From Stellaceae bacterium (GTDB lineage: Bacteria; Pseudomonadota; Alphaproteobacteria; ATCC43930; CGMCC-115725), in assembly GCA_035277405.1 (NCBI GenBank), contig DATEKP010000081.1, positions 1 to 32,640 on the forward strand: a DNA stretch of 32,640 bases. Direction: 5' to 3'. Positions 1 to 32,640 of this stretch are shown here, piece after piece. Positions within the stretch are counted from its first letter, which is position 1. Every line of letters starts with the position of its first letter. Made by a program: the position numbers and the translations under genes. The notes under the pieces were generated by a model. The model searched no databases and was not told the origin of the DNA. It saw only the letters and a list, made by a program, of their open reading frames with translations.

Positions 1-447
1 GGTGCCGACATTGATGCCGCGTCTCTTGCCGAGCGCGTTCAGGTAATCGCCGACCGATTCCCAGGTGACATCGACCCCGGCCTTCAGCACCGGCAGCGGG
101 ATCTGCTCGGCGTCGGAGAAGAATTCGAGATACCACTCGCCGTCGCCCGGGCGCACCGGGGCGATGACCTGGCCGCACTGGCCGACGATGACGGTCGTGT
201 GGCCGTTATGCACCCAGGAGCCGCAATAGGGGTCCCACACCGCCTGCGGGTCGAAATGCGTGTGATGGTCGATAAAGCCCGGCGCGACGACCCGCCCCTC
301 GGCATCGATCGTGCGCTCGGCCGCCGCTCCGGCGTATTTGCCGACGCCGACGATCCTGCCCTGGTGCACGGCGACATCGGCCGCGAATGCCGGCTCACCC
401 GAACCGTCGACGACGCGGCCGTTCTTAATCAGCAGATCAAAGGACAT
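1..447 (-). CDS. N-acyl-D-amino-acid deacylase (D-aminoacylase) family amidohydrolase, N-terminal part; the 3' end runs off the left edge
   Basis: The ORF track omits it because it is open to the window edge. A reverse-strand ATG at 447..445 gives MSFDLLIKNGRVVDGSGEPAFAADVAVHQGRIVGVGKYAGAAAERTIDAEGRVVAPGFIDHHTHFD... This has the typical N-terminus and HxH metal motif of amidohydrolase-3/D-aminoacylase proteins, with 149 in-frame codons down to position 1. Confidence 0.8.
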   Translation of the reverse strand, partial: MSFDLLIKNGRVVDGSGEPAFAADVAVHQGRIVGVGKYAGAAAERTIDAEGRVVAPGFIDHHTHFDPQAVWDPYCGSWVHNGHTTVIVGQCGQVIAPVRPGDGEWYLEFFSDAEQIPLPVLKAGVDVTWESVGDYLNALGKRRGINVGT

Positions 448-622
448 GGCATTCCTCCCGTTGCAGCATCGGCCAGCTGACGGGCGCGCCCGCCTCGGCT
501 TTTGGGCTATCGCAGAACCGCAGGTTAAGGCATCGCGCCAGGTGCGACAATATGTGCGCCGGGCAGGTCTGGTAGGCGCGATGCGAGGAGTACGAGCGGC
601 GGCTGGCCTTGGCAATCTTGTC

Positions 623-696
623 GTCCCTGCGCAAGCAGGGACCCGCTCCTCAACCACTTACGAGGCGGCCCGGTGGGTCCCGGCTTTCGCCGGGAC
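623..696. repeat. Pair of REP-like GC-rich palindromic hairpins in a divergent intergenic region
   Basis: GTCCCTGC-GCAA-GCAGGGAC lies at 623..642 and GTCCCGGC-TTTC-GCCGGGAC at 677..696. Both are perfect 8-bp stems with 4-nt loops and share GTCCC/GGGAC arms. They sit between the divergent starts at 447 and 774. Confidence 0.5.
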
Positions 697-773
697 TAAT
701 TGTGCGGGAATGACGATTCCATCCGCTCAAACAAAGCTCTAAGGTCGCGGCCACAACCGGACGGGATTCTGCC

Positions 774-1553
774 GTGTCCGACATTTCCGTCTTTCGGCCG
801 GAGCTGGGCGTCGCGGTCGTGACGATCGACCGGCCGGCGCGGCGCAATGCGCTGAACCTCGCCGCCTGGCGCGACCTCGCCGCCGCCTTTCGCGCGCTGG
901 CGCAACAGCGCGAGGTCCGGCTCGTCATTCTGACCGGCGGCAGCGGGCATTTCTGCGCCGGGGCCGACATCAGCGAGTTCGCCGAGCTGCGCGCGGACAG
1001 CGCCGGCGGCGCCCGCTACGAGCGCGAGGTCGCTGCCTGCTATGAGGCGATCCGCGCCTTGCCGCAGCCGAGCATCGCGGCGATCGAGGGGTCCTGCGTC
1101 GGCGGCGGCGTGGCGATCGCCTTGTGCTGCGACTTTCGCGTCATGCACCGCGCCGCCCGTTTCGGCATCCCGGCAACCAAGCTCGGCACGATCTACACCG
1201 TCGATGAGTGCCGTTTCCTTTATTCGGTCGTCGGCCTGGCCAACGCCAAGCGCATCCTCTACGGCAGCGAGCTGTTCGATGTCGTGGCGGCGCGCCAGAT
1301 GGGGTTCGCCGATGTCGTGGCGAAGGAGGGCGCGGTCGATGCGGCGCTCGATTTCGGCGCGGCGATGAGTGCGAATGCGCCGTTGGCGATCGCCGGCACC
1401 AAATTGATCCTGCAATCACTCGCCGCCGGCGAGGTCGAGCGGCGGCGCGACGAGATCGCGATGCTGATCAAGGGGGCGCTTGACAGCGAAGACTATCGCG
1501 AGGGCGCGCGCGCCTTTCTCGAAAAACGCCCGGCCCGGTTCATCGGCCGCTGA
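774..1553 (+). CDS. Enoyl-CoA hydratase/isomerase (crotonase) family protein
   Basis: 259 aa with a GTG start. Crotonase signatures are present: VAVVTIDRPARRNAL, LTGGSGHFCAGADISEF, EGSCVGGGVAIALCCDFR and a C-terminal FLEKRPARF. Confidence 0.9.
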   Translation: MSDISVFRPELGVAVVTIDRPARRNALNLAAWRDLAAAFRALAQQREVRLVILTGGSGHFCAGADISEFAELRADSAGGARYEREVAACYEAIRALPQPSIAAIEGSCVGGGVAIALCCDFRVMHRAARFGIPATKLGTIYTVDECRFLYSVVGLANAKRILYGSELFDVVAARQMGFADVVAKEGAVDAALDFGAAMSANAPLAIAGTKLILQSLAAGEVERRRDEIAMLIKGALDSEDYREGARAFLEKRPARFIGR

Positions 1554-1568
1554 GCCGCGACCCGCAAG

Positions 1569-1769
1569 TCATCGTCCGGATTTGTTGCGGGATGTCGCGT
1601 CTCGCGGCAATCTCAACGGGTTGAGATATTTTTGGAGCACGTTGTGACGTTCAATCGCCGGACGATCCTGCGCGACGTTCAGCATTTTCTCGATCTGCTG
1701 CTGCTCGCGCTCGTCGTGTGGCTTCTGCTCGCCGTAATGCGCATCGTCTGACACGACCGCGTTCGTCAT
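1569..1769 (-). CDS. Small hypothetical protein (66 aa), weakly supported
   Basis: This is the internal ATG (1769) of track ORF 1569..1949, giving MTNAVVSDDAHYGEQKPHDEREQQQIEKMLNVAQDRPAIERHNVL... The first half has GC-rich third codon positions. There is no recognisable motif and no clear RBS. Confidence 0.3.
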   Translation of the reverse strand: MTNAVVSDDAHYGEQKPHDEREQQQIEKMLNVAQDRPAIERHNVLQKYLNPLRLPRDATSRNKSGR

Positions 1770-1939
1770 CCGCTCTGTTTTCGGCTTGAGGAGCGCCCGG
1801 TCCGGCCGCCGGGCGCGCGCCGCCGCACAACCAGCGAGGGGCGGAACGGCCGGCCCTGCCCCGCGTTGGTTGGCGAGCTTGGGCGAGCCGAGGGGGCGCG
1901 GGAATTGGGCGAAATCCGCAACGGCCGGATTGCGGCGCG

Positions 1940-2617
1940 ATGCCGACAAGGCTGACGGCGCGGCCCCTCGCGGCCTTCTGCGCGCTGGCGGTCATCGGCA
2001 CGGCGGGCATCCGATCCGCCGCCGCCGCACCCGCGGGCGAGGCGGTCCATCGCAAGCAGGAAATCTGCCGCGCCGTCGATGATGCGGCGGCTGCCAACCG
2101 CCTGCCGCCCGCCTTTCTGACGCGGGTGCTGTGGGTCGAAAGCCGCTTCCGCAGCGATGCTCTGAGCCCCAAGGGCGCCGAGGGGATCGCGCAATTCATG
2201 CCGACGACCGCGGCCGAACGCGGCCTCGCCGACCCGCGCGAGCCGATCGCTGCGATCGGCGAGGCGGCGCGGCTGCTCTCCGATCTCGCCGGCCGGTTCG
2301 GCAATCTCGGGCTGGCCGCGGCCGCGTACAACGCCGGCGCCGGCCGGATCGACGGGTGGTTGCATGCGCGCGGCGAACTGCCCGCCGAGACCCGCCGCTA
2401 CGTGCTCGCCGTGACCGGCCGCGCCGCCGAGGATTGGGCACACCCGCCCGGGACGTCGCAGGCCGGCGGCGCCGATACCATGGCGTGCCTGCAGGCGATG
2501 GCCGAGATCGGGAAGCTTGCGCCCCTCGGCACCGCCTGGGCGGGCGGCGGCAGCACGCGGCTGACGCGGCTTCTGGCGCGCGCGACCGCGCTGTTGCACT
2601 CGGCCGCCCTGCGCTGA
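1940..2617 (+). CDS. Lytic murein transglycosylase (SLT domain) with N-terminal signal peptide
   Basis: 225 aa. Signal-like N-terminus: RPLAAFCALAVIGTAGIRSAAA. SLT core: VLWVESRFRSDALSPKGAEGIAQFMPTTA ... AAAYNAGAGRI, which contains the catalytic Glu-Ser and the AYNAG motif. Confidence 0.85.
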   Translation: MPTRLTARPLAAFCALAVIGTAGIRSAAAAPAGEAVHRKQEICRAVDDAAAANRLPPAFLTRVLWVESRFRSDALSPKGAEGIAQFMPTTAAERGLADPREPIAAIGEAARLLSDLAGRFGNLGLAAAAYNAGAGRIDGWLHARGELPAETRRYVLAVTGRAAEDWAHPPGTSQAGGADTMACLQAMAEIGKLAPLGTAWAGGGSTRLTRLLARATALLHSAALR

Positions 2618-2627
2618 GGTTCCCCGG

Positions 2628-4001
2628 CTACCGCTCGCCTGTTTGCCGCGCCGCGATCTCCAGCGCCCGCTGCCGGCGGCCGAGCCACAGCGCGTTGACC
2701 AGCCACAACCCGGCCGCGACGATCGCGGCGGCGGTGGCGAGCGCGCCGCCGGCCTCGCGCAACAGGGCGGTGGACCACGCGCCGAGCTGATCGCCGAGGC
2801 GGTAGATGAAGGTATCGATGAAGCCTTTTGTCTTGTAGCGGTCCTCGCGCGGCGCGACCGTAAACAAGAGTTCGCGGGTCGGCCGCGCGATCGCGTAGTC
2901 GCCGGCGCGCCGTACGATCTGGACGACGGCCAGCATGCCGGCGCTCGGCAGCAATGCCAGCGCACCGAAACCGATCATCGTGAAGGCCGGCAGCAAGGCC
3001 AAGGTCAGCGCCACCCCGAGCGAGACGACAATCCGCCCGGTCAGCAGCAGCTGGATGAACAGGGTCAAGCCATTGACGCAGAGGTCGATCGTGGCGAAGA
3101 ACGCGGTCTGCGCGCCGCGCTCGGCAAAGCTGCGGCTGACGATCGCCGCCTGCTGGAAATAGAGAAAGGTCGAGGTCGTCGCATAGAGCAGCAGAAACGC
3201 CGCGATGTTGAGCAGATAGGGCGAGCGCACGGCATGGGTGACGCCGGCGACGATGCTGCCGCCGATCGGCCGCTCGTCGCGCGCCGAGACCTGCTCCGGG
3301 CGTGCCTGCAGCGCCGGCGACAGCACAGCCAACCGCACCGTGCTGAACACCGCCAGCTCGAGCAGCGCCGCGGCGCCCACCAGCAGCAGGCCAGGCGGGA
3401 CGTGGCGCGCCAGGATCGCCGTCGCGGCCGAGCCGACGATCGCGCCGAGCGTCGCCCCAGCGGCGATGAAGCCGAACAGCCGCCTGCCCTGTTCGGCGCT
3501 GAACAAATCGACATTGAGCTGCCAGAACACCGAGACGACGAACAGGTTGTAGATCGAAATCCAGACGAAGAAGGCGCGCCCGAGCCACACGCTCTGCTGG
3601 GCATCGACGAAATGCAGCGCCGCCGCGAAGGCGAGGATGTTGAGCGCGAAGAAACGGTACGTCAGCGGGATGAAGCGGCGCCGGGGCAATCGCTTGACCA
3701 GCGCGGAAAACAGCAGGTTGGCCACCAGCATGCCGGCGAAGGACGCGGTGAACAGCCATTGCAGGTTTCCGACCCCGCCGGCGACGCCCATTTGCTCGCG
3801 GATCGGCCGCATGATGTAGTAGGACGACAGCACCGCGAAGATCGACAGCCAGCACCACAGCGCGACACGCACCTCGTCGGGCCGCACCGCCACCACCCTC
3901 AGCAGCAGGCGGTGGGCAAGGCCGGGGCCGGCCGCAACCGCGGCACGCGAGTTGTCCGTCACCCTGCGAATTGCTCCTGTGCGGCATTCGCGGCCCGGCA
4001 A
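2628..4001 (-). CDS. Polytopic MFS-type transporter resembling the TLC / NTP-NDP exchange (Npt-like) family
   Basis: 457 aa when read from the most upstream TTG start. It has many hydrophobic segments. The N-terminal signature RPDEVRVALWCWLSIFAVLSSYYIMRPIREQMG is typical of this family. The start is uncertain; GTG at 3962 is an alternative. Confidence 0.72.
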   Translation of the reverse strand: MPGRECRTGAIRRVTDNSRAAVAAGPGLAHRLLLRVVAVRPDEVRVALWCWLSIFAVLSSYYIMRPIREQMGVAGGVGNLQWLFTASFAGMLVANLLFSALVKRLPRRRFIPLTYRFFALNILAFAAALHFVDAQQSVWLGRAFFVWISIYNLFVVSVFWQLNVDLFSAEQGRRLFGFIAAGATLGAIVGSAATAILARHVPPGLLLVGAAALLELAVFSTVRLAVLSPALQARPEQVSARDERPIGGSIVAGVTHAVRSPYLLNIAAFLLLYATTSTFLYFQQAAIVSRSFAERGAQTAFFATIDLCVNGLTLFIQLLLTGRIVVSLGVALTLALLPAFTMIGFGALALLPSAGMLAVVQIVRRAGDYAIARPTRELLFTVAPREDRYKTKGFIDTFIYRLGDQLGAWSTALLREAGGALATAAAIVAAGLWLVNALWLGRRQRALEIAARQTGER

Positions 4002-4026
4002 CCGCGCCGGGGATGCGCGCGGGCGG

Positions 4027-4776
4027 CTACTGCAATCCGGCCGCGATCTGGCGGATTTCCGCCGGCGTGTGTTCGCCTCCGAGCGGTGTGCCGGGCACCA
4101 GATATTTGCCCTTGGCCAGCCCGCCGACCAGCACCGGCTCGAAGCCGATCTCCTTGATCAGCGCGCTCGCCACGGCGATCGCGTCCTTGTCGTCGCCGGC
4201 GATCGGGACGCCGACCGGCTCGCCCTCGCGGTGGGCGTCCTTCGCCAGTTTGCTGGCGCCGATCGCGTTGAAGCCGCGCACCAGCCGCGCTCCCGGCAGA
4301 AGCTTCTGCGTCGCGAGGCCGGCGCCGCCCTGGGCCTCGGCCCATTTGACGATCTCCTCGCCGTCGCGCCGCGGGCTCGGGTTCGAGACGTCGAGGACGA
4401 GCTTCTTCGCGGCCAGCGCCTTGCCGTAATCGCGGCCGATCTGCTCGACCGCGCCGTATGGCACGATCAGCAGCACGACATCGGCGAACGCGACCGCGTC
4501 GGCGACCGAGCCGGCCTTGGCGTTCGGCCCGGCGGCGGCGACCAGTTCCGTCAGCTGCTCCGGATGGCGCGAGGAAAACATGACCGGATGACCGGCCTTG
4601 GCAAACAGCGTCCCGAGCGCGCCGCCCTCGCGCCCGGCGCCGATCGTCGCGATCTTCAGCGGAGCGGCCGCTGCTCCGCTTTGGGCGCGCCCGGCGGCCG
4701 GCAATCCGATCACGGCGGCGGTGGCCAGCCGCAGGAAGGCGCGGCGGCTGCCGCGATGCGTCAGAGCCAGGGACAT
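4027..4776 (-). CDS. NAD(P)-binding oxidoreductase (F420-dependent NADP reductase-like Rossmann protein) with twin-arginine signal
   Basis: ATG at 4776 is preceded by GGAG. The product begins MSLALTHRGSRRAFLRLATAAVIGLPAAGRAQS (Tat motif SRRAFL), followed by KIATIGAGREGGALGTLFAKAGHPV (GxGxxG). The track start at 4944 adds an Arg-rich, non-protein-like extension. Confidence 0.8.
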   Translation of the reverse strand: MSLALTHRGSRRAFLRLATAAVIGLPAAGRAQSGAAAAPLKIATIGAGREGGALGTLFAKAGHPVMFSSRHPEQLTELVAAAGPNAKAGSVADAVAFADVVLLIVPYGAVEQIGRDYGKALAAKKLVLDVSNPSPRRDGEEIVKWAEAQGGAGLATQKLLPGARLVRGFNAIGASKLAKDAHREGEPVGVPIAGDDKDAIAVASALIKEIGFEPVLVGGLAKGKYLVPGTPLGGEHTPAEIRQIAAGLQ

Positions 4777-5019
4777 AAAGGCGATCTCCGCAGCGAGGCC
4801 ACGGCGATTATACGGTTGGTCCGCCCGATACCGCCCTTCACGATTGCGCCAGCCGACGCGACCGCACGGCGATCGGCGATGCAGGACTTCCGAGGCAGGA
4901 TCCAACTCCGCGGCCCTCGGTAGTCGTCGCACCCTCACCCTCAACCCGGGCTGAGCGCGACGCGAAAACCCGCTCTTTCATAGACCGATCCGCGTTGCCA
5001 GAATGCCCGCCAGCCCAGC

Positions 5020-7074
5020 ATGGAGCCGGTCATGTCCGTCCAGGAGCGCGCCGGGGTCTGTACTCTCGATTGCCCGGACGCTTGCAGTCTCACCGTAACC
5101 GTGGACGAGGGCCGCATCCTCAAGGTGCGCGGCTCGCATGCCTTGCCCTACACGGCAGGAGTCATCTGCGACAAGGTAATGCGGCACAGCGCCGAGTTCG
5201 TCCACGGCGAGGGCCGGCTGTTATGGCCGCTGCGGCGGGTCGGGCCGCGCGGGTCGGGGCAGTTCGAGCGCATCGGATGGGACGACGCGCTCGGCGAAAT
5301 TCATCAGCGCGTCACGGCGGTGATCGACCGGTTTGGCCCGCAGGCTGTCATGCCCCTGAACTATGCGGGCCCCCACGGGATGCTGTCGGGCGACAGCATG
5401 TCCTTGCGGTTTTTTCATCGGCTGGGGGCGAGCCAACTCTACCGCCGGGCGTTGTGCGGCGGGGTGCGCAGCGAGGCGTGGGCCGGGACGTATGGTGCGG
5501 TGCCCGGCATCGGACCGGAGGCGGCCGCGAATGCCGCCTTGAACGTCGTATGGGGCAACAACGCGACGGTCTCCAACCTGCACCTGGTTCGCCAGGTCAG
5601 AGCGGCAAAGCGCAAAGGCGGGCGCCTCGCCGTCATCGACCCGCTGCGGACCAAGATCGCCGAGCAGGCTGATCTGCATTTGGCATTGCATCCCGGCACC
5701 GACGTGCTGCTCGGGTTCGCGCTCGCCGCCGAGTTGGAGCGAGTTGGCGCGCATGACCGCGCATTCATCGGCAAGCATGTCGGCGGCTACGAGGAATTCA
5801 TGGCCGTGGCGCGTGCGTGGCCGGCGGACCGGGCCGCACAAGAGTGCCGTGTCGCCTCGGACGACATCCGTCTTCTTGCCCGATGGATGGCCGAGGCCGA
5901 CCCGTTGGTATTGGCACCCGGCAACGGGCTGGAGCGCGGCCGGAACGGCGGCAGCGGCATCCGCTCGGCAATCGCATTGCCGGCATTGCTCGGCAAGATG
6001 GGACGCCGCAGCGGCATCGTGCTCGGCGCGAGCAATGCGTTCCCGAAAACCCCCGCCCGATTGCAGCGCCCCGACCTGCTGCCGCCCGGAACTCGGACGA
6101 TCAACATTCTCGATGCCGGCCGTCACCTGGAATGCGATGACGTCGACCCGCCGCTGCGCGCCGTGTTCATCTACAATCACAATCCTGTCGTCGTGCACCC
6201 CGATCAGAACCGATTAAAGCGGGGCCTCGCGCGCGAGGAGATTTTTCTGGTCGGCATCGAGATCGCGATGACCGAAAGCATGCGGTTCTGCGATATCGTC
6301 CTGCCGGCCGCGTCGCACTTCGAGTGCGACGATCTTTATTCGTCCTACGGTCATCACTGGCTGCAACGCACGGAGGCGGTCATCCCGCCGGTTGGCGAGG
6401 CACTCCCGAACACGGAAATTTTCCGCCGGCTGGCGGCGCAATTCTCGTTTGATGATCGGTGCTTCCGGGCGAGCGACCGAGACCTGATGGATGATGCGGT
6501 CGATCCGAGCGACCCTCGCTTGCAAGGGCATAGGGGCAGCGAACTCCCCCTGGGCGAGGCTCTGCGGATGAACGGCCCTGACGGGCAGCAACTGGCTCTG
6601 CTCGATAACGTGATGCCCGCGACCCCGTCGGGCCGGATCGATTTGGCCTCGGACGTGCTGGCGAGCCGGTGGGGGCAAATGGCGCGCCTGCCGGGCTACC
6701 GTCCGCAGGCGAGCAGATTTCCGCTGTCGCTGATCTCGCCCTCCTCCTCCACCCGCATTTCGTCCACCCTTCTCGGCCGCGGCGGCAAACCCGGAGACGC
6801 GCCGCCGCTGCGCATGAACCCGGATGACGCGCGTTCGCGCGGCCTTGCTGACAAGACTTCGGTTCGGGTGTGGAACGATCACGGCGCCGTCATCCTGAAG
6901 CTGGAGATCACCGATGCGGTCCCGCCCGGTGTCGTAGCCTCCGAAAAAGGCGCATGGCTGGCGACGAGCCCGACCGGCCAGACGATCAGCGCATTGGTTT
7001 CCGCCGATGACCGGGCCGATCTTGCAGCCGGGGCCTGCTTCAACGATGCGAGAGTCGAGGTTTCGCCAGGCTGA
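5020..7074 (+). CDS. Molybdopterin-dependent oxidoreductase (MopB superfamily), no signal peptide
   Basis: 684 aa. N-terminal Fe-S cysteine cluster: GVCTLDCPDACSL. The length and C-terminal beta-barrel-like region (VRVWNDHGAVILKLEITDAVPPGVV) are typical of the family. The start could be ATG 5020 or ATG 5032. Confidence 0.9.
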   Translation: MEPVMSVQERAGVCTLDCPDACSLTVTVDEGRILKVRGSHALPYTAGVICDKVMRHSAEFVHGEGRLLWPLRRVGPRGSGQFERIGWDDALGEIHQRVTAVIDRFGPQAVMPLNYAGPHGMLSGDSMSLRFFHRLGASQLYRRALCGGVRSEAWAGTYGAVPGIGPEAAANAALNVVWGNNATVSNLHLVRQVRAAKRKGGRLAVIDPLRTKIAEQADLHLALHPGTDVLLGFALAAELERVGAHDRAFIGKHVGGYEEFMAVARAWPADRAAQECRVASDDIRLLARWMAEADPLVLAPGNGLERGRNGGSGIRSAIALPALLGKMGRRSGIVLGASNAFPKTPARLQRPDLLPPGTRTINILDAGRHLECDDVDPPLRAVFIYNHNPVVVHPDQNRLKRGLAREEIFLVGIEIAMTESMRFCDIVLPAASHFECDDLYSSYGHHWLQRTEAVIPPVGEALPNTEIFRRLAAQFSFDDRCFRASDRDLMDDAVDPSDPRLQGHRGSELPLGEALRMNGPDGQQLALLDNVMPATPSGRIDLASDVLASRWGQMARLPGYRPQASRFPLSLISPSSSTRISSTLLGRGGKPGDAPPLRMNPDDARSRGLADKTSVRVWNDHGAVILKLEITDAVPPGVVASEKGAWLATSPTGQTISALVSADDRADLAAGACFNDARVEVSPG

Positions 7075-7157
7075 CGACCGAGAATGAGCCGAGAGATCCG
7101 GAGCTCTTGTCCTGCCGGAAGCGGCGTCACCGACCCGGCTGTTGCGCATCGCACAAT

Positions 7158-7979
7158 TCAGCTCGGCAGCCGACGGAACCGCGCAATCTGGTAGGTCAGC
7201 CAGCCAGCCGCATGCAGCCAGCGCAACACCCGGCCGGCGTCGGGGTTCTGCTGCAATTCCGGGTGCGGGTCGGGCGCGGTTATTCGGTAGCTCGGCCGGG
7301 TTTCCGCGGTCCAATCTGCCGCGTGTTCCACACTCAGGCCGACCGCCCGGGCCCAGCGCAGCAGGCGGGCATGATCGCACCACGGCATCGGCCAGGGACC
7401 GTAGTCGCGGCGCAGCGCGGCGACGATCGCGTCGCCCGGCCACGGCGCCGCGGCGCCGGGGTCGCGCAGCAGGATATCGGAAAGAATCAGGCTGCCGCCC
7501 GGGCGCAGTACTCGTGCCGCTTCCGCGAGAAACGAGCGGCGCGCACTGAAATGAAACATCGCCTCGATGCAAAGCACAGTGTCAAAGGAGGCGGCGGCGA
7601 ACGGCAGGCTGCAGGCGTCGGCTGCGACGAGGCTCAGGCTGCCGCGCGCCGGCGGTGCGACGCTGCGGCAGATCTGCAATTGGCGGGGGTCGATGTTAAG
7701 GCCGATCAGCGCCAGCCCCGATCGAAGCGCCGCCAGCATCGCGAGAGCCCCGCCCAGACCGCAGGCCACATCAAGCACCCGCTCGCCGTCCCGCGGCGAG
7801 GCGAGCGCAATCAGCCGCGCGGTCAATCGCGCCTGGGCAGCAATGAATTCGCCCGGCTCACACGCCCCGGAAAGGGCGGGCGGATCGTCCCAATAACCGA
7901 GATGGACGTCGCGGCCGGCCTGCCCGGCATGATAGGCGGCGATCAGCCCGTCGACGTAGGCCAGAGACGGGCGGCGCAT
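7158..7979 (-). CDS. Class I SAM-dependent methyltransferase
   Basis: 273 aa. Motif I: RVLDVACGLGGALAML. Post-I/II region: FDTVLCIEAMFHF ... LRPGGSLILSD. The ATG lies 1 nt after the upstream gene's stop (TGA-a-ATG at 7983..7977). Confidence 0.85.
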   Translation of the reverse strand: MRRPSLAYVDGLIAAYHAGQAGRDVHLGYWDDPPALSGACEPGEFIAAQARLTARLIALASPRDGERVLDVACGLGGALAMLAALRSGLALIGLNIDPRQLQICRSVAPPARGSLSLVAADACSLPFAAASFDTVLCIEAMFHFSARRSFLAEAARVLRPGGSLILSDILLRDPGAAAPWPGDAIVAALRRDYGPWPMPWCDHARLLRWARAVGLSVEHAADWTAETRPSYRITAPDPHPELQQNPDAGRVLRWLHAAGWLTYQIARFRRLPS

Positions 7980-7980
7980 T

Positions 7981-8802
7981 TCAGCCCCAACACAAAACCT
8001 GGTCGCCGCCTCGGCTCTCCGCCATGAAGCTGCAGGCGGTCCATCGCGTCACCGGTCCCTTCACCGGGTTGACGCGATGCAGATACCGCCCGGAGTTGAA
8101 GAGGATCATCTCGCCCGGCGCGAGCCGGAAACGGACGCTCGGGATGCCGCCGAGGTTGAGCCGCGAGGCGTCCTCCGGCCCGTCGATCATGCGGAAGCGA
8201 CGGCCGCCGTGCTGCAGATCGAAGATCTCCAATTCGCCGCCGGCCTCCGGCTGCGAAAATGCAATGACAAACGAAAACAGATCGCTGCCGATCTGCGGCA
8301 CGATCAGCCGGTAGCTGTCGCGATATGCCTGTTCATTATCAAAATGCGGCGGGATGAAACCGCCGGTCAGATGAGCGCGCAATGTCGTGAACATGTGGTC
8401 GAGTTCGGGCTCCGACCCCGCGGCGGCGCGGTACGGCCGGCCTTCGTCGAGCGCCGACAGGAGCCCGCCAATGCGGGTTTCGAGATCGATGCTGCCGGCG
8501 AAGAGGCGCCTGAGCCCGGCGCGGAACTCCGGCGCGGCGCGGAAGTAGGCGACGAGATCGGGCGGCGTCAGGTTGAGATTCATGCCGAGGAAATGACCGC
8601 GCATCGCCGGCGGAAAGTCGCTGCACACCAGCCCGGTCCGGCCCGCTTCGAGCCGCTCCACGAGGCGGGCGCATTCTGCCGCGCCATAGACGCCGCGCAG
8701 CAGCAGACCATGGAACTCGGCGCGCCGCATCCGCCGGATCGCATCGGGAAAGCGCGCCGCATCGGCAGCGTCAATGGCGAGCGTGTCAAAAAAGACCGGC
8801 AC
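7981..8802 (-). CDS. Putative Fe(II)/2-oxoglutarate-dependent oxygenase (cupin/JmjC-like fold inferred)
   Basis: 273 aa with a GTG start. Candidate facial triad: H153-F-D155 (PPHFDNE, 8338..8346) and H242 (RYLHRV), with R253 eleven residues later as a possible 2OG-binding Arg. The functional call is motif-level only. Confidence 0.6.
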   Translation of the reverse strand: MPVFFDTLAIDAADAARFPDAIRRMRRAEFHGLLLRGVYGAAECARLVERLEAGRTGLVCSDFPPAMRGHFLGMNLNLTPPDLVAYFRAAPEFRAGLRRLFAGSIDLETRIGGLLSALDEGRPYRAAAGSEPELDHMFTTLRAHLTGGFIPPHFDNEQAYRDSYRLIVPQIGSDLFSFVIAFSQPEAGGELEIFDLQHGGRRFRMIDGPEDASRLNLGGIPSVRFRLAPGEMILFNSGRYLHRVNPVKGPVTRWTACSFMAESRGGDQVLCWG

Positions 8803-8924
8803 CGATCACATTCCGCCCCAGGGACCCCGTCCCACCCACCTCACCGCCTGGAAAGCGGCACATCTCGGGCCCGTTCGCTGCGCCTTTGCCCGGACGACAA
8901 GAGGCAGTAGCGGCAGCGTGCAGC

Positions 8925-9875
8925 TCAAATGGCCGGCGGCGCCTGTATCGGACGCAGGATCCGCTCGTCGTAGCCGTATTTCGCAATGTAAGCGGTGCTC
9001 AATCCCAGGCATTCGGTAGAGGCGCAGCGGTCGCGGTATACGCATTGATAGAAGCCGTTGCGCATGAACTCGGGCCAGAAGGCCGGATCGACAAAAAGCT
9101 GCGGCTGCGCGTTCGAAAGAGCGGCCGCGTCCTCGCCCAACAGGCATTCCGGAAAGTTCTTGATCTCGACGCCGCGACCCAACCGCCGCGCCCGGGCGAC
9201 GGCCTCGCGCAGGTAAGGCAGGACAGCCGCGTGCGGAGCGATCAAATCCTTCTCGTCACTCTCGCTCATCGGCCAATACACCCAGAATTCCATCTGGACC
9301 AGATTGCGCAGGTGCCCGAGGCGTTCGACGATTTGCGGCAGCAGCGAGTAGTTGCGACTTGTTACGACCGAGTTGGTCAGCGTGGCGACGCCCTCGAACC
9401 GGTCGAGGATCTCAAGCCCGCGCAGCGTCTTGTCGAACGACCCGACGACGGTGGTGATCGCGTCGTGCGTCTGAGCGTCCGGACCCGCGACGCTGACAAA
9501 ATATTCATCGATGCCGGCCGCGACCAATACTTCGCTGAACCCGCGTTGCGCCAAGTGCATGCCGTGCGTTTGAATCCGCACATGCTCGAAGCAAGCGGCG
9601 CGCGCCTGTTTCGCCAGTTCGGCAAGGTCGCGGCGCAAGGTGATTTCCGATCCGGTCAGGATCAGGCCCTTCCATCGCCGGGTGCGTGCATTTTCGGCGA
9701 GGAGCGCGGCAAACCGCCCGTCCGATTCCGGCTGCAGCCGGTCCATCGTGCCTTCGATCATGCAATGGACGCAGCGCAGATTGCAGCGGAACTCCATGGT
9801 CATCGAGACATAGTCGCGATGATCGAAGTTGTGCAGCGCTGCCGGGCGCGGCGCTGCTTCAGCTCTGACGGACAT
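8925..9875 (-). CDS. Radical SAM enzyme with extra C-terminal cysteine cluster
   Basis: 316 aa. Canonical CxxxCxxC motif: FRCNLRCVHCM (C31, C35, C38; 9762..9785). A GSE-type SAM-binding stretch follows: LILTGSEITL. C-terminal cysteines C243, C278, C284 and C289 (QCVYRDRCASTEC, 9009..9044) may bind an auxiliary cluster. Confidence 0.9.
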   Translation of the reverse strand: MSVRAEAAPRPAALHNFDHRDYVSMTMEFRCNLRCVHCMIEGTMDRLQPESDGRFAALLAENARTRRWKGLILTGSEITLRRDLAELAKQARAACFEHVRIQTHGMHLAQRGFSEVLVAAGIDEYFVSVAGPDAQTHDAITTVVGSFDKTLRGLEILDRFEGVATLTNSVVTSRNYSLLPQIVERLGHLRNLVQMEFWVYWPMSESDEKDLIAPHAAVLPYLREAVARARRLGRGVEIKNFPECLLGEDAAALSNAQPQLFVDPAFWPEFMRNGFYQCVYRDRCASTECLGLSTAYIAKYGYDERILRPIQAPPAI

Positions 9876-9928
9876 GGTCGGGTACCGCCGTCGCCGGTGG
9901 GGCTTCCGCGTGGCGCGTTCGGTTCCGA

Positions 9929-10801
9929 TCAGAGGAGGCCATAAAAGGCGCTCTTCGTTACCCTTACCATGCCGGCTTCCACGACATAGTCGATCCCGAC
10001 ATCATACAGCAAATGGTCGAGATCATCGCGATGATCGCGCACAAACGCGACGAGATCGGAGGGAAACCGCTCCTGCTCCACAAACCCGATCAGCCCGGCC
10101 ACCGGAATGCGCGAGAAATAGACGCCGTCGCCGAACCTCTTGTTCGCAACAACGATGACGGCACAATCCAGCAGCTCGGGCCGCAGCACCGCATTGAGCG
10201 GATAACCGCCGAGATCGTGGTGAACCGAGCAACCGACCTTGGCGGCAACGTCGTCCATCTCGCGTCTCGCGTCGAAGAAGTAATATAGATTGGCAAGTCG
10301 CAAGCCAGACGCCGATTGCTCATAGCAGATGCCAGAGGAGACGCTGCTGCCGGGATTGCCTATATAAATGTTTATGGTATCGAGCGGACGCTCGCCGGCG
10401 ACGATCTCTTCGTCCAGATCGATCGAAAACATGAAATAGGGCCGCCCCTCCAGAGGCGGCAGGGCGCAGCGGACCAGCGGCGCCAGGATCGCGCGAACCC
10501 GCGTGATCGAGACCGCACGCTGCAGCCGCGCATAATCGTAAAAGTAGAATTCGAAGCGGAGCCGGCCGCCGAAATTCTTCACCCCGAAAACGGTCTGCCC
10601 GGGTCCTAACGCGTCGCGCAGCGCTCGGCACGCGGCGGCCAGACGCGGCATGCCGCCGGCGGCCTCCATCGACTGCCACAGCAAGTTGGCGCCGCGCAGC
10701 TTGCCGGCAGCGGGCGACAGGGGCCGGTAATCCCACAGGCAATAGTCGGCGTAGCGGTCGTGCGGCGCCGTCCGCTCGAGTGGCGGGGCAGCCCCAGTCA
10801 T
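9929..10801 (-). CDS. Hypothetical protein (290 aa), no recognised family
   Basis: An internal ATG at 10801 lies 10 nt after the upstream stop; the track start at 10963 would overlap the upstream gene. The product is MTGAAPPLERTAPHDRYADYCLWDY... It has repeated aromatic beta-strand-like motifs (RLRFEFYFYDY, YFMFSIDL, INIYIGN, LYYFFDA, VYFSRI) and ends SAFYGLL. Confidence 0.7.
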   Translation of the reverse strand: MTGAAPPLERTAPHDRYADYCLWDYRPLSPAAGKLRGANLLWQSMEAAGGMPRLAAACRALRDALGPGQTVFGVKNFGGRLRFEFYFYDYARLQRAVSITRVRAILAPLVRCALPPLEGRPYFMFSIDLDEEIVAGERPLDTINIYIGNPGSSVSSGICYEQSASGLRLANLYYFFDARREMDDVAAKVGCSVHHDLGGYPLNAVLRPELLDCAVIVVANKRFGDGVYFSRIPVAGLIGFVEQERFPSDLVAFVRDHRDDLDHLLYDVGIDYVVEAGMVRVTKSAFYGLL

Positions 10802-10811
10802 CGGGTTGGAC

Positions 10812-11609
10812 TCAATGAGCTTCGACTCCGTAGTAGAAGGTGACGAACTCCGCGCCGTCGCGCCCGATCCCGGCGGAGAGATGGCCGAGCGCGACGCTTC
10901 CGGCGCCGCCGAAGACCGGCGTTCCCTGCGACGGCGGCACCGCGAAATCGTCGAGCGCCGCATCGATCACATCACACACCTGGGCGAGGCACAGCCCGGC
11001 GTCATAGACGTTGAGATCACAGGATTGCCGCGGGTTTCCCGGCTCTTCAACCAGCATCATCAGCAGGCGCCCAGCCTCGGCCAAAGCGGCGACCCGGTCG
11101 AGCAGGCCGAGCGCGCAGCGCAGCGCCCGCGGCGCCTCCGCCGCCGGCAGAAGGACGCGCAGCCTCGCCTCGACAGCGTGACGAGTGCGGCAGTGAACCC
11201 AGCTGTATCGTGTCACGGAGCCCCCGCCGGGCCCTCTTACCGGCCACTTATACGCAAGGTGGACGAGCACGGAGCCGCCGTTCGCGGTCGCAATCGCGCG
11301 CCGCGCCGCGCCGGCATATTCGAAATAAATCTTCCGCAGCTCGAAACCCGGCCCGGCCTCGTGTCCGAAATGAACGAACTCGGCGTCATCGAATGCCCGC
11401 GGCAACTCATCCGCGAACTCGGCCGGGATTTCCAGCTCGCGGCCGATCCGGATCAGCCGGTCGAGCGGCGCCGGGCCCAGACCTGCCCGGTGGATGCTGA
11501 GCAGGCAGCGATCCGCCAGCACTGCGCCCGGCACGATCTTCACGGATTTTTCCATGCCGTAGGGTGCGCCCAGTTGCGCCACAAGCCTGACCAAATCCTC
11601 GGCCGGCAT
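10812..11609 (-). CDS. Hypothetical protein (265 aa), possible distant paralogue of the 9929..10801 product
   Basis: The ATG overlaps the halogenase stop (TGATG at 11611..11607). It contains FVHFGHEAGPGFELRKIYFEYAG, comparable to VFGVKNFGGRLRFEFYFYDYA in the neighbouring protein, and ends FVTFYYGVEAH. No known motif is recognised. Confidence 0.7.
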   Translation of the reverse strand: MPAEDLVRLVAQLGAPYGMEKSVKIVPGAVLADRCLLSIHRAGLGPAPLDRLIRIGRELEIPAEFADELPRAFDDAEFVHFGHEAGPGFELRKIYFEYAGAARRAIATANGGSVLVHLAYKWPVRGPGGGSVTRYSWVHCRTRHAVEARLRVLLPAAEAPRALRCALGLLDRVAALAEAGRLLMMLVEEPGNPRQSCDLNVYDAGLCLAQVCDVIDAALDDFAVPPSQGTPVFGGAGSVALGHLSAGIGRDGAEFVTFYYGVEAH

Positions 11610-13132
11610 CAGAGAGCCACCCGATGCAGTTGAGCGAGATGTGCCTTGTGGTCCGCCATCCGGGCGGCAACATCGCGATTTTCCGCCCTGATTCGGTCGA
11701 GCAGCTGCCAGACCTCGGCGGGGCGCGCGATCTCGGCCTCGACGATCAGCCGTCGCGGCAGCCGCTCGTTTCCGGCAAGAATGTAGAAATAGCTGGGCTC
11801 CGGAAACAGTTCCCGCACCGGGGTTTCAATGCGTCCGGTTTGGTCGTAGAGCGCCATCCTTTCGGCAAGGCTTTCGGGCAGGCTGACGCTGCGTGCATCG
11901 CGCCAAAACTCCTCGTCGCGCTGGGCCAGGACATAGTGCAATATGATGAAATCGCGCACCTGATCGTAGACTGCGCTCATCTGGTCGTTGTAGGCACGGC
12001 GCAGCGCCTCGTCAAAATCCCGATCCGGCCAATACTTGATCAGCAGTTCGACCGCTTTCTGGATCAGGTGAATGCCGGTCGATTCCAACGGTTCGACAAA
12101 ACCGGAAGAGAGCCCGACCGAGATGCAGTTGCGCACCCAGAACTCGGCGCGCCGACCGATGCGTATTTTCAGAAGCCGCGGATCAGCAGAGCGCTCTTTC
12201 ATTCCGGATTGCCGGATCAGCGCGGCGACCGCGGCCTCGGCCGAGATGTGAGCGCTCGAAAATACGTACCCGGTGCCGGTCCGGCTGTTCAACGGTATGC
12301 GCCATGTCCAGCCCGCGGGCATCGCCGTGGCGAGCGTATAGGGCGGAAACCGGTCGCCGCGCGGCAACGGCAACGCAACCGCGCGGTCGCACAGCATCAA
12401 ATGCGACCAGTCGATCCATTTTGCGCCGAGAGCCTGCTCGATCAGTCGTCCGGTAAACCCGGTTGCATCGATAAACAGGTCCCCGCCGAGCGTGCGATCG
12501 CCGCCGATGTCCAAGCCGGTAATATTGCCACGCTCGTCGAGCGTCACCTCTTTGACTTCGCCGAACAGGTGCTGAACGCCCTCGCCGGTCGAGATCTCGC
12601 GCAAATAGGCGGCGAAGGCGCTCGCATCGAGGTGATATGCATAGCTGCCCGTCTGCTCGATGATCGAGGTGCCGCGAGCCGGCTTCGGCGATTTCTCCAA
12701 TTCGCAGAGCCGCGCCTGCAGCGAATATTCCGAATAGGCAAGGCGACTGGCCGCCTCGACCCGCCGCTTCCGCCAGTAATGGAACAGGTCAAGCCCATTG
12801 ATCTGGGCGCCGCATAGCCCGAAGGCGTGCCAGTACGTGAAGTCTTGCCGCAACCAGCCGTCGAACCGGATAGCCAGCTTGTAGGTGGCCGAGCATCGGC
12901 GCATGAACTCCTGTTCGTCCAGGTTCAGCGCACGCACGAACTGCACCAGGCTCGGGATTGTCGCCTCGCCGACCCCGATTGTGCCAAGCGTCGGGGATTC
13001 TACCAGCACCACCTGGCACCCCAGCCGTCGCATGAAGCGGTTGAGATAAACCGCGGTAATCCATCCCGCCGTGCCGCCGCCGACAATGACGACGCGGTGA
13101 AGCCGCTGCGGCTGATCTGCGGCAGGCAGCAT
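11609..13132 (-). CDS. Flavin-dependent tryptophan halogenase family protein
   Basis: 507 aa. Motifs: VIVGGGTAGW (GxGxxG, 13064..13081), GVGEATIP, the lysine context ATYKLAIRF (K85), GWTWRIP (WxWxIP, 12293..12310) and GFVEPLESTG. A strong AGGAG lies 6 nt upstream of the ATG and overlaps the stop of the preceding gene. Confidence 0.92.
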   Translation of the reverse strand: MLPAADQPQRLHRVVIVGGGTAGWITAVYLNRFMRRLGCQVVLVESPTLGTIGVGEATIPSLVQFVRALNLDEQEFMRRCSATYKLAIRFDGWLRQDFTYWHAFGLCGAQINGLDLFHYWRKRRVEAASRLAYSEYSLQARLCELEKSPKPARGTSIIEQTGSYAYHLDASAFAAYLREISTGEGVQHLFGEVKEVTLDERGNITGLDIGGDRTLGGDLFIDATGFTGRLIEQALGAKWIDWSHLMLCDRAVALPLPRGDRFPPYTLATAMPAGWTWRIPLNSRTGTGYVFSSAHISAEAAVAALIRQSGMKERSADPRLLKIRIGRRAEFWVRNCISVGLSSGFVEPLESTGIHLIQKAVELLIKYWPDRDFDEALRRAYNDQMSAVYDQVRDFIILHYVLAQRDEEFWRDARSVSLPESLAERMALYDQTGRIETPVRELFPEPSYFYILAGNERLPRRLIVEAEIARPAEVWQLLDRIRAENRDVAARMADHKAHLAQLHRVAL

Positions 13133-13141
13133 GCGTTCTCC

Positions 13142-14209
13142 TCAAGCCGGCCGGTGCGCGGTTATCAGATGAAATTCCATGTCCAACTCGATTGCGCAAT
13201 GGTCGATGGCTTCGAAGCCGACCTCGGCGAGAGTCGTCAGATAAAGCTCCGCCGGCCTCAGGAAATGGACGAAGGCGAGCGCCGGGAAAAGCGCGTACGG
13301 CAGCCGCCGGCCGGCAAGATTGATCGGCGCGCGTTCGAAGATGACGAGCTTTCCGCCGGGCCGGACGGCGAGGTGCGCGCGCTCAATCAGCTGACGCGCG
13401 TCCGCGTCCGGCCAGTCATGCAGAACCGACTTGAACGACACCAGGTCGGCCGGAGACGGCAGCGGGCCGGTTCGCATATCGCCGGGGAAGAAGCCGATCC
13501 GCCCCGCCAGGCGTGGGCCGGCAGACCGTGCGATATGCTGCCGCCCAAGTTCGCAGACCACAGGCAGATCCAGTACGGTTGCCTGCAGCGAAGGGTTTCG
13601 CCGGCAGGCCTGAAGCGCGAACTCACCGGTGTTGCCGCCGAAATCGATCAGGCGCTCGACGTCGTCGATGCCGATCATATCGAGTGCCGGGGCAGCCTCA
13701 TACTTCGTCAGGCAGGTGGTAAATTGCGTCCAGGCGCGCGTCGCCTCCAGGTTTTCCGCGGTAATCTCGAAGCATCTGTCATAGCGGAACAGCTCGAATA
13801 CCTTCGAGCGCGCCATGAAACGCGGAAGGTCGGTCAGCAACGGCGTGAACAGCTCGTGGATATCGGGCCAAACCAGATCAGCGAAGGCAATCCTGCATTC
13901 CAACAGATCGCGGAAGCGAAGCCCCGCCTCGAATTCCGTGGTCAGCGCCACGACGTCGCCGGCACGTACAAGCACCGCATTCGACGCGAGCAAGTCTGAC
14001 AGAAGCCCGAGCCCCGCTGGACTGACGCGAAGCTCACGGCCCAAAACCGCCAGCGGGGTTGCCCCATTGCGCTGCAAAAAATCCACAAGGCCGAGTTCGA
14101 GGCCGCTCTTCAAAGCGCGCGCGTCGATTTCGCTGCCGAGGAAGGCGTTCACCTGCAGGAAGTCGAGATTGGCCGGCTGCACCAGCTGCCGCGCGCACCC
14201 CGGCAGCAT
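13142..14209 (-). CDS. O-methyltransferase family 2 (COMT-like, with N-terminal dimerisation/winged-helix region)
   Basis: 355 aa. SAM motif: LIDFGGNTGEFA. Also ATVLDLP, FFPGDM, and SVLHDWPD in the catalytic His region. The ATG overlaps the upstream stop by 1 nt (TAATG at 14211..14207). Confidence 0.88.
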   Translation of the reverse strand: MLPGCARQLVQPANLDFLQVNAFLGSEIDARALKSGLELGLVDFLQRNGATPLAVLGRELRVSPAGLGLLSDLLASNAVLVRAGDVVALTTEFEAGLRFRDLLECRIAFADLVWPDIHELFTPLLTDLPRFMARSKVFELFRYDRCFEITAENLEATRAWTQFTTCLTKYEAAPALDMIGIDDVERLIDFGGNTGEFALQACRRNPSLQATVLDLPVVCELGRQHIARSAGPRLAGRIGFFPGDMRTGPLPSPADLVSFKSVLHDWPDADARQLIERAHLAVRPGGKLVIFERAPINLAGRRLPYALFPALAFVHFLRPAELYLTTLAEVGFEAIDHCAIELDMEFHLITAHRPA

Positions 14210-15171
14210 TACGGAATCCGATCTTTCGGGCTCTCGGCGTCGTCGGCCGAACGCTCGGGCAGGTCGAAGGCGACCCGGCAGCGCAGGCCCGCCGGCACCT
14301 CATTGTCGGGGTTCGGCAGTTCGAGCCTGACGCCGAACGTGCCGCTCGCCGCATCGAAGACCTGGTCAACAACGGTCACCTTCGCCTTGCGGTCGCCACC
14401 GAACGGATCGTTCGGATGAACCGCCGCGATTTCGCCGATCTTGATGAATTTGTAATAGCGAACCGGCAGGTACGTCTCGACATTGAGCGGATTGATCTGT
14501 GCGATCGAGACGATCGTCGCTTCCTGATTGACGAATTCGCCCGGGCCGAGCGAGCGCTTCGTGACGACGCCGTCAATTGGGCTGCGGATTGTCCGCAGCG
14601 CCAGTTCGGCCTCAGACCGCGTCAGCTCGATCTGTGCCATGCGATGATTCAGCATTCCGAGCGCGAGTTCCTGTGTCGCCACATTGTATTCTGCCTTGGC
14701 GTTATCGACGTCCTGAACACTCGCCACGTGTTGCTGCTGCAACTCGAGCTTGCGCTTCAGGACAGCCTCCTTCTGGGTCAGCACCGCCTGCTTGGCCTGG
14801 ATTTCGGCGGTACTGTCGCCGCGCGCTTTGTTGGCGGCGACGACCGCCTGTTCGACGTCGGATTGCAGATGCGCGACGATCTGGCCCTTCTTGACGGTAT
14901 CACCGCGATCGACATTGACGCTGTCGAGTATGCTCGACACCGAGCTGCCGAGCTTCAGGCTGAGTGACGGCTCCGTCACGCAATCGAAGCTGGTCGCAGC
15001 GGCATTGGCGCCGCGCGCAAGGCCGGCGGCGCACACAAGCAGCAAGCCGCCGCGAAAGAGCACACGACCGCCGAGCATCGCGGCCTTACCAAAGACGTTC
15101 ATTCGCGATCCAACAAAAGGGATGGCAGAGCCGCCGCGGCGACCCGGCGGGGCTGGGCGGTGGCGTGTCAT
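14209..15171 (-). CDS. HlyD / RND-adaptor type periplasmic membrane fusion protein (MFP)
   Basis: It has an N-terminal anchor or signal (MNVFGKAAMLGGRVLFRGGLLLVCAAGLARG), a lipoyl-like motif (VDRGDTVKKGQIVAHL), a coiled-coil stretch, then RSPIDGVVTKRSLGPGEFV. Start 15171 forms an ATGA overlap with the SecA-like stop. ATG 15102 is an alternative start. Confidence 0.85.
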   Translation of the reverse strand: MTRHRPAPPGRRGGSAIPFVGSRMNVFGKAAMLGGRVLFRGGLLLVCAAGLARGANAAATSFDCVTEPSLSLKLGSSVSSILDSVNVDRGDTVKKGQIVAHLQSDVEQAVVAANKARGDSTAEIQAKQAVLTQKEAVLKRKLELQQQHVASVQDVDNAKAEYNVATQELALGMLNHRMAQIELTRSEAELALRTIRSPIDGVVTKRSLGPGEFVNQEATIVSIAQINPLNVETYLPVRYYKFIKIGEIAAVHPNDPFGGDRKAKVTVVDQVFDAASGTFGVRLELPNPDNEVPAGLRCRVAFDLPERSADDAESPKDRIP

Positions 15172-17177
15172 TCGGGCATTCCGGAAAAGGCCAGGGTCTT
15201 CGTTTGCCATTGATCGGAACGCAGCAGATCCGCCCGCATGCGGGCATGCAGCCGTTCCGCTCGCCGTTGCGCGTAATGCGAGGCTCCGCTGCCGACCCAG
15301 GCACCCAGCACGCGGGCCGCGACTTTTGCGATGCCAGAGAGGGCGATGCCGGTTTCGGTATCCATCAGCGGGTCCTCCAGCGACAGGATCGCCTCGAAAG
15401 ACCCCGGCTGTCCCTGGCGGCCTGCGCGCCCGGCGAGTTGCAGGTCAATCCGCCGCGCGTCATGGCGCTCGGTCATGATGACGTGCAGTCCGCCAAGCTC
15501 TTCGATCCCCTCGCCGAGATGGATGTCGGTGCCGCGGCCAGCCATGTTGGTTGCGACCGTGATGCGCCCCCGCTTGCCGGCCTCGGCGACGATCTCGGCC
15601 TCGCGCTTGTCCTGCGTCGCGTTGAGCACGGTGTGGGGCAGCCCGGCGGCATTCAGCGCCAAACTGGCGCGTTCGGAACTGGTGACCGAGCGTGTCCCGA
15701 TCAGGATCGGTACTCCGAGCTTATGCAGTACGGCGACGCGTGCCACGATGGCTCGCCACTTCTCCTCCTCGGTCGCGAGGACCACCTCGGGGCGGTGAAG
15801 CCGGCGCACAGGCTTCGCGGTCGGAATGGCAACGACCGGACGCCGGTAGACCCGCCAGAGTTCAGCGGCGACCGGCAGCAGCGTTCCACTCATTCCGGCG
15901 AGCCGTTGGTATCGCCGGAAGAAGCGCTGGTAAGTAATGCGCGCGATCGTGGTACGCCGAACGGACAGCTCGCAGTTTTCCTTGTGCTCGATCATCTGAT
16001 GCAGCCCGTCGCTCCACGAGCGGTCCGGCATGATGCGCCCGGTATATTCGTCGACGATGCACACCTTGCCGTCGGCAACCACGTAGTGCTCGCCGCGGTT
16101 GAAGAGATGAAGGGCCGCGAGGGCCTGGCGCGCGAGCTCCTCACGGCTCACGATACTGTGCCAATGGCCGCCGAGGCCTTCGGCGAAGGCGGTGATGCGA
16201 TCCTGCCCGGCGACGGTCAGGTGAACACGGCGCTCCTCGTTCGACGCGATGAAATCGGTGTTCGCGTCGAGCGAGCCGGCCAGCCGCAGCGCCGCGGCCA
16301 CGGTGTCGGCATCGAGCACATTGTCGGCCGCGCCGGAAATGATCAGCGGCGTTCTCGCCTCATCGACGAGCACGCTGTCGGCCTCGTCGACGAGGGCGAA
16401 GTGCAGACCCCGCAGGCGCAACTGCCGTGCCCGCGGCGTCGAGCTGTGCAGCGCCTCGACCTTCAGCGGCAGGTCGCCGGCCGCCTGGCCGAGGACCATG
16501 CGGTCCCGCAGATAGTCGAAGGCGAGCTCTTTGTTCGTGCAGTAGGTGATGTCGCAAGCATAGGCCGCCTGACGCTCGGCGGTGGTCTGGCCGCCGACGA
16601 CGATCCCGACGCTGAGGCCGAGGCTGGCGTAGAGCGGCCCCATCCATTCGGCATCGCGGCGCGCCAGGTAATCGTTGACGGTGACGACGTGGATCGGGAT
16701 GCCGGCCAACCCGGCCGTGCCGGCAACTAAGGTCGCGGTCAGCGTCTTGCCCTCGCCGGTCGCCATCTCGGCGAGCATGCCCCGCACCATGGCAAACGCA
16801 CCGACGAGCTGAACGTCGAAATGGCGCTGACCCAGGATTCGGCCCGACAGTTCACGAATCAACGCGAAGGCGCGGGCGGCCTCAGCATCGGGAAAGCCGT
16901 GCCGGCGCCGCAACGCGGCCGCAGTGTCGCGGATCGCCGCCGGAAACGCTTCGCCCGGCAACACCCGAAGCTCCGCCGCGTGGGCCTCGACGAGCGGCAG
17001 AATGCGCGTGAGGCGATGCATGCGCCAGCGCGCTGTCCGAGCTATCAGCTGCGCCTGGCCGGCGATCAGCGCGCCTTCCAGCGCGCTCTCCCGCCGTTCG
17101 GGCGCGTCGGCGTAGATGCGTTGGCGCGGCAATGCGACAGGATCGGCCGCGGTGCCCCAGGCAATGGCGCTAGACAC
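15168..17177 (-). CDS. Truncated SecA-like ATPase (NBD1, preprotein cross-linking domain and NBD2 only; no helical scaffold/wing or C-terminal tail)
   Basis: Motifs: HFDVQLVGAFAMVRGMLAEMATGEGKT (Walker A, 16743..16766), VVTVNDYLARRDAEWMGPLY, VDEADSVLVDEARTPLIISG (16332..16391), TNMAGRGTDI, and GGLHVIMTERHDARRIDLQLAGRAGRQGQPGS. Only about 60 aa follow the last motif. The start is uncertain: GTG 17177 overlaps the upstream stop by 8 nt, and TTG 17132 and ATG 17021 are alternatives. Confidence 0.85.
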   Translation of the reverse strand: MSSAIAWGTAADPVALPRQRIYADAPERRESALEGALIAGQAQLIARTARWRMHRLTRILPLVEAHAAELRVLPGEAFPAAIRDTAAALRRRHGFPDAEAARAFALIRELSGRILGQRHFDVQLVGAFAMVRGMLAEMATGEGKTLTATLVAGTAGLAGIPIHVVTVNDYLARRDAEWMGPLYASLGLSVGIVVGGQTTAERQAAYACDITYCTNKELAFDYLRDRMVLGQAAGDLPLKVEALHSSTPRARQLRLRGLHFALVDEADSVLVDEARTPLIISGAADNVLDADTVAAALRLAGSLDANTDFIASNEERRVHLTVAGQDRITAFAEGLGGHWHSIVSREELARQALAALHLFNRGEHYVVADGKVCIVDEYTGRIMPDRSWSDGLHQMIEHKENCELSVRRTTIARITYQRFFRRYQRLAGMSGTLLPVAAELWRVYRRPVVAIPTAKPVRRLHRPEVVLATEEEKWRAIVARVAVLHKLGVPILIGTRSVTSSERASLALNAAGLPHTVLNATQDKREAEIVAEAGKRGRITVATNMAGRGTDIHLGEGIEELGGLHVIMTERHDARRIDLQLAGRAGRQGQPGSFEAILSLEDPLMDTETGIALSGIAKVAARVLGAWVGSGASHYAQRRAERLHARMRADLLRSDQWQTKTLAFSGMPE

Positions 17178-19326
17178 GAAATTGCCCGAGGAAGAACTGC
17201 CGGATGGACCGCACGATGCGCCACGCGATCGGCTCGTCGGCGTGCTTGAAAAACACGTAAGCCCGCGAGCCCAGCATCGCGGAGCCGGTCGGTTCCAGCA
17301 ACTCGATGTCGAGCTGGAAAAATCGGAACAATGCCTGCGGATGCTGCATCTGCGACGGGTCCAGCGCGATCGAGCCGCCGCCACGCGTCGTCAGGGCGAG
17401 ACTCGGGACATCCTGCTGCGCCGCCGGCACCTCGCGCAGGATCTTGGCCGGGATCGGATGGTCGAGATCCTCGGCAAGATGGGCTTCGACGACGGTCGAG
17501 GGCTGCCGGATCAGGTCGACGTCGGTCTGCGGCGCCAACACCCGGACGACCGGATGACCATCACGCAGCACATAGCCGAGCAGCTCGCCTCGCTTGACGA
17601 AGCGCCCCAGCAGGCTGGCCGCCTCCTCGCCCGACGCCAGAATGAACCGCCCGCGCCGCGCGGCGTCGATGTCGAGGTCTTGCTCCTGCCTGCGGGCGGC
17701 GCTCAGCTGCTCCTTCAGGTGCTTCTGCTGGTCGAGGAACATCTCGGTCTGGACGCGATCGATCTGCCTGACCGCATCGAGGCGCTGCATTACTTCCTCA
17801 AGCTCGGCCTTGATCACGGTCACCTTGGCGTTGAGGATCGGGTCCGCCAGAACGAGCAGCGGTTCGTTCGCTTCGACTTCGCTCCCCGGCAGCGCCGCCA
17901 CCTTGGTCACGAACCCATCGGTCTTGGCGCGCAATTCGGCCTGATCGGGGACGATGACGACGCCCTCGGCGAAGGTCGAATAAGGGATGGGGATGCCGAA
18001 CAGCACCACGACGGCCGCCGCGACGGCGCCCCCGACGACCGCGAAGGCGCGCCGCCGGTGGCCCCGCAGCCGTTGGCTGGTGGCGAGAAATCTCAGCCCC
18101 TTGAACAGCGGCCAGATCGCGATCGCGATGACCGCCCACAGCGCCATGACGAGGCCTATGGCGAAAATCCGCGTCGCGAGGAACAGCGCAATCCCAAGCG
18201 ATACGGTCATCCGGTAGGCGAACGACAGAACCGCATAACCGAGCAGCCATTTCGCCTCGCTCGGCACGATCACCGGCGTCTCGACGTCGTCGACCCTGAA
18301 GAGATGCCGCTGTATCAGGTAGAAGATGTAAGCATTGGCGCGCGTCCCGAGATTGGGAACCTCGATCAGGTCGGAGAAGATGTAATACCCGTCGAAGCGC
18401 AAGAGCGGATTGCCGTTGAACAGCAGCGTCGAGACGCCGCCGATCAGCATGACGTTAAAGGCGAGCGTGCGGCCGAGGCCTGGGCTGCCCTGCACCCACA
18501 GGATCATCGCGATTGCAGCGAGCGTCATCTCCACCATGATGCCGGCCGCCCCGACGATGATCCGGCGTCGCTTCTGCCCGAACGCAGCGGACGCCGAGGC
18601 ATCGACGTAGAGGACCGGGATGAAGACGAGCAGCATGACGCCGACCTCATGCACCTCGCCGCCCCAGATTTTGGTCGCGTAGGCGTGGCCGAGCTCGTGC
18701 AGGCTTTTGACGAATGGATAGACGCAGATGATGACGGCGACGTTTTCGGCCGTCAGCACCCTGTCAGACACGTCCGAGGTCAGCTCCGGCGCGTGCAGCG
18801 CCGCCAGCACCAGGCCGACCAGCACGATTGCGAGCCACCCGACGAAGCCTGCCGCCGTGAATACCGGCCGCATAAACGGCATGGTCAGATCGAGCAGCCG
18901 GTTGGGATCGAACAGCGGGATGCGCACGGCCATCGGGTTGCGCAGCTGCTGCATCATGCGGCGCTGGCTCGCCTGGTCCGACCGCTTCACCATTTCGTCG
19001 AAATCGGGCGGGGTCTCGCCCCACAGCAAATCCGCGCTGTGCAGCTGGGCGAGAAGCTGGATCGTCTCGTCCTGTGTCGGCGGATCGTCGCTGGCCCGTC
19101 GCCCGGCGGCCTCCCAGATCGCACGCACGGTGCGACGGCCGTCCATCAAGCAGACCATCAGGTTGGCGATCGGCGACAGCGAGTGGAACCGCCCGGTCTG
19201 ACGGTCCTGCAGGATGTACCAGGCGCGGCGGCGAAACACCTGGCGGTGCAATGTCGTATGCGGCCGCAGCCGCGGCTTCAGATCGGCAACTCTGTACCAG
19301 GAGCTGCTGAACAGAGAGCGGCTCAC
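17170..19326 (-). CDS. Fusion protein: PqqD-like (RRE-like) N-terminal domain + site-2-protease/M50 membrane metalloprotease core + HlyD-like C-terminal domain
   Basis: 718 aa with a GTG start. Residues ~25-100 (AWYILQDRQTGRFHSLSPIANLMVCLMDGRRTVRAIWE...ETIQLLAQLHSADLL) resemble PqqD. HELGH is at 18685..18699 and NPLLRFDG (S2P NxxPxxxxDG motif) at 18388..18411, within about 6 or more hydrophobic segments. The C-terminal third (LRAKTDGFVTKVAALPGSEVEANEPLLVL, a coiled coil, then YVFF) resembles an MFP. Confidence 0.88.
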   Translation of the reverse strand: MSRSLFSSSWYRVADLKPRLRPHTTLHRQVFRRRAWYILQDRQTGRFHSLSPIANLMVCLMDGRRTVRAIWEAAGRRASDDPPTQDETIQLLAQLHSADLLWGETPPDFDEMVKRSDQASQRRMMQQLRNPMAVRIPLFDPNRLLDLTMPFMRPVFTAAGFVGWLAIVLVGLVLAALHAPELTSDVSDRVLTAENVAVIICVYPFVKSLHELGHAYATKIWGGEVHEVGVMLLVFIPVLYVDASASAAFGQKRRRIIVGAAGIMVEMTLAAIAMILWVQGSPGLGRTLAFNVMLIGGVSTLLFNGNPLLRFDGYYIFSDLIEVPNLGTRANAYIFYLIQRHLFRVDDVETPVIVPSEAKWLLGYAVLSFAYRMTVSLGIALFLATRIFAIGLVMALWAVIAIAIWPLFKGLRFLATSQRLRGHRRRAFAVVGGAVAAAVVVLFGIPIPYSTFAEGVVIVPDQAELRAKTDGFVTKVAALPGSEVEANEPLLVLADPILNAKVTVIKAELEEVMQRLDAVRQIDRVQTEMFLDQQKHLKEQLSAARRQEQDLDIDAARRGRFILASGEEAASLLGRFVKRGELLGYVLRDGHPVVRVLAPQTDVDLIRQPSTVVEAHLAEDLDHPIPAKILREVPAAQQDVPSLALTTRGGGSIALDPSQMQHPQALFRFFQLDIELLEPTGSAMLGSRAYVFFKHADEPIAWRIVRSIRQFFLGQFRV

Positions 19327-19333
19327 TGTGGCC

Positions 19334-21268
19334 TCACATCCAGCGCCAGAACCATAGCTGCAGCCAATCGATCACCGGATGTACCCAAATCCACGCGAGA
19401 TTGCGGCGGCCGACGCGGATTTTGCCGATACCCTCCATGCCGGGCCTGAGCTGCGGCGGGTTTTGCGTGAGCCGTCCTTCGACGCGAAACACATTGCGCC
19501 CGGCATGCGCCTCGGCGATCGGCGTGACCTTGTCGATCAGGAACGGCAATCCCGTGTTGGGCAACGCGGTGACGATCAGATCGCCGGTCTGGCCGGGCGC
19601 CACGGCGCGAACCTCGCGCTCGTCCACGTCGAGGATCACCCGATAGGCGGCAAGCGGCGCGATTTCGAACAGCACCTGGCCGCGCTGCACCGACGTGCCG
19701 ACCAGCTGGCTCAGGTCGCCCGACACCACCAGCCCCGCTATCGGCGAGCGCAGCTGAATGCGGGCGAGCTGCGCATCGATCAACTTGATGTGCGCGACCG
19801 CCTGATCGATCTGGGCGCGAATAACATTGATCGCCGCCGGCTCGCGCGCCGCCAGCGCCTTGTCGTATTCATACTGATGCTGCTGTCGTTCGGTCACCCA
19901 TTTGAGCCGCTCGAGCAGCAGGTCGCGGTCTTCCAGCGAGGCGACGAGTTCTCCTTCCGCGACCTTGTCGCCGGGGCGCACGTCGGCGTCCTTGATGAAC
20001 CCGTCATACGGCGCCACGATCGCGCGCCGCACGAGGCCTTCGATCTGGGCATCGGCATTGACGTTGTAGGTGCCCTGGGCCAGCGACAGGAACAGCGCCG
20101 CGGCGGCAATCGCGATGACCACGAGCTTGCGCACCAGGTGGCCGGGGCCGACCAGCCGCACAATTTGCCGACGCAAGCTCTCACCGGTCTTGACGATCAG
20201 CCAACGGTCGTTGCGGCGCTTTTCTTCAAGCACCGGGCCGACGATCGCGACCGCCAGCTCGAGCAATTCGACCGTGTCCTGCTCGAACGGCTCGTCGGCC
20301 GGACGCTCGAACGTCAGCGCGCCGACGAAGCTGTCGACGACCAGCATCGGGACGGTGAGGACCTGCCCATTGTGGTGCAGGCGCGACAATTCCGCATGCG
20401 CGGTGGTCGCGATCAGCTGGTCGGCCGGCGCCGGATAGAGAATGAGACAGCGCTGATCGAGCGCCTCGTCCATCGCCTTGGCGAGCCCGCTCACCAAAAC
20501 CATGCGCTCACCAAACTGCGCGGTATGGGAGATGACCTTGACGGCGACGGCGCTGCCGATGCGGATTCCGAGACTGACGCGGGTGCATTTGCAGCGGACC
20601 GCCAGCGCGGTGACAGCGGCCAGCGCCGCCGCTTCGAAACCATCGCGCGCGAGCGCATCCGCCAGGAGGTCGAGCGCCGCCCGCGAGCGCTCGATCAGCC
20701 GTTCCTGCTCGATGCCGCGAGCCTGCCGCAGCCGCTCGCGAATCCATGCGACACCCCATTGCAGCTGGCGCAGCGCGGACTTGATGTCGTCGGGCCGGGC
20801 GCCGTGCAACGTCACGCCCGCCACCCCCTTCAGCTCGCCGTCAAGCTGGATCGGCAGGGCGACATGAGCCGCCGCAGCCTCTCCGGTGCGTCCGGCGGCA
20901 TCGGTGTCGGCGACGCCCCGCCGCTCGCGCAAAGCCAGTTCGGCGGCCTCGATCAGCGGCGCCGAGCGGGTCGAGCCTTCCGGCCAGAATGCCACCGCCT
21001 GGAAACTGTTGGGGGCGGCGGCGGCGAGCAGAACGACGCCACGCGCCGCCCCCGCAATGATCTGACATTGCAATGCGAGCCAAGCGCCCGCCATTTCGAA
21101 CAGCGTTTGCGAGTCGCCGAGGCGGCGCCACAAGGCGGGCTCGAGCGACGCGACCGGCGCACCGACGTCATCCGCCTCATCGGCCGCCGACGGCGCGCCG
21201 GCCGGTTCGCTCGCCGCGGCCGCCATCGATCCGGCCCGCAAGGAAGATTGCTGGGGGGGCGGAGTCAT
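19334..21268 (-). CDS. GAF-GAF-TM-HlyD membrane fusion protein
   Basis: ATG 21268 lies 5 nt after the DUF3467 gene's stop; track start 21343 would overlap that gene. There are two GAF-like regions (…GVVLLAAAAPNSFQAVAFWPEG…ALPIQLDGELKGVAGVTL and …VSLGIRIGSAVAVKVISHTAQ…VPMLVVDSFVGALTFER). These are followed by a TM segment (LVVIAIAAAALFLSLA) and an MFP core (IVAPYDGFIKDADVRPGDKVAEGELVASL, a coiled coil, then LRSPIAGLVVS). Confidence 0.8.
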   Translation of the reverse strand: MTPPPQQSSLRAGSMAAAASEPAGAPSAADEADDVGAPVASLEPALWRRLGDSQTLFEMAGAWLALQCQIIAGAARGVVLLAAAAPNSFQAVAFWPEGSTRSAPLIEAAELALRERRGVADTDAAGRTGEAAAAHVALPIQLDGELKGVAGVTLHGARPDDIKSALRQLQWGVAWIRERLRQARGIEQERLIERSRAALDLLADALARDGFEAAALAAVTALAVRCKCTRVSLGIRIGSAVAVKVISHTAQFGERMVLVSGLAKAMDEALDQRCLILYPAPADQLIATTAHAELSRLHHNGQVLTVPMLVVDSFVGALTFERPADEPFEQDTVELLELAVAIVGPVLEEKRRNDRWLIVKTGESLRRQIVRLVGPGHLVRKLVVIAIAAAALFLSLAQGTYNVNADAQIEGLVRRAIVAPYDGFIKDADVRPGDKVAEGELVASLEDRDLLLERLKWVTERQQHQYEYDKALAAREPAAINVIRAQIDQAVAHIKLIDAQLARIQLRSPIAGLVVSGDLSQLVGTSVQRGQVLFEIAPLAAYRVILDVDEREVRAVAPGQTGDLIVTALPNTGLPFLIDKVTPIAEAHAGRNVFRVEGRLTQNPPQLRPGMEGIGKIRVGRRNLAWIWVHPVIDWLQLWFWRWM

Positions 21269-21273
21269 TCGGC

Positions 21274-21591
21274 CTATCGCTCGATGTCGAGCGCCCCGTG
21301 CCTCGCCTCGTATTCGCGCAGCACGCCGCCGAGCACGGTCCACAACCGCTTTGCCGCAAACGGCGTCAGGACGATCCGGTTGGTCAGATCGACCACGACT
21401 TGACCCGCATCAGCGACATTCCAGGTCCGGTTCATCCCGAAGAACAGATCGACCTGCTCTCGTGTGCTCTGCACGTTGACGACATTGGCGAAATGCGTCG
21501 CCATCTCGTTGTCGTTCCACTGCACCGACGGAGCCGCAGGGGCGTCGGCGGCGGGCGGTTGCGTCCCCGAACCGGCGGAGGTCTTTGCCAT
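21274..21591 (-). CDS. DUF3467-like small protein (105 aa)
   Basis: ATG 21591 is preceded by AGGA about 13 nt upstream. The N-terminus MAKTSAGSGTQPPAADAPAAPS is disordered. The core WNDNEMATHFANVVNVQSTREQVDLFFG...VVDLTNRIVLTPFAAKRLWTVL matches my recollection of the DUF3467 signature (Y/F-aN-v-v-hs-eEf-lDFG). Confidence 0.72.
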   Translation of the reverse strand: MAKTSAGSGTQPPAADAPAAPSVQWNDNEMATHFANVVNVQSTREQVDLFFGMNRTWNVADAGQVVVDLTNRIVLTPFAAKRLWTVLGGVLREYEARHGALDIER

Positions 21592-21627
21592 CTTGTCGCG
21601 TTCCTCTGTAAAGGTTCGCCGTCGCAT

Positions 21628-21656
21628 GTCCGATTTAAGATTTTCTTAAATCCGAC
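21628..21656 (-). promoter_or_regulatory. AT-rich imperfect inverted repeat (intercistronic hairpin or operator candidate) between the giant gene and the DUF3467 gene
   Basis: Plus strand: GTCCGATTTAAG-ATTTT-CTTAAATCCGAC. The arms are 12 nt with 11 of 12 positions pairing. It is the most AT-rich spot in an otherwise GC-rich 92-nt spacer. No U-tract follows on the transcribed strand. Confidence 0.45.
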
Positions 21657-21683
21657 GCGGCGGCGTACCCGCCCCGCGCGAGA

Positions 21684-24600
21684 TCAGGTTTCGAACCACG
21701 CTCTGGCGGCGACGCGGCCGAAATCGCGCAGTGCGGTCAGCCACGACGACGACGGCACCACCATCGCTTCATCCGCCGAAGCATAGGCCGACTGCCCGGG
21801 CTGCGACGGATTCGCATCGGCCGCCGCGCGAGCGTCGGCGACGACGATCGTCAGCGGCTCGGGCTGCGGGGCCACAAAAGTCCCGGCCGCCTCGTCGAAG
21901 ACCCAGGTCTGGCGCTGCCCGCCGGACCCCGGCGCGGGCTGGTGGCGGGCGACCGCGAAACTGATCTCGCTGTCGCGAACCGCCCGGATGACATCGTCCG
22001 GCGAGGCGAACGCAAACTGGCGCGCTGCCTGCGACGCCTCGGCCTTGTCGCCGAACAGGATCTCAGTTCCGCCGTCGGCAGTGATCGGGGCGGCCCCGAT
22101 GTCGCCGGGCAGCACCAACCGAACCGCCTGATCGGCCGTGTCCGGCGTCAAGAACTGCGCCTCGCCCGCCGCCGCCAGCAGGCGCTGCATGGTCCCTGTG
22201 CCGAACGGACCAAACGGTGCATCCGCGTCCGGCGCAGTCTGCCCGATGGTGTCCGCTTGGCGCGGCGGCAAGCCGGCGAGGGCCGGCGGGGGCAGCGTGA
22301 TCGATGCCGCGCCGGGCACCGAGAGCTCGTCGAGCAGCGGGAAGACGGATTGCGGCGGCGGTTGAACCGACGATCGGTCTGCCGGTCGGTCAGCCACCGG
22401 CGCGGTCGCAACCGGCAACAGCAGCGGCGCGCTCTCGTCCTGCAAGGCCGGCGCCGGCGTGCTCATGGCCGGCACCGGCTGCAGGGTTGCCGGGGTATCC
22501 TCGCTTGCCAGCGGCGCCAGGACCGTCTGGACCGGCGGCGCCAGCCGTGTTCCGGTGCTGAGGTATTCCGACATCAGGCCGCTGGTCGTATCGGCGAAGC
22601 CGAGCACGTGCGCGAGCTCGTGCATCTCGACGGTCAGCAGATCCATTGCGCCGGCGGCAGCGCTGCCCGGCAGGGCGACAAGCCCGTCTGACGCAGTCAG
22701 CAGGAAGGCGTCGTCCGTCGTGGGGTTCGGGTCGATAAACCAGCCCCAGCCCGCCGCGTTGGGCGACAACGTGATCGTGTCGCCGACCGTGATGCCGAGC
22801 CCGTCGTCCGGCAACGCCGCGATGTCGATCGTCACCGCCCGCAATTCGGCGATCGTCGCGGCATCGAGCGAGTAGACCGCCGTCAGCCGGTCGATCGCGG
22901 CGCCGAGCTCGGCGTCGACCTCGCTCATGGTCAGCGACGTGACCCCGACGGCCGCCGCGGTTGGCGCCGAGGCCGCGTACATGTGCTGGATCGTCTCGGT
23001 CTTCAGGTTCGAATCGTCGGTGAAGACCGTGCTCTGCGTGAAGGTCGCTTTGCCGGTCAGCACCGCGAGGCCGAACTGCCCGCCGGTCAGCACCGAGTTG
23101 TAGGTGTAGCTGAGCAGCTGCAGCCCGTTGACCTTGAGGACGACGAAATTGCCGTTGGCGTTGATCTCGATCGCATAGCTCGTGCCGCTGGCGATCGTGA
23201 AGGACGCCTTGGCGTCGAATACGAAGCCGCTCTTGCTCGTGTAGTGGCCGAGCGCAACCTGGTTGGTGCCGCGCAGCAGCACCGCGAATTTGTAGTAGCC
23301 GGGATTGTCGTAAGCATAAACGAGGCCAGCCTCGCCGGTCGTCTGCAACGTCGCCTTGAGATCGAGCGTCGCGTTCGGCTGCAGGCTCAGCGTGCCGGCC
23401 GGCAGCCCGAACGCCGGGCCGATGTCGATCAGCTGGATGGCCGCACCGCCCGACGGCGCGCCCTTTGCGGTCGAGGCCGTTCCGGTATCGCTGCCGGGCG
23501 CCATCGTCCAGCTGCCCGAGCTCGGCGGCGCGTAATACTGCGCGGTGCCGCCGGTGTACGTCTCGGTATAGGTGAAGCTGGTCGGCGGCACCGGCTGCTG
23601 GATCACCAGGTTGCTGAAGCTCGACAGTGAGTTGTTGGCGCCGAGCCCGACGATGCCGTAGTTGACGCCGATATTGACGCCGTTCACGACGTTCCACGGA
23701 AACAGGAAGCTGACCGCCATGCTCGCGTTGTTGTTGACGATCAGGTAGGCGTAGTTGTTGTTCAGCGACAGGAACAAATTGTACCTCGTGCCGGCGACGA
23801 TTTGAGCCGGCGCCTGCGCGTCGATGACCCACGGCACCGCCTGCGTCGGATCGTAATGGCCGATCTCGACCTTGTTGATCGACTCGTCGATGCCGGCGAA
23901 CTTGAAATTGCTCGGGCTCTGGTAGTCGAAAATGATGTAGGCGTTCGACTTGTAGCCGGCGGTCGGCTTGCCGGTCGCCACCGACGCGGTCAGTTCGAAA
24001 TAGTTGGGCAATGTGTTATTCGGATCGAACACCGCGAAGGAATTGGTAAAGAGGGCGGGCGGGGTCGCGTTGAGCAGGCCGTTCTTGACCGTCCAGGTGC
24101 CGCTGACCGGCTCGACCGCTCCCAGCGTGTTGTTGGTGAAGCTGGCGGAGGCGATGACCGTGCGCGAGCCGCCCGGGATGTGGCCCTGCGCCACCGCCTG
24201 GTTCGGCGCGCCGCCCTGCATCTGCCAGAACGGATCGACCTGCGTCACGAGGCCGAGCTCGCCATAGGGCTCGCCGTTGCGCGCCGGGTCGGCGATGCTG
24301 ATGTCGTTGCTGACATTGTCGGCACCGTCGGCGGCCGACAGCTGGTAGAGGTAGGCGAACAGCGCCGGGTTGACGTCGCGGCTGACCGTCGGCAGGCCGT
24401 AGGGCGCAAACGGGATGACGTATTGGTTGAACTCGCCGCGCCAGGCGATCAGCCGGTCGTTGGCGCCGCCGGCGATCAGCGTGTTGCGCCCGGCGCCGGC
24501 GAAGATGACGCTGTGCATGTAGGCGTTGTTGTCGGTGACGTCGTTCAGCCCCGGCTGCGATCCACCTGTCAGGTTGCGCTGACCGTTCAGCAGATCGTCG

Positions 24601-27600
24601 CCAAACCCGCCATAGATGTCGTTGGTGCTGTTGGCGCCATCGATCCAGTTGTGCCCCATATCGCCGAACAGCGCCTTGAAGCCGACCGTGTAGGTCTTGT
24701 TATCGCCGTTGAGCAGACCTTCGTTCTGGTTGAAGTTCAGGAAGAAACCGTTCAGTCCAAGCTGCGCGCCGTTCTGCCCGATCGTCGCGTAACCAGGCGT
24801 TACATGCGGCGCAAATTCGTTGTAGTCCGAGAACAGGAAGGACGTGGTGGCGCCGCCGCCGTTGAACTGCAGGATGCCGTTCGTGATCTGGCTGCCGGTC
24901 GGCACCATCACAGGCAATCCGGTGGCCGGATTGATGGCGGGCTGCCAGCCGTCGTAGCTGACCGGCGCGCTCGGGTCCTTGATCGGGTTGTTCCAGAATT
25001 TCGGCAGCGCCTGCGCGCCGGAGATCGCGTCGTCGCCGAACCCGCCGTGAATGAACGTGTTGCCGAGGCCGCCGTAGATAATGTTGTCGTCCCGCTTCGT
25101 CTGCAACGACAGGTCGACGAACGACGAGTCAATGCCGTGGTTCTGAATCTGGATGGCCCAGTCGCTGGCGCCGAGCGGGTCGGGGTTGGCCGGCGTCAGG
25201 TCGGCGACATAGGTCAAGGCGCCCGGCAGGTTGATCGTCGATTGTTCGGCCTTTCCCGGCGTGCTGATGAACTGGTCGATCTGGCTCGCTGCCAGCGGCG
25301 CGATGCCGTAAAGCGGCTCGCCCAGGCTCACCATCGAGTTCGGGCTTTTGGGGTCGCTGCTGAGGCTGTTGCGGGCGAGCCCTAGCCGGCCGTCGCCGCC
25401 GAGAATGCCGGTGCTGCCCGTGTAGTACACGGTGTTGCCATTGATCACAGACGACGGCGCCGCGGTGCCGTTGATGACGATGTTGCCGCCGTAAGAGGCG
25501 ACAAGGCCATTCCCGGCCGCAATCCAGTCGCTGCCGGAACCGCCGATGATCTGGTCGTTGCCGGAACCGCCGAACAGCGTGTCGTTGTTCGGGCCGCCAT
25601 AGATCTGCGTGTCGCCGGATTCGGCGTGCACCTCGGCCGTCCCGCCGATGATCTGGATATGGTTGAAATTGAACGGCTGTCCGCCATAGACGTAATCGAG
25701 CAGCTGGACGGCGCGCGGGATCACGAACTGCGTGCCGCCATAGTAGTTCGTCGTCTGCGACAGCGTGGGAGCGAACGGGTCGTAGATATAGCTGTTCACC
25801 GTGCCCAGCGCTCCGGGGTGGTAGTAATATTCGGCGCCGTAGGTCGGGCTCGTCGTGCCGCCGGTCATGTCGGCGAAGCCGGTATCGTAGTTGTAGGTCA
25901 GGAACCCGCCCAGGTCGCCGATCTGGTCGTTGCCGACCAGGTCGTAGATGTCGCCGTTATTGGCGACGATGACCGACGCGTTGCGCGCATGCGCGTTGCC
26001 GGCGTTGGTGCCGGTCGGCAGTTCGTCGTAATTGCGCGCTATCTCGGTGCCGGCGCCGGCGAAGATGATGACGTTGCCGCTGTCCGGCCGCTGTGACGCC
26101 AAGTGCAGGGTGAACAGGTCGGAGTTGCCACCGATGATGTCGTTCTGCCCGATGCCGCCGAAGATCACGGTGCTCGCGCTTGACGTGGCGCCCGGCAGGT
26201 TGCCGCCGCCCTCGATGTAGTTGTTGCCGTCGGTCGTCGCCTCGAACGACGGGTTGACGTGCAAGGCGCCGAGCGCCATCTCGTACTGGATCGCGCCGGT
26301 CGCCGCATCGACCCCGACCTGCAGCAGGACCGGCGCGTCGCGCTTGGCGTAGACTTGACTGTTGACGGCGTAGCCGGTGGCCGCGGCGCCGGTGATCGTG
26401 AAGGGGCCGCCGGCATTGCCGCTCACCGTGACGCCGCTGATGCCGGCCGCCGTAATCGCCGCATTCAGCGCTGCCGCCGTAGGAGTGGCAGCGGCGCTGA
26501 TGCCGTCGATCGTCACACCGTTCAGCGTCAGGCTGTAGCTCGTCGTGAACTGGTTGAGCGTCAGCGTCAATCCGCCGCTCTGGTTCGGCGCGAGCGTCAC
26601 CGGGTGCAGCGCACCGAGGATCGAGCCGGCGCCCTGGATCGCGTTGGTGCCCGGCCCGCCGAAGATCATGTTGTCGCCCGGACCGCCGGCAATGTAGTTG
26701 TTGCCGTAATCGCTCGCCCAGTTGTTGGTCGCGGTGGCATTGCCGGTGTTGACCGACTCGTCGAGCGCGGCGATGTGCAGATAGTCCCACATCGGCAGAT
26801 AGCCCGACTGGGTGCGGAACACGCCGCCGGCGCTGCCCTGCAAGACATTCACTTGGTCCGTCGTTGCGGTGTCGGTGTAGATCGTCGCGGCGGTCAGCGT
26901 CTGGAAGCGCGGATCGTTGGCCGTCCCGCGCGTCAGCGTGACGTTGTTGCCGAAGATCAGATCGTCGCCCTTGCCGCCGCTGATCCAGTCGTTGCCGGCG
27001 CCGCCGATCAGGATGTCGTCGCCGCCGCCCGTCGGGGTCGGTCCGCTCGTCGCTTCGCTCGGCGCATAACCCTGGATGATGTTGTCGACCGGCGCGCTGC
27101 TGATTGTGGTTCCGTTGTACGTCGTGCGCCCCGGCCCCTTGATGTCGATGGCGCTGACCCCGGCATTGTTGGGGTCGTTGAAATCGGTGGTGATCGCGGT
27201 CGCGTGCACGTAGCCGAAACCGGTGCCATCCATCGTCACCTGGCCGTTGTCGCCGACGATCAGATCGCTGATCGTCTCGCCGTTATCGACGCCGCCGGGG
27301 CCTGCCCAGATATTGTCGTCGCCGCTGCCGCCGATGATGATGTTGCGCAGCGCGCCGCCATAGATCGTGTCGTTGCCATAATCGCTGAAGTCACTCGACT
27401 GGATTGTCAGCAGGCCGGTTGCGAGGTCGGTCAGCGCGCTGCCGGCGCCGCCGTAGAGCACCTGCCCGTTCTGCCCGATGATGATGTTGTTGCCGGTATT
27501 GCTGGCGTAACTGCCCTGGCTGCCGGTAATCGTGTTGTTGCCGGTGCCGCCGATGATCACGTCATTCCCGTTGAGGCCGCCGACGATGACATTGTTGCCG

Positions 27601-30600
27601 CCGTAGATCGCGGCGGGATCGGTCGAGGTGATCGTCTTGACAAGCGTTGTCGTACCCGACAGGAAATCGACTTCGCCATTGTCGCCGACGATCACGTCGT
27701 TGCCGTTGACGCTACCCTTGATGTAATCGCTGCCGGTACCGCCGATGATGATGTCGTTGCCGTGCGTCCGGCTGCCACTGATCGTGTCGACAAAGCCGCT
27801 GCTGGCAGTCGTGCCGCTGTGGGTCGGATCGGCCGAGGCGATCGTCGCCAAGTTCGCCAGCGGCTGCGCCAGGGTGCCGCCCAGATCGCTGTACGTCACC
27901 GTGCCGTCCTGGCCGATGATGACGTTGCTGCCGGTCGCCCCCGTGATCGCGTTGGCGCCGATGCCGCCGATGATGATGTCGTCGCCGACGCCGCCGGTGA
28001 TAATGTCGCTGCCGCCGTTCGCCGGTGCGCTCGACGAAATCGACTGGATCGTGCCGACCGCGGCACCGCTCGTATTATACACCACCGACCCGTTGTCGCC
28101 GACGATCACGTCGTTGCCGCTGGCGCTGCCGGTGATCCAATCGTTGCCGGTGCCGCCGATGATGACGTCCCAGCCCGACGAACTGCTGCCGGTGATTGCA
28201 TCGACGAACCCGGTGCCGTGGGCATTGACGGCAGTATTGGCACCGGCTGTTCCCGCATCGCCGAAATCGGCCGATGCAACCGTCGCGAGATTGGCGTAGA
28301 GCTGCGCCAGGGTCCCGCCCGCGGCATCGTACGTCACCGCGCCGTCCTGGCCGATGATGATGTTGTCGGCGCTGCCGCCGATGATGTCGTTGGCGCCGGT
28401 GCCGCCGATGATGATGTCGTTGCCCTTGCTGCCGGTGATCGTATTGTTGCCGCGATTGGCGGGATCGATCGACTCGATCGATTGGATCGTGCCGGCGGCG
28501 GTGGCGCCGGCGGCGTAATAATCGATCTCGCCGTCGTTGCCGATGATGATGTCGCTGCCGGTGCCGCCGGTGATCGTCGCGTCGCCGGTGCCGCCGATCA
28601 GGATGTCGTTGCCGGCGCCGCCCTGGATCGTGTTGCTGCCGCCGACCGTCGGGTTTGCCGACATGATCAGCGTGATCATGTCGGCGGCCGTGCCGAGCGT
28701 CGCGAACGGGTCGAGCGTGCCGGCCGCCGCCTCCCCGGCGATCTGGATCGTGCCGTAATCGCCGAACACGACGCTGTTGCCGCCGGTGACCGTGATCGTG
28801 TCGCCGCCGGCGCTCTTGCCGCTGTTGTCGATGGTCAAGAGCCGGCTCGACAAATCGATCGTGTTGGAAGCGACCGTCTGCGGATTGCCGGGCGAGGTCG
28901 GCACGACGGCTCCGACCGTGAAGCTGCCGGCGCCGAAGATGTAGCTGAGCGTGCCCGGCGCGTGGATCGTGTCGTTGCCGAGCCCGCCGGCGATCCAGCT
29001 CGTCGCCATGCCGCCGGTGATCGTGTTGCCGGCGGGACCGCCGACGATGACGACCGTATTGGTCGCACCCGACGCGTCGATCGTGTCTTGTCCGACCGTC
29101 GTGAACTTATAGCCGTTGCCGGTGATCGCCCCGGGCGCGGAGTTGTATTCGACGCTGGCCGCCGACTCGTTGCCGTACAGCACCAACGGGTCGCTGCTCG
29201 CCGTCACGGTGATCGTGTTGGCGCCGCCGCCGCCCTCGACCACGGTCAGCGTCGAGTCGCCCGGGATCACCGCATCCGTATCGGTGTTGAGCGTCGCCGC
29301 CGTCGTGTCGATCGTGAAATTGTCGCCGCCCTTGCCGAGCAGCAACTGCATCGCATCGAGGTTGACGTAGCTGATGCCGCCCTCGAACGAGATGTTCGAC
29401 AGGTTGCCGCGGGTGAAGGTCAGCGTCTGATTGCTGCTTGGCAGGTCGAGGCCGCTGATGTTGTCGCCCTCGCCGGCAAAGAAATCGCCGGACGCGATCG
29501 TCGTCAGAGAGCCGGTCTGGCCGGCCGTCGCGCCGTCGTCGTAGACCTTGAGCGAGTCGATGCCCGCGGCCGCCTCGACCACGGTCGGCTCGGTGACCGG
29601 CGGGTTGTTGGTCTCGTAGGGCAGCGCGACCGACGCGACGAGCGCCGGCTGGCCCGGCTGCGTGCCGCCATCGACGATCAGCGGCCCGCCGATCTGCGCC
29701 AGCGTGTGCGGCTGGTTCGGGAAATACATCTGCGGCTGCGTTCCCGCAGTGGCGCTGCTCGGGGTGAATTTCGTGTTGTCGTTCAGCGTGACGGTGACCG
29801 GGATGTTCCAGTTGGTGCTGTCGAACGTGATGGACTTGACGATCGAGTTTTTCCAGGCATCGGTGCCCGTAGTGACCGTCTGCACCGTGCCGGCGCCGAC
29901 GTTGGTAAACACCTGCCCGTCGCTGAGCAGGTTGACCGTCACCGTGTCGCCCGAGGCGGGAGCCTGGGTCAACACCATCTGATAGGTGTAGGTCTGGGTC
30001 GGCGACACGAAGGCGGCGCCCTGCGGCTGCAGCAGCAAAACGCCCGGCGTGTCGGTGGCCGCGACCGTCACGTTCACGTCGCCGGCGTCGTCCGTGGCGC
30101 TGAAGACCGGCGTCGTCGATCCCGACGTGGTGATATTGTGCTGAATGTCGTCGAGCATCGCGTCGTGCGAGCCGCTTAGGGTCGAGGATACGGTGATCTG
30201 CTGCTCGACATCCCAATTCGACGAGTTGAATTGCACGATCGGATTGCCCGAGCCGTCCGTCGCCAGAGGGTTGCCGTCCTTGTCCACGAACACGAGGTCG
30301 GGCGGCAGCTTGGCGCCGCCCGGTCCGGTCAGGGCGACGGTCACGGTCTCGTTCAACGCCGGCTGCTTGTTCAGTGTCAGCGTATAGGTATAGCTCGTCT
30401 GCTCGTTGCTGTTCGGGCCGGCGGCGATCGTCTGCGATTGCAGCCCCTGGTCGATGATCAGCCCGGTCGCGCTGCTCTCGACCGTCACCTTGATGGTCGG
30501 CAGCACCAGCGCTTCGAGCGCCGCGGCGTCATCGTTGCTGATCGCGGCCTGCTGGGGCACGAGGATTTCGGACGCGACGACGATGGTTTCGGGCCGCGTG

Positions 30601-32640
30601 TAGGTGTCGTTCGCCGGGACGGGGGCCGCGCGCACCCTGACCATCTGCGACGTCGATCCGCCACCGACAAATTCGAGCGTCGCATTTGCCGACCACTCGG
30701 ACCAGGTCGTTCCGTCATACACCGAGACCTGCAGAGCCGCGGCTCCCTGCGCGGCGAATTCCGCCGAGGGCAGCGCCGGCGACACCACGACGTAGACGAT
30801 GGCGCCAGTGGGCAGCACGCTACCGTCGGCCAGTTTCGGTGCGTTGACCGTGAACTGCGCAGTCGAGCTGGGATCGTTGACGTGCACGATCGCTTCGGAG
30901 GGCGGATCGATGATCGCGCCGCCGCCGCCGCCGCCGACCGTCAGCTTGATGCCGGGGACGAAGATGCCGTCATAGTTCAGGTCGGTGCTGGTGACCGAGT
31001 GGTCGAAGACGCTGGAGGCGCCGAGCGTGCTCGACGAGACGACGGCGTTCGTCACGTCGCCGCCGACGATGACCGTGTCGCCGCCCGGCCCGCCGTTGAT
31101 CGTCGTGACGACACCGGATGGCGTGCTCAGCACGTAGAACGTGTCGTTGCCCTCGAGGCCATCGATCGTGATCGCCTGGATGTTGCTGTAGCTGACGTTG
31201 AGGCCGCCGCCGAAAATCCCGTCCTTGGTGACGACGAAGGTGTCGTTCGCCTCGGTGCCGAGCAGGATCAGCTGGTTGAAGCCGGTGCCGCCCTCGATGT
31301 CGATCGGCGCATCGACCGCGTATTCGATCGTGTCGTTGCCGCTGCCGCCCTTGACGTTGAGGTGCGTCCCGGCGGCGACCAGGAAGGCGCGCACGATGAA
31401 GGTGTCGTCGCCGCTGCCGCCGATCATCGCCAGATCGGCCTTGTTGGAATAGACCTCGAACGTGTCGGTGCCGCCGCCGCCGTACAGCACGGTCGCCTTG
31501 TCGACGCCGTCGGACAGATAGCCGACCGTGGTCAAGGTCGTCGTCAGCCCGTCGCCGAAGGTGTGCTGCCCGTCGGCGAAATTCGCGGTGTAGCCGCCGC
31601 CGGCGCCGACATCGCCCGCCGCATTGCCGATCGCCGCAGCCGCCCCGCTGATGTGCGAGGTCGCCGTCTCCGCGGTGCCCCGCAGCTGCGCCGAGATGTC
31701 CGTGCCGGTCGTCGGGCTGACTGCCGTCAGGAACGAGACCGACGATGAGCTGCCCCTGGTCGGGCTGGTGATGACGAAGCGGCCGTTGGTGCTGTCCCAC
31801 GCGACGGTGGTGTCGGCGACCGCATTCTGCAGCGCGGTCTCGATGATCGCCGCGACATCGTTGAGGCTGGCGGCGGTCGAAAAGTTGAGGCCGGTGATGT
31901 TTTGTTCTGCGCCGTCGATCGCGACGTGGAACGAGCCATCGGTGATGCCGGTCCAGTTCGATAGCGCCTGCTGCGGGGCGGACAGCGTGCCGCCGACCAG
32001 CTGCCCCGCAGTGCCCGCGAAATATTGCTGGCCGACCTGGAAGAAATCGTCGCCGTGCGGGCTGGCGTTGATCGTCGTCAGCGCCGCGTTGCCGTCGAGG
32101 TAGAACGAGTCGCCGTCGGCCCCGCCCGACCCGTTACCACCGGTCGTCGCGGTGCCGGTCACCGCGCCGCCATTGACCTCGAGGCGGTTGGTGATCGTCA
32201 GGTCGTAATTGATGCGCTGGTAGGCCTGATTGCCGTCCGAGTTGACGATCGCGACAAAGCCGTCGCGCAGCAGAAAGGTCTGCCCATGCGCGGTTTGCGC
32301 GCCGTTGACGACGAGCGTGTTGAGCCCGCTGTCGAGCGCGCCGCTGTCGTGCACGTTGATGACGTAGTTGGTGTCGGCCGTCGCATCGATCTGGTAGGTG
32401 TCGGCGCCGTCCTGCCCGTCGAGGTTTACGACTTCGGATGATGGGCGCGACTTTGAGAGAATGCGGCGATGAATTGGGAACGACCGCAGAAACGGCGCGG
32501 AGGTCGTCGGGACCGCCGCCATGTTCGGCATGTCGAAAACGTGGATCAGATCGTCGCCACCGCTGGTCCGGACATCGGTGAGGATCGTGTTTGCGGTGGT
32601 GAAGCCGGTGCTGTCGAGCGCCGCCGGGTGGAACTCGATG
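21684..32640 (-). CDS. Giant secreted-type repeat protein (>3650 aa): RTX nonapeptide blocks, beta-helix-like repeats, Ig-like modules, two LamG-like domains and a C-terminal HExxH module; the 5' end lies beyond the right edge
   Basis: The frame stays open from 32639 to the track start 32531 (IEFHPAALDSTGFTTANTILTDVRTSGGDDLIHVFD-MPNM...), so the gene is 5'-truncated by the window. Canonical GGxGxDxUx runs occur, e.g. GGAGNDILIGGTGDATITGGTGSDIIIGNDGEIDY (about 28518..28623). LamG-like blocks lie at about 23590..24110 and 23025..23520. HELAH is at 22608..22622. Confidence 0.9.
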   Translation of the reverse strand, partial: IEFHPAALDSTGFTTANTILTDVRTSGGDDLIHVFDMPNMAAVPTTSAPFLRSFPIHRRILSKSRPSSEVVNLDGQDGADTYQIDATADTNYVINVHDSGALDSGLNTLVVNGAQTAHGQTFLLRDGFVAIVNSDGNQAYQRINYDLTITNRLEVNGGAVTGTATTGGNGSGGADGDSFYLDGNAALTTINASPHGDDFFQVGQQYFAGTAGQLVGGTLSAPQQALSNWTGITDGSFHVAIDGAEQNITGLNFSTAASLNDVAAIIETALQNAVADTTVAWDSTNGRFVITSPTRGSSSSVSFLTAVSPTTGTDISAQLRGTAETATSHISGAAAAIGNAAGDVGAGGGYTANFADGQHTFGDGLTTTLTTVGYLSDGVDKATVLYGGGGTDTFEVYSNKADLAMIGGSGDDTFIVRAFLVAAGTHLNVKGGSGNDTIEYAVDAPIDIEGGTGFNQLILLGTEANDTFVVTKDGIFGGGLNVSYSNIQAITIDGLEGNDTFYVLSTPSGVVTTINGGPGGDTVIVGGDVTNAVVSSSTLGASSVFDHSVTSTDLNYDGIFVPGIKLTVGGGGGGAIIDPPSEAIVHVNDPSSTAQFTVNAPKLADGSVLPTGAIVYVVVSPALPSAEFAAQGAAALQVSVYDGTTWSEWSANATLEFVGGGSTSQMVRVRAAPVPANDTYTRPETIVVASEILVPQQAAISNDDAAALEALVLPTIKVTVESSATGLIIDQGLQSQTIAAGPNSNEQTSYTYTLTLNKQPALNETVTVALTGPGGAKLPPDLVFVDKDGNPLATDGSGNPIVQFNSSNWDVEQQITVSSTLSGSHDAMLDDIQHNITTSGSTTPVFSATDDAGDVNVTVAATDTPGVLLLQPQGAAFVSPTQTYTYQMVLTQAPASGDTVTVNLLSDGQVFTNVGAGTVQTVTTGTDAWKNSIVKSITFDSTNWNIPVTVTLNDNTKFTPSSATAGTQPQMYFPNQPHTLAQIGGPLIVDGGTQPGQPALVASVALPYETNNPPVTEPTVVEAAAGIDSLKVYDDGATAGQTGSLTTIASGDFFAGEGDNISGLDLPSSNQTLTFTRGNLSNISFEGGISYVNLDAMQLLLGKGGDNFTIDTTAATLNTDTDAVIPGDSTLTVVEGGGGANTITVTASSDPLVLYGNESAASVEYNSAPGAITGNGYKFTTVGQDTIDASGATNTVVIVGGPAGNTITGGMATSWIAGGLGNDTIHAPGTLSYIFGAGSFTVGAVVPTSPGNPQTVASNTIDLSSRLLTIDNSGKSAGGDTITVTGGNSVVFGDYGTIQIAGEAAAGTLDPFATLGTAADMITLIMSANPTVGGSNTIQGGAGNDILIGGTGDATITGGTGSDIIIGNDGEIDYYAAGATAAGTIQSIESIDPANRGNNTITGSKGNDIIIGGTGANDIIGGSADNIIIGQDGAVTYDAAGGTLAQLYANLATVASADFGDAGTAGANTAVNAHGTGFVDAITGSSSSGWDVIIGGTGNDWITGSASGNDVIVGDNGSVVYNTSGAAVGTIQSISSSAPANGGSDIITGGVGDDIIIGGIGANAITGATGSNVIIGQDGTVTYSDLGGTLAQPLANLATIASADPTHSGTTASSGFVDTISGSRTHGNDIIIGGTGSDYIKGSVNGNDVIVGDNGEVDFLSGTTTLVKTITSTDPAAIYGGNNVIVGGLNGNDVIIGGTGNNTITGSQGSYASNTGNNIIIGQNGQVLYGGAGSALTDLATGLLTIQSSDFSDYGNDTIYGGALRNIIIGGSGDDNIWAGPGGVDNGETISDLIVGDNGQVTMDGTGFGYVHATAITTDFNDPNNAGVSAIDIKGPGRTTYNGTTISSAPVDNIIQGYAPSEATSGPTPTGGGDDILIGGAGNDWISGGKGDDLIFGNNVTLTRGTANDPRFQTLTAATIYTDTATTDQVNVLQGSAGGVFRTQSGYLPMWDYLHIAALDESVNTGNATATNNWASDYGNNYIAGGPGDNMIFGGPGTNAIQGAGSILGALHPVTLAPNQSGGLTLTLNQFTTSYSLTLNGVTIDGISAAATPTAAALNAAITAAGISGVTVSGNAGGPFTITGAAATGYAVNSQVYAKRDAPVLLQVGVDAATGAIQYEMALGALHVNPSFEATTDGNNYIEGGGNLPGATSSASTVIFGGIGQNDIIGGNSDLFTLHLASQRPDSGNVIIFAGAGTEIARNYDELPTGTNAGNAHARNASVIVANNGDIYDLVGNDQIGDLGGFLTYNYDTGFADMTGGTTSPTYGAEYYYHPGALGTVNSYIYDPFAPTLSQTTNYYGGTQFVIPRAVQLLDYVYGGQPFNFNHIQIIGGTAEVHAESGDTQIYGGPNNDTLFGGSGNDQIIGGSGSDWIAAGNGLVASYGGNIVINGTAAPSSVINGNTVYYTGSTGILGGDGRLGLARNSLSSDPKSPNSMVSLGEPLYGIAPLAASQIDQFISTPGKAEQSTINLPGALTYVADLTPANPDPLGASDWAIQIQNHGIDSSFVDLSLQTKRDDNIIYGGLGNTFIHGGFGDDAISGAQALPKFWNNPIKDPSAPVSYDGWQPAINPATGLPVMVPTGSQITNGILQFNGGGATTSFLFSDYNEFAPHVTPGYATIGQNGAQLGLNGFFLNFNQNEGLLNGDNKTYTVGFKALFGDMGHNWIDGANSTNDIYGGFGDDLLNGQRNLTGGSQPGLNDVTDNNAYMHSVIFAGAGRNTLIAGGANDRLIAWRGEFNQYVIPFAPYGLPTVSRDVNPALFAYLYQLSAADGADNVSNDISIADPARNGEPYGELGLVTQVDPFWQMQGGAPNQAVAQGHIPGGSRTVIASASFTNNTLGAVEPVSGTWTVKNGLLNATPPALFTNSFAVFDPNNTLPNYFELTASVATGKPTAGYKSNAYIIFDYQSPSNFKFAGIDESINKVEIGHYDPTQAVPWVIDAQAPAQIVAGTRYNLFLSLNNNYAYLIVNNNASMAVSFLFPWNVVNGVNIGVNYGIVGLGANNSLSSFSNLVIQQPVPPTSFTYTETYTGGTAQYYAPPSSGSWTMAPGSDTGTASTAKGAPSGGAAIQLIDIGPAFGLPAGTLSLQPNATLDLKATLQTTGEAGLVYAYDNPGYYKFAVLLRGTNQVALGHYTSKSGFVFDAKASFTIASGTSYAIEINANGNFVVLKVNGLQLLSYTYNSVLTGGQFGLAVLTGKATFTQSTVFTDDSNLKTETIQHMYAASAPTAAAVGVTSLTMSEVDAELGAAIDRLTAVYSLDAATIAELRAVTIDIAALPDDGLGITVGDTITLSPNAAGWGWFIDPNPTTDDAFLLTASDGLVALPGSAAAGAMDLLTVEMHELAHVLGFADTTSGLMSEYLSTGTRLAPPVQTVLAPLASEDTPATLQPVPAMSTPAPALQDESAPLLLPVATAPVADRPADRSSVQPPPQSVFPLLDELSVPGAASITLPPPALAGLPPRQADTIGQTAPDADAPFGPFGTGTMQRLLAAAGEAQFLTPDTADQAVRLVLPGDIGAAPITADGGTEILFGDKAEASQAARQFAFASPDDVIRAVRDSEISFAVARHQPAPGSGGQRQTWVFDEAAGTFVAPQPEPLTIVVADARAAADANPSQPGQSAYASADEAMVVPSSSWLTALRDFGRVAARAWFET
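22608..22622 (-). other. HExxH zinc-binding motif (MDLLTVEMHELAHVLGFADT) in the C-terminal module of the giant protein
   Basis: CAC GAG CTC GCG CAC was read directly on the minus strand. It is preceded by NAAGWGWFIDPNPTTDD, a context I recall from the C-termini of other giant bacterial repeat proteins. Confidence 0.6.
27300..28700 (-). repeat. In-frame tandem repeat inside the giant gene, 438-bp (146-aa) period, about 3 copies plus degenerate flanks
   Basis: The anchor string GTACGTCACCG(C/T)GCCGTCCTGGCCGATGATGA occurs at 28329 and 27891. A diverged equivalent, GTAGAGCACCTGCCCGTTCTGCCCGATGATGA, occurs at 27453, so the spacing is exactly 438 nt both times. Protein units: ...IIIGQDGAVTYDAAGGTLAQLYANLATVASADF... 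/ ...IIGQDGTVTYSDLGGTLAQPLANLATIASADP... / ...IIIGQNGQVLYGGAGSALTDLATGLLTIQSSDF... Confidence 0.7.

Follow-up and report, generated by a model that had tools for sequence, protein, structure and literature searches.

Tailoring enzymes as one half of a conserved and so far undescribed gene system in uncultured Proteobacteria

Organization of the locus

The window, meaning the whole stretch of DNA analysed here, is an entire contig of 32,640 bases, so an analysis of the complete contig, as the sequence-only reading suggested, would cover no further DNA. ORF calls place seven co-directional genes on the minus strand between 7158 and 14209, and an export module and a giant surface-protein gene lie at higher coordinates on the same strand. 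The features are as follows.

7158..7979, minus strand: class I SAM methyltransferase, 273 aa, accessory (Methyltransf_11, E 1.2e-21)
7981..8802, minus strand: WelO5-family Fe(II)/2-oxoglutarate oxygenase, 273 aa, accessory (PF22814, E 2e-50, full length)
8925..9875, minus strand: radical SAM enzyme, 316 aa, core (PF04055, E 5e-14)
9929..10801, minus strand: ABBA2, 290 aa, core, predicted PT-barrel fold (aromatic prenyltransferase)
10812..11609, minus strand: ABBA1, 265 aa, predicted PT-barrel fold
11609..13132, minus strand: flavin-dependent tryptophan-halogenase family enzyme, 507 aa (PF04820, E 4.5e-156)
13142..14209, minus strand: O-methyltransferase, 355 aa, core (PF00891, E 3e-24; weak PF08100)
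14209..15102, minus strand: HlyD3, periplasmic adaptor of the RND_mfp/HlyD type (TIGR01730, 129 bits against a cut-off of 94.9; HlyD_D23)
15168..17177, minus strand: truncated SecA-like ATPase, about 669 aa (SecA_DEAD E 3e-95; SecA_PP_bind E 1e-24; P-loop_SecA E 8e-52)
17170..19326, minus strand: three-part fusion, 718 aa: PqqD-like domain, M50-type intramembrane HExxH protease, HlyD-like domain
19334..21268, minus strand: GAF-domain and HlyD periplasmic adaptor, about 644 aa (HlyD_3, HlyD_D23, GAF)
21274..21627, minus strand: DUF3467 protein, 117 aa (PF11950, E 1e-15)
21684..32640, minus strand: giant surface protein of the RTX type, over 3650 aa, N-terminus beyond the window (HemolysinCabind E 1e-32; DUF3383)

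The gaps between the seven genes, from low to high coordinate, are 1, 122, 53, about 10, -1 and 9 nt. The ABBA1 and halogenase genes overlap by 1 nt at 11609, and the start of the O-methyltransferase gene overlaps the stop of the upstream HlyD gene by 1 nt at 14209. All seven ORFs have the coding GC pattern typical of a high-GC genome (GC1 about 0.65-0.75, GC2 about 0.45-0.57, GC3 about 0.76-0.81). Some ORFs extend beyond the coordinates listed, that of ABBA2 to 10963 (its conserved start being 10801), HlyD3 to 15210 with a signal-anchor-like N-terminus, the SecA-like ATPase to 17384 and the GAF-HlyD adaptor to 21343. The layout thus agrees with the sequence-only reading, which had described seven co-directional genes with gaps of 53 and 122 nt and a 1-nt overlap with an export module. 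Its O-methyltransferase, tryptophan halogenase, radical SAM enzyme, Fe/2OG oxygenase and second methyltransferase are each matched by a Pfam family. Family searches also bear out its view that scaffold genes are missing: no NRPS, PKS, terpene synthase or isonitrile synthase is found among the major ORFs of the window, nor a cyclase or TonB receptor in the window.

Enzymes of the block

The halogenase retains all catalytic motifs, with GGGTAG at 18, the Lys of ATYK at 82-85, WTWRIP at 275 and EPLES at 347. Its closest solved structures are 9luq, 6frl (BrvH) and 6y1w (Xanthomonas), aligned at full length with E values of about 1e-104 to 1e-101. BrvH and the Xanthomonas enzyme are poor on free tryptophan, and their natural substrates are unknown. 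In the radical SAM enzyme, CNLRCVHC is found at residue 31 and CVYRDRCASTEC, toward the C-terminus, at 278; its nearest NCBIfam models (HxsC4, AhbD, MoaA, BlsE) all score far under their cut-offs. It is the most conserved enzyme of the block, with 55-89% identity across related loci. The O-methyltransferase is of the small-molecule type with a dimerisation domain.

The WelO5-like oxygenase has HFD at 153-155, followed by another His at 240, within YLHR. In the best PDB alignment, HFD falls on the 'HVD' of WelO5 chain 5iqu, where wild-type WelO5 has Gly. The H-x-D (H-F-D) triad points to an enzyme of the hydroxylase type, not a halogenase. The nearest NCBIfam models of the adjoining methyltransferase are lipid and hydroxyl O-methyltransferases (Mtf2, phthiotriol MT), all below cut-off. 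Among the related loci, both genes recur only in L017, again side by side and together with two B12-type radical SAM enzymes. The pair is therefore present in 2 of 28 loci, the window counted, and is accessory rather than core.

Two proteins with a predicted prenyltransferase fold

Neither of the two proteins left unrecognised by the sequence-only reading has a sequence match in Pfam, NCBIfam or the PDB, and no sequence similarity is detectable between them. In this respect the earlier description holds, and ABBA1 and ABBA2 belong to two unrelated sequence families, neither with a Pfam or NCBIfam model. Structure prediction, on the other hand, assigns both to the ABBA/PT-barrel fold of aromatic prenyltransferases with high confidence. 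The AlphaFold2 model of ABBA2 has a pLDDT of 83.7, a pTM of 0.87 and ten strands, and that of ABBA1 a pLDDT of 92 and a pTM of 0.89. In Foldseek searches of the PDB, ABBA prenyltransferases make up all of the top 50 matches of each protein. For ABBA2, E values start from 3e-6 with TMq 0.36-0.52, and the matches include DMATS1, TleC, IptA, EpzP, AmbP1/3 and FamD1; for ABBA1, they start from 4e-7 with TMq 0.46-0.64, and the matches include PagF, PriB, KgpF, TleC, 5-DMATS, LimF and DciF.

Like known ABBA prenyltransferases, both proteins are predicted to form a ten-stranded antiparallel barrel with flanking helices, on whose strands conserved polar and aromatic residues (Lys/Arg/Tyr/Glu/Asp) alternate; in ABBA2, a family of 1956 members at E <= 1e-5, these are Lys/Arg/Tyr/Asp. 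They differ in showing no sequence similarity to any solved structure and, for ABBA1, in being shorter (265 aa). The TM-scores against known prenyltransferases are moderate (0.36-0.64), and the diphosphate-binding residues of the latter could not be mapped residue by residue. On the basis of these models, ABBA1 and ABBA2 are probably the key enzymes of the block. We know of no described prenyltransferase in a comparable genomic context, with a secretion machine and a giant protein.

Conservation of the system

ABBA1 homologues were found at 29 genome loci, 27 of them non-redundant, in MAGs of Alpha-, Beta- and Gammaproteobacteria. The conserved core consists of the O-methyltransferase (homologues in 23 of the 27), ABBA1, ABBA2 and the radical SAM enzyme. 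The halogenase is present at most loci; it occurs in the majority of the Alphaproteobacterial ones and is missing from several others. The export module, made up of DUF3467, GAF-HlyD, PqqD-M50-HlyD, the truncated SecA and HlyD, lies within 10 kb of ABBA1 in 23 of the 27 loci; in the remaining four the contig is short or cut. Beside the module, the relatives also have SapC and a giant LEPR-XLL/RTX protein, and, as the outer-membrane part, TolC or an OmpA-like barrel.

This linkage persists in three proteobacterial classes despite changes of gene order. The module is co-directional with the enzymes in the window, L001, L004 and L005, divergent in L003, L006, L008, L010 and more, and interrupted by TolC in L021 and L029; the type-I-secretion TolC scores above cut-off in gamma loci. 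No enzyme is coupled to the module more tightly than ABBA1. In Betaproteobacterial loci, ABBA1 directly follows HlyD3 and is the sole core enzyme seen; L026-L030 hold only ABBA1 and a kinase, and in L023 and L024 the kinase is fused to ABBA1, the Devosia fusion being to a P-loop kinase. Meanwhile, a plasmid of cultured Pontibrevibacter carries a reduced variant that retains DUF3467 and has only ABBA2 and the radical SAM enzyme as enzymes. Such coming and going of enzymes is easier to reconcile with separate decorations of one common substrate than with a linear pathway.

Rather than a stand-alone pathway, the seven genes are thus the enzymatic part of a previously undescribed system that is conserved among uncultured Proteobacteria. 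The sequence-only reading was right to tie the block to the export module; its term 'orphan' does not apply, because the enzymes belong to a larger system that includes SapC, the giant protein and outer-membrane components.

Export module and neighboring giant protein

The SecA-like ATPase carries GEGKT and DEAD motifs and comprises only the DEAD motor and the preprotein cross-linking domain. It scores under the cut-off of all SecA and SecA2 NCBIfam models, and its alignment is limited to residues ~59-547 of the 780-840-aa SecA chains in the PDB. This SecA-derived ATPase retains the motor and the domain for preprotein binding but is without the regions that contact SecYEG. HlyD3 is conserved beside it in related loci, and the GAF-HlyD adaptor is found in every locus holding the module. 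The fusion protein matches PqqD (22.7 bits) and, weakly, Peptidase_M50; its HExxH and NxxPxxxxDG motifs are intact (HELGH at 210; NGNPLLRFDG from 304, of which NPLLRFDG runs to 313). It also matches the daptide HExxH protease model NF041824 over residues 18-404 (E 8.7e-43), below cut-off. This combination fits the RiPP-like logic, a PqqD-like domain fused to a protease, that the sequence-only reading had pointed out.

DUF3467 is the first gene of the module in every locus. Its N-terminus varies while an 80-aa domain is highly conserved; in 14 aligned related loci, identity is 47-77%, and W37 and W69 are invariant.

The frame of the giant ORF is open to base 32639, so its N-terminus lies outside the window; neither SapC nor an outer-membrane component is seen in the window. 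The ORF contains a HELAH motif at 22608-22622; over its last 120 aa it is conserved with the L001 giant (35% identity), and its motifs SEI..F / ..V[FY]D recur in L032. A giant protein always adjoins the system in related loci. Giants encoded downstream of SapC score above the cut-off of the NCBIfam LEPR-XLL domain and share an N-terminal segment, whose extreme end reads M-[A/S]-[F/Y]-P-F, then a basic stretch often with WFW, then LEPRLLL. This N-terminal domain is rare, forming 23 clusters in a collection of 5.8 billion proteins, and three divergent matches that we examined, the weakest included, all lie in the same system context. WFW is weakly associated with the presence of the halogenase (Fisher p = 0.05, the loci being phylogenetically non-independent), with exceptions in L005 and L025.

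Comparison with known systems

The name SapC comes from the type I secretion operon for the S-layer of Campylobacter fetus, in which sapC is the first gene. Peptidase-containing ABC exporters and type I secretion, including the C. fetus sapCDEF S-layer exporter, share with the present system HlyD-family adaptors, TolC and a SapC homologue (both in the relatives), a giant RTX/LEPR-XLL cargo encoded nearby and an inner-membrane component with an integral protease domain. Here, however, the ABC transporter is absent, a truncated SecA is the ATPase, and the protease belongs to the M50 intramembrane metalloproteases and carries a PqqD-like domain; the HlyD-type proteins number three, all different, and one of them has a GAF domain.

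Daptide RiPP clusters resemble the system in their recognition-domain-plus-protease logic, and the PqqD-M50 part matches their protease model over its whole length (E 9e-43). In contrast, the 147-bit score falls far short of the cut-off for the family (300), the protein has an additional HlyD domain at its C-terminus, and the precursor, aminotransferase and decarboxylase genes are absent. With the hapalindole/welwitindolinone clusters (AmbP1/P3, WelO5, WelM), the block shares ABBA folds, an oxygenase of the WelO5 family, SAM methyltransferases and a halogenating chemistry directed at an indole-type scaffold. It differs in its proteobacterial host, in lacking isonitrile synthase and Stig cyclase genes, in the H-x-D of the oxygenase, so that halogenation would come from the flavin enzyme, and in the accessory nature of the WelO5/methyltransferase pair.

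Neighborhoods of SapC, tryptophan halogenase, 2OG-dioxygenase and TonB receptor have been described (Iyer, Abhiman, de Souza and Aravind, 2010; PMC2938197), where the SapC prototype is also cited. Shared features are a halogenase with an intact catalytic Lys, SapC in the relatives, classical 2OG oxygenases (PF13759 in L001) and a sporadic distribution in Alpha- and Gammaproteobacteria. The window lacks their TonB-dependent receptor and JmjC protein, whereas their description is without the ABBA pair, radical SAM enzyme, O-methyltransferase, SecA-like/M50/HlyD module and giant protein.

Possible substrates of the enzymes

The main alternative to a polypeptide substrate, possible though on the unlikely side, is a small-molecule pathway in which tryptophan or indole is halogenated, prenylated and O-methylated to an indole metabolite, with hydroxylation and a further methylation in the window. 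The product would be a siderophore-like compound, toxin or signal. The adjacent machine might export it, or the GAF domain of the HlyD adaptor might sense it and thereby control secretion of the giant. The ABBA folds closest to indole/Trp prenyltransferases (PriB, IptA, 5-DMATS, TleC, AmbP1/3, FamD1), the WelO5-family oxygenase known from indole-terpenoid chemistry, the type of the O-methyltransferase, the indole-brominating BrvH/Xcc neighbors of the halogenase, the small-molecule-type kinase in Devosia and the GAF domain itself are all consistent with it. Moreover, Iyer et al. (2010; PMC2938197) predicted a halogenated siderophore-like metabolite from SapC/Trp-halogenase/2OG-oxygenase neighborhoods. 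Such a pathway does not readily explain the conserved linkage to SecA PPXD, PqqD, M50 protease and giant through many rearrangements in three classes. In addition, the minimal loci (ABBA1 with or without kinase; ABBA2 with radical SAM) are hard to square with one linear pathway, and the window is without isonitrile synthase, cyclase, NRPS and TonB receptor.

The leading idea of the sequence-only reading, which we consider improbable, was a canonical RiPP cluster with a small precursor encoded elsewhere in the genome. The PqqD-M50 protease, homologous to the daptide leader protease, would cut the leader, and the HlyD/SecA-like machine would export the mature peptide, leaving the giant as a bystander or separate cargo. 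The variable accessory cassettes, the cyanobactin-type peptide prenyltransferases PagF, KgpF, LimF and DciF among the structural neighbors, and the place of the radical SAM enzyme in the broad SPASM/twitch neighborhood, which includes peptide maturases, would all suit this idea. RiPP precursors, however, nearly always cluster with recognition-domain enzymes. No small ORF other than DUF3467 and out-of-frame shadows of real genes is conserved in the window or across about 30 loci searched with up to 10 kb of flank per side, including the intergenic spaces, which are short in distant loci; the giant protein, SapC and DUF3467 are what is conserved. Hence the absence of a precursor-peptide ORF, as first described, is upheld, while the 'missing' substrate is probably better accounted for by the ever-present giant, which the sequence-only reading had listed among its three options.

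It is very unlikely that DUF3467 is instead the modified, exported substrate, a precursor-like protein of ~110 aa beside a merely co-secreted giant: this most conserved small protein leads every module, keeps W37 and W69 and persists in Pontibrevibacter, but its conserved 80 aa look like a folded domain with only the N-terminus varying, the opposite of the usual leader/core pattern, its Pfam family is widespread outside such contexts, and a strand-strand-strand-helix arrangement with a non-significant hhalign match to the SecB 'LFPYAR' segment suggests, as a lead only, a chaperone.

A model for modification and export of a polypeptide

We tentatively favor, at somewhat less than even odds, a polypeptide substrate that is modified on its aromatic residues and exported, the giant protein being the likeliest candidate. 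We do so because the linkage of enzymes and module is conserved across rearrangements, the structural neighbors of ABBA1 include peptide prenyltransferases, the machine has polypeptide-handling parts (SecA cross-linking domain, PqqD-like domain, M50 protease, three HlyD proteins), the giant is always adjacent, no small precursor ORF is conserved, SapC links to secretion, and the nearest solved relatives of the halogenase handle free tryptophan poorly. On the other hand, small molecules are the usual substrates of PF00891-type O-methyltransferases and uridine-kinase-like P-loop kinases, free-Trp and indole prenyltransferases are also among the closest ABBA matches, and the window contains neither the N-terminus of the giant nor SapC nor an outer-membrane component. 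To our knowledge, there is no precedent for ABBA enzymes with a substrate protein of thousands of residues.

According to this polypeptide model, the system would combine cytoplasmic enzymes acting on aromatic groups (two ABBA-fold proteins, radical SAM enzyme, O-methyltransferase, usually the halogenase, with the hydroxylase and methyltransferase as an additional pair in the window) with an envelope-spanning export and processing machine of DUF3467, GAF-HlyD, PqqD-M50-HlyD, SecA-derived ATPase and third HlyD, joined in the relatives by a TolC or OmpA-like barrel. Aromatic residues of the polypeptide would be halogenated, prenylated, methylated or otherwise modified in the cytoplasm. The PqqD-like domain would then recognise the modified polypeptide, the M50 protease may trim it, and the SecA-like motor would push it through the HlyD/outer-membrane conduit. 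We speculate that the giant protein is the most likely polypeptide substrate, with DUF3467 as a second candidate, and that the SecA-like/HlyD machine would be functionally analogous to the peptidase-containing ABC exporter in type I secretion.

Gene organization of the window

The window spans 32,640 bases at 66% GC and represents the entire contig. From 32640 down to 7158, every substantial gene lies on the minus strand in tight packing. The enzyme block forms the end of this array, and the left flank carries five further genes.

Genes of the enzyme block and the left flank
13142-14209, minus: O-methyltransferase (PF00891, E 3e-24)
11609-13132, minus: Trp-halogenase family protein (PF04820, E 4.5e-156)
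10812-11609, minus: ABBA1, 265 residues, no family match
9929-10801, minus: ABBA2, 290 residues, no family match; the ORF extends to 10963
8925-9875, minus: radical SAM enzyme (PF04055)
7981-8802, minus: WelO5-family Fe/2OG oxygenase (PF22814, E 2e-50)
7158-7979, minus: class I methyltransferase (PF08241, E 1e-21)
5020-7074, plus: molybdopterin oxidoreductase, left flank, convergent with the operon end
4027-4944, minus: F420/NADP-type oxidoreductase, left flank
2628-4001, minus: MFS transporter, left flank
1940-2617, plus: SLT lytic transglycosylase, left flank
774-1553, plus: enoyl-CoA hydratase, left flank

All seven genes of the enzyme block show a codon-position GC pattern typical of real genes. 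The sequence-only reading had described seven genes, gaps of 122 and 53 nt, and a 1-nt overlap at 14209 with the export module, all of which agrees with our analysis. It had also noted the lack of NRPS, PKS and terpene synthase families in the window, which holds, and an isonitrile synthase is likewise unmatched there. Four mechanically called ORFs (9929-10963, 14209-15210, 15168-17384 and 19334-21343) each run 70-215 nt into the gene upstream. In alignments with homologues, the real starts fall at approximately 10801, 15102, 17177 and 21268, so that the long overlaps vanish and a tightly packed operon remains. A scan of 6900-15400 returned promoter-like and terminator-like sites at chance level only, and an Rfam search of the whole window gave zero matches. 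None of the left-flank genes (window 1-7100) is kept beside the system in other loci, and they look unrelated to it.

ABBA1 and ABBA2 are predicted to adopt a PT-barrel fold

ABBA1 has at least 139 homologues of near-constant length and contains no Pfam domain, and ABBA2 has 1956 homologues at E <= 1e-5. Sequence and profile searches of both proteins against solved structures returned nothing significant. We built AlphaFold2 models on alignments of their own homologues, with a pLDDT of 92 and a pTM of 0.89 for ABBA1 and a pLDDT of 84 and a pTM of 0.87 for ABBA2. Both models display ten strands arranged as five pairs with helices between them. The ABBA superfamily fold consists of five alpha-alpha-beta-beta repeats forming a ten-stranded antiparallel barrel, in which a ring of basic and Tyr residues binds the prenyl diphosphate, together with a catalytic acid/base.

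Foldseek comparison with the PDB gave exclusively ABBA prenyltransferases among the top 50 matches for each model, with probabilities of 0.98-1.00. ABBA1 matches PagF, PriB, KgpF, TleC, 5-DMATS, LimF and DciF (E from 4e-7, TM 0.46-0.64), and ABBA2 matches DMATS1, TleC, IptA, EpzP, AmbP1/3 and FamD1 (E from 3e-6, TM 0.36-0.52). The invariant residues of both families are Lys, Arg, His, Tyr, Glu and Asp, alternating along the predicted strands. They include K24, R34, K93, Y95, E97, K121, Y135, R194, D198, Y202 and Y259 in ABBA1, and K75, E84, Y86, Y88, Y146, Y160, R168, K221 and K283 in ABBA2. A conserved barrel interior would show such a pattern. The predicted PT-barrel fold is well supported for both proteins, and we infer from it that they may catalyze prenyl transfer. 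BLASTP and hhalign detected no relationship between ABBA1 and ABBA2, and we therefore treat them as two separate families with only the fold in common.

Two Devosia MAGs (loci L023, 9317-10798, and L024, 7273-8931) encode ABBA1 with an N-terminal fusion to a uridine-kinase-like P-loop kinase (PRK08233-like). This kinase occurs in 16 loci in total, being fused in these 2 and encoded separately in 14; the window lacks it. The fusion suggests that ABBA1 is supplied with a phosphorylated substrate or donor.

Halogenase, oxygenase and radical SAM enzyme

The halogenase carries GGGTAG at position 18 (FAD binding), the catalytic Lys of ATYK at 85, WTWRIP (the WxWxIP motif) at 275 and EPLES, with the conserved Glu, at 347. 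Its closest solved structures, aligning over the full length, are 9luq, BrvH (6frl) and a Xanthomonas enzyme (6y1w), at E values of about 1e-104. BrvH and the Xanthomonas enzyme prefer free indoles over tryptophan, and their natural substrates are not known.

In the WelO5-family protein, H153-F-D155 aligns to the WelO5 metal-binding motif, where wild-type WelO5 halogenase has a Gly at the metal-site position. In WelO5-type carrier-independent halogenases, H-x-G/A replaces the H-x-D/E facial triad and opens a halide site. Given its triad, the window protein is read as a hydroxylase-type oxygenase and not as a second halogenase. The radical SAM enzyme contains a CxxxCxxC motif and a C-terminal cluster of three Cys, and is only distantly related to HxsC4, AhbD, MoaA and BlsE.

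A putative export module without an ABC transporter

Upstream of the enzyme block and on the same strand lie, in this order, an HlyD adaptor, a truncated SecA, a PqqD-M50-HlyD fusion, a GAF-HlyD protein, DUF3467 and a giant RTX protein, almost gapless once the starts are corrected.

Genes and regions upstream of the enzyme block
14209-21627, minus: export module, from the HlyD adaptor to DUF3467
15168-17177, minus: SecA-like protein
21274-21627, minus: DUF3467 protein
21684-32640, minus: giant RTX-type protein

Two parts of SecA are retained in the SecA-like protein, the DEAD motor and the preprotein cross-linking domain (PPXD). Only NBD1-PPXD-NBD2 align, corresponding to residues 59-547, approximately, of SecA chains of 780-840 residues, and all SecA and SecA2 NCBIfam models score under their cut-offs. 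This SecA paralogue lacks the helical wing, the two-helix finger and the C-terminal linker, and thus does not have the full SecA architecture, which comprises NBD1, PPXD, NBD2 and a helical scaffold besides these three elements. Its gene begins 8 nt before the M50 gene ends. Nearly every related locus has the gene; the Pontibrevibacter variant described below lacks it.

The M50 part of the fusion contains HELGH and NPLLRFDG motifs. Its match to the daptide leader-protease model has an E value of 9e-43 and stays under the cut-off of that model. The PqqD domain reaches 22.7 bits, slightly under its cut-off of 23.4, and is fused to the HExxH/M50 protease. These matches bear out the earlier claim of a PqqD-like recognition element fused to a protease.

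The window encodes three HlyD-type proteins, and neither the window nor the conserved module contains an ABC transporter. Type I secretion likewise uses HlyD-family membrane fusion proteins, along with a TolC-family outer-membrane factor and an ABC transporter that energises the inner-membrane step; here, however, the SecA-like ATPase and the M50 membrane protein take the place of the ABC transporter, and TolC is found only in related loci, with none in the window. In two gammaproteobacterial loci (L021 and L029), a type-I-secretion TolC lies inside the cluster (TIGR01844, 281 bits against a cut-off of 225).

Conservation of the system across related loci

Scanning the ABBA1 alignment against 185,579 species-representative genomes revealed 29 loci, all from MAGs. 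Most belong to soil Alphaproteobacteria (Xanthobacteraceae, Bradyrhizobium, Stellaceae, Beijerinckiaceae, Devosia, Enterovirga and Shimia), and others to Betaproteobacteria (Sulfuritalea, Burkholderiales) and Gammaproteobacteria (Thiohalocapsa and others). For the conservation counts, we mapped all window proteins onto the ABBA1 loci, 27 of which are non-redundant.

The export module adjoins ABBA1 in 23 of these 27 loci, and the remaining 4 are short or cut contigs. Relative to the enzymes, the module is either co-directional or divergent, and the linkage survives rearrangement across three classes. The sequence-only reading would have fallen had tailoring genes and export module never co-occurred in other genomes; they are linked. 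Its description of the enzyme block as an orphan does not hold, as the block is linked to the export module and the giant protein across related loci.

The conserved enzyme core consists of the O-methyltransferase, ABBA1, ABBA2 and the radical SAM enzyme. Most alphaproteobacterial loci have the halogenase; it is missing from L005, L021, L023, L024, L029 and L031. In the betaproteobacterial loci, the module is followed by ABBA1 and the kinase only. SapC lies between the radical SAM gene and the giant gene in 18 related loci and is not seen in the window. Related loci also recurrently encode an OmpA-like tandem barrel protein ahead of DUF3467, which the window does not show.

The pair of WelO5-like oxygenase and methyltransferase occurs in the window and in one other locus only, a Beijerinckiaceae MAG (L017). 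There, the pair and two B12-binding-type radical SAM genes (2074-6384) sit between the SecA-like gene and HlyD3 on the opposite strand. This insert looks like a mobile accessory tailoring cassette.

The cultured Pontibrevibacter nitratireducens ALG8 carries a reduced variant on a plasmid (NZ_CP049813.1, 1-20572). This variant encodes an RTX protein, DUF3467, HlyD, M50, a protein of 3926 residues resembling Sec-signal/autotransporter proteins, ABBA2 and a radical SAM enzyme, and lacks the SecA-like protein, ABBA1 and the O-methyltransferase. All of its genes are annotated as 'hypothetical protein' except those for the RTX protein, DUF3467 and the radical SAM enzyme.

In six loci (L003, L011, L022 and L034-L036), core genes are split by frameshifts and gene callers return fragments, which inflates the count of small 'genes'. 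These frameshifts are probably errors of long-read metagenome assembly and not pseudogenes.

The giant protein and its N-terminal segment

An ORF of well over 1000 codons lies near every locus with enough flank, and usually runs past the end of the locus. The giants downstream of SapC have a common extreme N-terminus, composed of M-[A/S]-[F/Y]-P-F, a basic stretch (often with WFW or WLW) and RLxFDPLEPRLLLNAD. The opening M-[A/S]-[F/Y]-P-F is nearly invariant and stands about 45-65 residues ahead of LEPR-XLL (locus L010, 13946-14155, and 14 other loci). The LEPR-XLL domain (NF012209) scores 27.8 bits against a cut-off of 17 in the L010 giant, and is visible in 14 further loci. A homologue search found this N-terminal domain to be rare, with 23 clusters in 5.8 billion proteins, all short fragments. 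We looked up three divergent matches, including the weakest, and all three lie in the same system context, with M50, GAF-HlyD, DUF3467 and an OMP on one side and the genes from the O-methyltransferase through SapC on the other.

The giant of the window has a listed start ATG at 32531, yet its frame stays open to the window end; the protein is therefore longer, and its N-terminus, where a LEPR-XLL domain would stand, lies off the contig. It contains a HELAH motif at 22608-22622. Its C-terminal domain (about 21687-21971; SEIxF...WVFDE...G.FV) is common to the giant of locus L001, and the motifs recur in locus L032.

WFW or WLW occurs in the basic stretch of the giants in most halogenase-bearing loci, a correlation that is weak and phylogenetically confounded. 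Tabulating halogenase presence against WFW in the giant N-terminus gave 8/1/1/3 (Fisher p = 0.05), with non-independent loci and with L005 and L025 as exceptions. We set this association aside as evidence because of that phylogenetic non-independence and the two exceptions.

DUF3467

Among the small proteins of the system, DUF3467 is the most strongly conserved. A Pfam search at E <= 10 matched DUF3467 as the sole family, and a profile search against solved structures gave nothing significant. An hhalign comparison with E. coli SecB reached a non-significant probability of 0.3%, and pairs the strand-helix junction IVLTPFAAKRLW of DUF3467 with NILFPYARECIT of SecB (the 'LFPYAR' segment). A SecB-like chaperone beside a SecA-like ATPase would be a neat fit, which we take as a lead only.

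Candidate substrates of the system

The literature searched on the system components contains no description of the system, and Iyer et al. 2010 (PMC2938197) covers the SapC/halogenase part only. The association of SapC, Trp-halogenase and 2OG oxygenase is thus the known part. In comparison with its SapC/Trp-halogenase/2OG/TonB neighbourhood, the window has the halogenase and the 2OG oxygenase, SapC is found in related loci only, and no TonB receptor was found anywhere in the system. Each enzyme has a known fold, of which it is a new member or a new sequence family; the literature searched gives no account of such enzymes together with a SecA-derived, ABC-less HlyD-type exporter and a giant LEPR-XLL protein. 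We file the system as RiPP-like/type-I-secretion-like maturation and export. We reject assignment to the hapalindole-type clusters, given that isonitrile synthase and cyclase are missing, the oxygenase has H-x-D and the WelO5-like/methyltransferase pair is accessory.

Our analysis shows the gene content, predicted folds, catalytic motifs and linkage of the system, and we infer that its enzymes and export machine share one substrate. Our favoured though tentative answer is a polypeptide, the giant protein being the first candidate. We favour it because the machine has a PPXD, a PqqD-like domain and a leader-protease homologue, because a giant with a conserved terminal segment is invariably present, because SapC is associated with type I secretion of surface proteins, and because the enzymes are gained and lost in a modular way.

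The enzymes might instead produce a halogenated, prenylated indole metabolite, a reading that we regard as only slightly less probable than the first. The O-methyltransferase and the kinase are of the small-molecule type, the structural neighbours of the ABBA proteins are of the indole type, and such a product was predicted for SapC/halogenase neighbourhoods by Iyer et al. 2010 (PMC2938197). Set against it are the protein-handling features of the machine and the constant presence of the giant.

A classical RiPP with a remote precursor gene appears improbable. Its PqqD-like element and leader-protease homologue are present, whereas the precursor peptide gene of a RiPP cluster is not found here. 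When every short window ORF was compared with the full ORF set of the related loci, about 30 in number, only frame shadows and DUF3467 proved conserved, and no conserved small precursor ORF emerged in either. The intergenic regions of L010 and of distant loci contain nothing conserved, and intergenic spaces are sizeable in close relatives and about 100 nt in distant ones. A small precursor within the cluster is thus unlikely, as only frame shadows were found and the spaces shrink in distant loci. DUF3467 itself as the substrate is about as improbable.

A model of secretion-coupled modification and its implications

Returning to the giant protein as substrate, we propose a specific model, speculative and on the whole rather unlikely in its full form. 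In it, aromatic residues of the giant LEPR-XLL/RTX surface protein would receive prenyl groups and halogens in a secretion-coupled manner, with ABC-less export to follow. The modified site would probably be the conserved N-terminal segment of the giant, and the two ABBA families, the flavin halogenase and the radical SAM enzyme would act as the modifying enzymes. Export would proceed via a type-I-like conduit in which the SecA-derived ATPase supplies power, the PqqD-M50 intramembrane protease may serve as the gate, and the ABC transporter is replaced.

If true, a large bacterial protein would for the first time be seen to undergo ABBA-type prenylation, and the envelope-spanning exporter would have a new architecture. 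Giant adhesin-like proteins would be lipidated or halogenated by enzymes so far known only from small-molecule or small-peptide natural products, and a Sec-independent HlyD/TolC-type exporter would have taken up a SecA motor. A fold and a testable function would be assigned to two unannotated sequence families, one with nearly 2000 metagenome members. Part of the system can be tested in the cultured Pontibrevibacter nitratireducens ALG8, which carries the reduced version. If the small-molecule explanation is right, soil Alphaproteobacteria would have a widespread pathway to halogenated, prenylated indoles, and the long-unexplained SapC/Trp-halogenase neighbourhoods would obtain a concrete, expressible model.

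Follow-up and report, generated by a model that had tools for sequence, protein, structure and literature searches.

An ABC-less gene cassette with a scaffold-less SecA-like ATPase as a candidate exporter of giant LEPR-XLL proteins

The stretch of DNA analysed here (the window; 32,640 nucleotides, Stellaceae bacterium, GCA_035277405.1 DATEKP010000081.1:1-32640) carries a five-gene cassette on its minus strand, at 14209-21591, whose gene order is conserved in distantly related bacteria. All functional steps proposed below are inferred from context and homology. On this basis, we give about an even chance to the cassette being a member of a widespread exporter of giant, repetitive LEPR-XLL proteins that resembles type I secretion systems (T1SS) but lacks an ABC transporter. 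A more specific proposal, put forward tentatively, is that it is the missing export machinery for LEPR-XLL giants, constituting a distinct Gram-negative pathway with RRE-guided recognition and removal of an N-terminal leader by an S2P-like core, and that in this clade the giant is tailored in a RiPP-like manner. If true, a SecA-derived motor would replace the ABC transporter in an as yet unnumbered Gram-negative secretion pathway, exporting proteins that are among the largest known from bacteria in one step, from N to C, via three adaptor modules and TolC. In the Bradyrhizobium/Mesorhizobium-type clade, which includes the window, the products of the coupled halogenase, radical SAM and methyltransferase genes would, in that case, modify a secreted giant. 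The export route of LEPR-XLL giants has been without known machinery since 2004, and the cassette is a candidate for it.

Components of the cassette

The cassette encodes a DUF3467 small protein (21274-21591, 105 aa), a GAF-MFP (19334-21268, 644 aa), a fusion of a PqqD-like RRE, an S2P-type M50 core and an MFP part (17170-19326, 718 aa), a SecA-like ATPase (15168-17177, 669 aa, GTG start) and a third membrane-fusion protein, MFP3 (14209-15171, 320 aa). Likely starts were refined from the junction sequences. The junctions are, in order, 5 nt, 7 nt, an 8-nt overlap, an ATGA in which the MFP3 start overlaps the SecA-like stop, and a TAATG overlap at 14209 coupling MFP3 to the next gene block; the genes are thus tightly, translationally, coupled. 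HlyD_3 or HlyD_D23 domains are found by Pfam in three of the proteins. The preliminary description had recognised five coupled genes with these domains and had proposed profile searches; all five are in place on the minus strand, and every domain call proved correct. It had also reported no ABC, RND, MFS or TolC partner, in agreement with our scan of the window ORFs, which yields no OEP/TolC, ABC, RND, MFS or SecY-like gene and no ABC-ATPase-like ORF.

The SecA-like protein has Pfam and NCBIfam matches (SecA_DEAD, E 3e-95; SecA_PP_bind, 1.2e-24; P-loop_SecA, 8e-52), with no Pfam match to SecA_SW and with all NCBIfam SecA and SecA2 models under their cut-offs. It aligns to residues 59-547 of B. 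subtilis SecA at about 45% identity and then ends, which bears out the earlier view of a motor cut off after NBD2. NBD1, the PPXD, NBD2 and around 60 residues of the first scaffold helix are present, while the wing domain, the two-helix finger and the C-terminal tail are absent. The DEAD motor is thus complete and the preprotein cross-linking domain is kept, but the finger that interacts with SecY is missing. The chain stops about 120 residues past motif VI. Counted from GRGTD, 118 residues follow in the window protein and 112-123 in 58 of 58 homologues, making the truncation uniform. Walker A (16743-16757), Walker B (16374-16388), GRGTD (15525-15539) and RAGRQG are all intact; among 66 homologues, GEGKT is kept in 62, DExDS in 64 and GRGTD in 58.

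The fusion protein comprises, approximately, an RRE (19024-19218), a polytopic M50 core (18097-18879) and a periplasmic MFP-like part (17176-17979), with about eight hydrophobic segments. Its strongest match is to the NCBIfam family daptide_HExxH (NF041824), which covers residues 18-404 (E 8.7e-43, 146.9 bits versus an equivalog cut-off of 300); YydH/LiaK (NF058609) follows with E 8.4e-12 (45.3 bits versus 225). The Pfam matches are sub-threshold: PqqD (PF05402) at the N-terminus scores 22.7 bits, just under the cut-off of 23.4, Peptidase_M50 (PF02163) 19.8 against a gathering cut-off of 27.2, and HlyD_3 21.1, just below its cut-off. Precomputed PF05402 matches exist for many close homologues, which NCBI names 'PqqD family peptide modification chaperone', and PF02163 matches for some. 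Judged by its sequence, the M50 core is a divergent relative of Peptidase_M50. Both halves of the S2P hallmark, HExxH plus NxxPxxxxDG, are in the fusion. The HELGH zinc-binding motif is at residues 210-214 (18685-18699) and NGNPLLRFDG, the 'NPDG'-type motif with the Asp as third zinc ligand, at residues 304-313 (18388-18417), both intact, as had been claimed. HELGH is invariant among 12 divergent loci, and HExxH and NxNPxxxxD[GA] each occur in 94 of 94 M50 homologues (full-length for the former); Asn304, Asn306, Pro307 and Asp312 are invariant alignment columns. The PDZ domains typical of RseP-type S2Ps are not detected by Pfam. The fusion family is large, with more than 7315 proteins at E<1e-10.

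The GAF-MFP matches HlyD_3 and HlyD_D23 (Pfam, E ~1e-15) and, marginally, GAF (23.3 bits versus a cut-off of 22.4). Its predicted topology is about 375 cytoplasmic residues containing the GAF region, one transmembrane segment at residues 378-396 (20081-20137) and a periplasmic HlyD-type adaptor. The GAF region may be a docking platform for the motor or else a regulatory input; in the preliminary description, the GAF domains would add ligand control. MFP3 matches RND_mfp (129 bits, above the cut-off of 94.9), HlyD_D23 and Biotin_lipoyl_2, and has an N-terminal signal or anchor. The DUF3467 protein matches PF11950 (Pfam, E 1.1e-15) and is uniformly conserved over residues 22-105. Its AF2 model (pLDDT 86) has a disordered N-terminus and a folded core of beta-strands plus a helix. 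A Foldseek search of the PDB with this model gave no significant match, the best being E 0.26 (PC4/Sub1, PUR and MRP folds). Likeness to SecB was considered and rejected: hhalign gave a probability of 0.2-0.3% against an approximate E. coli SecB sequence, and SecB was outside the top 50 Foldseek matches. The protein is probably a small, soluble cytoplasmic accessory, either a chaperone or an adaptor.

Conservation and genomic neighbours

The comparison set consists of 103 related loci. The gene order (DUF3467)-GAF-MFP-M50 fusion-SecA-like-MFP3 recurs in 21 genome and 80 metagenome loci at 34-78% identity, which places the cassette far beyond chance. The genome loci are from Alpha-, Beta- and Gammaproteobacteria and Desulfobacterota; the Nitrospirae locus L019 lies at a contig edge and shows no more than part of an M50 fusion. 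Tractable candidate carriers of the cassette are M. extorquens AM1 (META1p2399-2404), Ruegeria pomeroyi (SPO2714-2718) and Bordetella avium (BAV1940-1948). The SecA-like gene follows the M50 gene in 66 of 69 informative loci; an adjacent SecA-like gene is missing from some loci (L014, L021). GAF-MFP is present in 82 and MFP3 in 70 of the 103 loci, and 34 of 62 informative ones have the DUF3467 gene directly before GAF-MFP. An OEP/TolC-like gene belongs to the cassette or adjoins it in 10 of the 41 loci that are informative on this point. No T1SS-type ABC transporter is found in the 103 loci; ABC-ATPase-like ORFs are present in only two, both stand-alone NBDs of about 265 residues. These data fit the envelope-spanning, ABC-less apparatus that had been envisaged from the window. 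No conserved anti-sigma, sigma or transcription-factor gene is found in the loci; one cassette (L017) contains a c-di-GMP REC-GGDEF-EAL gene.

Upstream of the cassette is the gene for a giant RTX-repeat protein (21684-32639, minus strand), of which at least 3651 residues are visible. HemolysinCabind matches it in five stretches (E 1.2e-32), and DUF3383 is also matched. The earlier assignment as a giant RTX protein needs one correction, in that the gene is incomplete: the frame is open to position 32640, and the N-terminus, with its LEPR status, is outside the window. One homologue fragment (P0392) extends at least 400 residues further in the N-terminal direction; the homologue fragments stop short of the N-terminus. 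The RTX repeats are mid-protein, at roughly residues 1100-2350 of the visible part, and are followed by about 1300 non-RTX residues. The protein resembles the LEPR giants of relatives only at the level of the repeats, and giants from different loci do not resemble one another in their C-termini.

Giant ORFs are also found at the corresponding place upstream of the cassette in L004-7, L011, L021, L033, L036, L037, L039, L040, L053, L063, L067, L075, L076, L094, L096 and L100. In 33 loci the flank extends over 9 kb or more; 23 of these contain a giant (an ORF of 1500 aa or longer) or an N-terminus of LEPR type, and in ten no giant lies within 10 kb. A further three loci break off at SapC, the gene that comes before the giant in L022. 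In all 17 loci where the N-terminus of a neighbouring large ORF could be located, it bears the LEPR-XLL motif. The LEPR regular expression gave 15 forward matches; reversed sequences yielded one and shuffled ones 1.3 on average (at most 4). All 13 N-termini from related loci that were compared with the NCBIfam LEPR-XLL model, NF012209, exceeded its cut-off. The candidate leader has a basic stretch and then x-E/D-x-LEPR(L/V/I)L(L/F/Y)SAD, and is only weakly hydrophobic. It provides a concrete candidate for the leader-bearing substrate that the RRE-like domain had been proposed to capture.

NF012209 and the planctomycete extracellular motif PF07595 are alike in having an N-terminal basic region and then LExRxLL(S/A)A, on very large surface or secreted proteins, although PF07595 matches only one of ten proteobacterial leaders, and weakly. 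PF07595 was proposed to be an export signal, with no assigned machinery (Studholme et al. 2004). The LEPRxLL giants Cag_663 and Cag_665 of Chlorobium chlorochromatii are encoded together with SapC and TolC, and a secA acquired by horizontal transfer, Cag_1676, is co-expressed with them (bioRxiv 10.64898/2026.03.19.712371). A link between LEPR-XLL and the cassette was not found in the searchable literature; we infer it here.

Downstream of MFP3, a lineage-specific tailoring block of seven genes (7158-14209, minus strand), assigned where possible from Pfam and NCBIfam matches, encodes an O-methyltransferase (13142-14209), a Trp-halogenase family protein (11609-13132), two proteins without assignment (10812-11609 and 9929-10963), a radical SAM enzyme weakly resembling peptide maturases (8925-9875), a WelO5-like Fe/2OG halogenase (7981-8802) and a methyltransferase (7158-7979). 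Block and cassette are together only in L001, L003, L013, L018, L020 and L022, and partly in L002 and L024; in L013, L018 and L020 their genes are interleaved. Neither the methanotroph, gamma-, beta- and delta-proteobacterial loci nor most of the metagenome loci have the tailoring genes. The preliminary description had left either neighbour as a source of cargo. Since the block is limited to one alphaproteobacterial clade, whereas giants adjoin the cassette across classes, the choice narrows toward the giant, and the window giant is the probable cargo. In the loci that have the block, SapC and a LEPR-XLL giant come after it, so the tailoring enzymes may act on the giant itself.

Proposed export route and rival explanations

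In the proposed mechanism, the neighbouring giant would be the cargo and its N-terminal LEPR stretch the leader; the association is observed, and the signal function is suggested by it. The cytoplasmic PqqD-like domain would bind this leader as RRE domains bind those of RiPPs, given its homology to the daptide and YydH leader peptidases. The SecA-like ATPase, with its motifs intact, would clamp the unfolded chain and feed it from N to C with ATP. The chain may cross the inner membrane at the M50 core and the transmembrane anchors of the two anchored adaptors, where the invariant HExxH/NPDG site would remove the leader. By homology, the three HlyD-type adaptor modules would form a periplasmic duct to a TolC-type channel, which is encoded in cis in some relatives and would have to be unlinked in this genome. 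The RTX repeats would finally fold on Ca2+ outside the cell; in RTX proteins generally, such Ca2+-driven folding prevents back-sliding. Several points count against this route. S2P enzymes usually cut transmembrane helices, and the LEPR leader is only weakly hydrophobic. To our knowledge, no S2P-family protein forms a protein-conducting channel, which leaves the inner-membrane conduit unexplained. Further such points are the PqqD and M50 scores just under their Pfam cut-offs, the ten long-flank loci with no nearby giant, the loci that lack a SecA-like gene next to the cassette, and the likeness of the window giant to LEPR giants in its repeats alone.

Giant RTX-repeat proteins are classical ABC-T1SS substrates, and an unlinked ABC system may serve the RTX giant instead. 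The cassette would then be concerned only with processing or retention: the M50, SecA-like and MFP proteins would remove or hold the LEPR segment, or carry out quality control or extraction of stalled chains, while the giant exits otherwise, for instance by an unlinked ABC-type T1SS acting on the RTX region. The control of LapA by LapG/LapD offers a loose comparison. We regard this as rather unlikely, even though the giant does have RTX repeats, no protein-conducting channel is evident in the cassette, the GAF domains suggest regulation and the L017 cassette includes a c-di-GMP gene; giants kept in the periplasm until cell contact have also been described (bioRxiv 10.64898/2026.03.19.712371). 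Three different MFP modules suit a duct rather than a protease, a T1SS-type ABC transporter is found in none of the 103 loci while ten have a TolC-like gene of their own, the RTX region of the window giant is about 1300 residues from the C-terminus, and the C-termini of different giants have nothing in common.

The homology of the RRE and M50 region to the daptide and YydH/LiaK leader peptidases would also suit maturation and export of a small RiPP-type peptide, in which the block tailors a short precursor, the RRE-M50 protein cuts its leader and the MFPs and TolC export it. The coupling of the block to MFP3, its interleaving with the cassette in three loci and the weak likeness of the radical SAM enzyme to peptide maturases point the same way. 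We nevertheless consider this improbable: the tailoring genes accompany the cassette in a single clade, a search near the cassette for a small conserved precursor ORF found none, and the DUF3467 protein is conserved over its whole folded length rather than as a leader with a variable core. A small peptide would have no need of a polypeptide-clamping SecA motor, and the SapC and LEPR giant that follow the block offer another target for tailoring. Least probable is signalling by regulated intramembrane proteolysis, in which the GAF sensor and the S2P-like protease would cleave a membrane regulator as RseP does its substrate. The MFP domains would then serve structurally, and the giant gene would be controlled by the module instead of encoding its substrate. 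The S2P-type active site and the GAF domain speak for this reading. The loci have no conserved anti-sigma, sigma or transcription-factor gene, the RseP-type PDZ domains are not detected, and the SecA-like motor with its PPXD, the three MFPs and the TolC-like genes in cis would all be left unexplained.

Relation to known systems

The cassette had been taken to be undescribed, which does not hold: a module with the same motor and pore idea was reported by Kamneva, Poudel & Ward in 2015 (PMC4452313), consisting of GAF/HlyD, M50/HlyD, scaffold-less SecA_DEAD and HlyD proteins, sometimes with OEP, in Proteobacteria, Planctomycetes, Verrucomicrobia, Nitrospirae and Chlorobi. From in silico analysis, SecA_DEAD was proposed as the motor and M50 as the pore. 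The S2 Table of that paper lists SapC and, where DUF3467 would stand, a small 'conserved hypothetical'; DUF3467, a PqqD-like domain, a cargo, giant neighbours and the LEPR-XLL motif are not named. In that module, for example Methylobacterium extorquens AM1 META1p2402-2399, the four core proteins have the same order as in the window (GAF, M50, SecA, HlyD), SecA_DEAD has no wing or scaffold, the HlyD/biotin-lipoyl protein is last and there is no ABC transporter. As we see no architectural difference, the window is a member of this module, with the coupled tailoring block as an addition. No experimental follow-up of the module was found in the searchable literature.

Classical T1SS (HlyB-HlyD-TolC; LapBCE) share with the cassette HlyD-type adaptors with a cytoplasmic N-terminal extension, a TolC-type factor, which some relatives encode in cis and this genome would need to encode elsewhere, and, if the giants are the cargo here, cargo that is giant, repetitive, Ca-binding and exported unfolded; bacteriocin-type PCAT exporters couple a protease domain to export. 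Instead of an ABC transporter, however, the cassette has a SecA-derived DEAD motor and an S2P-like metalloprotease core, and three different adaptor modules in place of one. The candidate LEPR-XLL signal is N-terminal, whereas the classical T1SS signal is C-terminal and comes directly after the RTX repeats, and N-to-C export is therefore implied. RiPP leader peptidases (NF041824; NF058609) have an RRE-like N-terminus and a polytopic HExxH core like those of the fusion, homologous over about 390 residues, and the proposed logic would match theirs, in that a leader is recognised and cleaved at the membrane, with cleavage coupled to export. The fusion differs in its periplasmic MFP domain, its SecA-like motor partner and its probable substrates of thousands of residues rather than peptides.

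SecA and SecA2 share NBD1, the PPXD, NBD2 and all ATPase motifs with the SecA-like protein, which differs from them in having no SecY-inserting two-helix finger, an operon setting with MFPs and no SecY2/Asp partners. SecA_DEAD plus PPXD without a scaffold or wing also occurs inside giant proteins of Omnitrophota and Actinobacteria, where it was proposed to drive their own export (West-Roberts et al. 2023, bioRxiv 10.1101/2023.11.21.568195). In those proteins the motor is built into the giant chain itself, whereas in the window it is a separate 669-aa protein encoded in an M50/MFP operon.

The cassette genes in the window

The five genes of the cassette are on the minus strand (14209–21591), as are all other relevant genes of the window, which has a G+C content of around 66%. 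Every domain named in the preliminary description was confirmed with Pfam and NCBIfam. The first gene encodes a DUF3467 protein (PF11950, E 1.1e-15). The second product, GAF-MFP, consists of about 375 cytoplasmic residues including the GAF domain (23.3 bits, marginally over the Pfam gathering score), one transmembrane helix and an HlyD-type periplasmic part. In the third, the fusion protein, a PqqD-like N-terminus (22.7 bits, with a Pfam cut-off of 23.4) precedes a polytopic core carrying HELGH and NGNPLLRFDG and an HlyD-like C-terminal part. The Peptidase_M50 score of this protein is 19.8 against a Pfam cut-off of 27.2; its residues 18–404 match the NCBIfam family daptide_HExxH with E 8.7e-43, and the match to YydH/LiaK has E 8.4e-12. 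The last gene encodes an ordinary membrane fusion protein, MFP3 (RND_mfp 129 bits, over the cut-off).

The fourth product is the SecA-like ATPase (SecA_DEAD 3e-95, SecA_PP_bind 1e-24, P-loop_SecA 8e-52). Compared with solved structures, it aligns with residues 59–547 of Bacillus subtilis SecA, with Walker A, Walker B, motif VI and the arginine finger all intact. It ends about 60 residues into a stretch matching the start of the long scaffold helix and therefore lacks the wing domain, the two-helix finger and the C-terminal tail.

With start sites read from the junctions, the cassette genes are separated by 5 and 7 nt or overlap by 8 nt and by ATGA, and are therefore tightly coupled. A TAATG overlap at 14209 also couples MFP3 translationally to the O-methyltransferase that opens the tailoring block (7158–14209); a Trp-halogenase family protein, two proteins of unknown type, a radical SAM enzyme, a WelO5-like halogenase and a methyltransferase complete this block. 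As had been stated from the sequence, the window ORFs scanned include no TolC, ABC, RND or MFS gene. Long antisense or overlapping ORFs (for example 17116–19449 and 19379–21403 of the plus strand) shadow the real genes and have no domain matches; such shadow ORFs are typical of DNA with 66% G+C.

The folded core of DUF3467 (residues 22–105, approximately) is uniformly conserved, with variation confined to the N-terminal 20 or so residues. This protein is therefore not a leader-plus-core precursor, which rules it out as a RiPP precursor. An AF2 model made with a diverse alignment from a representative search has a pLDDT of 86 (a shallow alignment gave 48, which is unusable) and contains beta-strands packed on a long C-terminal helix. 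Foldseek of this model against the PDB returned nothing significant; its top matches (best E 0.26) were PC4/Sub1, PUR and MRP-type folds, which combine four strands with a helix, and did not include SecB. A SecB-like chaperone likewise gave no signal in a PDB profile search or with hhalign against SecB, and was rejected. Judged by gene position, we treat DUF3467 as a probable cytoplasmic accessory.

Conservation of the cassette and its probable outer-membrane exit

The neighbourhood survey proposed in the preliminary description showed that the five-gene combination is conserved in other genomes (21 genome loci and 80 metagenome loci). The 21 genome loci were obtained with the fusion protein as query and come from Bradyrhizobium/Xanthobacteraceae-type MAGs, Methylosinus, Methylocystis, Methylocapsa, Gammaproteobacteria, Rhodocyclaceae, Desulforhopalus and Nitrospirae; tblastn and ORF clustering of these loci gave the same gene order. 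When metagenomes were scanned with a profile built from divergent members, 529 relatives were confirmed, and the 80 loci were kept from among these. Over 7,315 proteins belong to the fusion family at E<1e-10.

Over the 103 loci, GAF-MFP was detected in 82, the SecA-like protein in 87 and MFP3 in 70, raw numbers that are limited by the shortness of many contigs. Where contigs are informative, the SecA-like gene is located at most 1.5 kb after the fusion gene (66/69 loci), and DUF3467 is directly upstream of GAF-MFP in 34 of 62. HExxH and NxNPxxxxD[GA] are present in all 94 fusion proteins, while the SecA-like proteins have GEGKT in 62/66, DExDS in 64/66 and GRGTD in 58/66 cases; the protease site and the ATPase are therefore both under purifying selection. 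The SecA-like protein terminates 112–123 residues after GRGTD in 58/58 cases. Truncation is thus a fixed feature of the family and no accident of the window gene.

[quoted passage not shown] They occur in cis in 10 of 41 informative loci, and a TolC-type exit belongs to the cassette family. An ORF with Walker A and LSGGQ was present in just two of the 103 loci, each time a stand-alone NBD of about 265 residues, and the ABC-less state is for this reason a family property.

Several loci depart from the common arrangement. In L014 and L021 the fusion gene runs straight into MFP3 with no SecA-like gene between them, and a LEPR protein or giant still adjoins; the motor may be encoded elsewhere or be dispensable there. 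In the long-read MAG loci L013, L018 and L020 the cassette genes are in many frame-shifted pieces, from sequencing errors or as pseudogenes. A Rhodocyclaceae locus (L017) has a REC-GGDEF-EAL protein inserted between the SecA-like protein and MFP3 (14315–16222), and the downstream neighbour of its gene encodes a LEPR-XLL/DUF4347/cadherin adhesin; by analogy with LapA-type adhesins, this may point to c-di-GMP control. In the Bradyrhizobium/Mesorhizobium-type clade (L003, L013, L018, L020 and L022), the gene directly upstream of DUF3467 encodes a conserved OmpA-like beta-barrel outer-membrane protein of 434–486 residues; in the window the giant gene has that position. SapC-family genes accompany the cassette in 12 of the 103 loci (L001, L003 and L022 included). 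Their place is between the fusion and SecA-like genes in L041, L044 and L096, and between the giant and GAF-MFP in L053 and L075.

Giant neighbours and the LEPR-XLL motif

The giant RTX protein gene noted next to the cassette is present but not complete. It was listed with an ATG start at 32531, yet its frame is open to the window edge (21684–32640, minus strand), with at least 3651 residues visible; its N-terminus therefore lies outside the window. The homologue fragment P0392 is longer at this end by at least 400 residues. The search for this N-terminus among homologues met with fragmentary gene calls alone, and the contig of locus L023 stops short of it. No orthology beyond the repeats was found between the window giant and the LEPR giants of relatives. 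A DUF3383 match is located near the visible N-terminal part. The non-repeat C-terminal part contains HELAHVLGF, a possible zincin HExxH (22596–22622, minus strand; residue 3340 of the visible protein), with no Pfam match and a Pro/Ala-rich low-complexity region coming next.

A giant gene is the neighbour of the cassette that recurs across classes. Many loci have an ORF of at least 1500 residues, mostly open at the locus edge, as the direct upstream neighbour of DUF3467 or GAF-MFP, and in others a large gene directly follows MFP3. Of the 33 loci whose flank measures 9 kb or more, 23 have a giant ORF or a LEPR N-terminus. A further three loci end with SapC; in Mesorhizobium neociceri (L022), SapC directly precedes a protein of 10,068 residues. 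Giants of different loci have RTX-type repeats alone in common and their C-termini are unrelated; no shared C-terminal secretion signal was found among them.

Every neighbouring large ORF whose N-terminus could be located, in 17 loci, carries the LEPR motif, in which a basic stretch leads into x-(F/L/M)-(E/D)-(E/P)-LEPR(L/V/I)L(L/F/Y)SAD. Among the six-frame ORFs there are 15 occurrences of the pattern, 14 of them at the N-terminus of a large ORF, against one in reversed sequences and a mean of 1.3 (maximum 4) in shuffled ones. NF012209 (NCBIfam "LEPR-XLL domain-containing protein", model name LEPR-8K) scored over its curated cut-off in 13/13 N-termini tested. Membership of the proteobacterial leaders in the planctomycete-specific PF07595 was rejected, as one of ten matched, with E 0.17.

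Earlier descriptions and a proposed export model

[quoted passage not shown] Their conserved locus includes weak-M50/HlyD, GAF/HlyD and HlyD/biotin-lipoyl proteins and at times an OEP, in Proteobacteria, Planctomycetes, Verrucomicrobia, Nitrospirae and Chlorobi (one species). In their proposal, ATPase activity comes from SecA_DEAD where an ABC transporter would otherwise supply it, and the M50 protein is a possible pore; SapC-family proteins appear in their S2 Table, as does a small "conserved hypothetical" in the DUF3467 position. The order of their Methylobacterium extorquens AM1 operon (META1p2402–2399) is identical to that of the window, which is a new member of this module, while their account does not mention DUF3467, PqqD, RTX or a substrate. 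No experimental work on the module was found in the literature searched.

Studholme et al. (2004) described the related motif RRLxxExLExRxLLA on giant planctomycete surface proteins and proposed a novel export signal, assigning no machinery. In the "Chlorochromatium aggregatum" epibiont, Cag_663 (36,806 residues) and Cag_665 (20,647 residues) have N-terminal LEPRxLL domains and are flanked by SapC and TolC genes, SapC preceding the Chl. chlorochromatii giants; the horizontally acquired secA Cag_1676 is in their co-expression cluster (bioRxiv 10.64898/2026.03.19.712371). West-Roberts et al. (2023; bioRxiv 10.1101/2023.11.21.568195) described giant proteins of Omnitrophota and Actinobacteria with scaffold-less SecA_DEAD and PPXD domains inside them; these domains, they suggested, drive export of the giant itself. 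In the searchable literature, no paper ties the LEPR-XLL motif to the SecA_DEAD/M50/HlyD module, and the 2004 "LExRxLL" motif and the 2015 scaffold-less second SecA, with its M50, GAF and HlyD partners, are two unconnected orphan observations. The cargo link that we infer between cassette and LEPR-XLL giants is what is new here. By tying motif to module, the neighbourhood data lead to a concrete, testable model.

Setting out from the architecture and conservation of the cassette, its intact active sites, TolC in cis in relatives, the absence of ABC genes and the association with giants and LEPR N-termini, we give about an even chance to its being an ABC-less, T1SS-like exporter for LEPR-XLL giants. 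The envelope-spanning apparatus first envisaged is supported in part, by the ABC-less state and the TolC genes. The leader would be bound by the cytoplasmic PqqD-like domain and cut by the S2P-like core, with the SecA-like motor clamping the unfolded chain and feeding it N to C. Passage through the inner membrane would be provided by the S2P-like core and the transmembrane anchors of the two anchored adaptors, the three MFP modules would form a duct to TolC, and the RTX repeats would fold outside the cell. Weaknesses of the model are the weakly hydrophobic leader, the absence of a giant neighbour in 10 of the 33 long-flank loci, and the window giant itself, whose N-terminus, with any LEPR motif, is beyond the window edge; furthermore, we know of no S2P-family protein that conducts proteins.

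The cassette could instead serve for processing or retention alone, with export by an unlinked ABC system; we regard this as unlikely, and a RIP signalling module as very improbable. The homology of the fusion protein to the daptide and YydH proteases, together with the coupling of the tailoring block to the cassette, would fit a RiPP peptide pathway. However, tailoring genes accompany the cassette in one alphaproteobacterial clade only and nothing conserved resembling a small precursor gene was found in the block, making such a pathway less probable still than the processing device.

Outside LapA-type ABC systems, there is to our knowledge little understanding of how bacteria carry proteins between 3,000 and upwards of 30,000 residues long through two membranes. 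Through the cargo link, the questions raised by the "export signal" (2004) and by the "second SecA" (2015) become directly testable, and tractable hosts exist in M. extorquens, Ruegeria pomeroyi and Bordetella avium. If the export model is true, it constitutes a new secretion route, a new use of the SecA motor and the S2P fold, and a predictor of secreted giant adhesins or toxins in symbionts ("Chlorochromatium"), rhizobia, methanotrophs and planctomycetes. If it is wrong, the cassette is no less a machine in need of explanation, and a very common one: the fusion protein has over 7,000 homologues.

Tailoring genes are present in the window, L001, L003, L013, L018, L020 and L022, and in part in L002 and L024. 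SapC and a LEPR-XLL giant (that of 10,068 residues in M. neociceri) come after the block in relatives, and a giant secreted protein may possibly be halogenated, methylated or modified by the radical SAM enzyme. Two proteins of the block (9929–11609, minus strand), of 265 and about 300–344 residues, have no Pfam or NCBIfam match and are conserved at 53–76% identity in L001, L003, L013, L018 and L020.

Follow-up and report, generated by a model that had tools for sequence, protein, structure and literature searches.

A SecA-family ATPase with a conserved C-terminal truncation, encoded beside a PqqD-M50-MFP fusion, points to an undescribed secretion machine

We describe a truncated SecA-family ATPase, SecA', whose gene is always paired with a gene encoding a PqqD-M50-MFP fusion (M50-MFP). 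As judged from gene order and protein sequence, this pairing suggests that hundreds of bacterial species have a secretion machine not described so far. SecA is among the best-studied molecular motors and is thought to act only with SecY-type channels, and no description of a SecA'/M50-MFP exporter was found in the literature searched or in NCBIfam. If our reading is correct, a natural and widespread SecA that lacks SecY-engaging parts and is tied to a different membrane partner would mean that evolution has put the SecA motor to work in a second kind of machine. It would also explain the route to the cell surface of LEPR-XLL proteins, which at 8,000 to 10,600 residues are among the largest bacterial proteins.

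Results

The window, that is, the whole stretch of DNA analysed (32,640 nucleotides), contains the following features:

21684..32640, minus strand: giant RTX-repeat protein, candidate cargo, at least 3,615 aa (Pfam HemolysinCabind, seven matches)
21274..21591, minus strand: DUF3467 protein, 105 aa (Pfam DUF3467, 1e-15)
19334..21268, minus strand: GAF-MFP, about 644 aa (Pfam HlyD_3, HlyD_D23 and GAF; hydropathy)
17170..19326, minus strand: PqqD-M50-MFP fusion, 718 aa (Pfam, NCBIfam, alignment, motifs, hydropathy, RefSeq names)
15168..17177, minus strand: SecA', truncated SecA-family ATPase, 669 aa (Pfam, NCBIfam, PDB alignments, AF2, Foldseek, family conservation)
14209..15102, minus strand: small MFP (periplasmic adaptor), 297 aa from ATG 15102 (Pfam HlyD_D23 and HlyD_3)
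7158..14209, minus strand: seven co-directional downstream genes, an optional accessory set outside the core module (Pfam, NCBIfam)

The open reading frame that an earlier note on this DNA had assigned to a SecA-like motor is present in the window, and all five SecA signature motifs occur in the order claimed there: MATGEGKT at residues 138-145 (GEGKT at 141), VTVNDYLARRDAEWMG at 165-180, LVDEADSVLVDEARTPLIISG at 262-282 (DEAD at 264), TNMAGRGTDI at 543-552 and RIDLQLAGRAGRQGQPGS at 576-593 (GRAGRQG at 583). Pfam matches were obtained to SecA_DEAD (2e-95), P-loop_SecA (6e-52) and SecA_PP_bind (1e-24), the last of these covering residues 293-397 and model positions 6-110 of 110 and thereby marking the PPXD (preprotein cross-linking domain), which sits within NBD1 and is the polypeptide clamp of SecA. 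The DEAD-type motor is thus complete, with NBD1 and NBD2 and their Walker A, Walker B and arginine-finger motifs. The NCBIfam SecA equivalogs cover SecA' only at model positions ~10-560 of ~800 and score below cut-off (584 bits vs 814 for PRK12904 and 572 vs 800 for TIGR00963), and the SecA2 models fall far below theirs (TIGR03714, 472 vs 930; TIGR04221, 426 vs 725; TIGR04397, 524 vs 1085). From its N-terminus, SecA' consists of a family-specific extension of ~40-45 aa containing a YPER-type motif, NBD1 with an insertion of ~19 aa relative to housekeeping SecA (residues 229-250), PPXD, NBD2, one scaffold helix and a terminal LAFSGMPE, which follows the family pattern LAFSGxxE.

We then determined where the protein stops. 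It had been proposed that SecA' lacks everything after NBD2 and ends about 60 residues past the last motif; the distance is in fact 76 residues, and the first statement holds for the wing domain, the two-helix finger (IRA1) and the C-terminal tail but not for the first long scaffold helix, which is kept according to both AF2 and HMMER. The AF2 model of SecA' (pLDDT 89.4) shows a 39-residue helix at 627-665, followed by the end of the chain. HMMER aligned SecA' residue 621 to residue 568 of Clostridioides difficile SecA2, in which the HSD helix comprises K578-N625 (PMC7503281), and the helix predicted at 627-665 corresponds to the long helix with which the scaffold domain begins. Alignments to PDB SecA chains stopped at chain residues ~547-603 of 778-841. 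Foldseek searches with the AF2 model returned substrate-engaged, SecY-bound SecA as the best matches (6itc, TMq 0.80; 5eul, 0.79). No Pfam match to SecA_SW was found in SecA', including a search of the isolated tail up to E 10, and SecA', which ends at residue 669 without a SecB/zinc-binding tail, contains no Cys/His cluster. Domain searches, the AF2 model and the PDB matches therefore support the earlier proposal that the parts engaging SecYEG and SecB are absent.

Comparison within the family confirmed that the truncation is real and conserved, with no frameshift. Among the best 120 clusters related to SecA', nearly all proteins are 645-690 aa long, 44 are exactly 668 aa, and conservation extends through the last residue; likewise, for nearly all of 150 representatives with 42-58% identity to SecA', the alignment reaches the C-terminal end of the representative itself. 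The common conserved tail …LAFSGxxE ends more than 150 clusters at 50% identity. The frameshift that the earlier note had named as a refuting possibility is excluded by this shared end in more than 150 clusters and in 64 of 65 independently anchored loci. The idea that the open reading frame is a decayed or mis-assembled piece of an ordinary secA draws on its short length alone. Against it stand an identical end point and terminal motif shared by hundreds of sequences across several phyla, intact catalytic motifs, a confident AF2 model, and the small MFP gene, which begins immediately after the SecA' stop codon and fills the DNA 3' of it. We give this idea hardly any credence and regard it as refuted by the end conserved across clusters and loci.

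Three start codons had been left open for SecA' (GTG 17177, TTG 17132 and ATG 17021). Related loci settle the ambiguity in favor of GTG 17177, at which the gene overlaps the stop codon of the upstream M50-MFP gene by 8 nt; the same stop/start overlap, often with ATG, is found in ~45 of 75 related loci, from Alphaproteobacteria to Desulfobacterota. The SecA' family conserves residues 16-52, which rules out ATG 17021. By this sequence comparison, the start of SecA' is GTG 17177.

The partner encoded upstream combines a PqqD-like domain, an M50 (site-2-protease-type) membrane metalloprotease and an MFP. Its HELGH (at 210) and NGNPLLRFDG (at 304) correspond to HExxH and NxxPxxxxDG and are invariant in the family alignment; hydrophobic segments span residues 159-445, and the HlyD-like domain follows after ~450. 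The Pfam matches to PqqD, Peptidase_M50 and HlyD_3 are all weak, with Peptidase_M50 at 19.8 vs a gathering score of 27.2 and PqqD likewise below its gathering score. The NCBIfam model daptide_HExxH (NF041824) matched over its full length at 9e-43, scoring 147 vs a cut-off of 300, and relatives are named "PqqD family protein" in RefSeq. To count the coupling of the two genes, genomes were scanned with the M50-MFP protein alone, which gave 65 loci with enough downstream DNA. In 64 of these, M50-MFP is followed by a complete truncated SecA' with the same end position, mostly with the 8-nt overlap. This synteny supports the earlier suggestion that the motor works with a different partner and adaptor: with the SecYEG- and SecB-engaging parts gone, SecA' would serve another membrane component.

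The remaining module genes encode GAF-MFP, the DUF3467 protein and the small MFP. GAF-MFP has its GAF domain in a cytoplasmic N-terminal region, followed by a single hydrophobic segment (378-396) and, in the periplasm, an HlyD/MFP domain; its start was placed at ATG 21268 because a longer open reading frame would overlap the DUF3467 gene, and a homologue is present in 85 of 90 loci. The DUF3467 protein, detected by tblastn in 44 of 90 loci, has a variable stretch of ~22 residues at its N-terminus, followed in the alignment by a nearly invariant core of ~80 aa, and is a candidate adaptor or chaperone. Its AF2 model, with four strands and one helix, is of low confidence (pLDDT 53); a Foldseek search with this model returned nothing below E 0.6, a PDB profile search gave no match, and hhalign against E. 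coli SecB, for which an approximate query sequence was used, aligned only 11 columns at a probability of 0.3%. The small MFP scored 129 bits with NCBIfam RND_mfp (cut-off 94.9) and has a homologue in 66 of 90 loci, and together with GAF-MFP and M50-MFP it brings the HlyD/MFP domains in the window to three. No TolC gene was found in the window. A TolC/OEP gene lies directly 3' of the module in Methylosinus sp. C49 (plasmid pMSC49a) and in a second locus (L006), and tblastn brought the number of loci with a TolC-like gene to 5 of 90. Neither in the window nor in the plasmid operons that carry annotation is there an ABC transporter gene among the module genes or next to them, and the module encodes no polytopic transporter of known type.

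The downstream set encodes an O-methyltransferase, a Trp-halogenase family protein, two unknowns, a radical SAM protein, a WelO5-like halogenase and a methyltransferase. The O-methyltransferase, the two unknowns and the radical SAM protein recur in 11-15 of 90 loci, some of them outside Alphaproteobacteria; the Trp halogenase is found in 8 of 90, and the WelO5-like gene and the methyltransferase in 2-3 of 90.

Upstream of the module lies the giant gene, which the earlier note did not mention as cargo. Its frame continues past the window edge and its N-terminus lies outside; LEPR-XLL is known from related loci. Residues ~2617-3332 correspond to a C-terminal region conserved in giants elsewhere, and the protein shares 30-38% identity over ~720 aa with module-upstream giants of other loci (L005, L016, L027, L028, L035, L041, L054, L065 and L086). 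Giant genes 5' of the module range from 3,600 to 10,600 codons. In 49 loci, at least 9 kb of DNA was available upstream; 29 of these have a same-strand open reading frame of at least 1,800 aa ending 1.5-4.2 kb 5' of M50-MFP, and in 19 of the 49 no giant open reading frame was found within 10 kb upstream. Three plasmids carry annotated giants, of 8,847, 10,518 and 10,603 aa. All four complete giant N-termini matched the NCBIfam model LEPR-8K (LEPR-XLL, NF012209; 23-34 bits vs a cut-off of 17), and the LEPR-XLL pattern was seen at four more, so that every visible giant N-terminus carries the motif. Based on this arrangement, the giant gene immediately upstream of the module is likely to be the cargo gene.

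The module is present in at least 580 species-level genomes, including rhizobia, methylotrophs and marine Rhodobacterales, and is often plasmid-borne. It appears to be accessory, because it is found on plasmids of cultured bacteria (Methylosinus, Mesorhizobium and Pontibrevibacter). The earlier note had named as its other refuting possibility that SecA' is the sole secA of its genome; the window lies on a soil-metagenome contig, and the plasmid-borne relatives in cultured bacteria speak for an accessory gene.

Discussion

On the evidence of domain content and gene order, SecA' is probably the cytoplasmic ATPase of a dedicated, envelope-spanning, type-1-like exporter for LEPR-XLL giants, not a second SecYEG motor. 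The PqqD-like, RRE-type domain of M50-MFP would bind the basic FExLEPRxLLSAD leader of the giant, and SecA' would clamp the unfolded chain and feed it, with ATP, into an inner-membrane assembly formed by the transmembrane parts of M50-MFP and GAF-MFP. Three MFP domains would join this assembly to a TolC-type outer-membrane duct, the M50 active site would cut off the leader, and the DUF3467 protein could serve as an adaptor or holdase. In place of the lost SecY-docking elements, SecA' may use its family-specific ends, the YPER-type N-terminal extension and LAFSGxxE. Whether the five genes (DUF3467, GAF-MFP, PqqD-M50-MFP, truncated SecA and small MFP, with or without TolC) amount to a new type of secretion system for giants of 8-10 thousand residues, in which a SecA-derived motor pushes the cargo N-terminus first through a site-2-protease-homologue assembly into an MFP/TolC duct without SecYEG or an ABC transporter, is in our judgment evenly balanced. 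To our knowledge, M50 proteases do not act as protein-conducting channels, which counts against the exporter. The same holds for the lack of a known polytopic transporter in the module, the scarcity of TolC (5 of 90 loci, and none in the window), the 19 of 49 loci without a giant nearby, the position of the N-terminus of the window's giant beyond the window edge, the Pfam scores of PqqD and M50 below their gathering scores and the low-confidence DUF3467 model.

The same genes could instead form a processing or release machine, in which SecA' would be an unfoldase that feeds a membrane-associated substrate (the giant or its anchor) to the M50 protease in an FtsH-like manner, for maturation, shedding or signalling, with GAF as the sensor. 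M50 enzymes are generally known as proteases and not channels, the M50 catalytic motifs are intact, and a GAF sensor domain sits on the adjoining MFP; conserved motifs common to the tails of the giants might also mark sites of cleavage or anchoring. However, three MFP-type adaptors per module and TolC in some operons are hallmarks of an outer-membrane conduit, and known S2P systems cleave in the membrane without a cytoplasmic clamp motor; we consider such a machine unlikely. Daptide clusters combine a PqqD/RRE domain with an M50 leader protease, and the module might accordingly be the exporter and leader peptidase of a small RiPP, with tailoring by the radical-SAM, halogenase and methyltransferase gene products and SecA' in place of an ABC exporter. 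The PqqD-like match in M50-MFP, the 9e-43 match over the entire daptide_HExxH model, the seven tailoring-type genes that extend the operon in the window and the recurrence of four of them elsewhere, beyond Alphaproteobacteria in some cases, all speak for a peptide product. Yet ~85% of loci lack tailoring genes, giant genes are adjacent in most, and no small precursor gene was found. Furthermore, the DUF3467 protein has an invariant core and a variable N-terminus, unlike what a variable-core precursor should show, and a clamp-type motor would suit long chains better than short peptides. A RiPP exporter is, we think, quite improbable.

Finally, SecA' might be a SecA2-like accessory ATPase that brings the giant to the housekeeping SecYEG, with the M50-MFP proteins confined to later steps, either periplasmic or at the outer membrane. 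Its nearest relatives in sequence and structure are indeed SecA and SecA2, its predicted conformation is like that of SecY-bound SecA, and SecA2 proteins also have reduced wing domains and no C-terminal tail (PMC7503281). Every known SecA2, however, still has its two-helix finger together with the latter half of the scaffold (PMC7503281), both of which SecA' lacks. The C34 part of E. coli SecA holds IRA1 and the SecY- and SecB-binding regions, and E. coli fragments shorter than N828 show no translocation even with SecYEG (PMC5456053). The SecA' gene is translationally coupled to M50-MFP and to no SecY-like gene, and the visible giant N-termini carry LEPR-XLL and no obvious Sec signal peptide. 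Delivery to SecYEG is therefore very unlikely, and we favor the dedicated exporter described above.

Given the presence of the module in at least 580 species-level genomes, often on plasmids, such an exporter may matter for adhesion, symbiosis or interbacterial interactions. Current records are named "prepilin peptidase," "DEAD/DEAH box helicase," "SecA" or "hypothetical protein," and since this naming is inconsistent, a family definition would correct many records. Several carriers are cultured strains, and the exporter hypothesis is therefore directly testable.

Comparison with known systems

SecA' shares NBD1, PPXD, NBD2 and all helicase-type motifs with housekeeping SecA of E. coli and B. 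subtilis (~40% identity to the latter), as well as the first long scaffold helix, and its predicted fold superimposes on SecY-bound SecA. It differs in stopping near the end of that helix, without wing, two-helix finger/IRA1 or SecB/zinc tail, and in being encoded within the M50-MFP module and not as a solitary gene. SecA2 (Mycobacterium, C. difficile, Listeria and the streptococcal aSec system) is likewise an additional SecA paralogue, dedicated to particular substrates and reduced in its C-terminal regions: it has no C-terminal tail, and the mycobacterial wing domain is shortened (PMC7503281). SecA2 nevertheless keeps the scaffold and two-helix finger and works via SecYEG or SecY2, whereas SecA' lacks these elements and is found in diderm bacteria with MFP/TolC partners. 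Domain content, motor and PPXD, is nearly the same in laboratory truncations of E. coli SecA, namely N68 (residues 1-609) and longer ones; the structure 5k9t is among the Foldseek matches of the SecA' model. Such C-terminal truncation fragments have high, deregulated ATPase activity and do not support SecYEG translocation (PMC5456053). In contrast to these artificial constructs, SecA' is a conserved natural protein; it goes one scaffold helix further, bears terminal motifs of its own and has a membrane partner dedicated to it.

With RiPP leader machinery (PqqD/RRE domains, the daptide M50 protease NF041824 and peptidase-containing ABC exporters), the module shares an N-terminal PqqD-like domain and an HExxH intramembrane protease, and the logic would be the same: a leader is recognised and cleaved, and the product is exported. 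The M50 protease of the module is, however, fused to an MFP, coupled to SecA' and below the NF041824 cut-off (147 vs 300), and its "precursor" would be 3,600 to 10,600 aa long, with tailoring enzymes usually absent. The type 1 secretion system (ABC transporter-MFP-TolC) resembles the module in its MFP adaptors, in the TolC gene of some operons and in the adjoining giant repeat/RTX genes, and both presumably export in one step across two membranes. The module would be energised by a SecA-type motor instead of an ABC transporter, its sole polytopic protein is the M50 metalloprotease-MFP fusion, and it has three different MFPs. Moreover, the type 1 signal is C-terminal, whereas the motif of the putative module cargo, LEPR-XLL, is N-terminal.

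SecA' keeps the motor core without the wing domain and two-helix finger

The open reading frame of SecA', a 669-residue SecA-family ATPase, was confirmed in the window:

15168..17177, minus strand, SecA' open reading frame

All five SecA signature motifs quoted in the earlier note were located, in the order stated there, at residues 138-145, 165-180, 262-282, 543-552 and 576-593; the last of them is followed by 76 residues to the C terminus, more than the roughly 60 originally estimated. Pfam searches returned SecA_DEAD (2e-95), the preprotein cross-linking domain (1e-24) and P-loop_SecA (6e-52) and gave no match to the wing/scaffold family SecA_SW. A hidden scaffold/wing domain was rejected, as Pfam found SecA_SW neither in the last 75 residues of SecA' (E up to 10) nor in any other protein of the module. 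SecA' covers just the first ~550-560 of the ~760-815 positions of the NCBIfam SecA and SecA2 models and scores below every curated cut-off (for example, 584 versus 814), and in alignments to solved SecA chains the match is lost after residues 547-603 of 778-841.

The AlphaFold model of SecA' (pLDDT, 89.4; pTM, 0.89) ends in a short helix (residues 608-624) and a 39-residue helix (residues 627-665). HMMER paired SecA' residue 621 with residue 568 of Clostridioides difficile SecA2, in whose structure a 66-Å scaffold helix (K578-N625) is followed by the wing domain (626-705) and the two-helix finger (706-781) (PMC7503281). Based on this pairing and these domain boundaries, SecA' retains essentially the first scaffold helix and is without the wing domain, the two-helix finger (IRA1) and the C-terminal tail. 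The initial view that everything after NBD2 is missing holds for the wing, finger and tail but not for the first scaffold helix, which the AlphaFold model places at residues 627-665. Together, these results show that SecA' is an intact clamp-type polypeptide motor devoid of the parts that engage SecY and SecB. The best structural matches of the predicted model were substrate-engaged SecA structures (6itc and 5eul), a likeness that is compatible with a closed clamp, although a conformation taken from a prediction carries little weight.

We also observed a family-specific insertion of ~19 residues in NBD1, located between the DYLRDR motif and the Walker B strand:

16428..16493, minus strand, SecA' residues 229-250, NBD1 insertion

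The HMMER alignment shows no counterpart of it in Bacillus subtilis SecA; the insertion is predicted to be helical and may form a partner-docking surface.

The shortened C terminus is conserved across the family

Nearly all members of the 120 closest protein clusters (60 to 81% identity to SecA') were 645 to 690 residues long, 44 of them exactly 668; none contained SecA_SW, and conservation reached the very last residue. An exhaustive search of 1.84 billion representatives gave the same picture: nearly all of the best 150 matches (42 to 58% identity) were 645 to 690 residues long and aligned to their own C termini. The family shares the tail signature AQRRAExxHxxxRxxLLxxDxxxxxxLAFSGxxE and a YPER-type motif at the N terminus, which in the window reads LPRQR. 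The DNA past the SecA' stop codon is occupied by a gene for a membrane-fusion protein (MFP). The common end point, the terminal conservation and the MFP gene directly downstream exclude a pseudogene or artefact, and the concern that a frameshift might conceal a longer reading frame is settled by the same observations.

Two longer relatives were rejected as fusions. P0261 (993 aa) resembles SecA' fused to an MFP, but its NBD2 breaks off at model position 73 of 205, so that a frameshift in the gene call is the probable explanation; P0273 (1,240 aa), which contains SecA_SW, is a canonical SecA. The sole incomplete SecA' frame at an anchored locus (L065, 11793..13265; 491 aa, profile positions 115-663) comes from an Oceanospirillaceae metagenome-assembled genome (MAG) and is probably due to a frameshift or assembly error.

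The earlier note had left three start codons open. A start at GTG 17177 creates an 8-nt overlap with the stop codon of the preceding gene. At some 45 of 75 related loci, an ATG or GTG stands at the identical position with the same overlap, yielding proteins of 655 to 680 aa. Since residues 16-52 are conserved across the family, ATG 17021 is excluded; TTG 17132 is still possible, although the comparison with relatives does not favor it.

SecA' is coupled to a metalloprotease-adaptor fusion

The upstream gene encodes M50-MFP, a 718-aa fusion of a PqqD-like domain, a polytopic M50/site-2-protease-type metalloprotease and a C-terminal HlyD-type adaptor:

17170..19326, minus strand, M50-MFP

Its HELGH (at 210) and NGNPLLRFDG (at 304) motifs are invariant in relatives. 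Upstream of it lie genes for a GAF-domain MFP (GAF-MFP) and a DUF3467 protein, and downstream of SecA' lies the small MFP gene. The order DUF3467, GAF-MFP, M50-MFP, SecA', MFP is kept in a 3.2-Mb metagenomic contig, a Mesorhizobium MAG, a Thermodesulfobacteriota MAG and others, and is slightly permuted in a Tectomicrobia MAG. It is not fixed, since at four loci (L003, L027, L028 and L064) a small MFP gene intervenes between M50-MFP and SecA', and the 8-nt overlap is therefore missing there.

As an independent test of linkage, we scanned 185,579 species genomes with the M50-MFP alignment alone. This identified at least 580 relatives, and among the best 80 loci, which were retrieved, 64 of the 65 with enough downstream DNA carried a complete SecA' whose C terminus coincides with that of the family profile. 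Their hosts span Alpha-, Beta- and Gammaproteobacteria, Desulfobacterota, Nitrospira and Myxococcota, with cultured representatives including Methylobacterium, Labrenzia, Bradyrhizobium sp. DOA9, Mesorhizobium, Neptuniibacter caesariensis MED92 and Kistimonas. These results show that the pairing of SecA' with M50-MFP is obligate and translationally coupled.

Members of the SecA' family reside on accessory replicons of cultured Methylosinus, Mesorhizobium, Rhizobium, Ensifer and Rhodobacterales. This location, together with scores below all SecA equivalog cut-offs, is indirect evidence that a canonical secA exists elsewhere in carrier genomes; as SecA is essential, the cultured carrier strains would be expected to possess a chromosomal secA. 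All sequencing runs in which the window sequence occurs were soil or rhizosphere metagenomes. The Bradyrhizobium DOA9 module was found in two small runs labelled "GENOMIC RNA-Seq", a run type that is ambiguous.

Searches for a SecB-like nature of DUF3467 with Foldseek, PDB sequence and profile comparisons and hhalign against SecB returned nothing significant, and its AF2 model was of low confidence. PADLOC gave zero matches for all five module proteins, and a role in anti-phage defence was rejected on this basis.

Giant LEPR-XLL proteins are the candidate cargo

Directly upstream of the module is a giant RTX-repeat gene whose frame is open at the window edge:

21684..32640, minus strand, giant protein of at least 3,615 aa

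Of the anchored loci, 49 include 9 kb or more of upstream DNA, and 29 of these have a same-strand frame of at least 1,800 aa; most of the frames pass the locus edge. They stop 1.5 to 4.2 kb upstream of the M50-MFP gene, a gap of the size that DUF3467 and GAF-MFP require. When the C-terminal 1,000 residues were compared, a single homology cluster took in 25 of 38 such giants, and residues 2617-3332 of the window giant (~720 aa) share 30 to 38% identity with giants of nine other loci.

The whole operon is visible on three complete plasmids from cultured bacteria. Methylosinus sp. C49 pMSC49a encodes an 8,847-aa giant, DUF3467, an MFP, a "PqqD family protein", SecA' (named "prepilin peptidase"), an MFP and TolC; on the plasmids of Mesorhizobium ciceri R30 and Pontibrevibacter nitratireducens, a 10,518-aa giant and a 10,603-aa "LEPR-XLL domain-containing protein", respectively, are followed by the module. 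The NCBIfam model LEPR-8K (LEPR-XLL) scored above its cut-off at all four readable giant N termini, and a basic-FExLEPRxLLSAD pattern was found at those of four further loci.

Several further features of the giants were observed:

21729..21905, minus strand, giant residues 3543-3601, shared tail motifs
22608..22622, minus strand, giant residues 3304-3308, HExxH motif (MHELAHVLGF)

As judged by eye in an alignment, the window giant and those of L005, L016, L027, L028, L032, L035, L041, L064 and L065 share WVFDExxGxFV, a Trp motif (SSWL, IDWS or AWG) ~40 residues on, and a basic or amphipathic end; these may serve as an additional signal for sorting, anchoring or cleavage. The HExxH motif, at the end of the conserved ~720-aa region, resembles an HELGH in the L077 giant; the motif gave no Pfam match and may mark a self-processing metalloprotease domain. 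Residues 172-301 matched DUF3383 (Pfam, 1e-23). At L001, an IS66-family insertion (TnpB and transposase; 2545..4510) separates a DUF4347 giant-protein gene from the DUF3467 gene, and at L005 a Y1 transposase similarly separates the giant gene from DUF3467.

Downstream genes and alternative functions

Beyond the small MFP gene the operon continues with start/stop overlaps, and unrelated genes follow within window positions 1..7100:

7158..14209, minus strand, seven genes of the continuing operon
5020..7074, plus strand, molybdopterin oxidoreductase, unrelated flank
4027..4944, minus strand, F420/NADP oxidoreductase-like gene, unrelated flank
1940..2617, plus strand, SLT-domain lytic transglycosylase, unrelated flank
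774..1553, plus strand, enoyl-CoA hydratase, unrelated flank

The seven encode an O-methyltransferase, a Trp-halogenase family protein, two proteins without a family match (265 and 344 aa), a radical SAM protein, a WelO5-like halogenase and a methyltransferase. The O-methyltransferase, the two proteins without a family match and the radical SAM gene lie beside the module in 11 to 15 of 90 loci, Desulfobacterota included. This tailoring set may act on the cargo, on DUF3467 or on a small molecule.

That the operon runs on into these seven tailoring genes, together with similarity to the daptide protease, would suit an exporter of RiPPs; yet the tailoring genes accompany the module in just 2 to 15 of 90 loci and a small precursor was not found, so that we regard this function as quite improbable. 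An unfoldase-protease machine that processes its substrates would explain why the protease is intact, but three adaptors and TolC do not fit such a machine, which we consider unlikely. A third alternative, in which SecA' uses SecYEG in the manner of SecA2, is disfavored by the missing two-helix finger. Independence from SecYEG is further supported by work on Escherichia coli SecA, in which fragments shorter than N828 fail to translocate even when SecYEG is present and the C34 region contains IRA1 and the SecY/SecB-binding regions (PMC5456053).

A proposed export mechanism and its relation to known systems

The module combines three MFPs, in some operons TolC, and a position adjoining LEPR-XLL giants. 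We propose that the PqqD-like domain would recognize the LEPR-XLL leader and that SecA', docked to its partner through its family-specific termini, would drive the unfolded polypeptide across the inner membrane through an assembly formed by the transmembrane parts of M50-MFP and GAF-MFP, from which it would pass into an MFP/TolC duct. The M50 site would remove the leader, and DUF3467 could serve as a holdase or adaptor.

No NCBIfam model (June 2026) captures SecA' or M50-MFP. The SecA' family has no consistent name: RefSeq lists "prepilin peptidase", "DEAD/DEAH box helicase", "preprotein translocase subunit SecA" and "hypothetical protein", and M50-MFP appears as "PqqD family protein" or "hypothetical protein". 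Inconsistently named SecA' members include the following:

L088, 13920..15836
L089, 14004..15965
L090, 11992..13977

Full-text literature searches found no published description of the SecA'/M50-MFP module, and LEPR-XLL receives a passing mention only (PMC10868602). If its function is confirmed, the module would rank as a new type of secretion system. SecA' belongs to the SecA family, and we class the system as an undescribed variant of the MFP/TolC-dependent exporters.

Follow-up and report, generated by a model that had tools for sequence, protein, structure and literature searches.

What role does a protein serve that joins, in one chain, an RRE/PqqD-like domain, an intramembrane site-2 protease (M50) core and a membrane-fusion (HlyD/MFP) domain? 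We examined one such gene within 32,640 nucleotides of DNA from a Stellaceae bacterium, referred to here as the window, together with the neighboring genes and homologous loci (Table 1).

Table 1. Features of the target gene and its surroundings in the window.
Feature	Coordinates	Strand	Evidence
RRE–M50(S2P)–HlyD/MFP fusion protein (target), 718 aa; stop 17170-17172	17170..19326	-	
RRE/PqqD-like domain, residues ~18-102, predicted cytoplasmic	19021..19275	-	Pfam PqqD, profile vs 3g2b, AF2 + Foldseek
Seven-TM site-2-protease (M50) core, residues ~142-445	17992..18903	-	NCBIfam daptide_HExxH, AF2 secondary structure, hydropathy + K/R counts
TM helices of the M50 core, residues ~158-177, 193-220, 252-279, 284-304, 357-386, 388-416, 424-444			AF2, hydropathy
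HELGH, residues 210-214, HExxH zinc/catalytic motif	18685..18699	-	H210, E211, H214 invariant, 54 homologues
NPLLRFDG, residues 306-313, NxxPxxxxDG motif, third zinc ligand D312	18388..18411	-	Invariant residues
HlyD/MFP domain, residues 446-718, predicted periplasmic; lipoyl hairpin, alpha-hairpin (496-549), beta-barrel	17173..17991	-	Foldseek, family profile
SecA-like ATPase, ~669 aa	15168..17177	-	Pfam, NCBIfam; synteny 73/82 loci
Small HlyD/MFP protein, about 280-333 aa, start uncertain	14209..15210	-	Pfam HlyD_D23/HlyD_3; NCBIfam RND_mfp above cutoff
GAF-domain + HlyD/MFP protein, about 620-669 aa	19334..21343	-	Pfam GAF, HlyD_3/HlyD_D23
DUF3467 small protein, 117 aa	21274..21627	-	Pfam PF11950, E 1e-15
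Giant RTX-repeat protein, >3,651 aa, putative cargo	21684..32640	-	HemolysinCabind; ORF open to window end
Accessory genes, tightly packed downstream, same strand	7158..14209	-	Pfam; gene gaps

Three domains in one polypeptide

A preliminary description of the locus had proposed a three-part fusion in a single polypeptide, and our data confirm this architecture, with each part assigned by profile and structure evidence. In single-sequence Pfam searches the matches for all three parts were slightly under the gathering thresholds; profiles and predicted structures indicate that all three assignments are well beyond chance, and the full-length model has a pLDDT of 88.7. The gene starts with GTG at 19326. 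A GAGG sequence resembling a Shine-Dalgarno site precedes this start, the stop of the upstream gene lies 7 nt before it, and homologues start at the same position. The fusion is real but not singular. We found at least 7,316 matches to the target; clustering at 50% identity gave 4,047 clusters with E<1e-30. Of the best 150 homologues, nearly all are full length at ~715 aa. The family thus forms a very large group with a fixed architecture, with thousands of full-length members across several bacterial phyla.

The N-terminal domain had been read as PqqD/RRE-like from its strand pattern, and the AF2 model of residues 1-140 contains three strands followed by three helices (pLDDT >90 across residues 11-100). 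Pfam PqqD matched residues 37-101 (E 1.3e-4, 22.7 bits against a gathering score of 23.4), and a 30-sequence profile of residues 1-140 matched the PqqD structure 3g2b across residues 18-102 at E 7e-5. Foldseek searches of the PDB recovered the RRE fold as well, with top matches that include the leader-bound lasso-peptide RREs TbiB1 5v1u (TM-target 0.76, rmsd 3.3 Å) and 6jx3, and weaker matches to CteB, LynD and MibB (E 0.07-0.4).

For the M50 core, the best family match is the NCBIfam model of the daptide intramembrane metalloprotease, which covers residues 18-404 (E 8.7e-43), and YydH/LiaK matched at E 8e-12 in the same collection. The Pfam M50 score is 19.8 against a gathering score of 27.2, and a PDB profile search with the family reached MJ0392 at no better than E 0.26. 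The two zinc-ligand motifs lie exactly at the coordinates reported before, and E211 and D312 had been named correctly as catalytic residues. Both residues, together with H210, H214, N304, N306, P307 and L308, are invariant in 54 of 54 diverse homologues with 36-63% identity to the target. Similar to RseP, SpoIVFB and MjS2P (MEROPS M50), the core places HExxH and NxxPxxxxDG in TM helices near the cytoplasmic face and contains a re-entrant beta-hairpin (residues 228-241). Unlike these proteases, the target is without PDZ or CBS domains, and RRE and MFP domains take the place of regulatory domains.

Hydropathy, K/R distribution and AF2 helices predict seven TM regions in an N-in/C-out topology, in which the K/R-rich loops (residues 247-256 and 406-426) are cytoplasmic. 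The RRE and the active site would therefore be exposed to the cytoplasm and the HlyD part to the periplasm, so that the predicted placement of the domains relative to the membrane is compatible. The lipoyl-like hairpin and coiled coil proposed for the HlyD-like part were found at residues 459-503 and 496-549, the latter as an alpha-hairpin of helices 496-519 and 524-549. Foldseek matched MacA and MexA with the full target model at E ~1e-11, and the family profile matched MacA at 9e-9 and the T1SS MFP 8dck at 2e-7.

A conserved operon and its accessory genes

We compared 82 loci from Alpha-, Beta-, Gamma- and Deltaproteobacteria, Nitrospira, Myxococcota, Flavobacteriales and Sulfurovum, and found a conserved operon in the order [DUF3467]–GAF/HlyD–target–truncated SecA-like ATPase–small HlyD. 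The GAF/HlyD gene is immediately upstream of the target in 77 loci and is itself preceded by DUF3467 in at least 31, and the SecA-like and small HlyD genes accompany the target in 73 and 59 loci, respectively. In the window, the true start of the GAF/HlyD gene is probably downstream of 21343. The SecA-like ATPase retains NBD1, the preprotein cross-linking domain and NBD2 and is without the scaffold/wing domains; matches to NCBIfam SecA models extend no further than position ~550 of ~800. The gene begins with GTG at 17177 in an 8-nt overlap with the target stop, a junction also seen in homologous loci and a sign that the two genes are coupled. Since the SecA-like gene is absent from approximately 10% of loci (L058, L063, L070, L073, L074, L076, L077 and L080), the motor may be dispensable or supplied in trans. 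The operon surroundings contain a TolC-like OEP at 6 loci and SapC at 10; sapC of Campylobacter fetus is part of the sapCDEF S-layer type-I secretion operon, according to its Pfam description. Neither the window operon nor the set of conserved neighbors across loci included an ABC exporter.

Kamneva, Poudel & Ward (2015, PLoS One; PMC4452313) described bioinformatically a conserved 'secondary SecA_DEAD' or T1SS-related locus, M50/HlyD protein included, of which META1p2402-2399 in M. extorquens AM1 is an example. It has the same four genes in the same order, GAF(HlyD)–Peptidase_M50(HlyD)–SecA_DEAD–HlyD/biotin-lipoyl, with an occasional OEP. A T1SS-like machine was proposed in which SecA_DEAD is the ATPase and the M50 protein the membrane component, the latter taken mainly as a possible pore and not as a leader peptidase; the biological role was called 'completely unknown', and the M50, SecA and HlyD genes of M. 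extorquens AM1 were barely expressed in exponential phase (PMC4452313). The words PqqD, DUF3467, RTX and cargo do not occur in the main text of that paper. What our data add to that description is the RRE, an active site that is invariant, and an association with LEPR-XLL giants.

Further downstream in the window lie genes for an O-methyltransferase, an FAD Trp-halogenase-like protein, two unknowns (265 and 344 aa), a radical SAM protein, a WelO5-like Fe/2OG enzyme and a methyltransferase. These genes raise the possibility of a RiPP-type system in which the target recognizes, cleaves and exports a small modified peptide that the downstream enzymes tailor, as in daptide/epipeptide clusters. The RRE fold, the family matches to RiPP leader peptidases given above, and the presence of a radical SAM, two methyltransferase and two halogenase-like genes within the same operon all speak for it. 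A close parallel is MpaP (NCBIfam NF041824), the intramembrane leader peptidase that daptide RiPP clusters encode and whose action depends on an RRE; it is proposed to remove daptide leaders (PMC10028931). Like the target, with which it aligns over residues 18-404, MpaP has an N-terminal RRE fused to an HExxH intramembrane metalloprotease; it differs in having no MFP domain, short-peptide substrates and separate export. The target scores approximately half of the daptide equivalog cutoff (146.9 against 300), and therefore is not an MpaP orthologue. Furthermore, the window operon leaves no space for a precursor-peptide gene (largest intergenic gap 122 nt), and no daptide-like or LEPR-like motif was found within the window. 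Only about 5 of 82 loci have the tailoring genes alongside the operon, and in metagenomes these genes adjoin LEPR-XLL giants; the radical SAM, O-methyltransferase and both unknown genes recur beside the operon or beside such giants. The universally conserved partners are instead MFPs, the SecA-like ATPase and giant proteins. We consider a RiPP-type role quite improbable. In place of the candidate peptide implied by the preliminary description, the likely substrate is a LEPR-XLL giant, the conserved partner across loci.

Giant proteins with an N-terminal LEPR-XLL motif

Where the flanking sequence is long enough, most loci have genes of >2,000 aa (the largest of 10,071 aa) immediately next to the operon, and all adjoining giants with a visible N-terminus carry the NCBIfam LEPR-XLL motif. 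The leader follows a pattern of a basic stretch and then hydrophobic-E-x-LEPRxLLSAD, to which the daptide leader motif ELExMEAP is loosely similar in its E-x-LEPR portion. At 17 loci, the large ORF next to the operon has a LEPR-type motif in its N-terminus; 10 of these ORFs are complete and at least 490 aa long. Reversed-sequence controls gave 0 matches, and the three N-termini tested scored 25-29 bits against NF012209 (cutoff 17). In the window, the giant RTX ORF is open to 32639 and homologue fragments align upstream of its first ATG; its N-terminus, and with it any LEPR-XLL site, therefore lies outside the window.

We also took the LEPR-XLL DNA pattern in metagenomes as the starting point and obtained 95 loci in which a long ORF has the motif at its N-terminus. 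A homologue of an operon or accessory gene was present inside the short flanks of 29 of these. Among the 47 loci whose upstream DNA extends to at least 3 kb, 18 had one; in the majority of the 95, no operon gene was found within the limited flanks. The usual order was target–SecA-like–small HlyD, then the LEPR-XLL giant. These data suggest that giant LEPR-XLL surface proteins are likely the cargo of the operon.

The MFP domains are closest to those of RND/MacAB drug pumps, and an RND pump lies near one locus (L001), as would be expected if the operon served small-molecule or envelope-stress efflux, with the M50-like domain as a membrane scaffold only and the giants adjacent by coincidence. We find such a function barely credible: the catalytic residues are invariant, which points to an active protease; conservation extends to the RRE domain; operon and LEPR-XLL giants are associated in whichever direction the search is run; and no RND, ABC or MFS transporter is encoded in the operon.

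A proposed leader peptidase within an exporter

We propose, with moderate confidence, that the target belongs to an envelope-spanning, type-I-secretion-like exporter for giant surface proteins, in which it would be the inner-membrane subunit that recognizes and removes the leader. The RRE would bind the N-terminal LEPR-XLL leader of the unfolded giant, as RREs bind RiPP leaders, and this docking would present the leader to the M50 active site for removal, comparable to the action proposed for MpaP. The SecA-like motor, with nucleotide-binding and preprotein-clamp domains but no SecY-engaging scaffold, may dock on cytoplasmic parts of the complex and push the chain N-terminus first. The three MFP-type proteins would form a periplasmic conduit leading to a TolC-like channel, and the RTX repeats would fold with Ca2+ outside the cell.

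Such a machine resembles the classical T1SS (HlyB–HlyD–TolC), which likewise passes unfolded RTX proteins through an MFP and a TolC-type conduit. Coupling of cleavage to export is known from bacteriocin ABC exporters, in which an N-terminal C39 leader peptidase is fused to the exporter. In contrast to both, the target operon has a SecA-like ATPase and no ABC transporter; its peptidase, an intramembrane M50, is joined to an MFP, whereas in C39 exporters the peptidase domain is part of the ABC protein. A putative N-terminal signal (LEPR-XLL) takes the place of the C-terminal signal of HlyA.

Several points count against the exporter. A protein-conducting pore is not evident among the operon subunits, and to our knowledge no S2P fold acts as a translocon; in addition, a classical ABC-type T1SS encoded elsewhere could serve the RTX giants. 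The loci without a SecA-like gene, the low expression in M. extorquens AM1 and the many LEPR-XLL loci whose limited flanks showed no operon gene weigh in the same direction. The complex might instead be a processing or release module and not a translocon, anchoring via its LEPR-XLL leader a giant that leaves the cell by a different route, for example a classical ABC-type T1SS, and cleaving it, and so controlling surface retention or release with GAF as regulatory input. This logic is analogous to the control of LapA by LapD/LapG. S2Ps are known regulated intramembrane proteases, and the intact S2P active site, the GAF sensory domain on the partner MFP, the loci without a SecA-like motor and the lack of an evident pore-forming subunit are all consistent with it. 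However, a module of this kind offers little reason for three different MFP-type proteins and an occasional adjacent TolC-like OEP, which speak for a trans-envelope conduit; the SecA-like protein keeps its preprotein cross-linking domain, and an ABC exporter is neither in the window operon nor a conserved neighbor. We therefore rate a release module as rather unlikely.

The N-terminal RRE and the operon link to LEPR-XLL giants are new as far as the literature searched reaches. The coupling of processing and export that was first ascribed to the fusion protein remains, as a proposal, the best reading of its architecture, with the amendment that the protein never acts alone: its conserved operon partners would supply the motor and the periplasmic conduit for the export of giant surface proteins.

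Domain architecture and membrane topology of the fusion protein

Our data indicate that the 718-residue protein is a three-part fusion in a single polypeptide, as the preliminary description had read it: an RRE (i.e., a PqqD-like peptide-leader-binding domain), an M50 site-2 protease core, and a HlyD-type periplasmic adaptor (MFP) domain. Its GTG start is closely preceded by a GAGG Shine-Dalgarno-like sequence and lies 7 nt past the upstream gene's stop, and an alignment of relatives indicates that homologues share the same first residue. Single-sequence Pfam matches are marginal, all slightly below gathering (PqqD, 1.3e-4; Peptidase_M50, 5e-4; HlyD_3, 5.6e-4). The three-domain assignment is settled at the level of profile and predicted-structure comparisons; the full-length AF2 model has a pLDDT of 88.7 and a pTM of 0.75.

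The RRE scores 22.7 bits against PF05402 as a single sequence (gathering 23.4), many homologues carry precomputed PF05402 matches, and a 30-sequence profile of residues 1-140 matches PqqD (3g2b) with an E-value of 7e-5 over residues 18-102. AF2 prediction of residues 1-140 gives a three-stranded antiparallel sheet (24-31, 34-41, and 47-50) followed by three helices (52-60, 67-77, and 85-97), a fold of the winged-helix type found in RREs, with pLDDT >90 over residues 11-100. The best PDB matches to this model in Foldseek include leader-bound lasso-peptide RREs (TbiB1 5v1u, TM-target 0.76, rmsd 3.3 Å; 6jx3, 0.70), with weaker matches (E 0.07-0.4) to CteB, LynD, and MibB, which are enzymes that contain an RRE.

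We found that the two zinc-ligand motifs of the M50 core occupy exactly the positions first assigned to them (table). HExxH sits within predicted TM helix 193-220 and NxxPxxxxDG, with the third zinc ligand, at the end of helix 284-304, which is the motif arrangement of site-2 proteases. Among 54 homologues with identities of 36-63%, residues H210, E211, H214, N304, N306, P307, L308, and D312 do not vary. The NCBIfam daptide intramembrane metalloprotease model matches residues 18-404 (E 8.7e-43), a span that takes in the RRE as well, and the YydH/LiaK model matches the M50 core (E 8e-12). The score against PF02163 is 19.8 bits (gathering 27.2), MJ0392 (3b4r) is a weak profile match (E 0.26), and MFP matches dominate Foldseek searches with the full-length model.

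AF2, hydropathy, and K/R counts together place seven TM helices at approximately residues 158-177, 193-220, 252-279, 284-304, 357-386, 388-416, and 424-444, with a re-entrant hairpin at 228-241 and K/R-rich loops at 247-256 and 406-426 marking the cytoplasmic side. Since the seven-helix map and these loops define the orientation, the RRE and the active site are predicted to be cytoplasmic and the MFP domain periplasmic. The loss of an RRE fold, incompatible sides of the membrane, or poorly conserved active-site motifs had been named beforehand as grounds for abandoning the three-part reading; we found the fold present in the model, the predicted sides compatible, and the motifs conserved.

The MFP domain has the expected layout in the AF2 model: lipoyl strands come after TM helix 424-444, then a hairpin of helices 496-519 and 524-549, and a barrel. 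Foldseek with the full-length model retrieves, for this domain, MacA (3fpp, 2.6e-11) and MexA (1vf7, 8e-11), and the family profile matches MacA at 9e-9 and a T1SS MFP (8dck) at 2e-7.

The fusion protein is no one-off and belongs to a large family. A word-indexed search returned at least 7,316 relatives, and an exhaustive search returned 11,741 representatives of 50%-identity clusters at E<1e-3 and 4,047 at E<1e-30. Almost all of the best 150 relatives are approximately 715 residues long and align end to end. Names under which relatives from the word-indexed search are recorded include 'putative peptide zinc metalloprotease protein', 'PqqD family peptide modification chaperone', 'peptidase M50', and 'HlyD family efflux transporter periplasmic adaptor subunit', and the family occurs in, among others, Alpha-, Beta-, Gamma-, and Deltaproteobacteria, Nitrospira, Myxococcota, Flavobacteriales, and Sulfurovum. 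Among the matches listed, the closest named relatives are from Xanthobacteraceae; together with the G+C content of the window (66%), this suggests a probable origin within the Hyphomicrobiales.

The operon and its conserved neighbours

We found a single, tightly packed minus-strand operon (gene gaps of -152 to +122 nt) in the order giant RTX gene, DUF3467, GAF+HlyD, fusion protein, SecA-like, small HlyD, and accessory enzymes. The contiguous GAF-HlyD, M50-HlyD, truncated SecA_DEAD, and HlyD/biotin-lipoyl genes reproduce a four-gene module that Kamneva, Poudel & Ward reported in 2015 from comparative genomics (PMC4452313). That study saw the HlyD domains, called the Peptidase_M50 similarity 'rather weak', and suggested a machine related to the T1SS, in which the SecA_DEAD protein would act as ATPase and the M50 protein might be the pore; it described the biological role as 'completely unknown', and expression was low in the single dataset it considered. 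In contrast to our account, its main text does not contain the words PqqD, DUF3467, RTX, or cargo. In the literature searched, we found no follow-up to this study, nothing relevant among the papers citing it, nothing that joins PqqD, M50, and HlyD, and nothing relevant on DUF3467 or on LEPR-XLL, alone or with DUF4347 and SapC.

Coordinates of features in the window and in the fusion protein
Feature	Position	Strand	Details
Seven enzyme-like genes behind the small HlyD gene	7158..14209	-	O-methyltransferase; Trp-halogenase-like (FAD); unk265 (265 aa); unk344 (344 aa); radical SAM; WelO5-like Fe/2OG enzyme; methyltransferase
Four contiguous module genes	14209..21343	-	GAF-HlyD; M50-HlyD; truncated SecA_DEAD; HlyD/biotin-lipoyl
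Fusion protein gene	17170..19326	-	718 aa; GTG start at 19326
RRE/PqqD-like domain	residues 18-102	-	Profile and AF2/Foldseek
HELGH	18685..18699	-	Residues 210-214
NPLLRFDG	18388..18411	-	Residues 306-313
DUF3467 protein gene	21274..21627	-	Pfam
Giant RTX gene	21684..32640	-	>3,651 aa; frame open to 32639; 5' end beyond the window
Metzincin-like motif of the giant	22596..22646	-	MDLLTVEMHELAHVLGF; weak NCBIfam metallo_LGF match
DUF3383 match in the giant	31629..32016	-	Pfam, E 1.4e-23; residues ~172-301 in the numbering of the 3,615-aa ORF

Across 82 loci of homologues compared by tblastn, the GAF/HlyD gene lies immediately 5' of the fusion gene in 77 and the SecA-like gene immediately 3' in 73, while the small HlyD gene is found in 59 and DUF3467 in at least 31. 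Counts from ORF clustering were set aside because the greedy longest-ORF caller had taken antisense ORFs in GC-rich loci (the 'anti' family). The GTG start of the SecA-like gene overlaps the stop of the fusion gene by 8 nt, an arrangement identical in two other loci (L001 and L002). NBD1, the preprotein cross-linking domain, and NBD2 are all retained in its product, which stops where the scaffold/wing domains of SecA would start. Approximately 10% of loci (8/82: L058, L063, L070, L073, L074, L076, L077, and L080) are without a SecA-like gene. In this variant the small HlyD gene stands directly 3' of the fusion gene, and several such loci keep a LEPR-XLL giant right downstream.

A TolC-like OEP gene adjoins the operon in 6 loci, and a different OMP beta-barrel gene is found upstream in L001, L002, and L006; the window contains no TolC-family outer-membrane factor. 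An ABC transporter is found neither in the window operon nor among the conserved neighbours, so the system departs from a classical T1SS. In 10 loci (including L013, L018, L019, L034, and L051), a SapC-family gene stands among the operon genes, sometimes between the fusion and SecA-like genes; the window has no such gene. DUF3467 has eleven invariant residues (E57, F63, G64, N66, W69, R84, P89, A91, A92, K93, and R94), and neither single-sequence nor 16-sequence profile searches found a relative among PDB sequences; that it serves as a chaperone, for instance one resembling SecB, or as an adaptor is a guess.

LEPR-XLL giant proteins and accessory enzymes

Gene-order maps show that a gene of >2,000 aa directly flanks the operon in the majority of loci whose flanks are long enough, most often immediately upstream in the same orientation or immediately downstream; giants are often cut by the 10-kb locus flank. 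They reach 10,068 aa in L001 and 10,071 aa in L002 and belong to several unrelated repeat families, including an RTX type (as in the window) and a DUF4347 type. Every giant N-terminus that falls inside a locus shows a basic stretch followed by hydrophobic-E-x-LEPRxLLSAD. A regular expression for this motif gave 17 true matches, one in each of 17 loci and always at the N-terminus of an ORF, and none in reversed-sequence controls, and three N-termini scored 25-29 bits against NF012209 ('LEPR-XLL'; cutoff 17).

The association was also recovered from the opposite direction. Searching metagenomes with a back-translated LEPRLLLSAD pattern gave 120 loci, in which almost all matches are in frame at the N-termini of long ORFs, some exceeding 4,000 aa within the locus. 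An operon or accessory homologue is present in the short flanks of 29 of 95 loci with an N-terminal LEPR-XLL, and in 18 of the 47 whose upstream DNA spans at least 3 kb, the usual order being fusion protein, SecA-like, and small HlyD, then the LEPR-XLL gene. The operon and LEPR-XLL giants are therefore associated in both search directions. Giant LEPR-XLL proteins, rather than small peptides, are the probable substrates. The preliminary description is partly right: its domains, its topology, and, as a reading, the coupling of recognition, cleavage, and periplasmic bridging stand.

The listed ORF of the window giant, from the first ATG at 32531, gives 3,615 aa as a minimum length. Two homologous fragments (P0270 and P0271) align 5' of this ATG, which indicates that the ORF extends further upstream. 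Searching proteins with the first 500 codons of the giant yielded 16 short fragments only, none reaching the N-terminus. The giant in L068 gives weak evidence that the window-giant family carries LEPR-XLL: the similarity is only approximately 30%, in repeat regions, and the L068 gene is frameshifted. The DUF3383 region of the window giant resembles short metagenome proteins or fragments as well.

Giant C-termini are heterogeneous, which gives no ground for proposing a common C-terminal secretion signal. RTX-type giants in L004, L007, L013, L014, L019, L037, L051, and the window carry a conserved metzincin-like motif (MDLLTVxxHELxHxxGxxH) approximately 100-310 aa before the C-terminus, which may be part of an autoprocessing domain. 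Three DUF4347-type giants (L050, L070, and L079) share a C-terminal hydrophobic motif, approximately GYxxWLLRxGxLxxSxLSSxPxWxxxDPxPVL, with charged residues after it. This motif may anchor the protein in the membrane or act as a second sorting element.

Neither the 265-aa nor the 344-aa accessory protein has a match in Pfam/NCBIfam. Together with the radical SAM and O-methyltransferase genes, both recur near the operon in L001, L005, L006, and L007, and the same subset lies beside LEPR-XLL genes in three metagenome loci (L105, L138, and L176). Because the same set adjoins LEPR-XLL genes, we regard the accessory genes as part of the giant-protein system and not as a separate RiPP cluster. This recurrence suggests that the accessory enzymes modify the giant protein.

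A proposed route of export for giant proteins

Daptide clusters provide a precedent for an RRE fused to a site-2 protease, MpaP being described as an 'RRE-dependent intramembrane peptidase' (PMC10028931). The fusion protein differs from MpaP, scoring 146.9 bits against the equivalog model NF041824 (cutoff 300), and in the window operon there is neither an ELExMEAP-like motif nor space for a precursor gene. There are bacteriocin ABC exporters with a fused C39 leader peptidase; the logic proposed here parallels theirs, while the parts differ.

We tentatively propose a widespread, unrecognised secretion pathway that applies the leader logic of RiPPs to proteins of 2,000-10,000 aa, and we regard it as a possibility worth pursuing rather than the probable outcome. 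We infer that the RRE would bind the N-terminal LEPR-XLL leader of the giant, the fused M50 site-2 protease would cleave the leader off at the membrane, the truncated SecA would drive the chain N-terminus first and independently of SecY, and three different MFP-type proteins with a TolC-like factor would form the conduit. Such a pathway would be of a type distinct from the ABC-driven T1SS. No inner-membrane pore component is evident in the system, and a serious alternative is that the complex processes or releases the giant without translocating it.

LEPR-XLL giants, whose NCBIfam model bears the label 'LEPR-8K', are common among Gram-negative bacteria of both environmental and host-associated origin, and the literature searched does not give their export route. 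The hypothesis that an RRE reads LEPR-XLL likewise appears to be unreported in that literature. Described in 2015 and not characterised, the operon has remained a bioinformatic orphan. An RRE and an active-looking site-2 protease in its central subunit, with LEPR-XLL giants as neighbours, suggest a concrete mechanism with a defined signal-receptor pair. If secretion of the giants by this machinery is true, it would constitute a SecA-powered, ABC-independent route of the TolC type, RRE function would reach beyond RiPP biosynthesis, and a leader tag with four or five genes would offer a handle to engineer the export of very large proteins.
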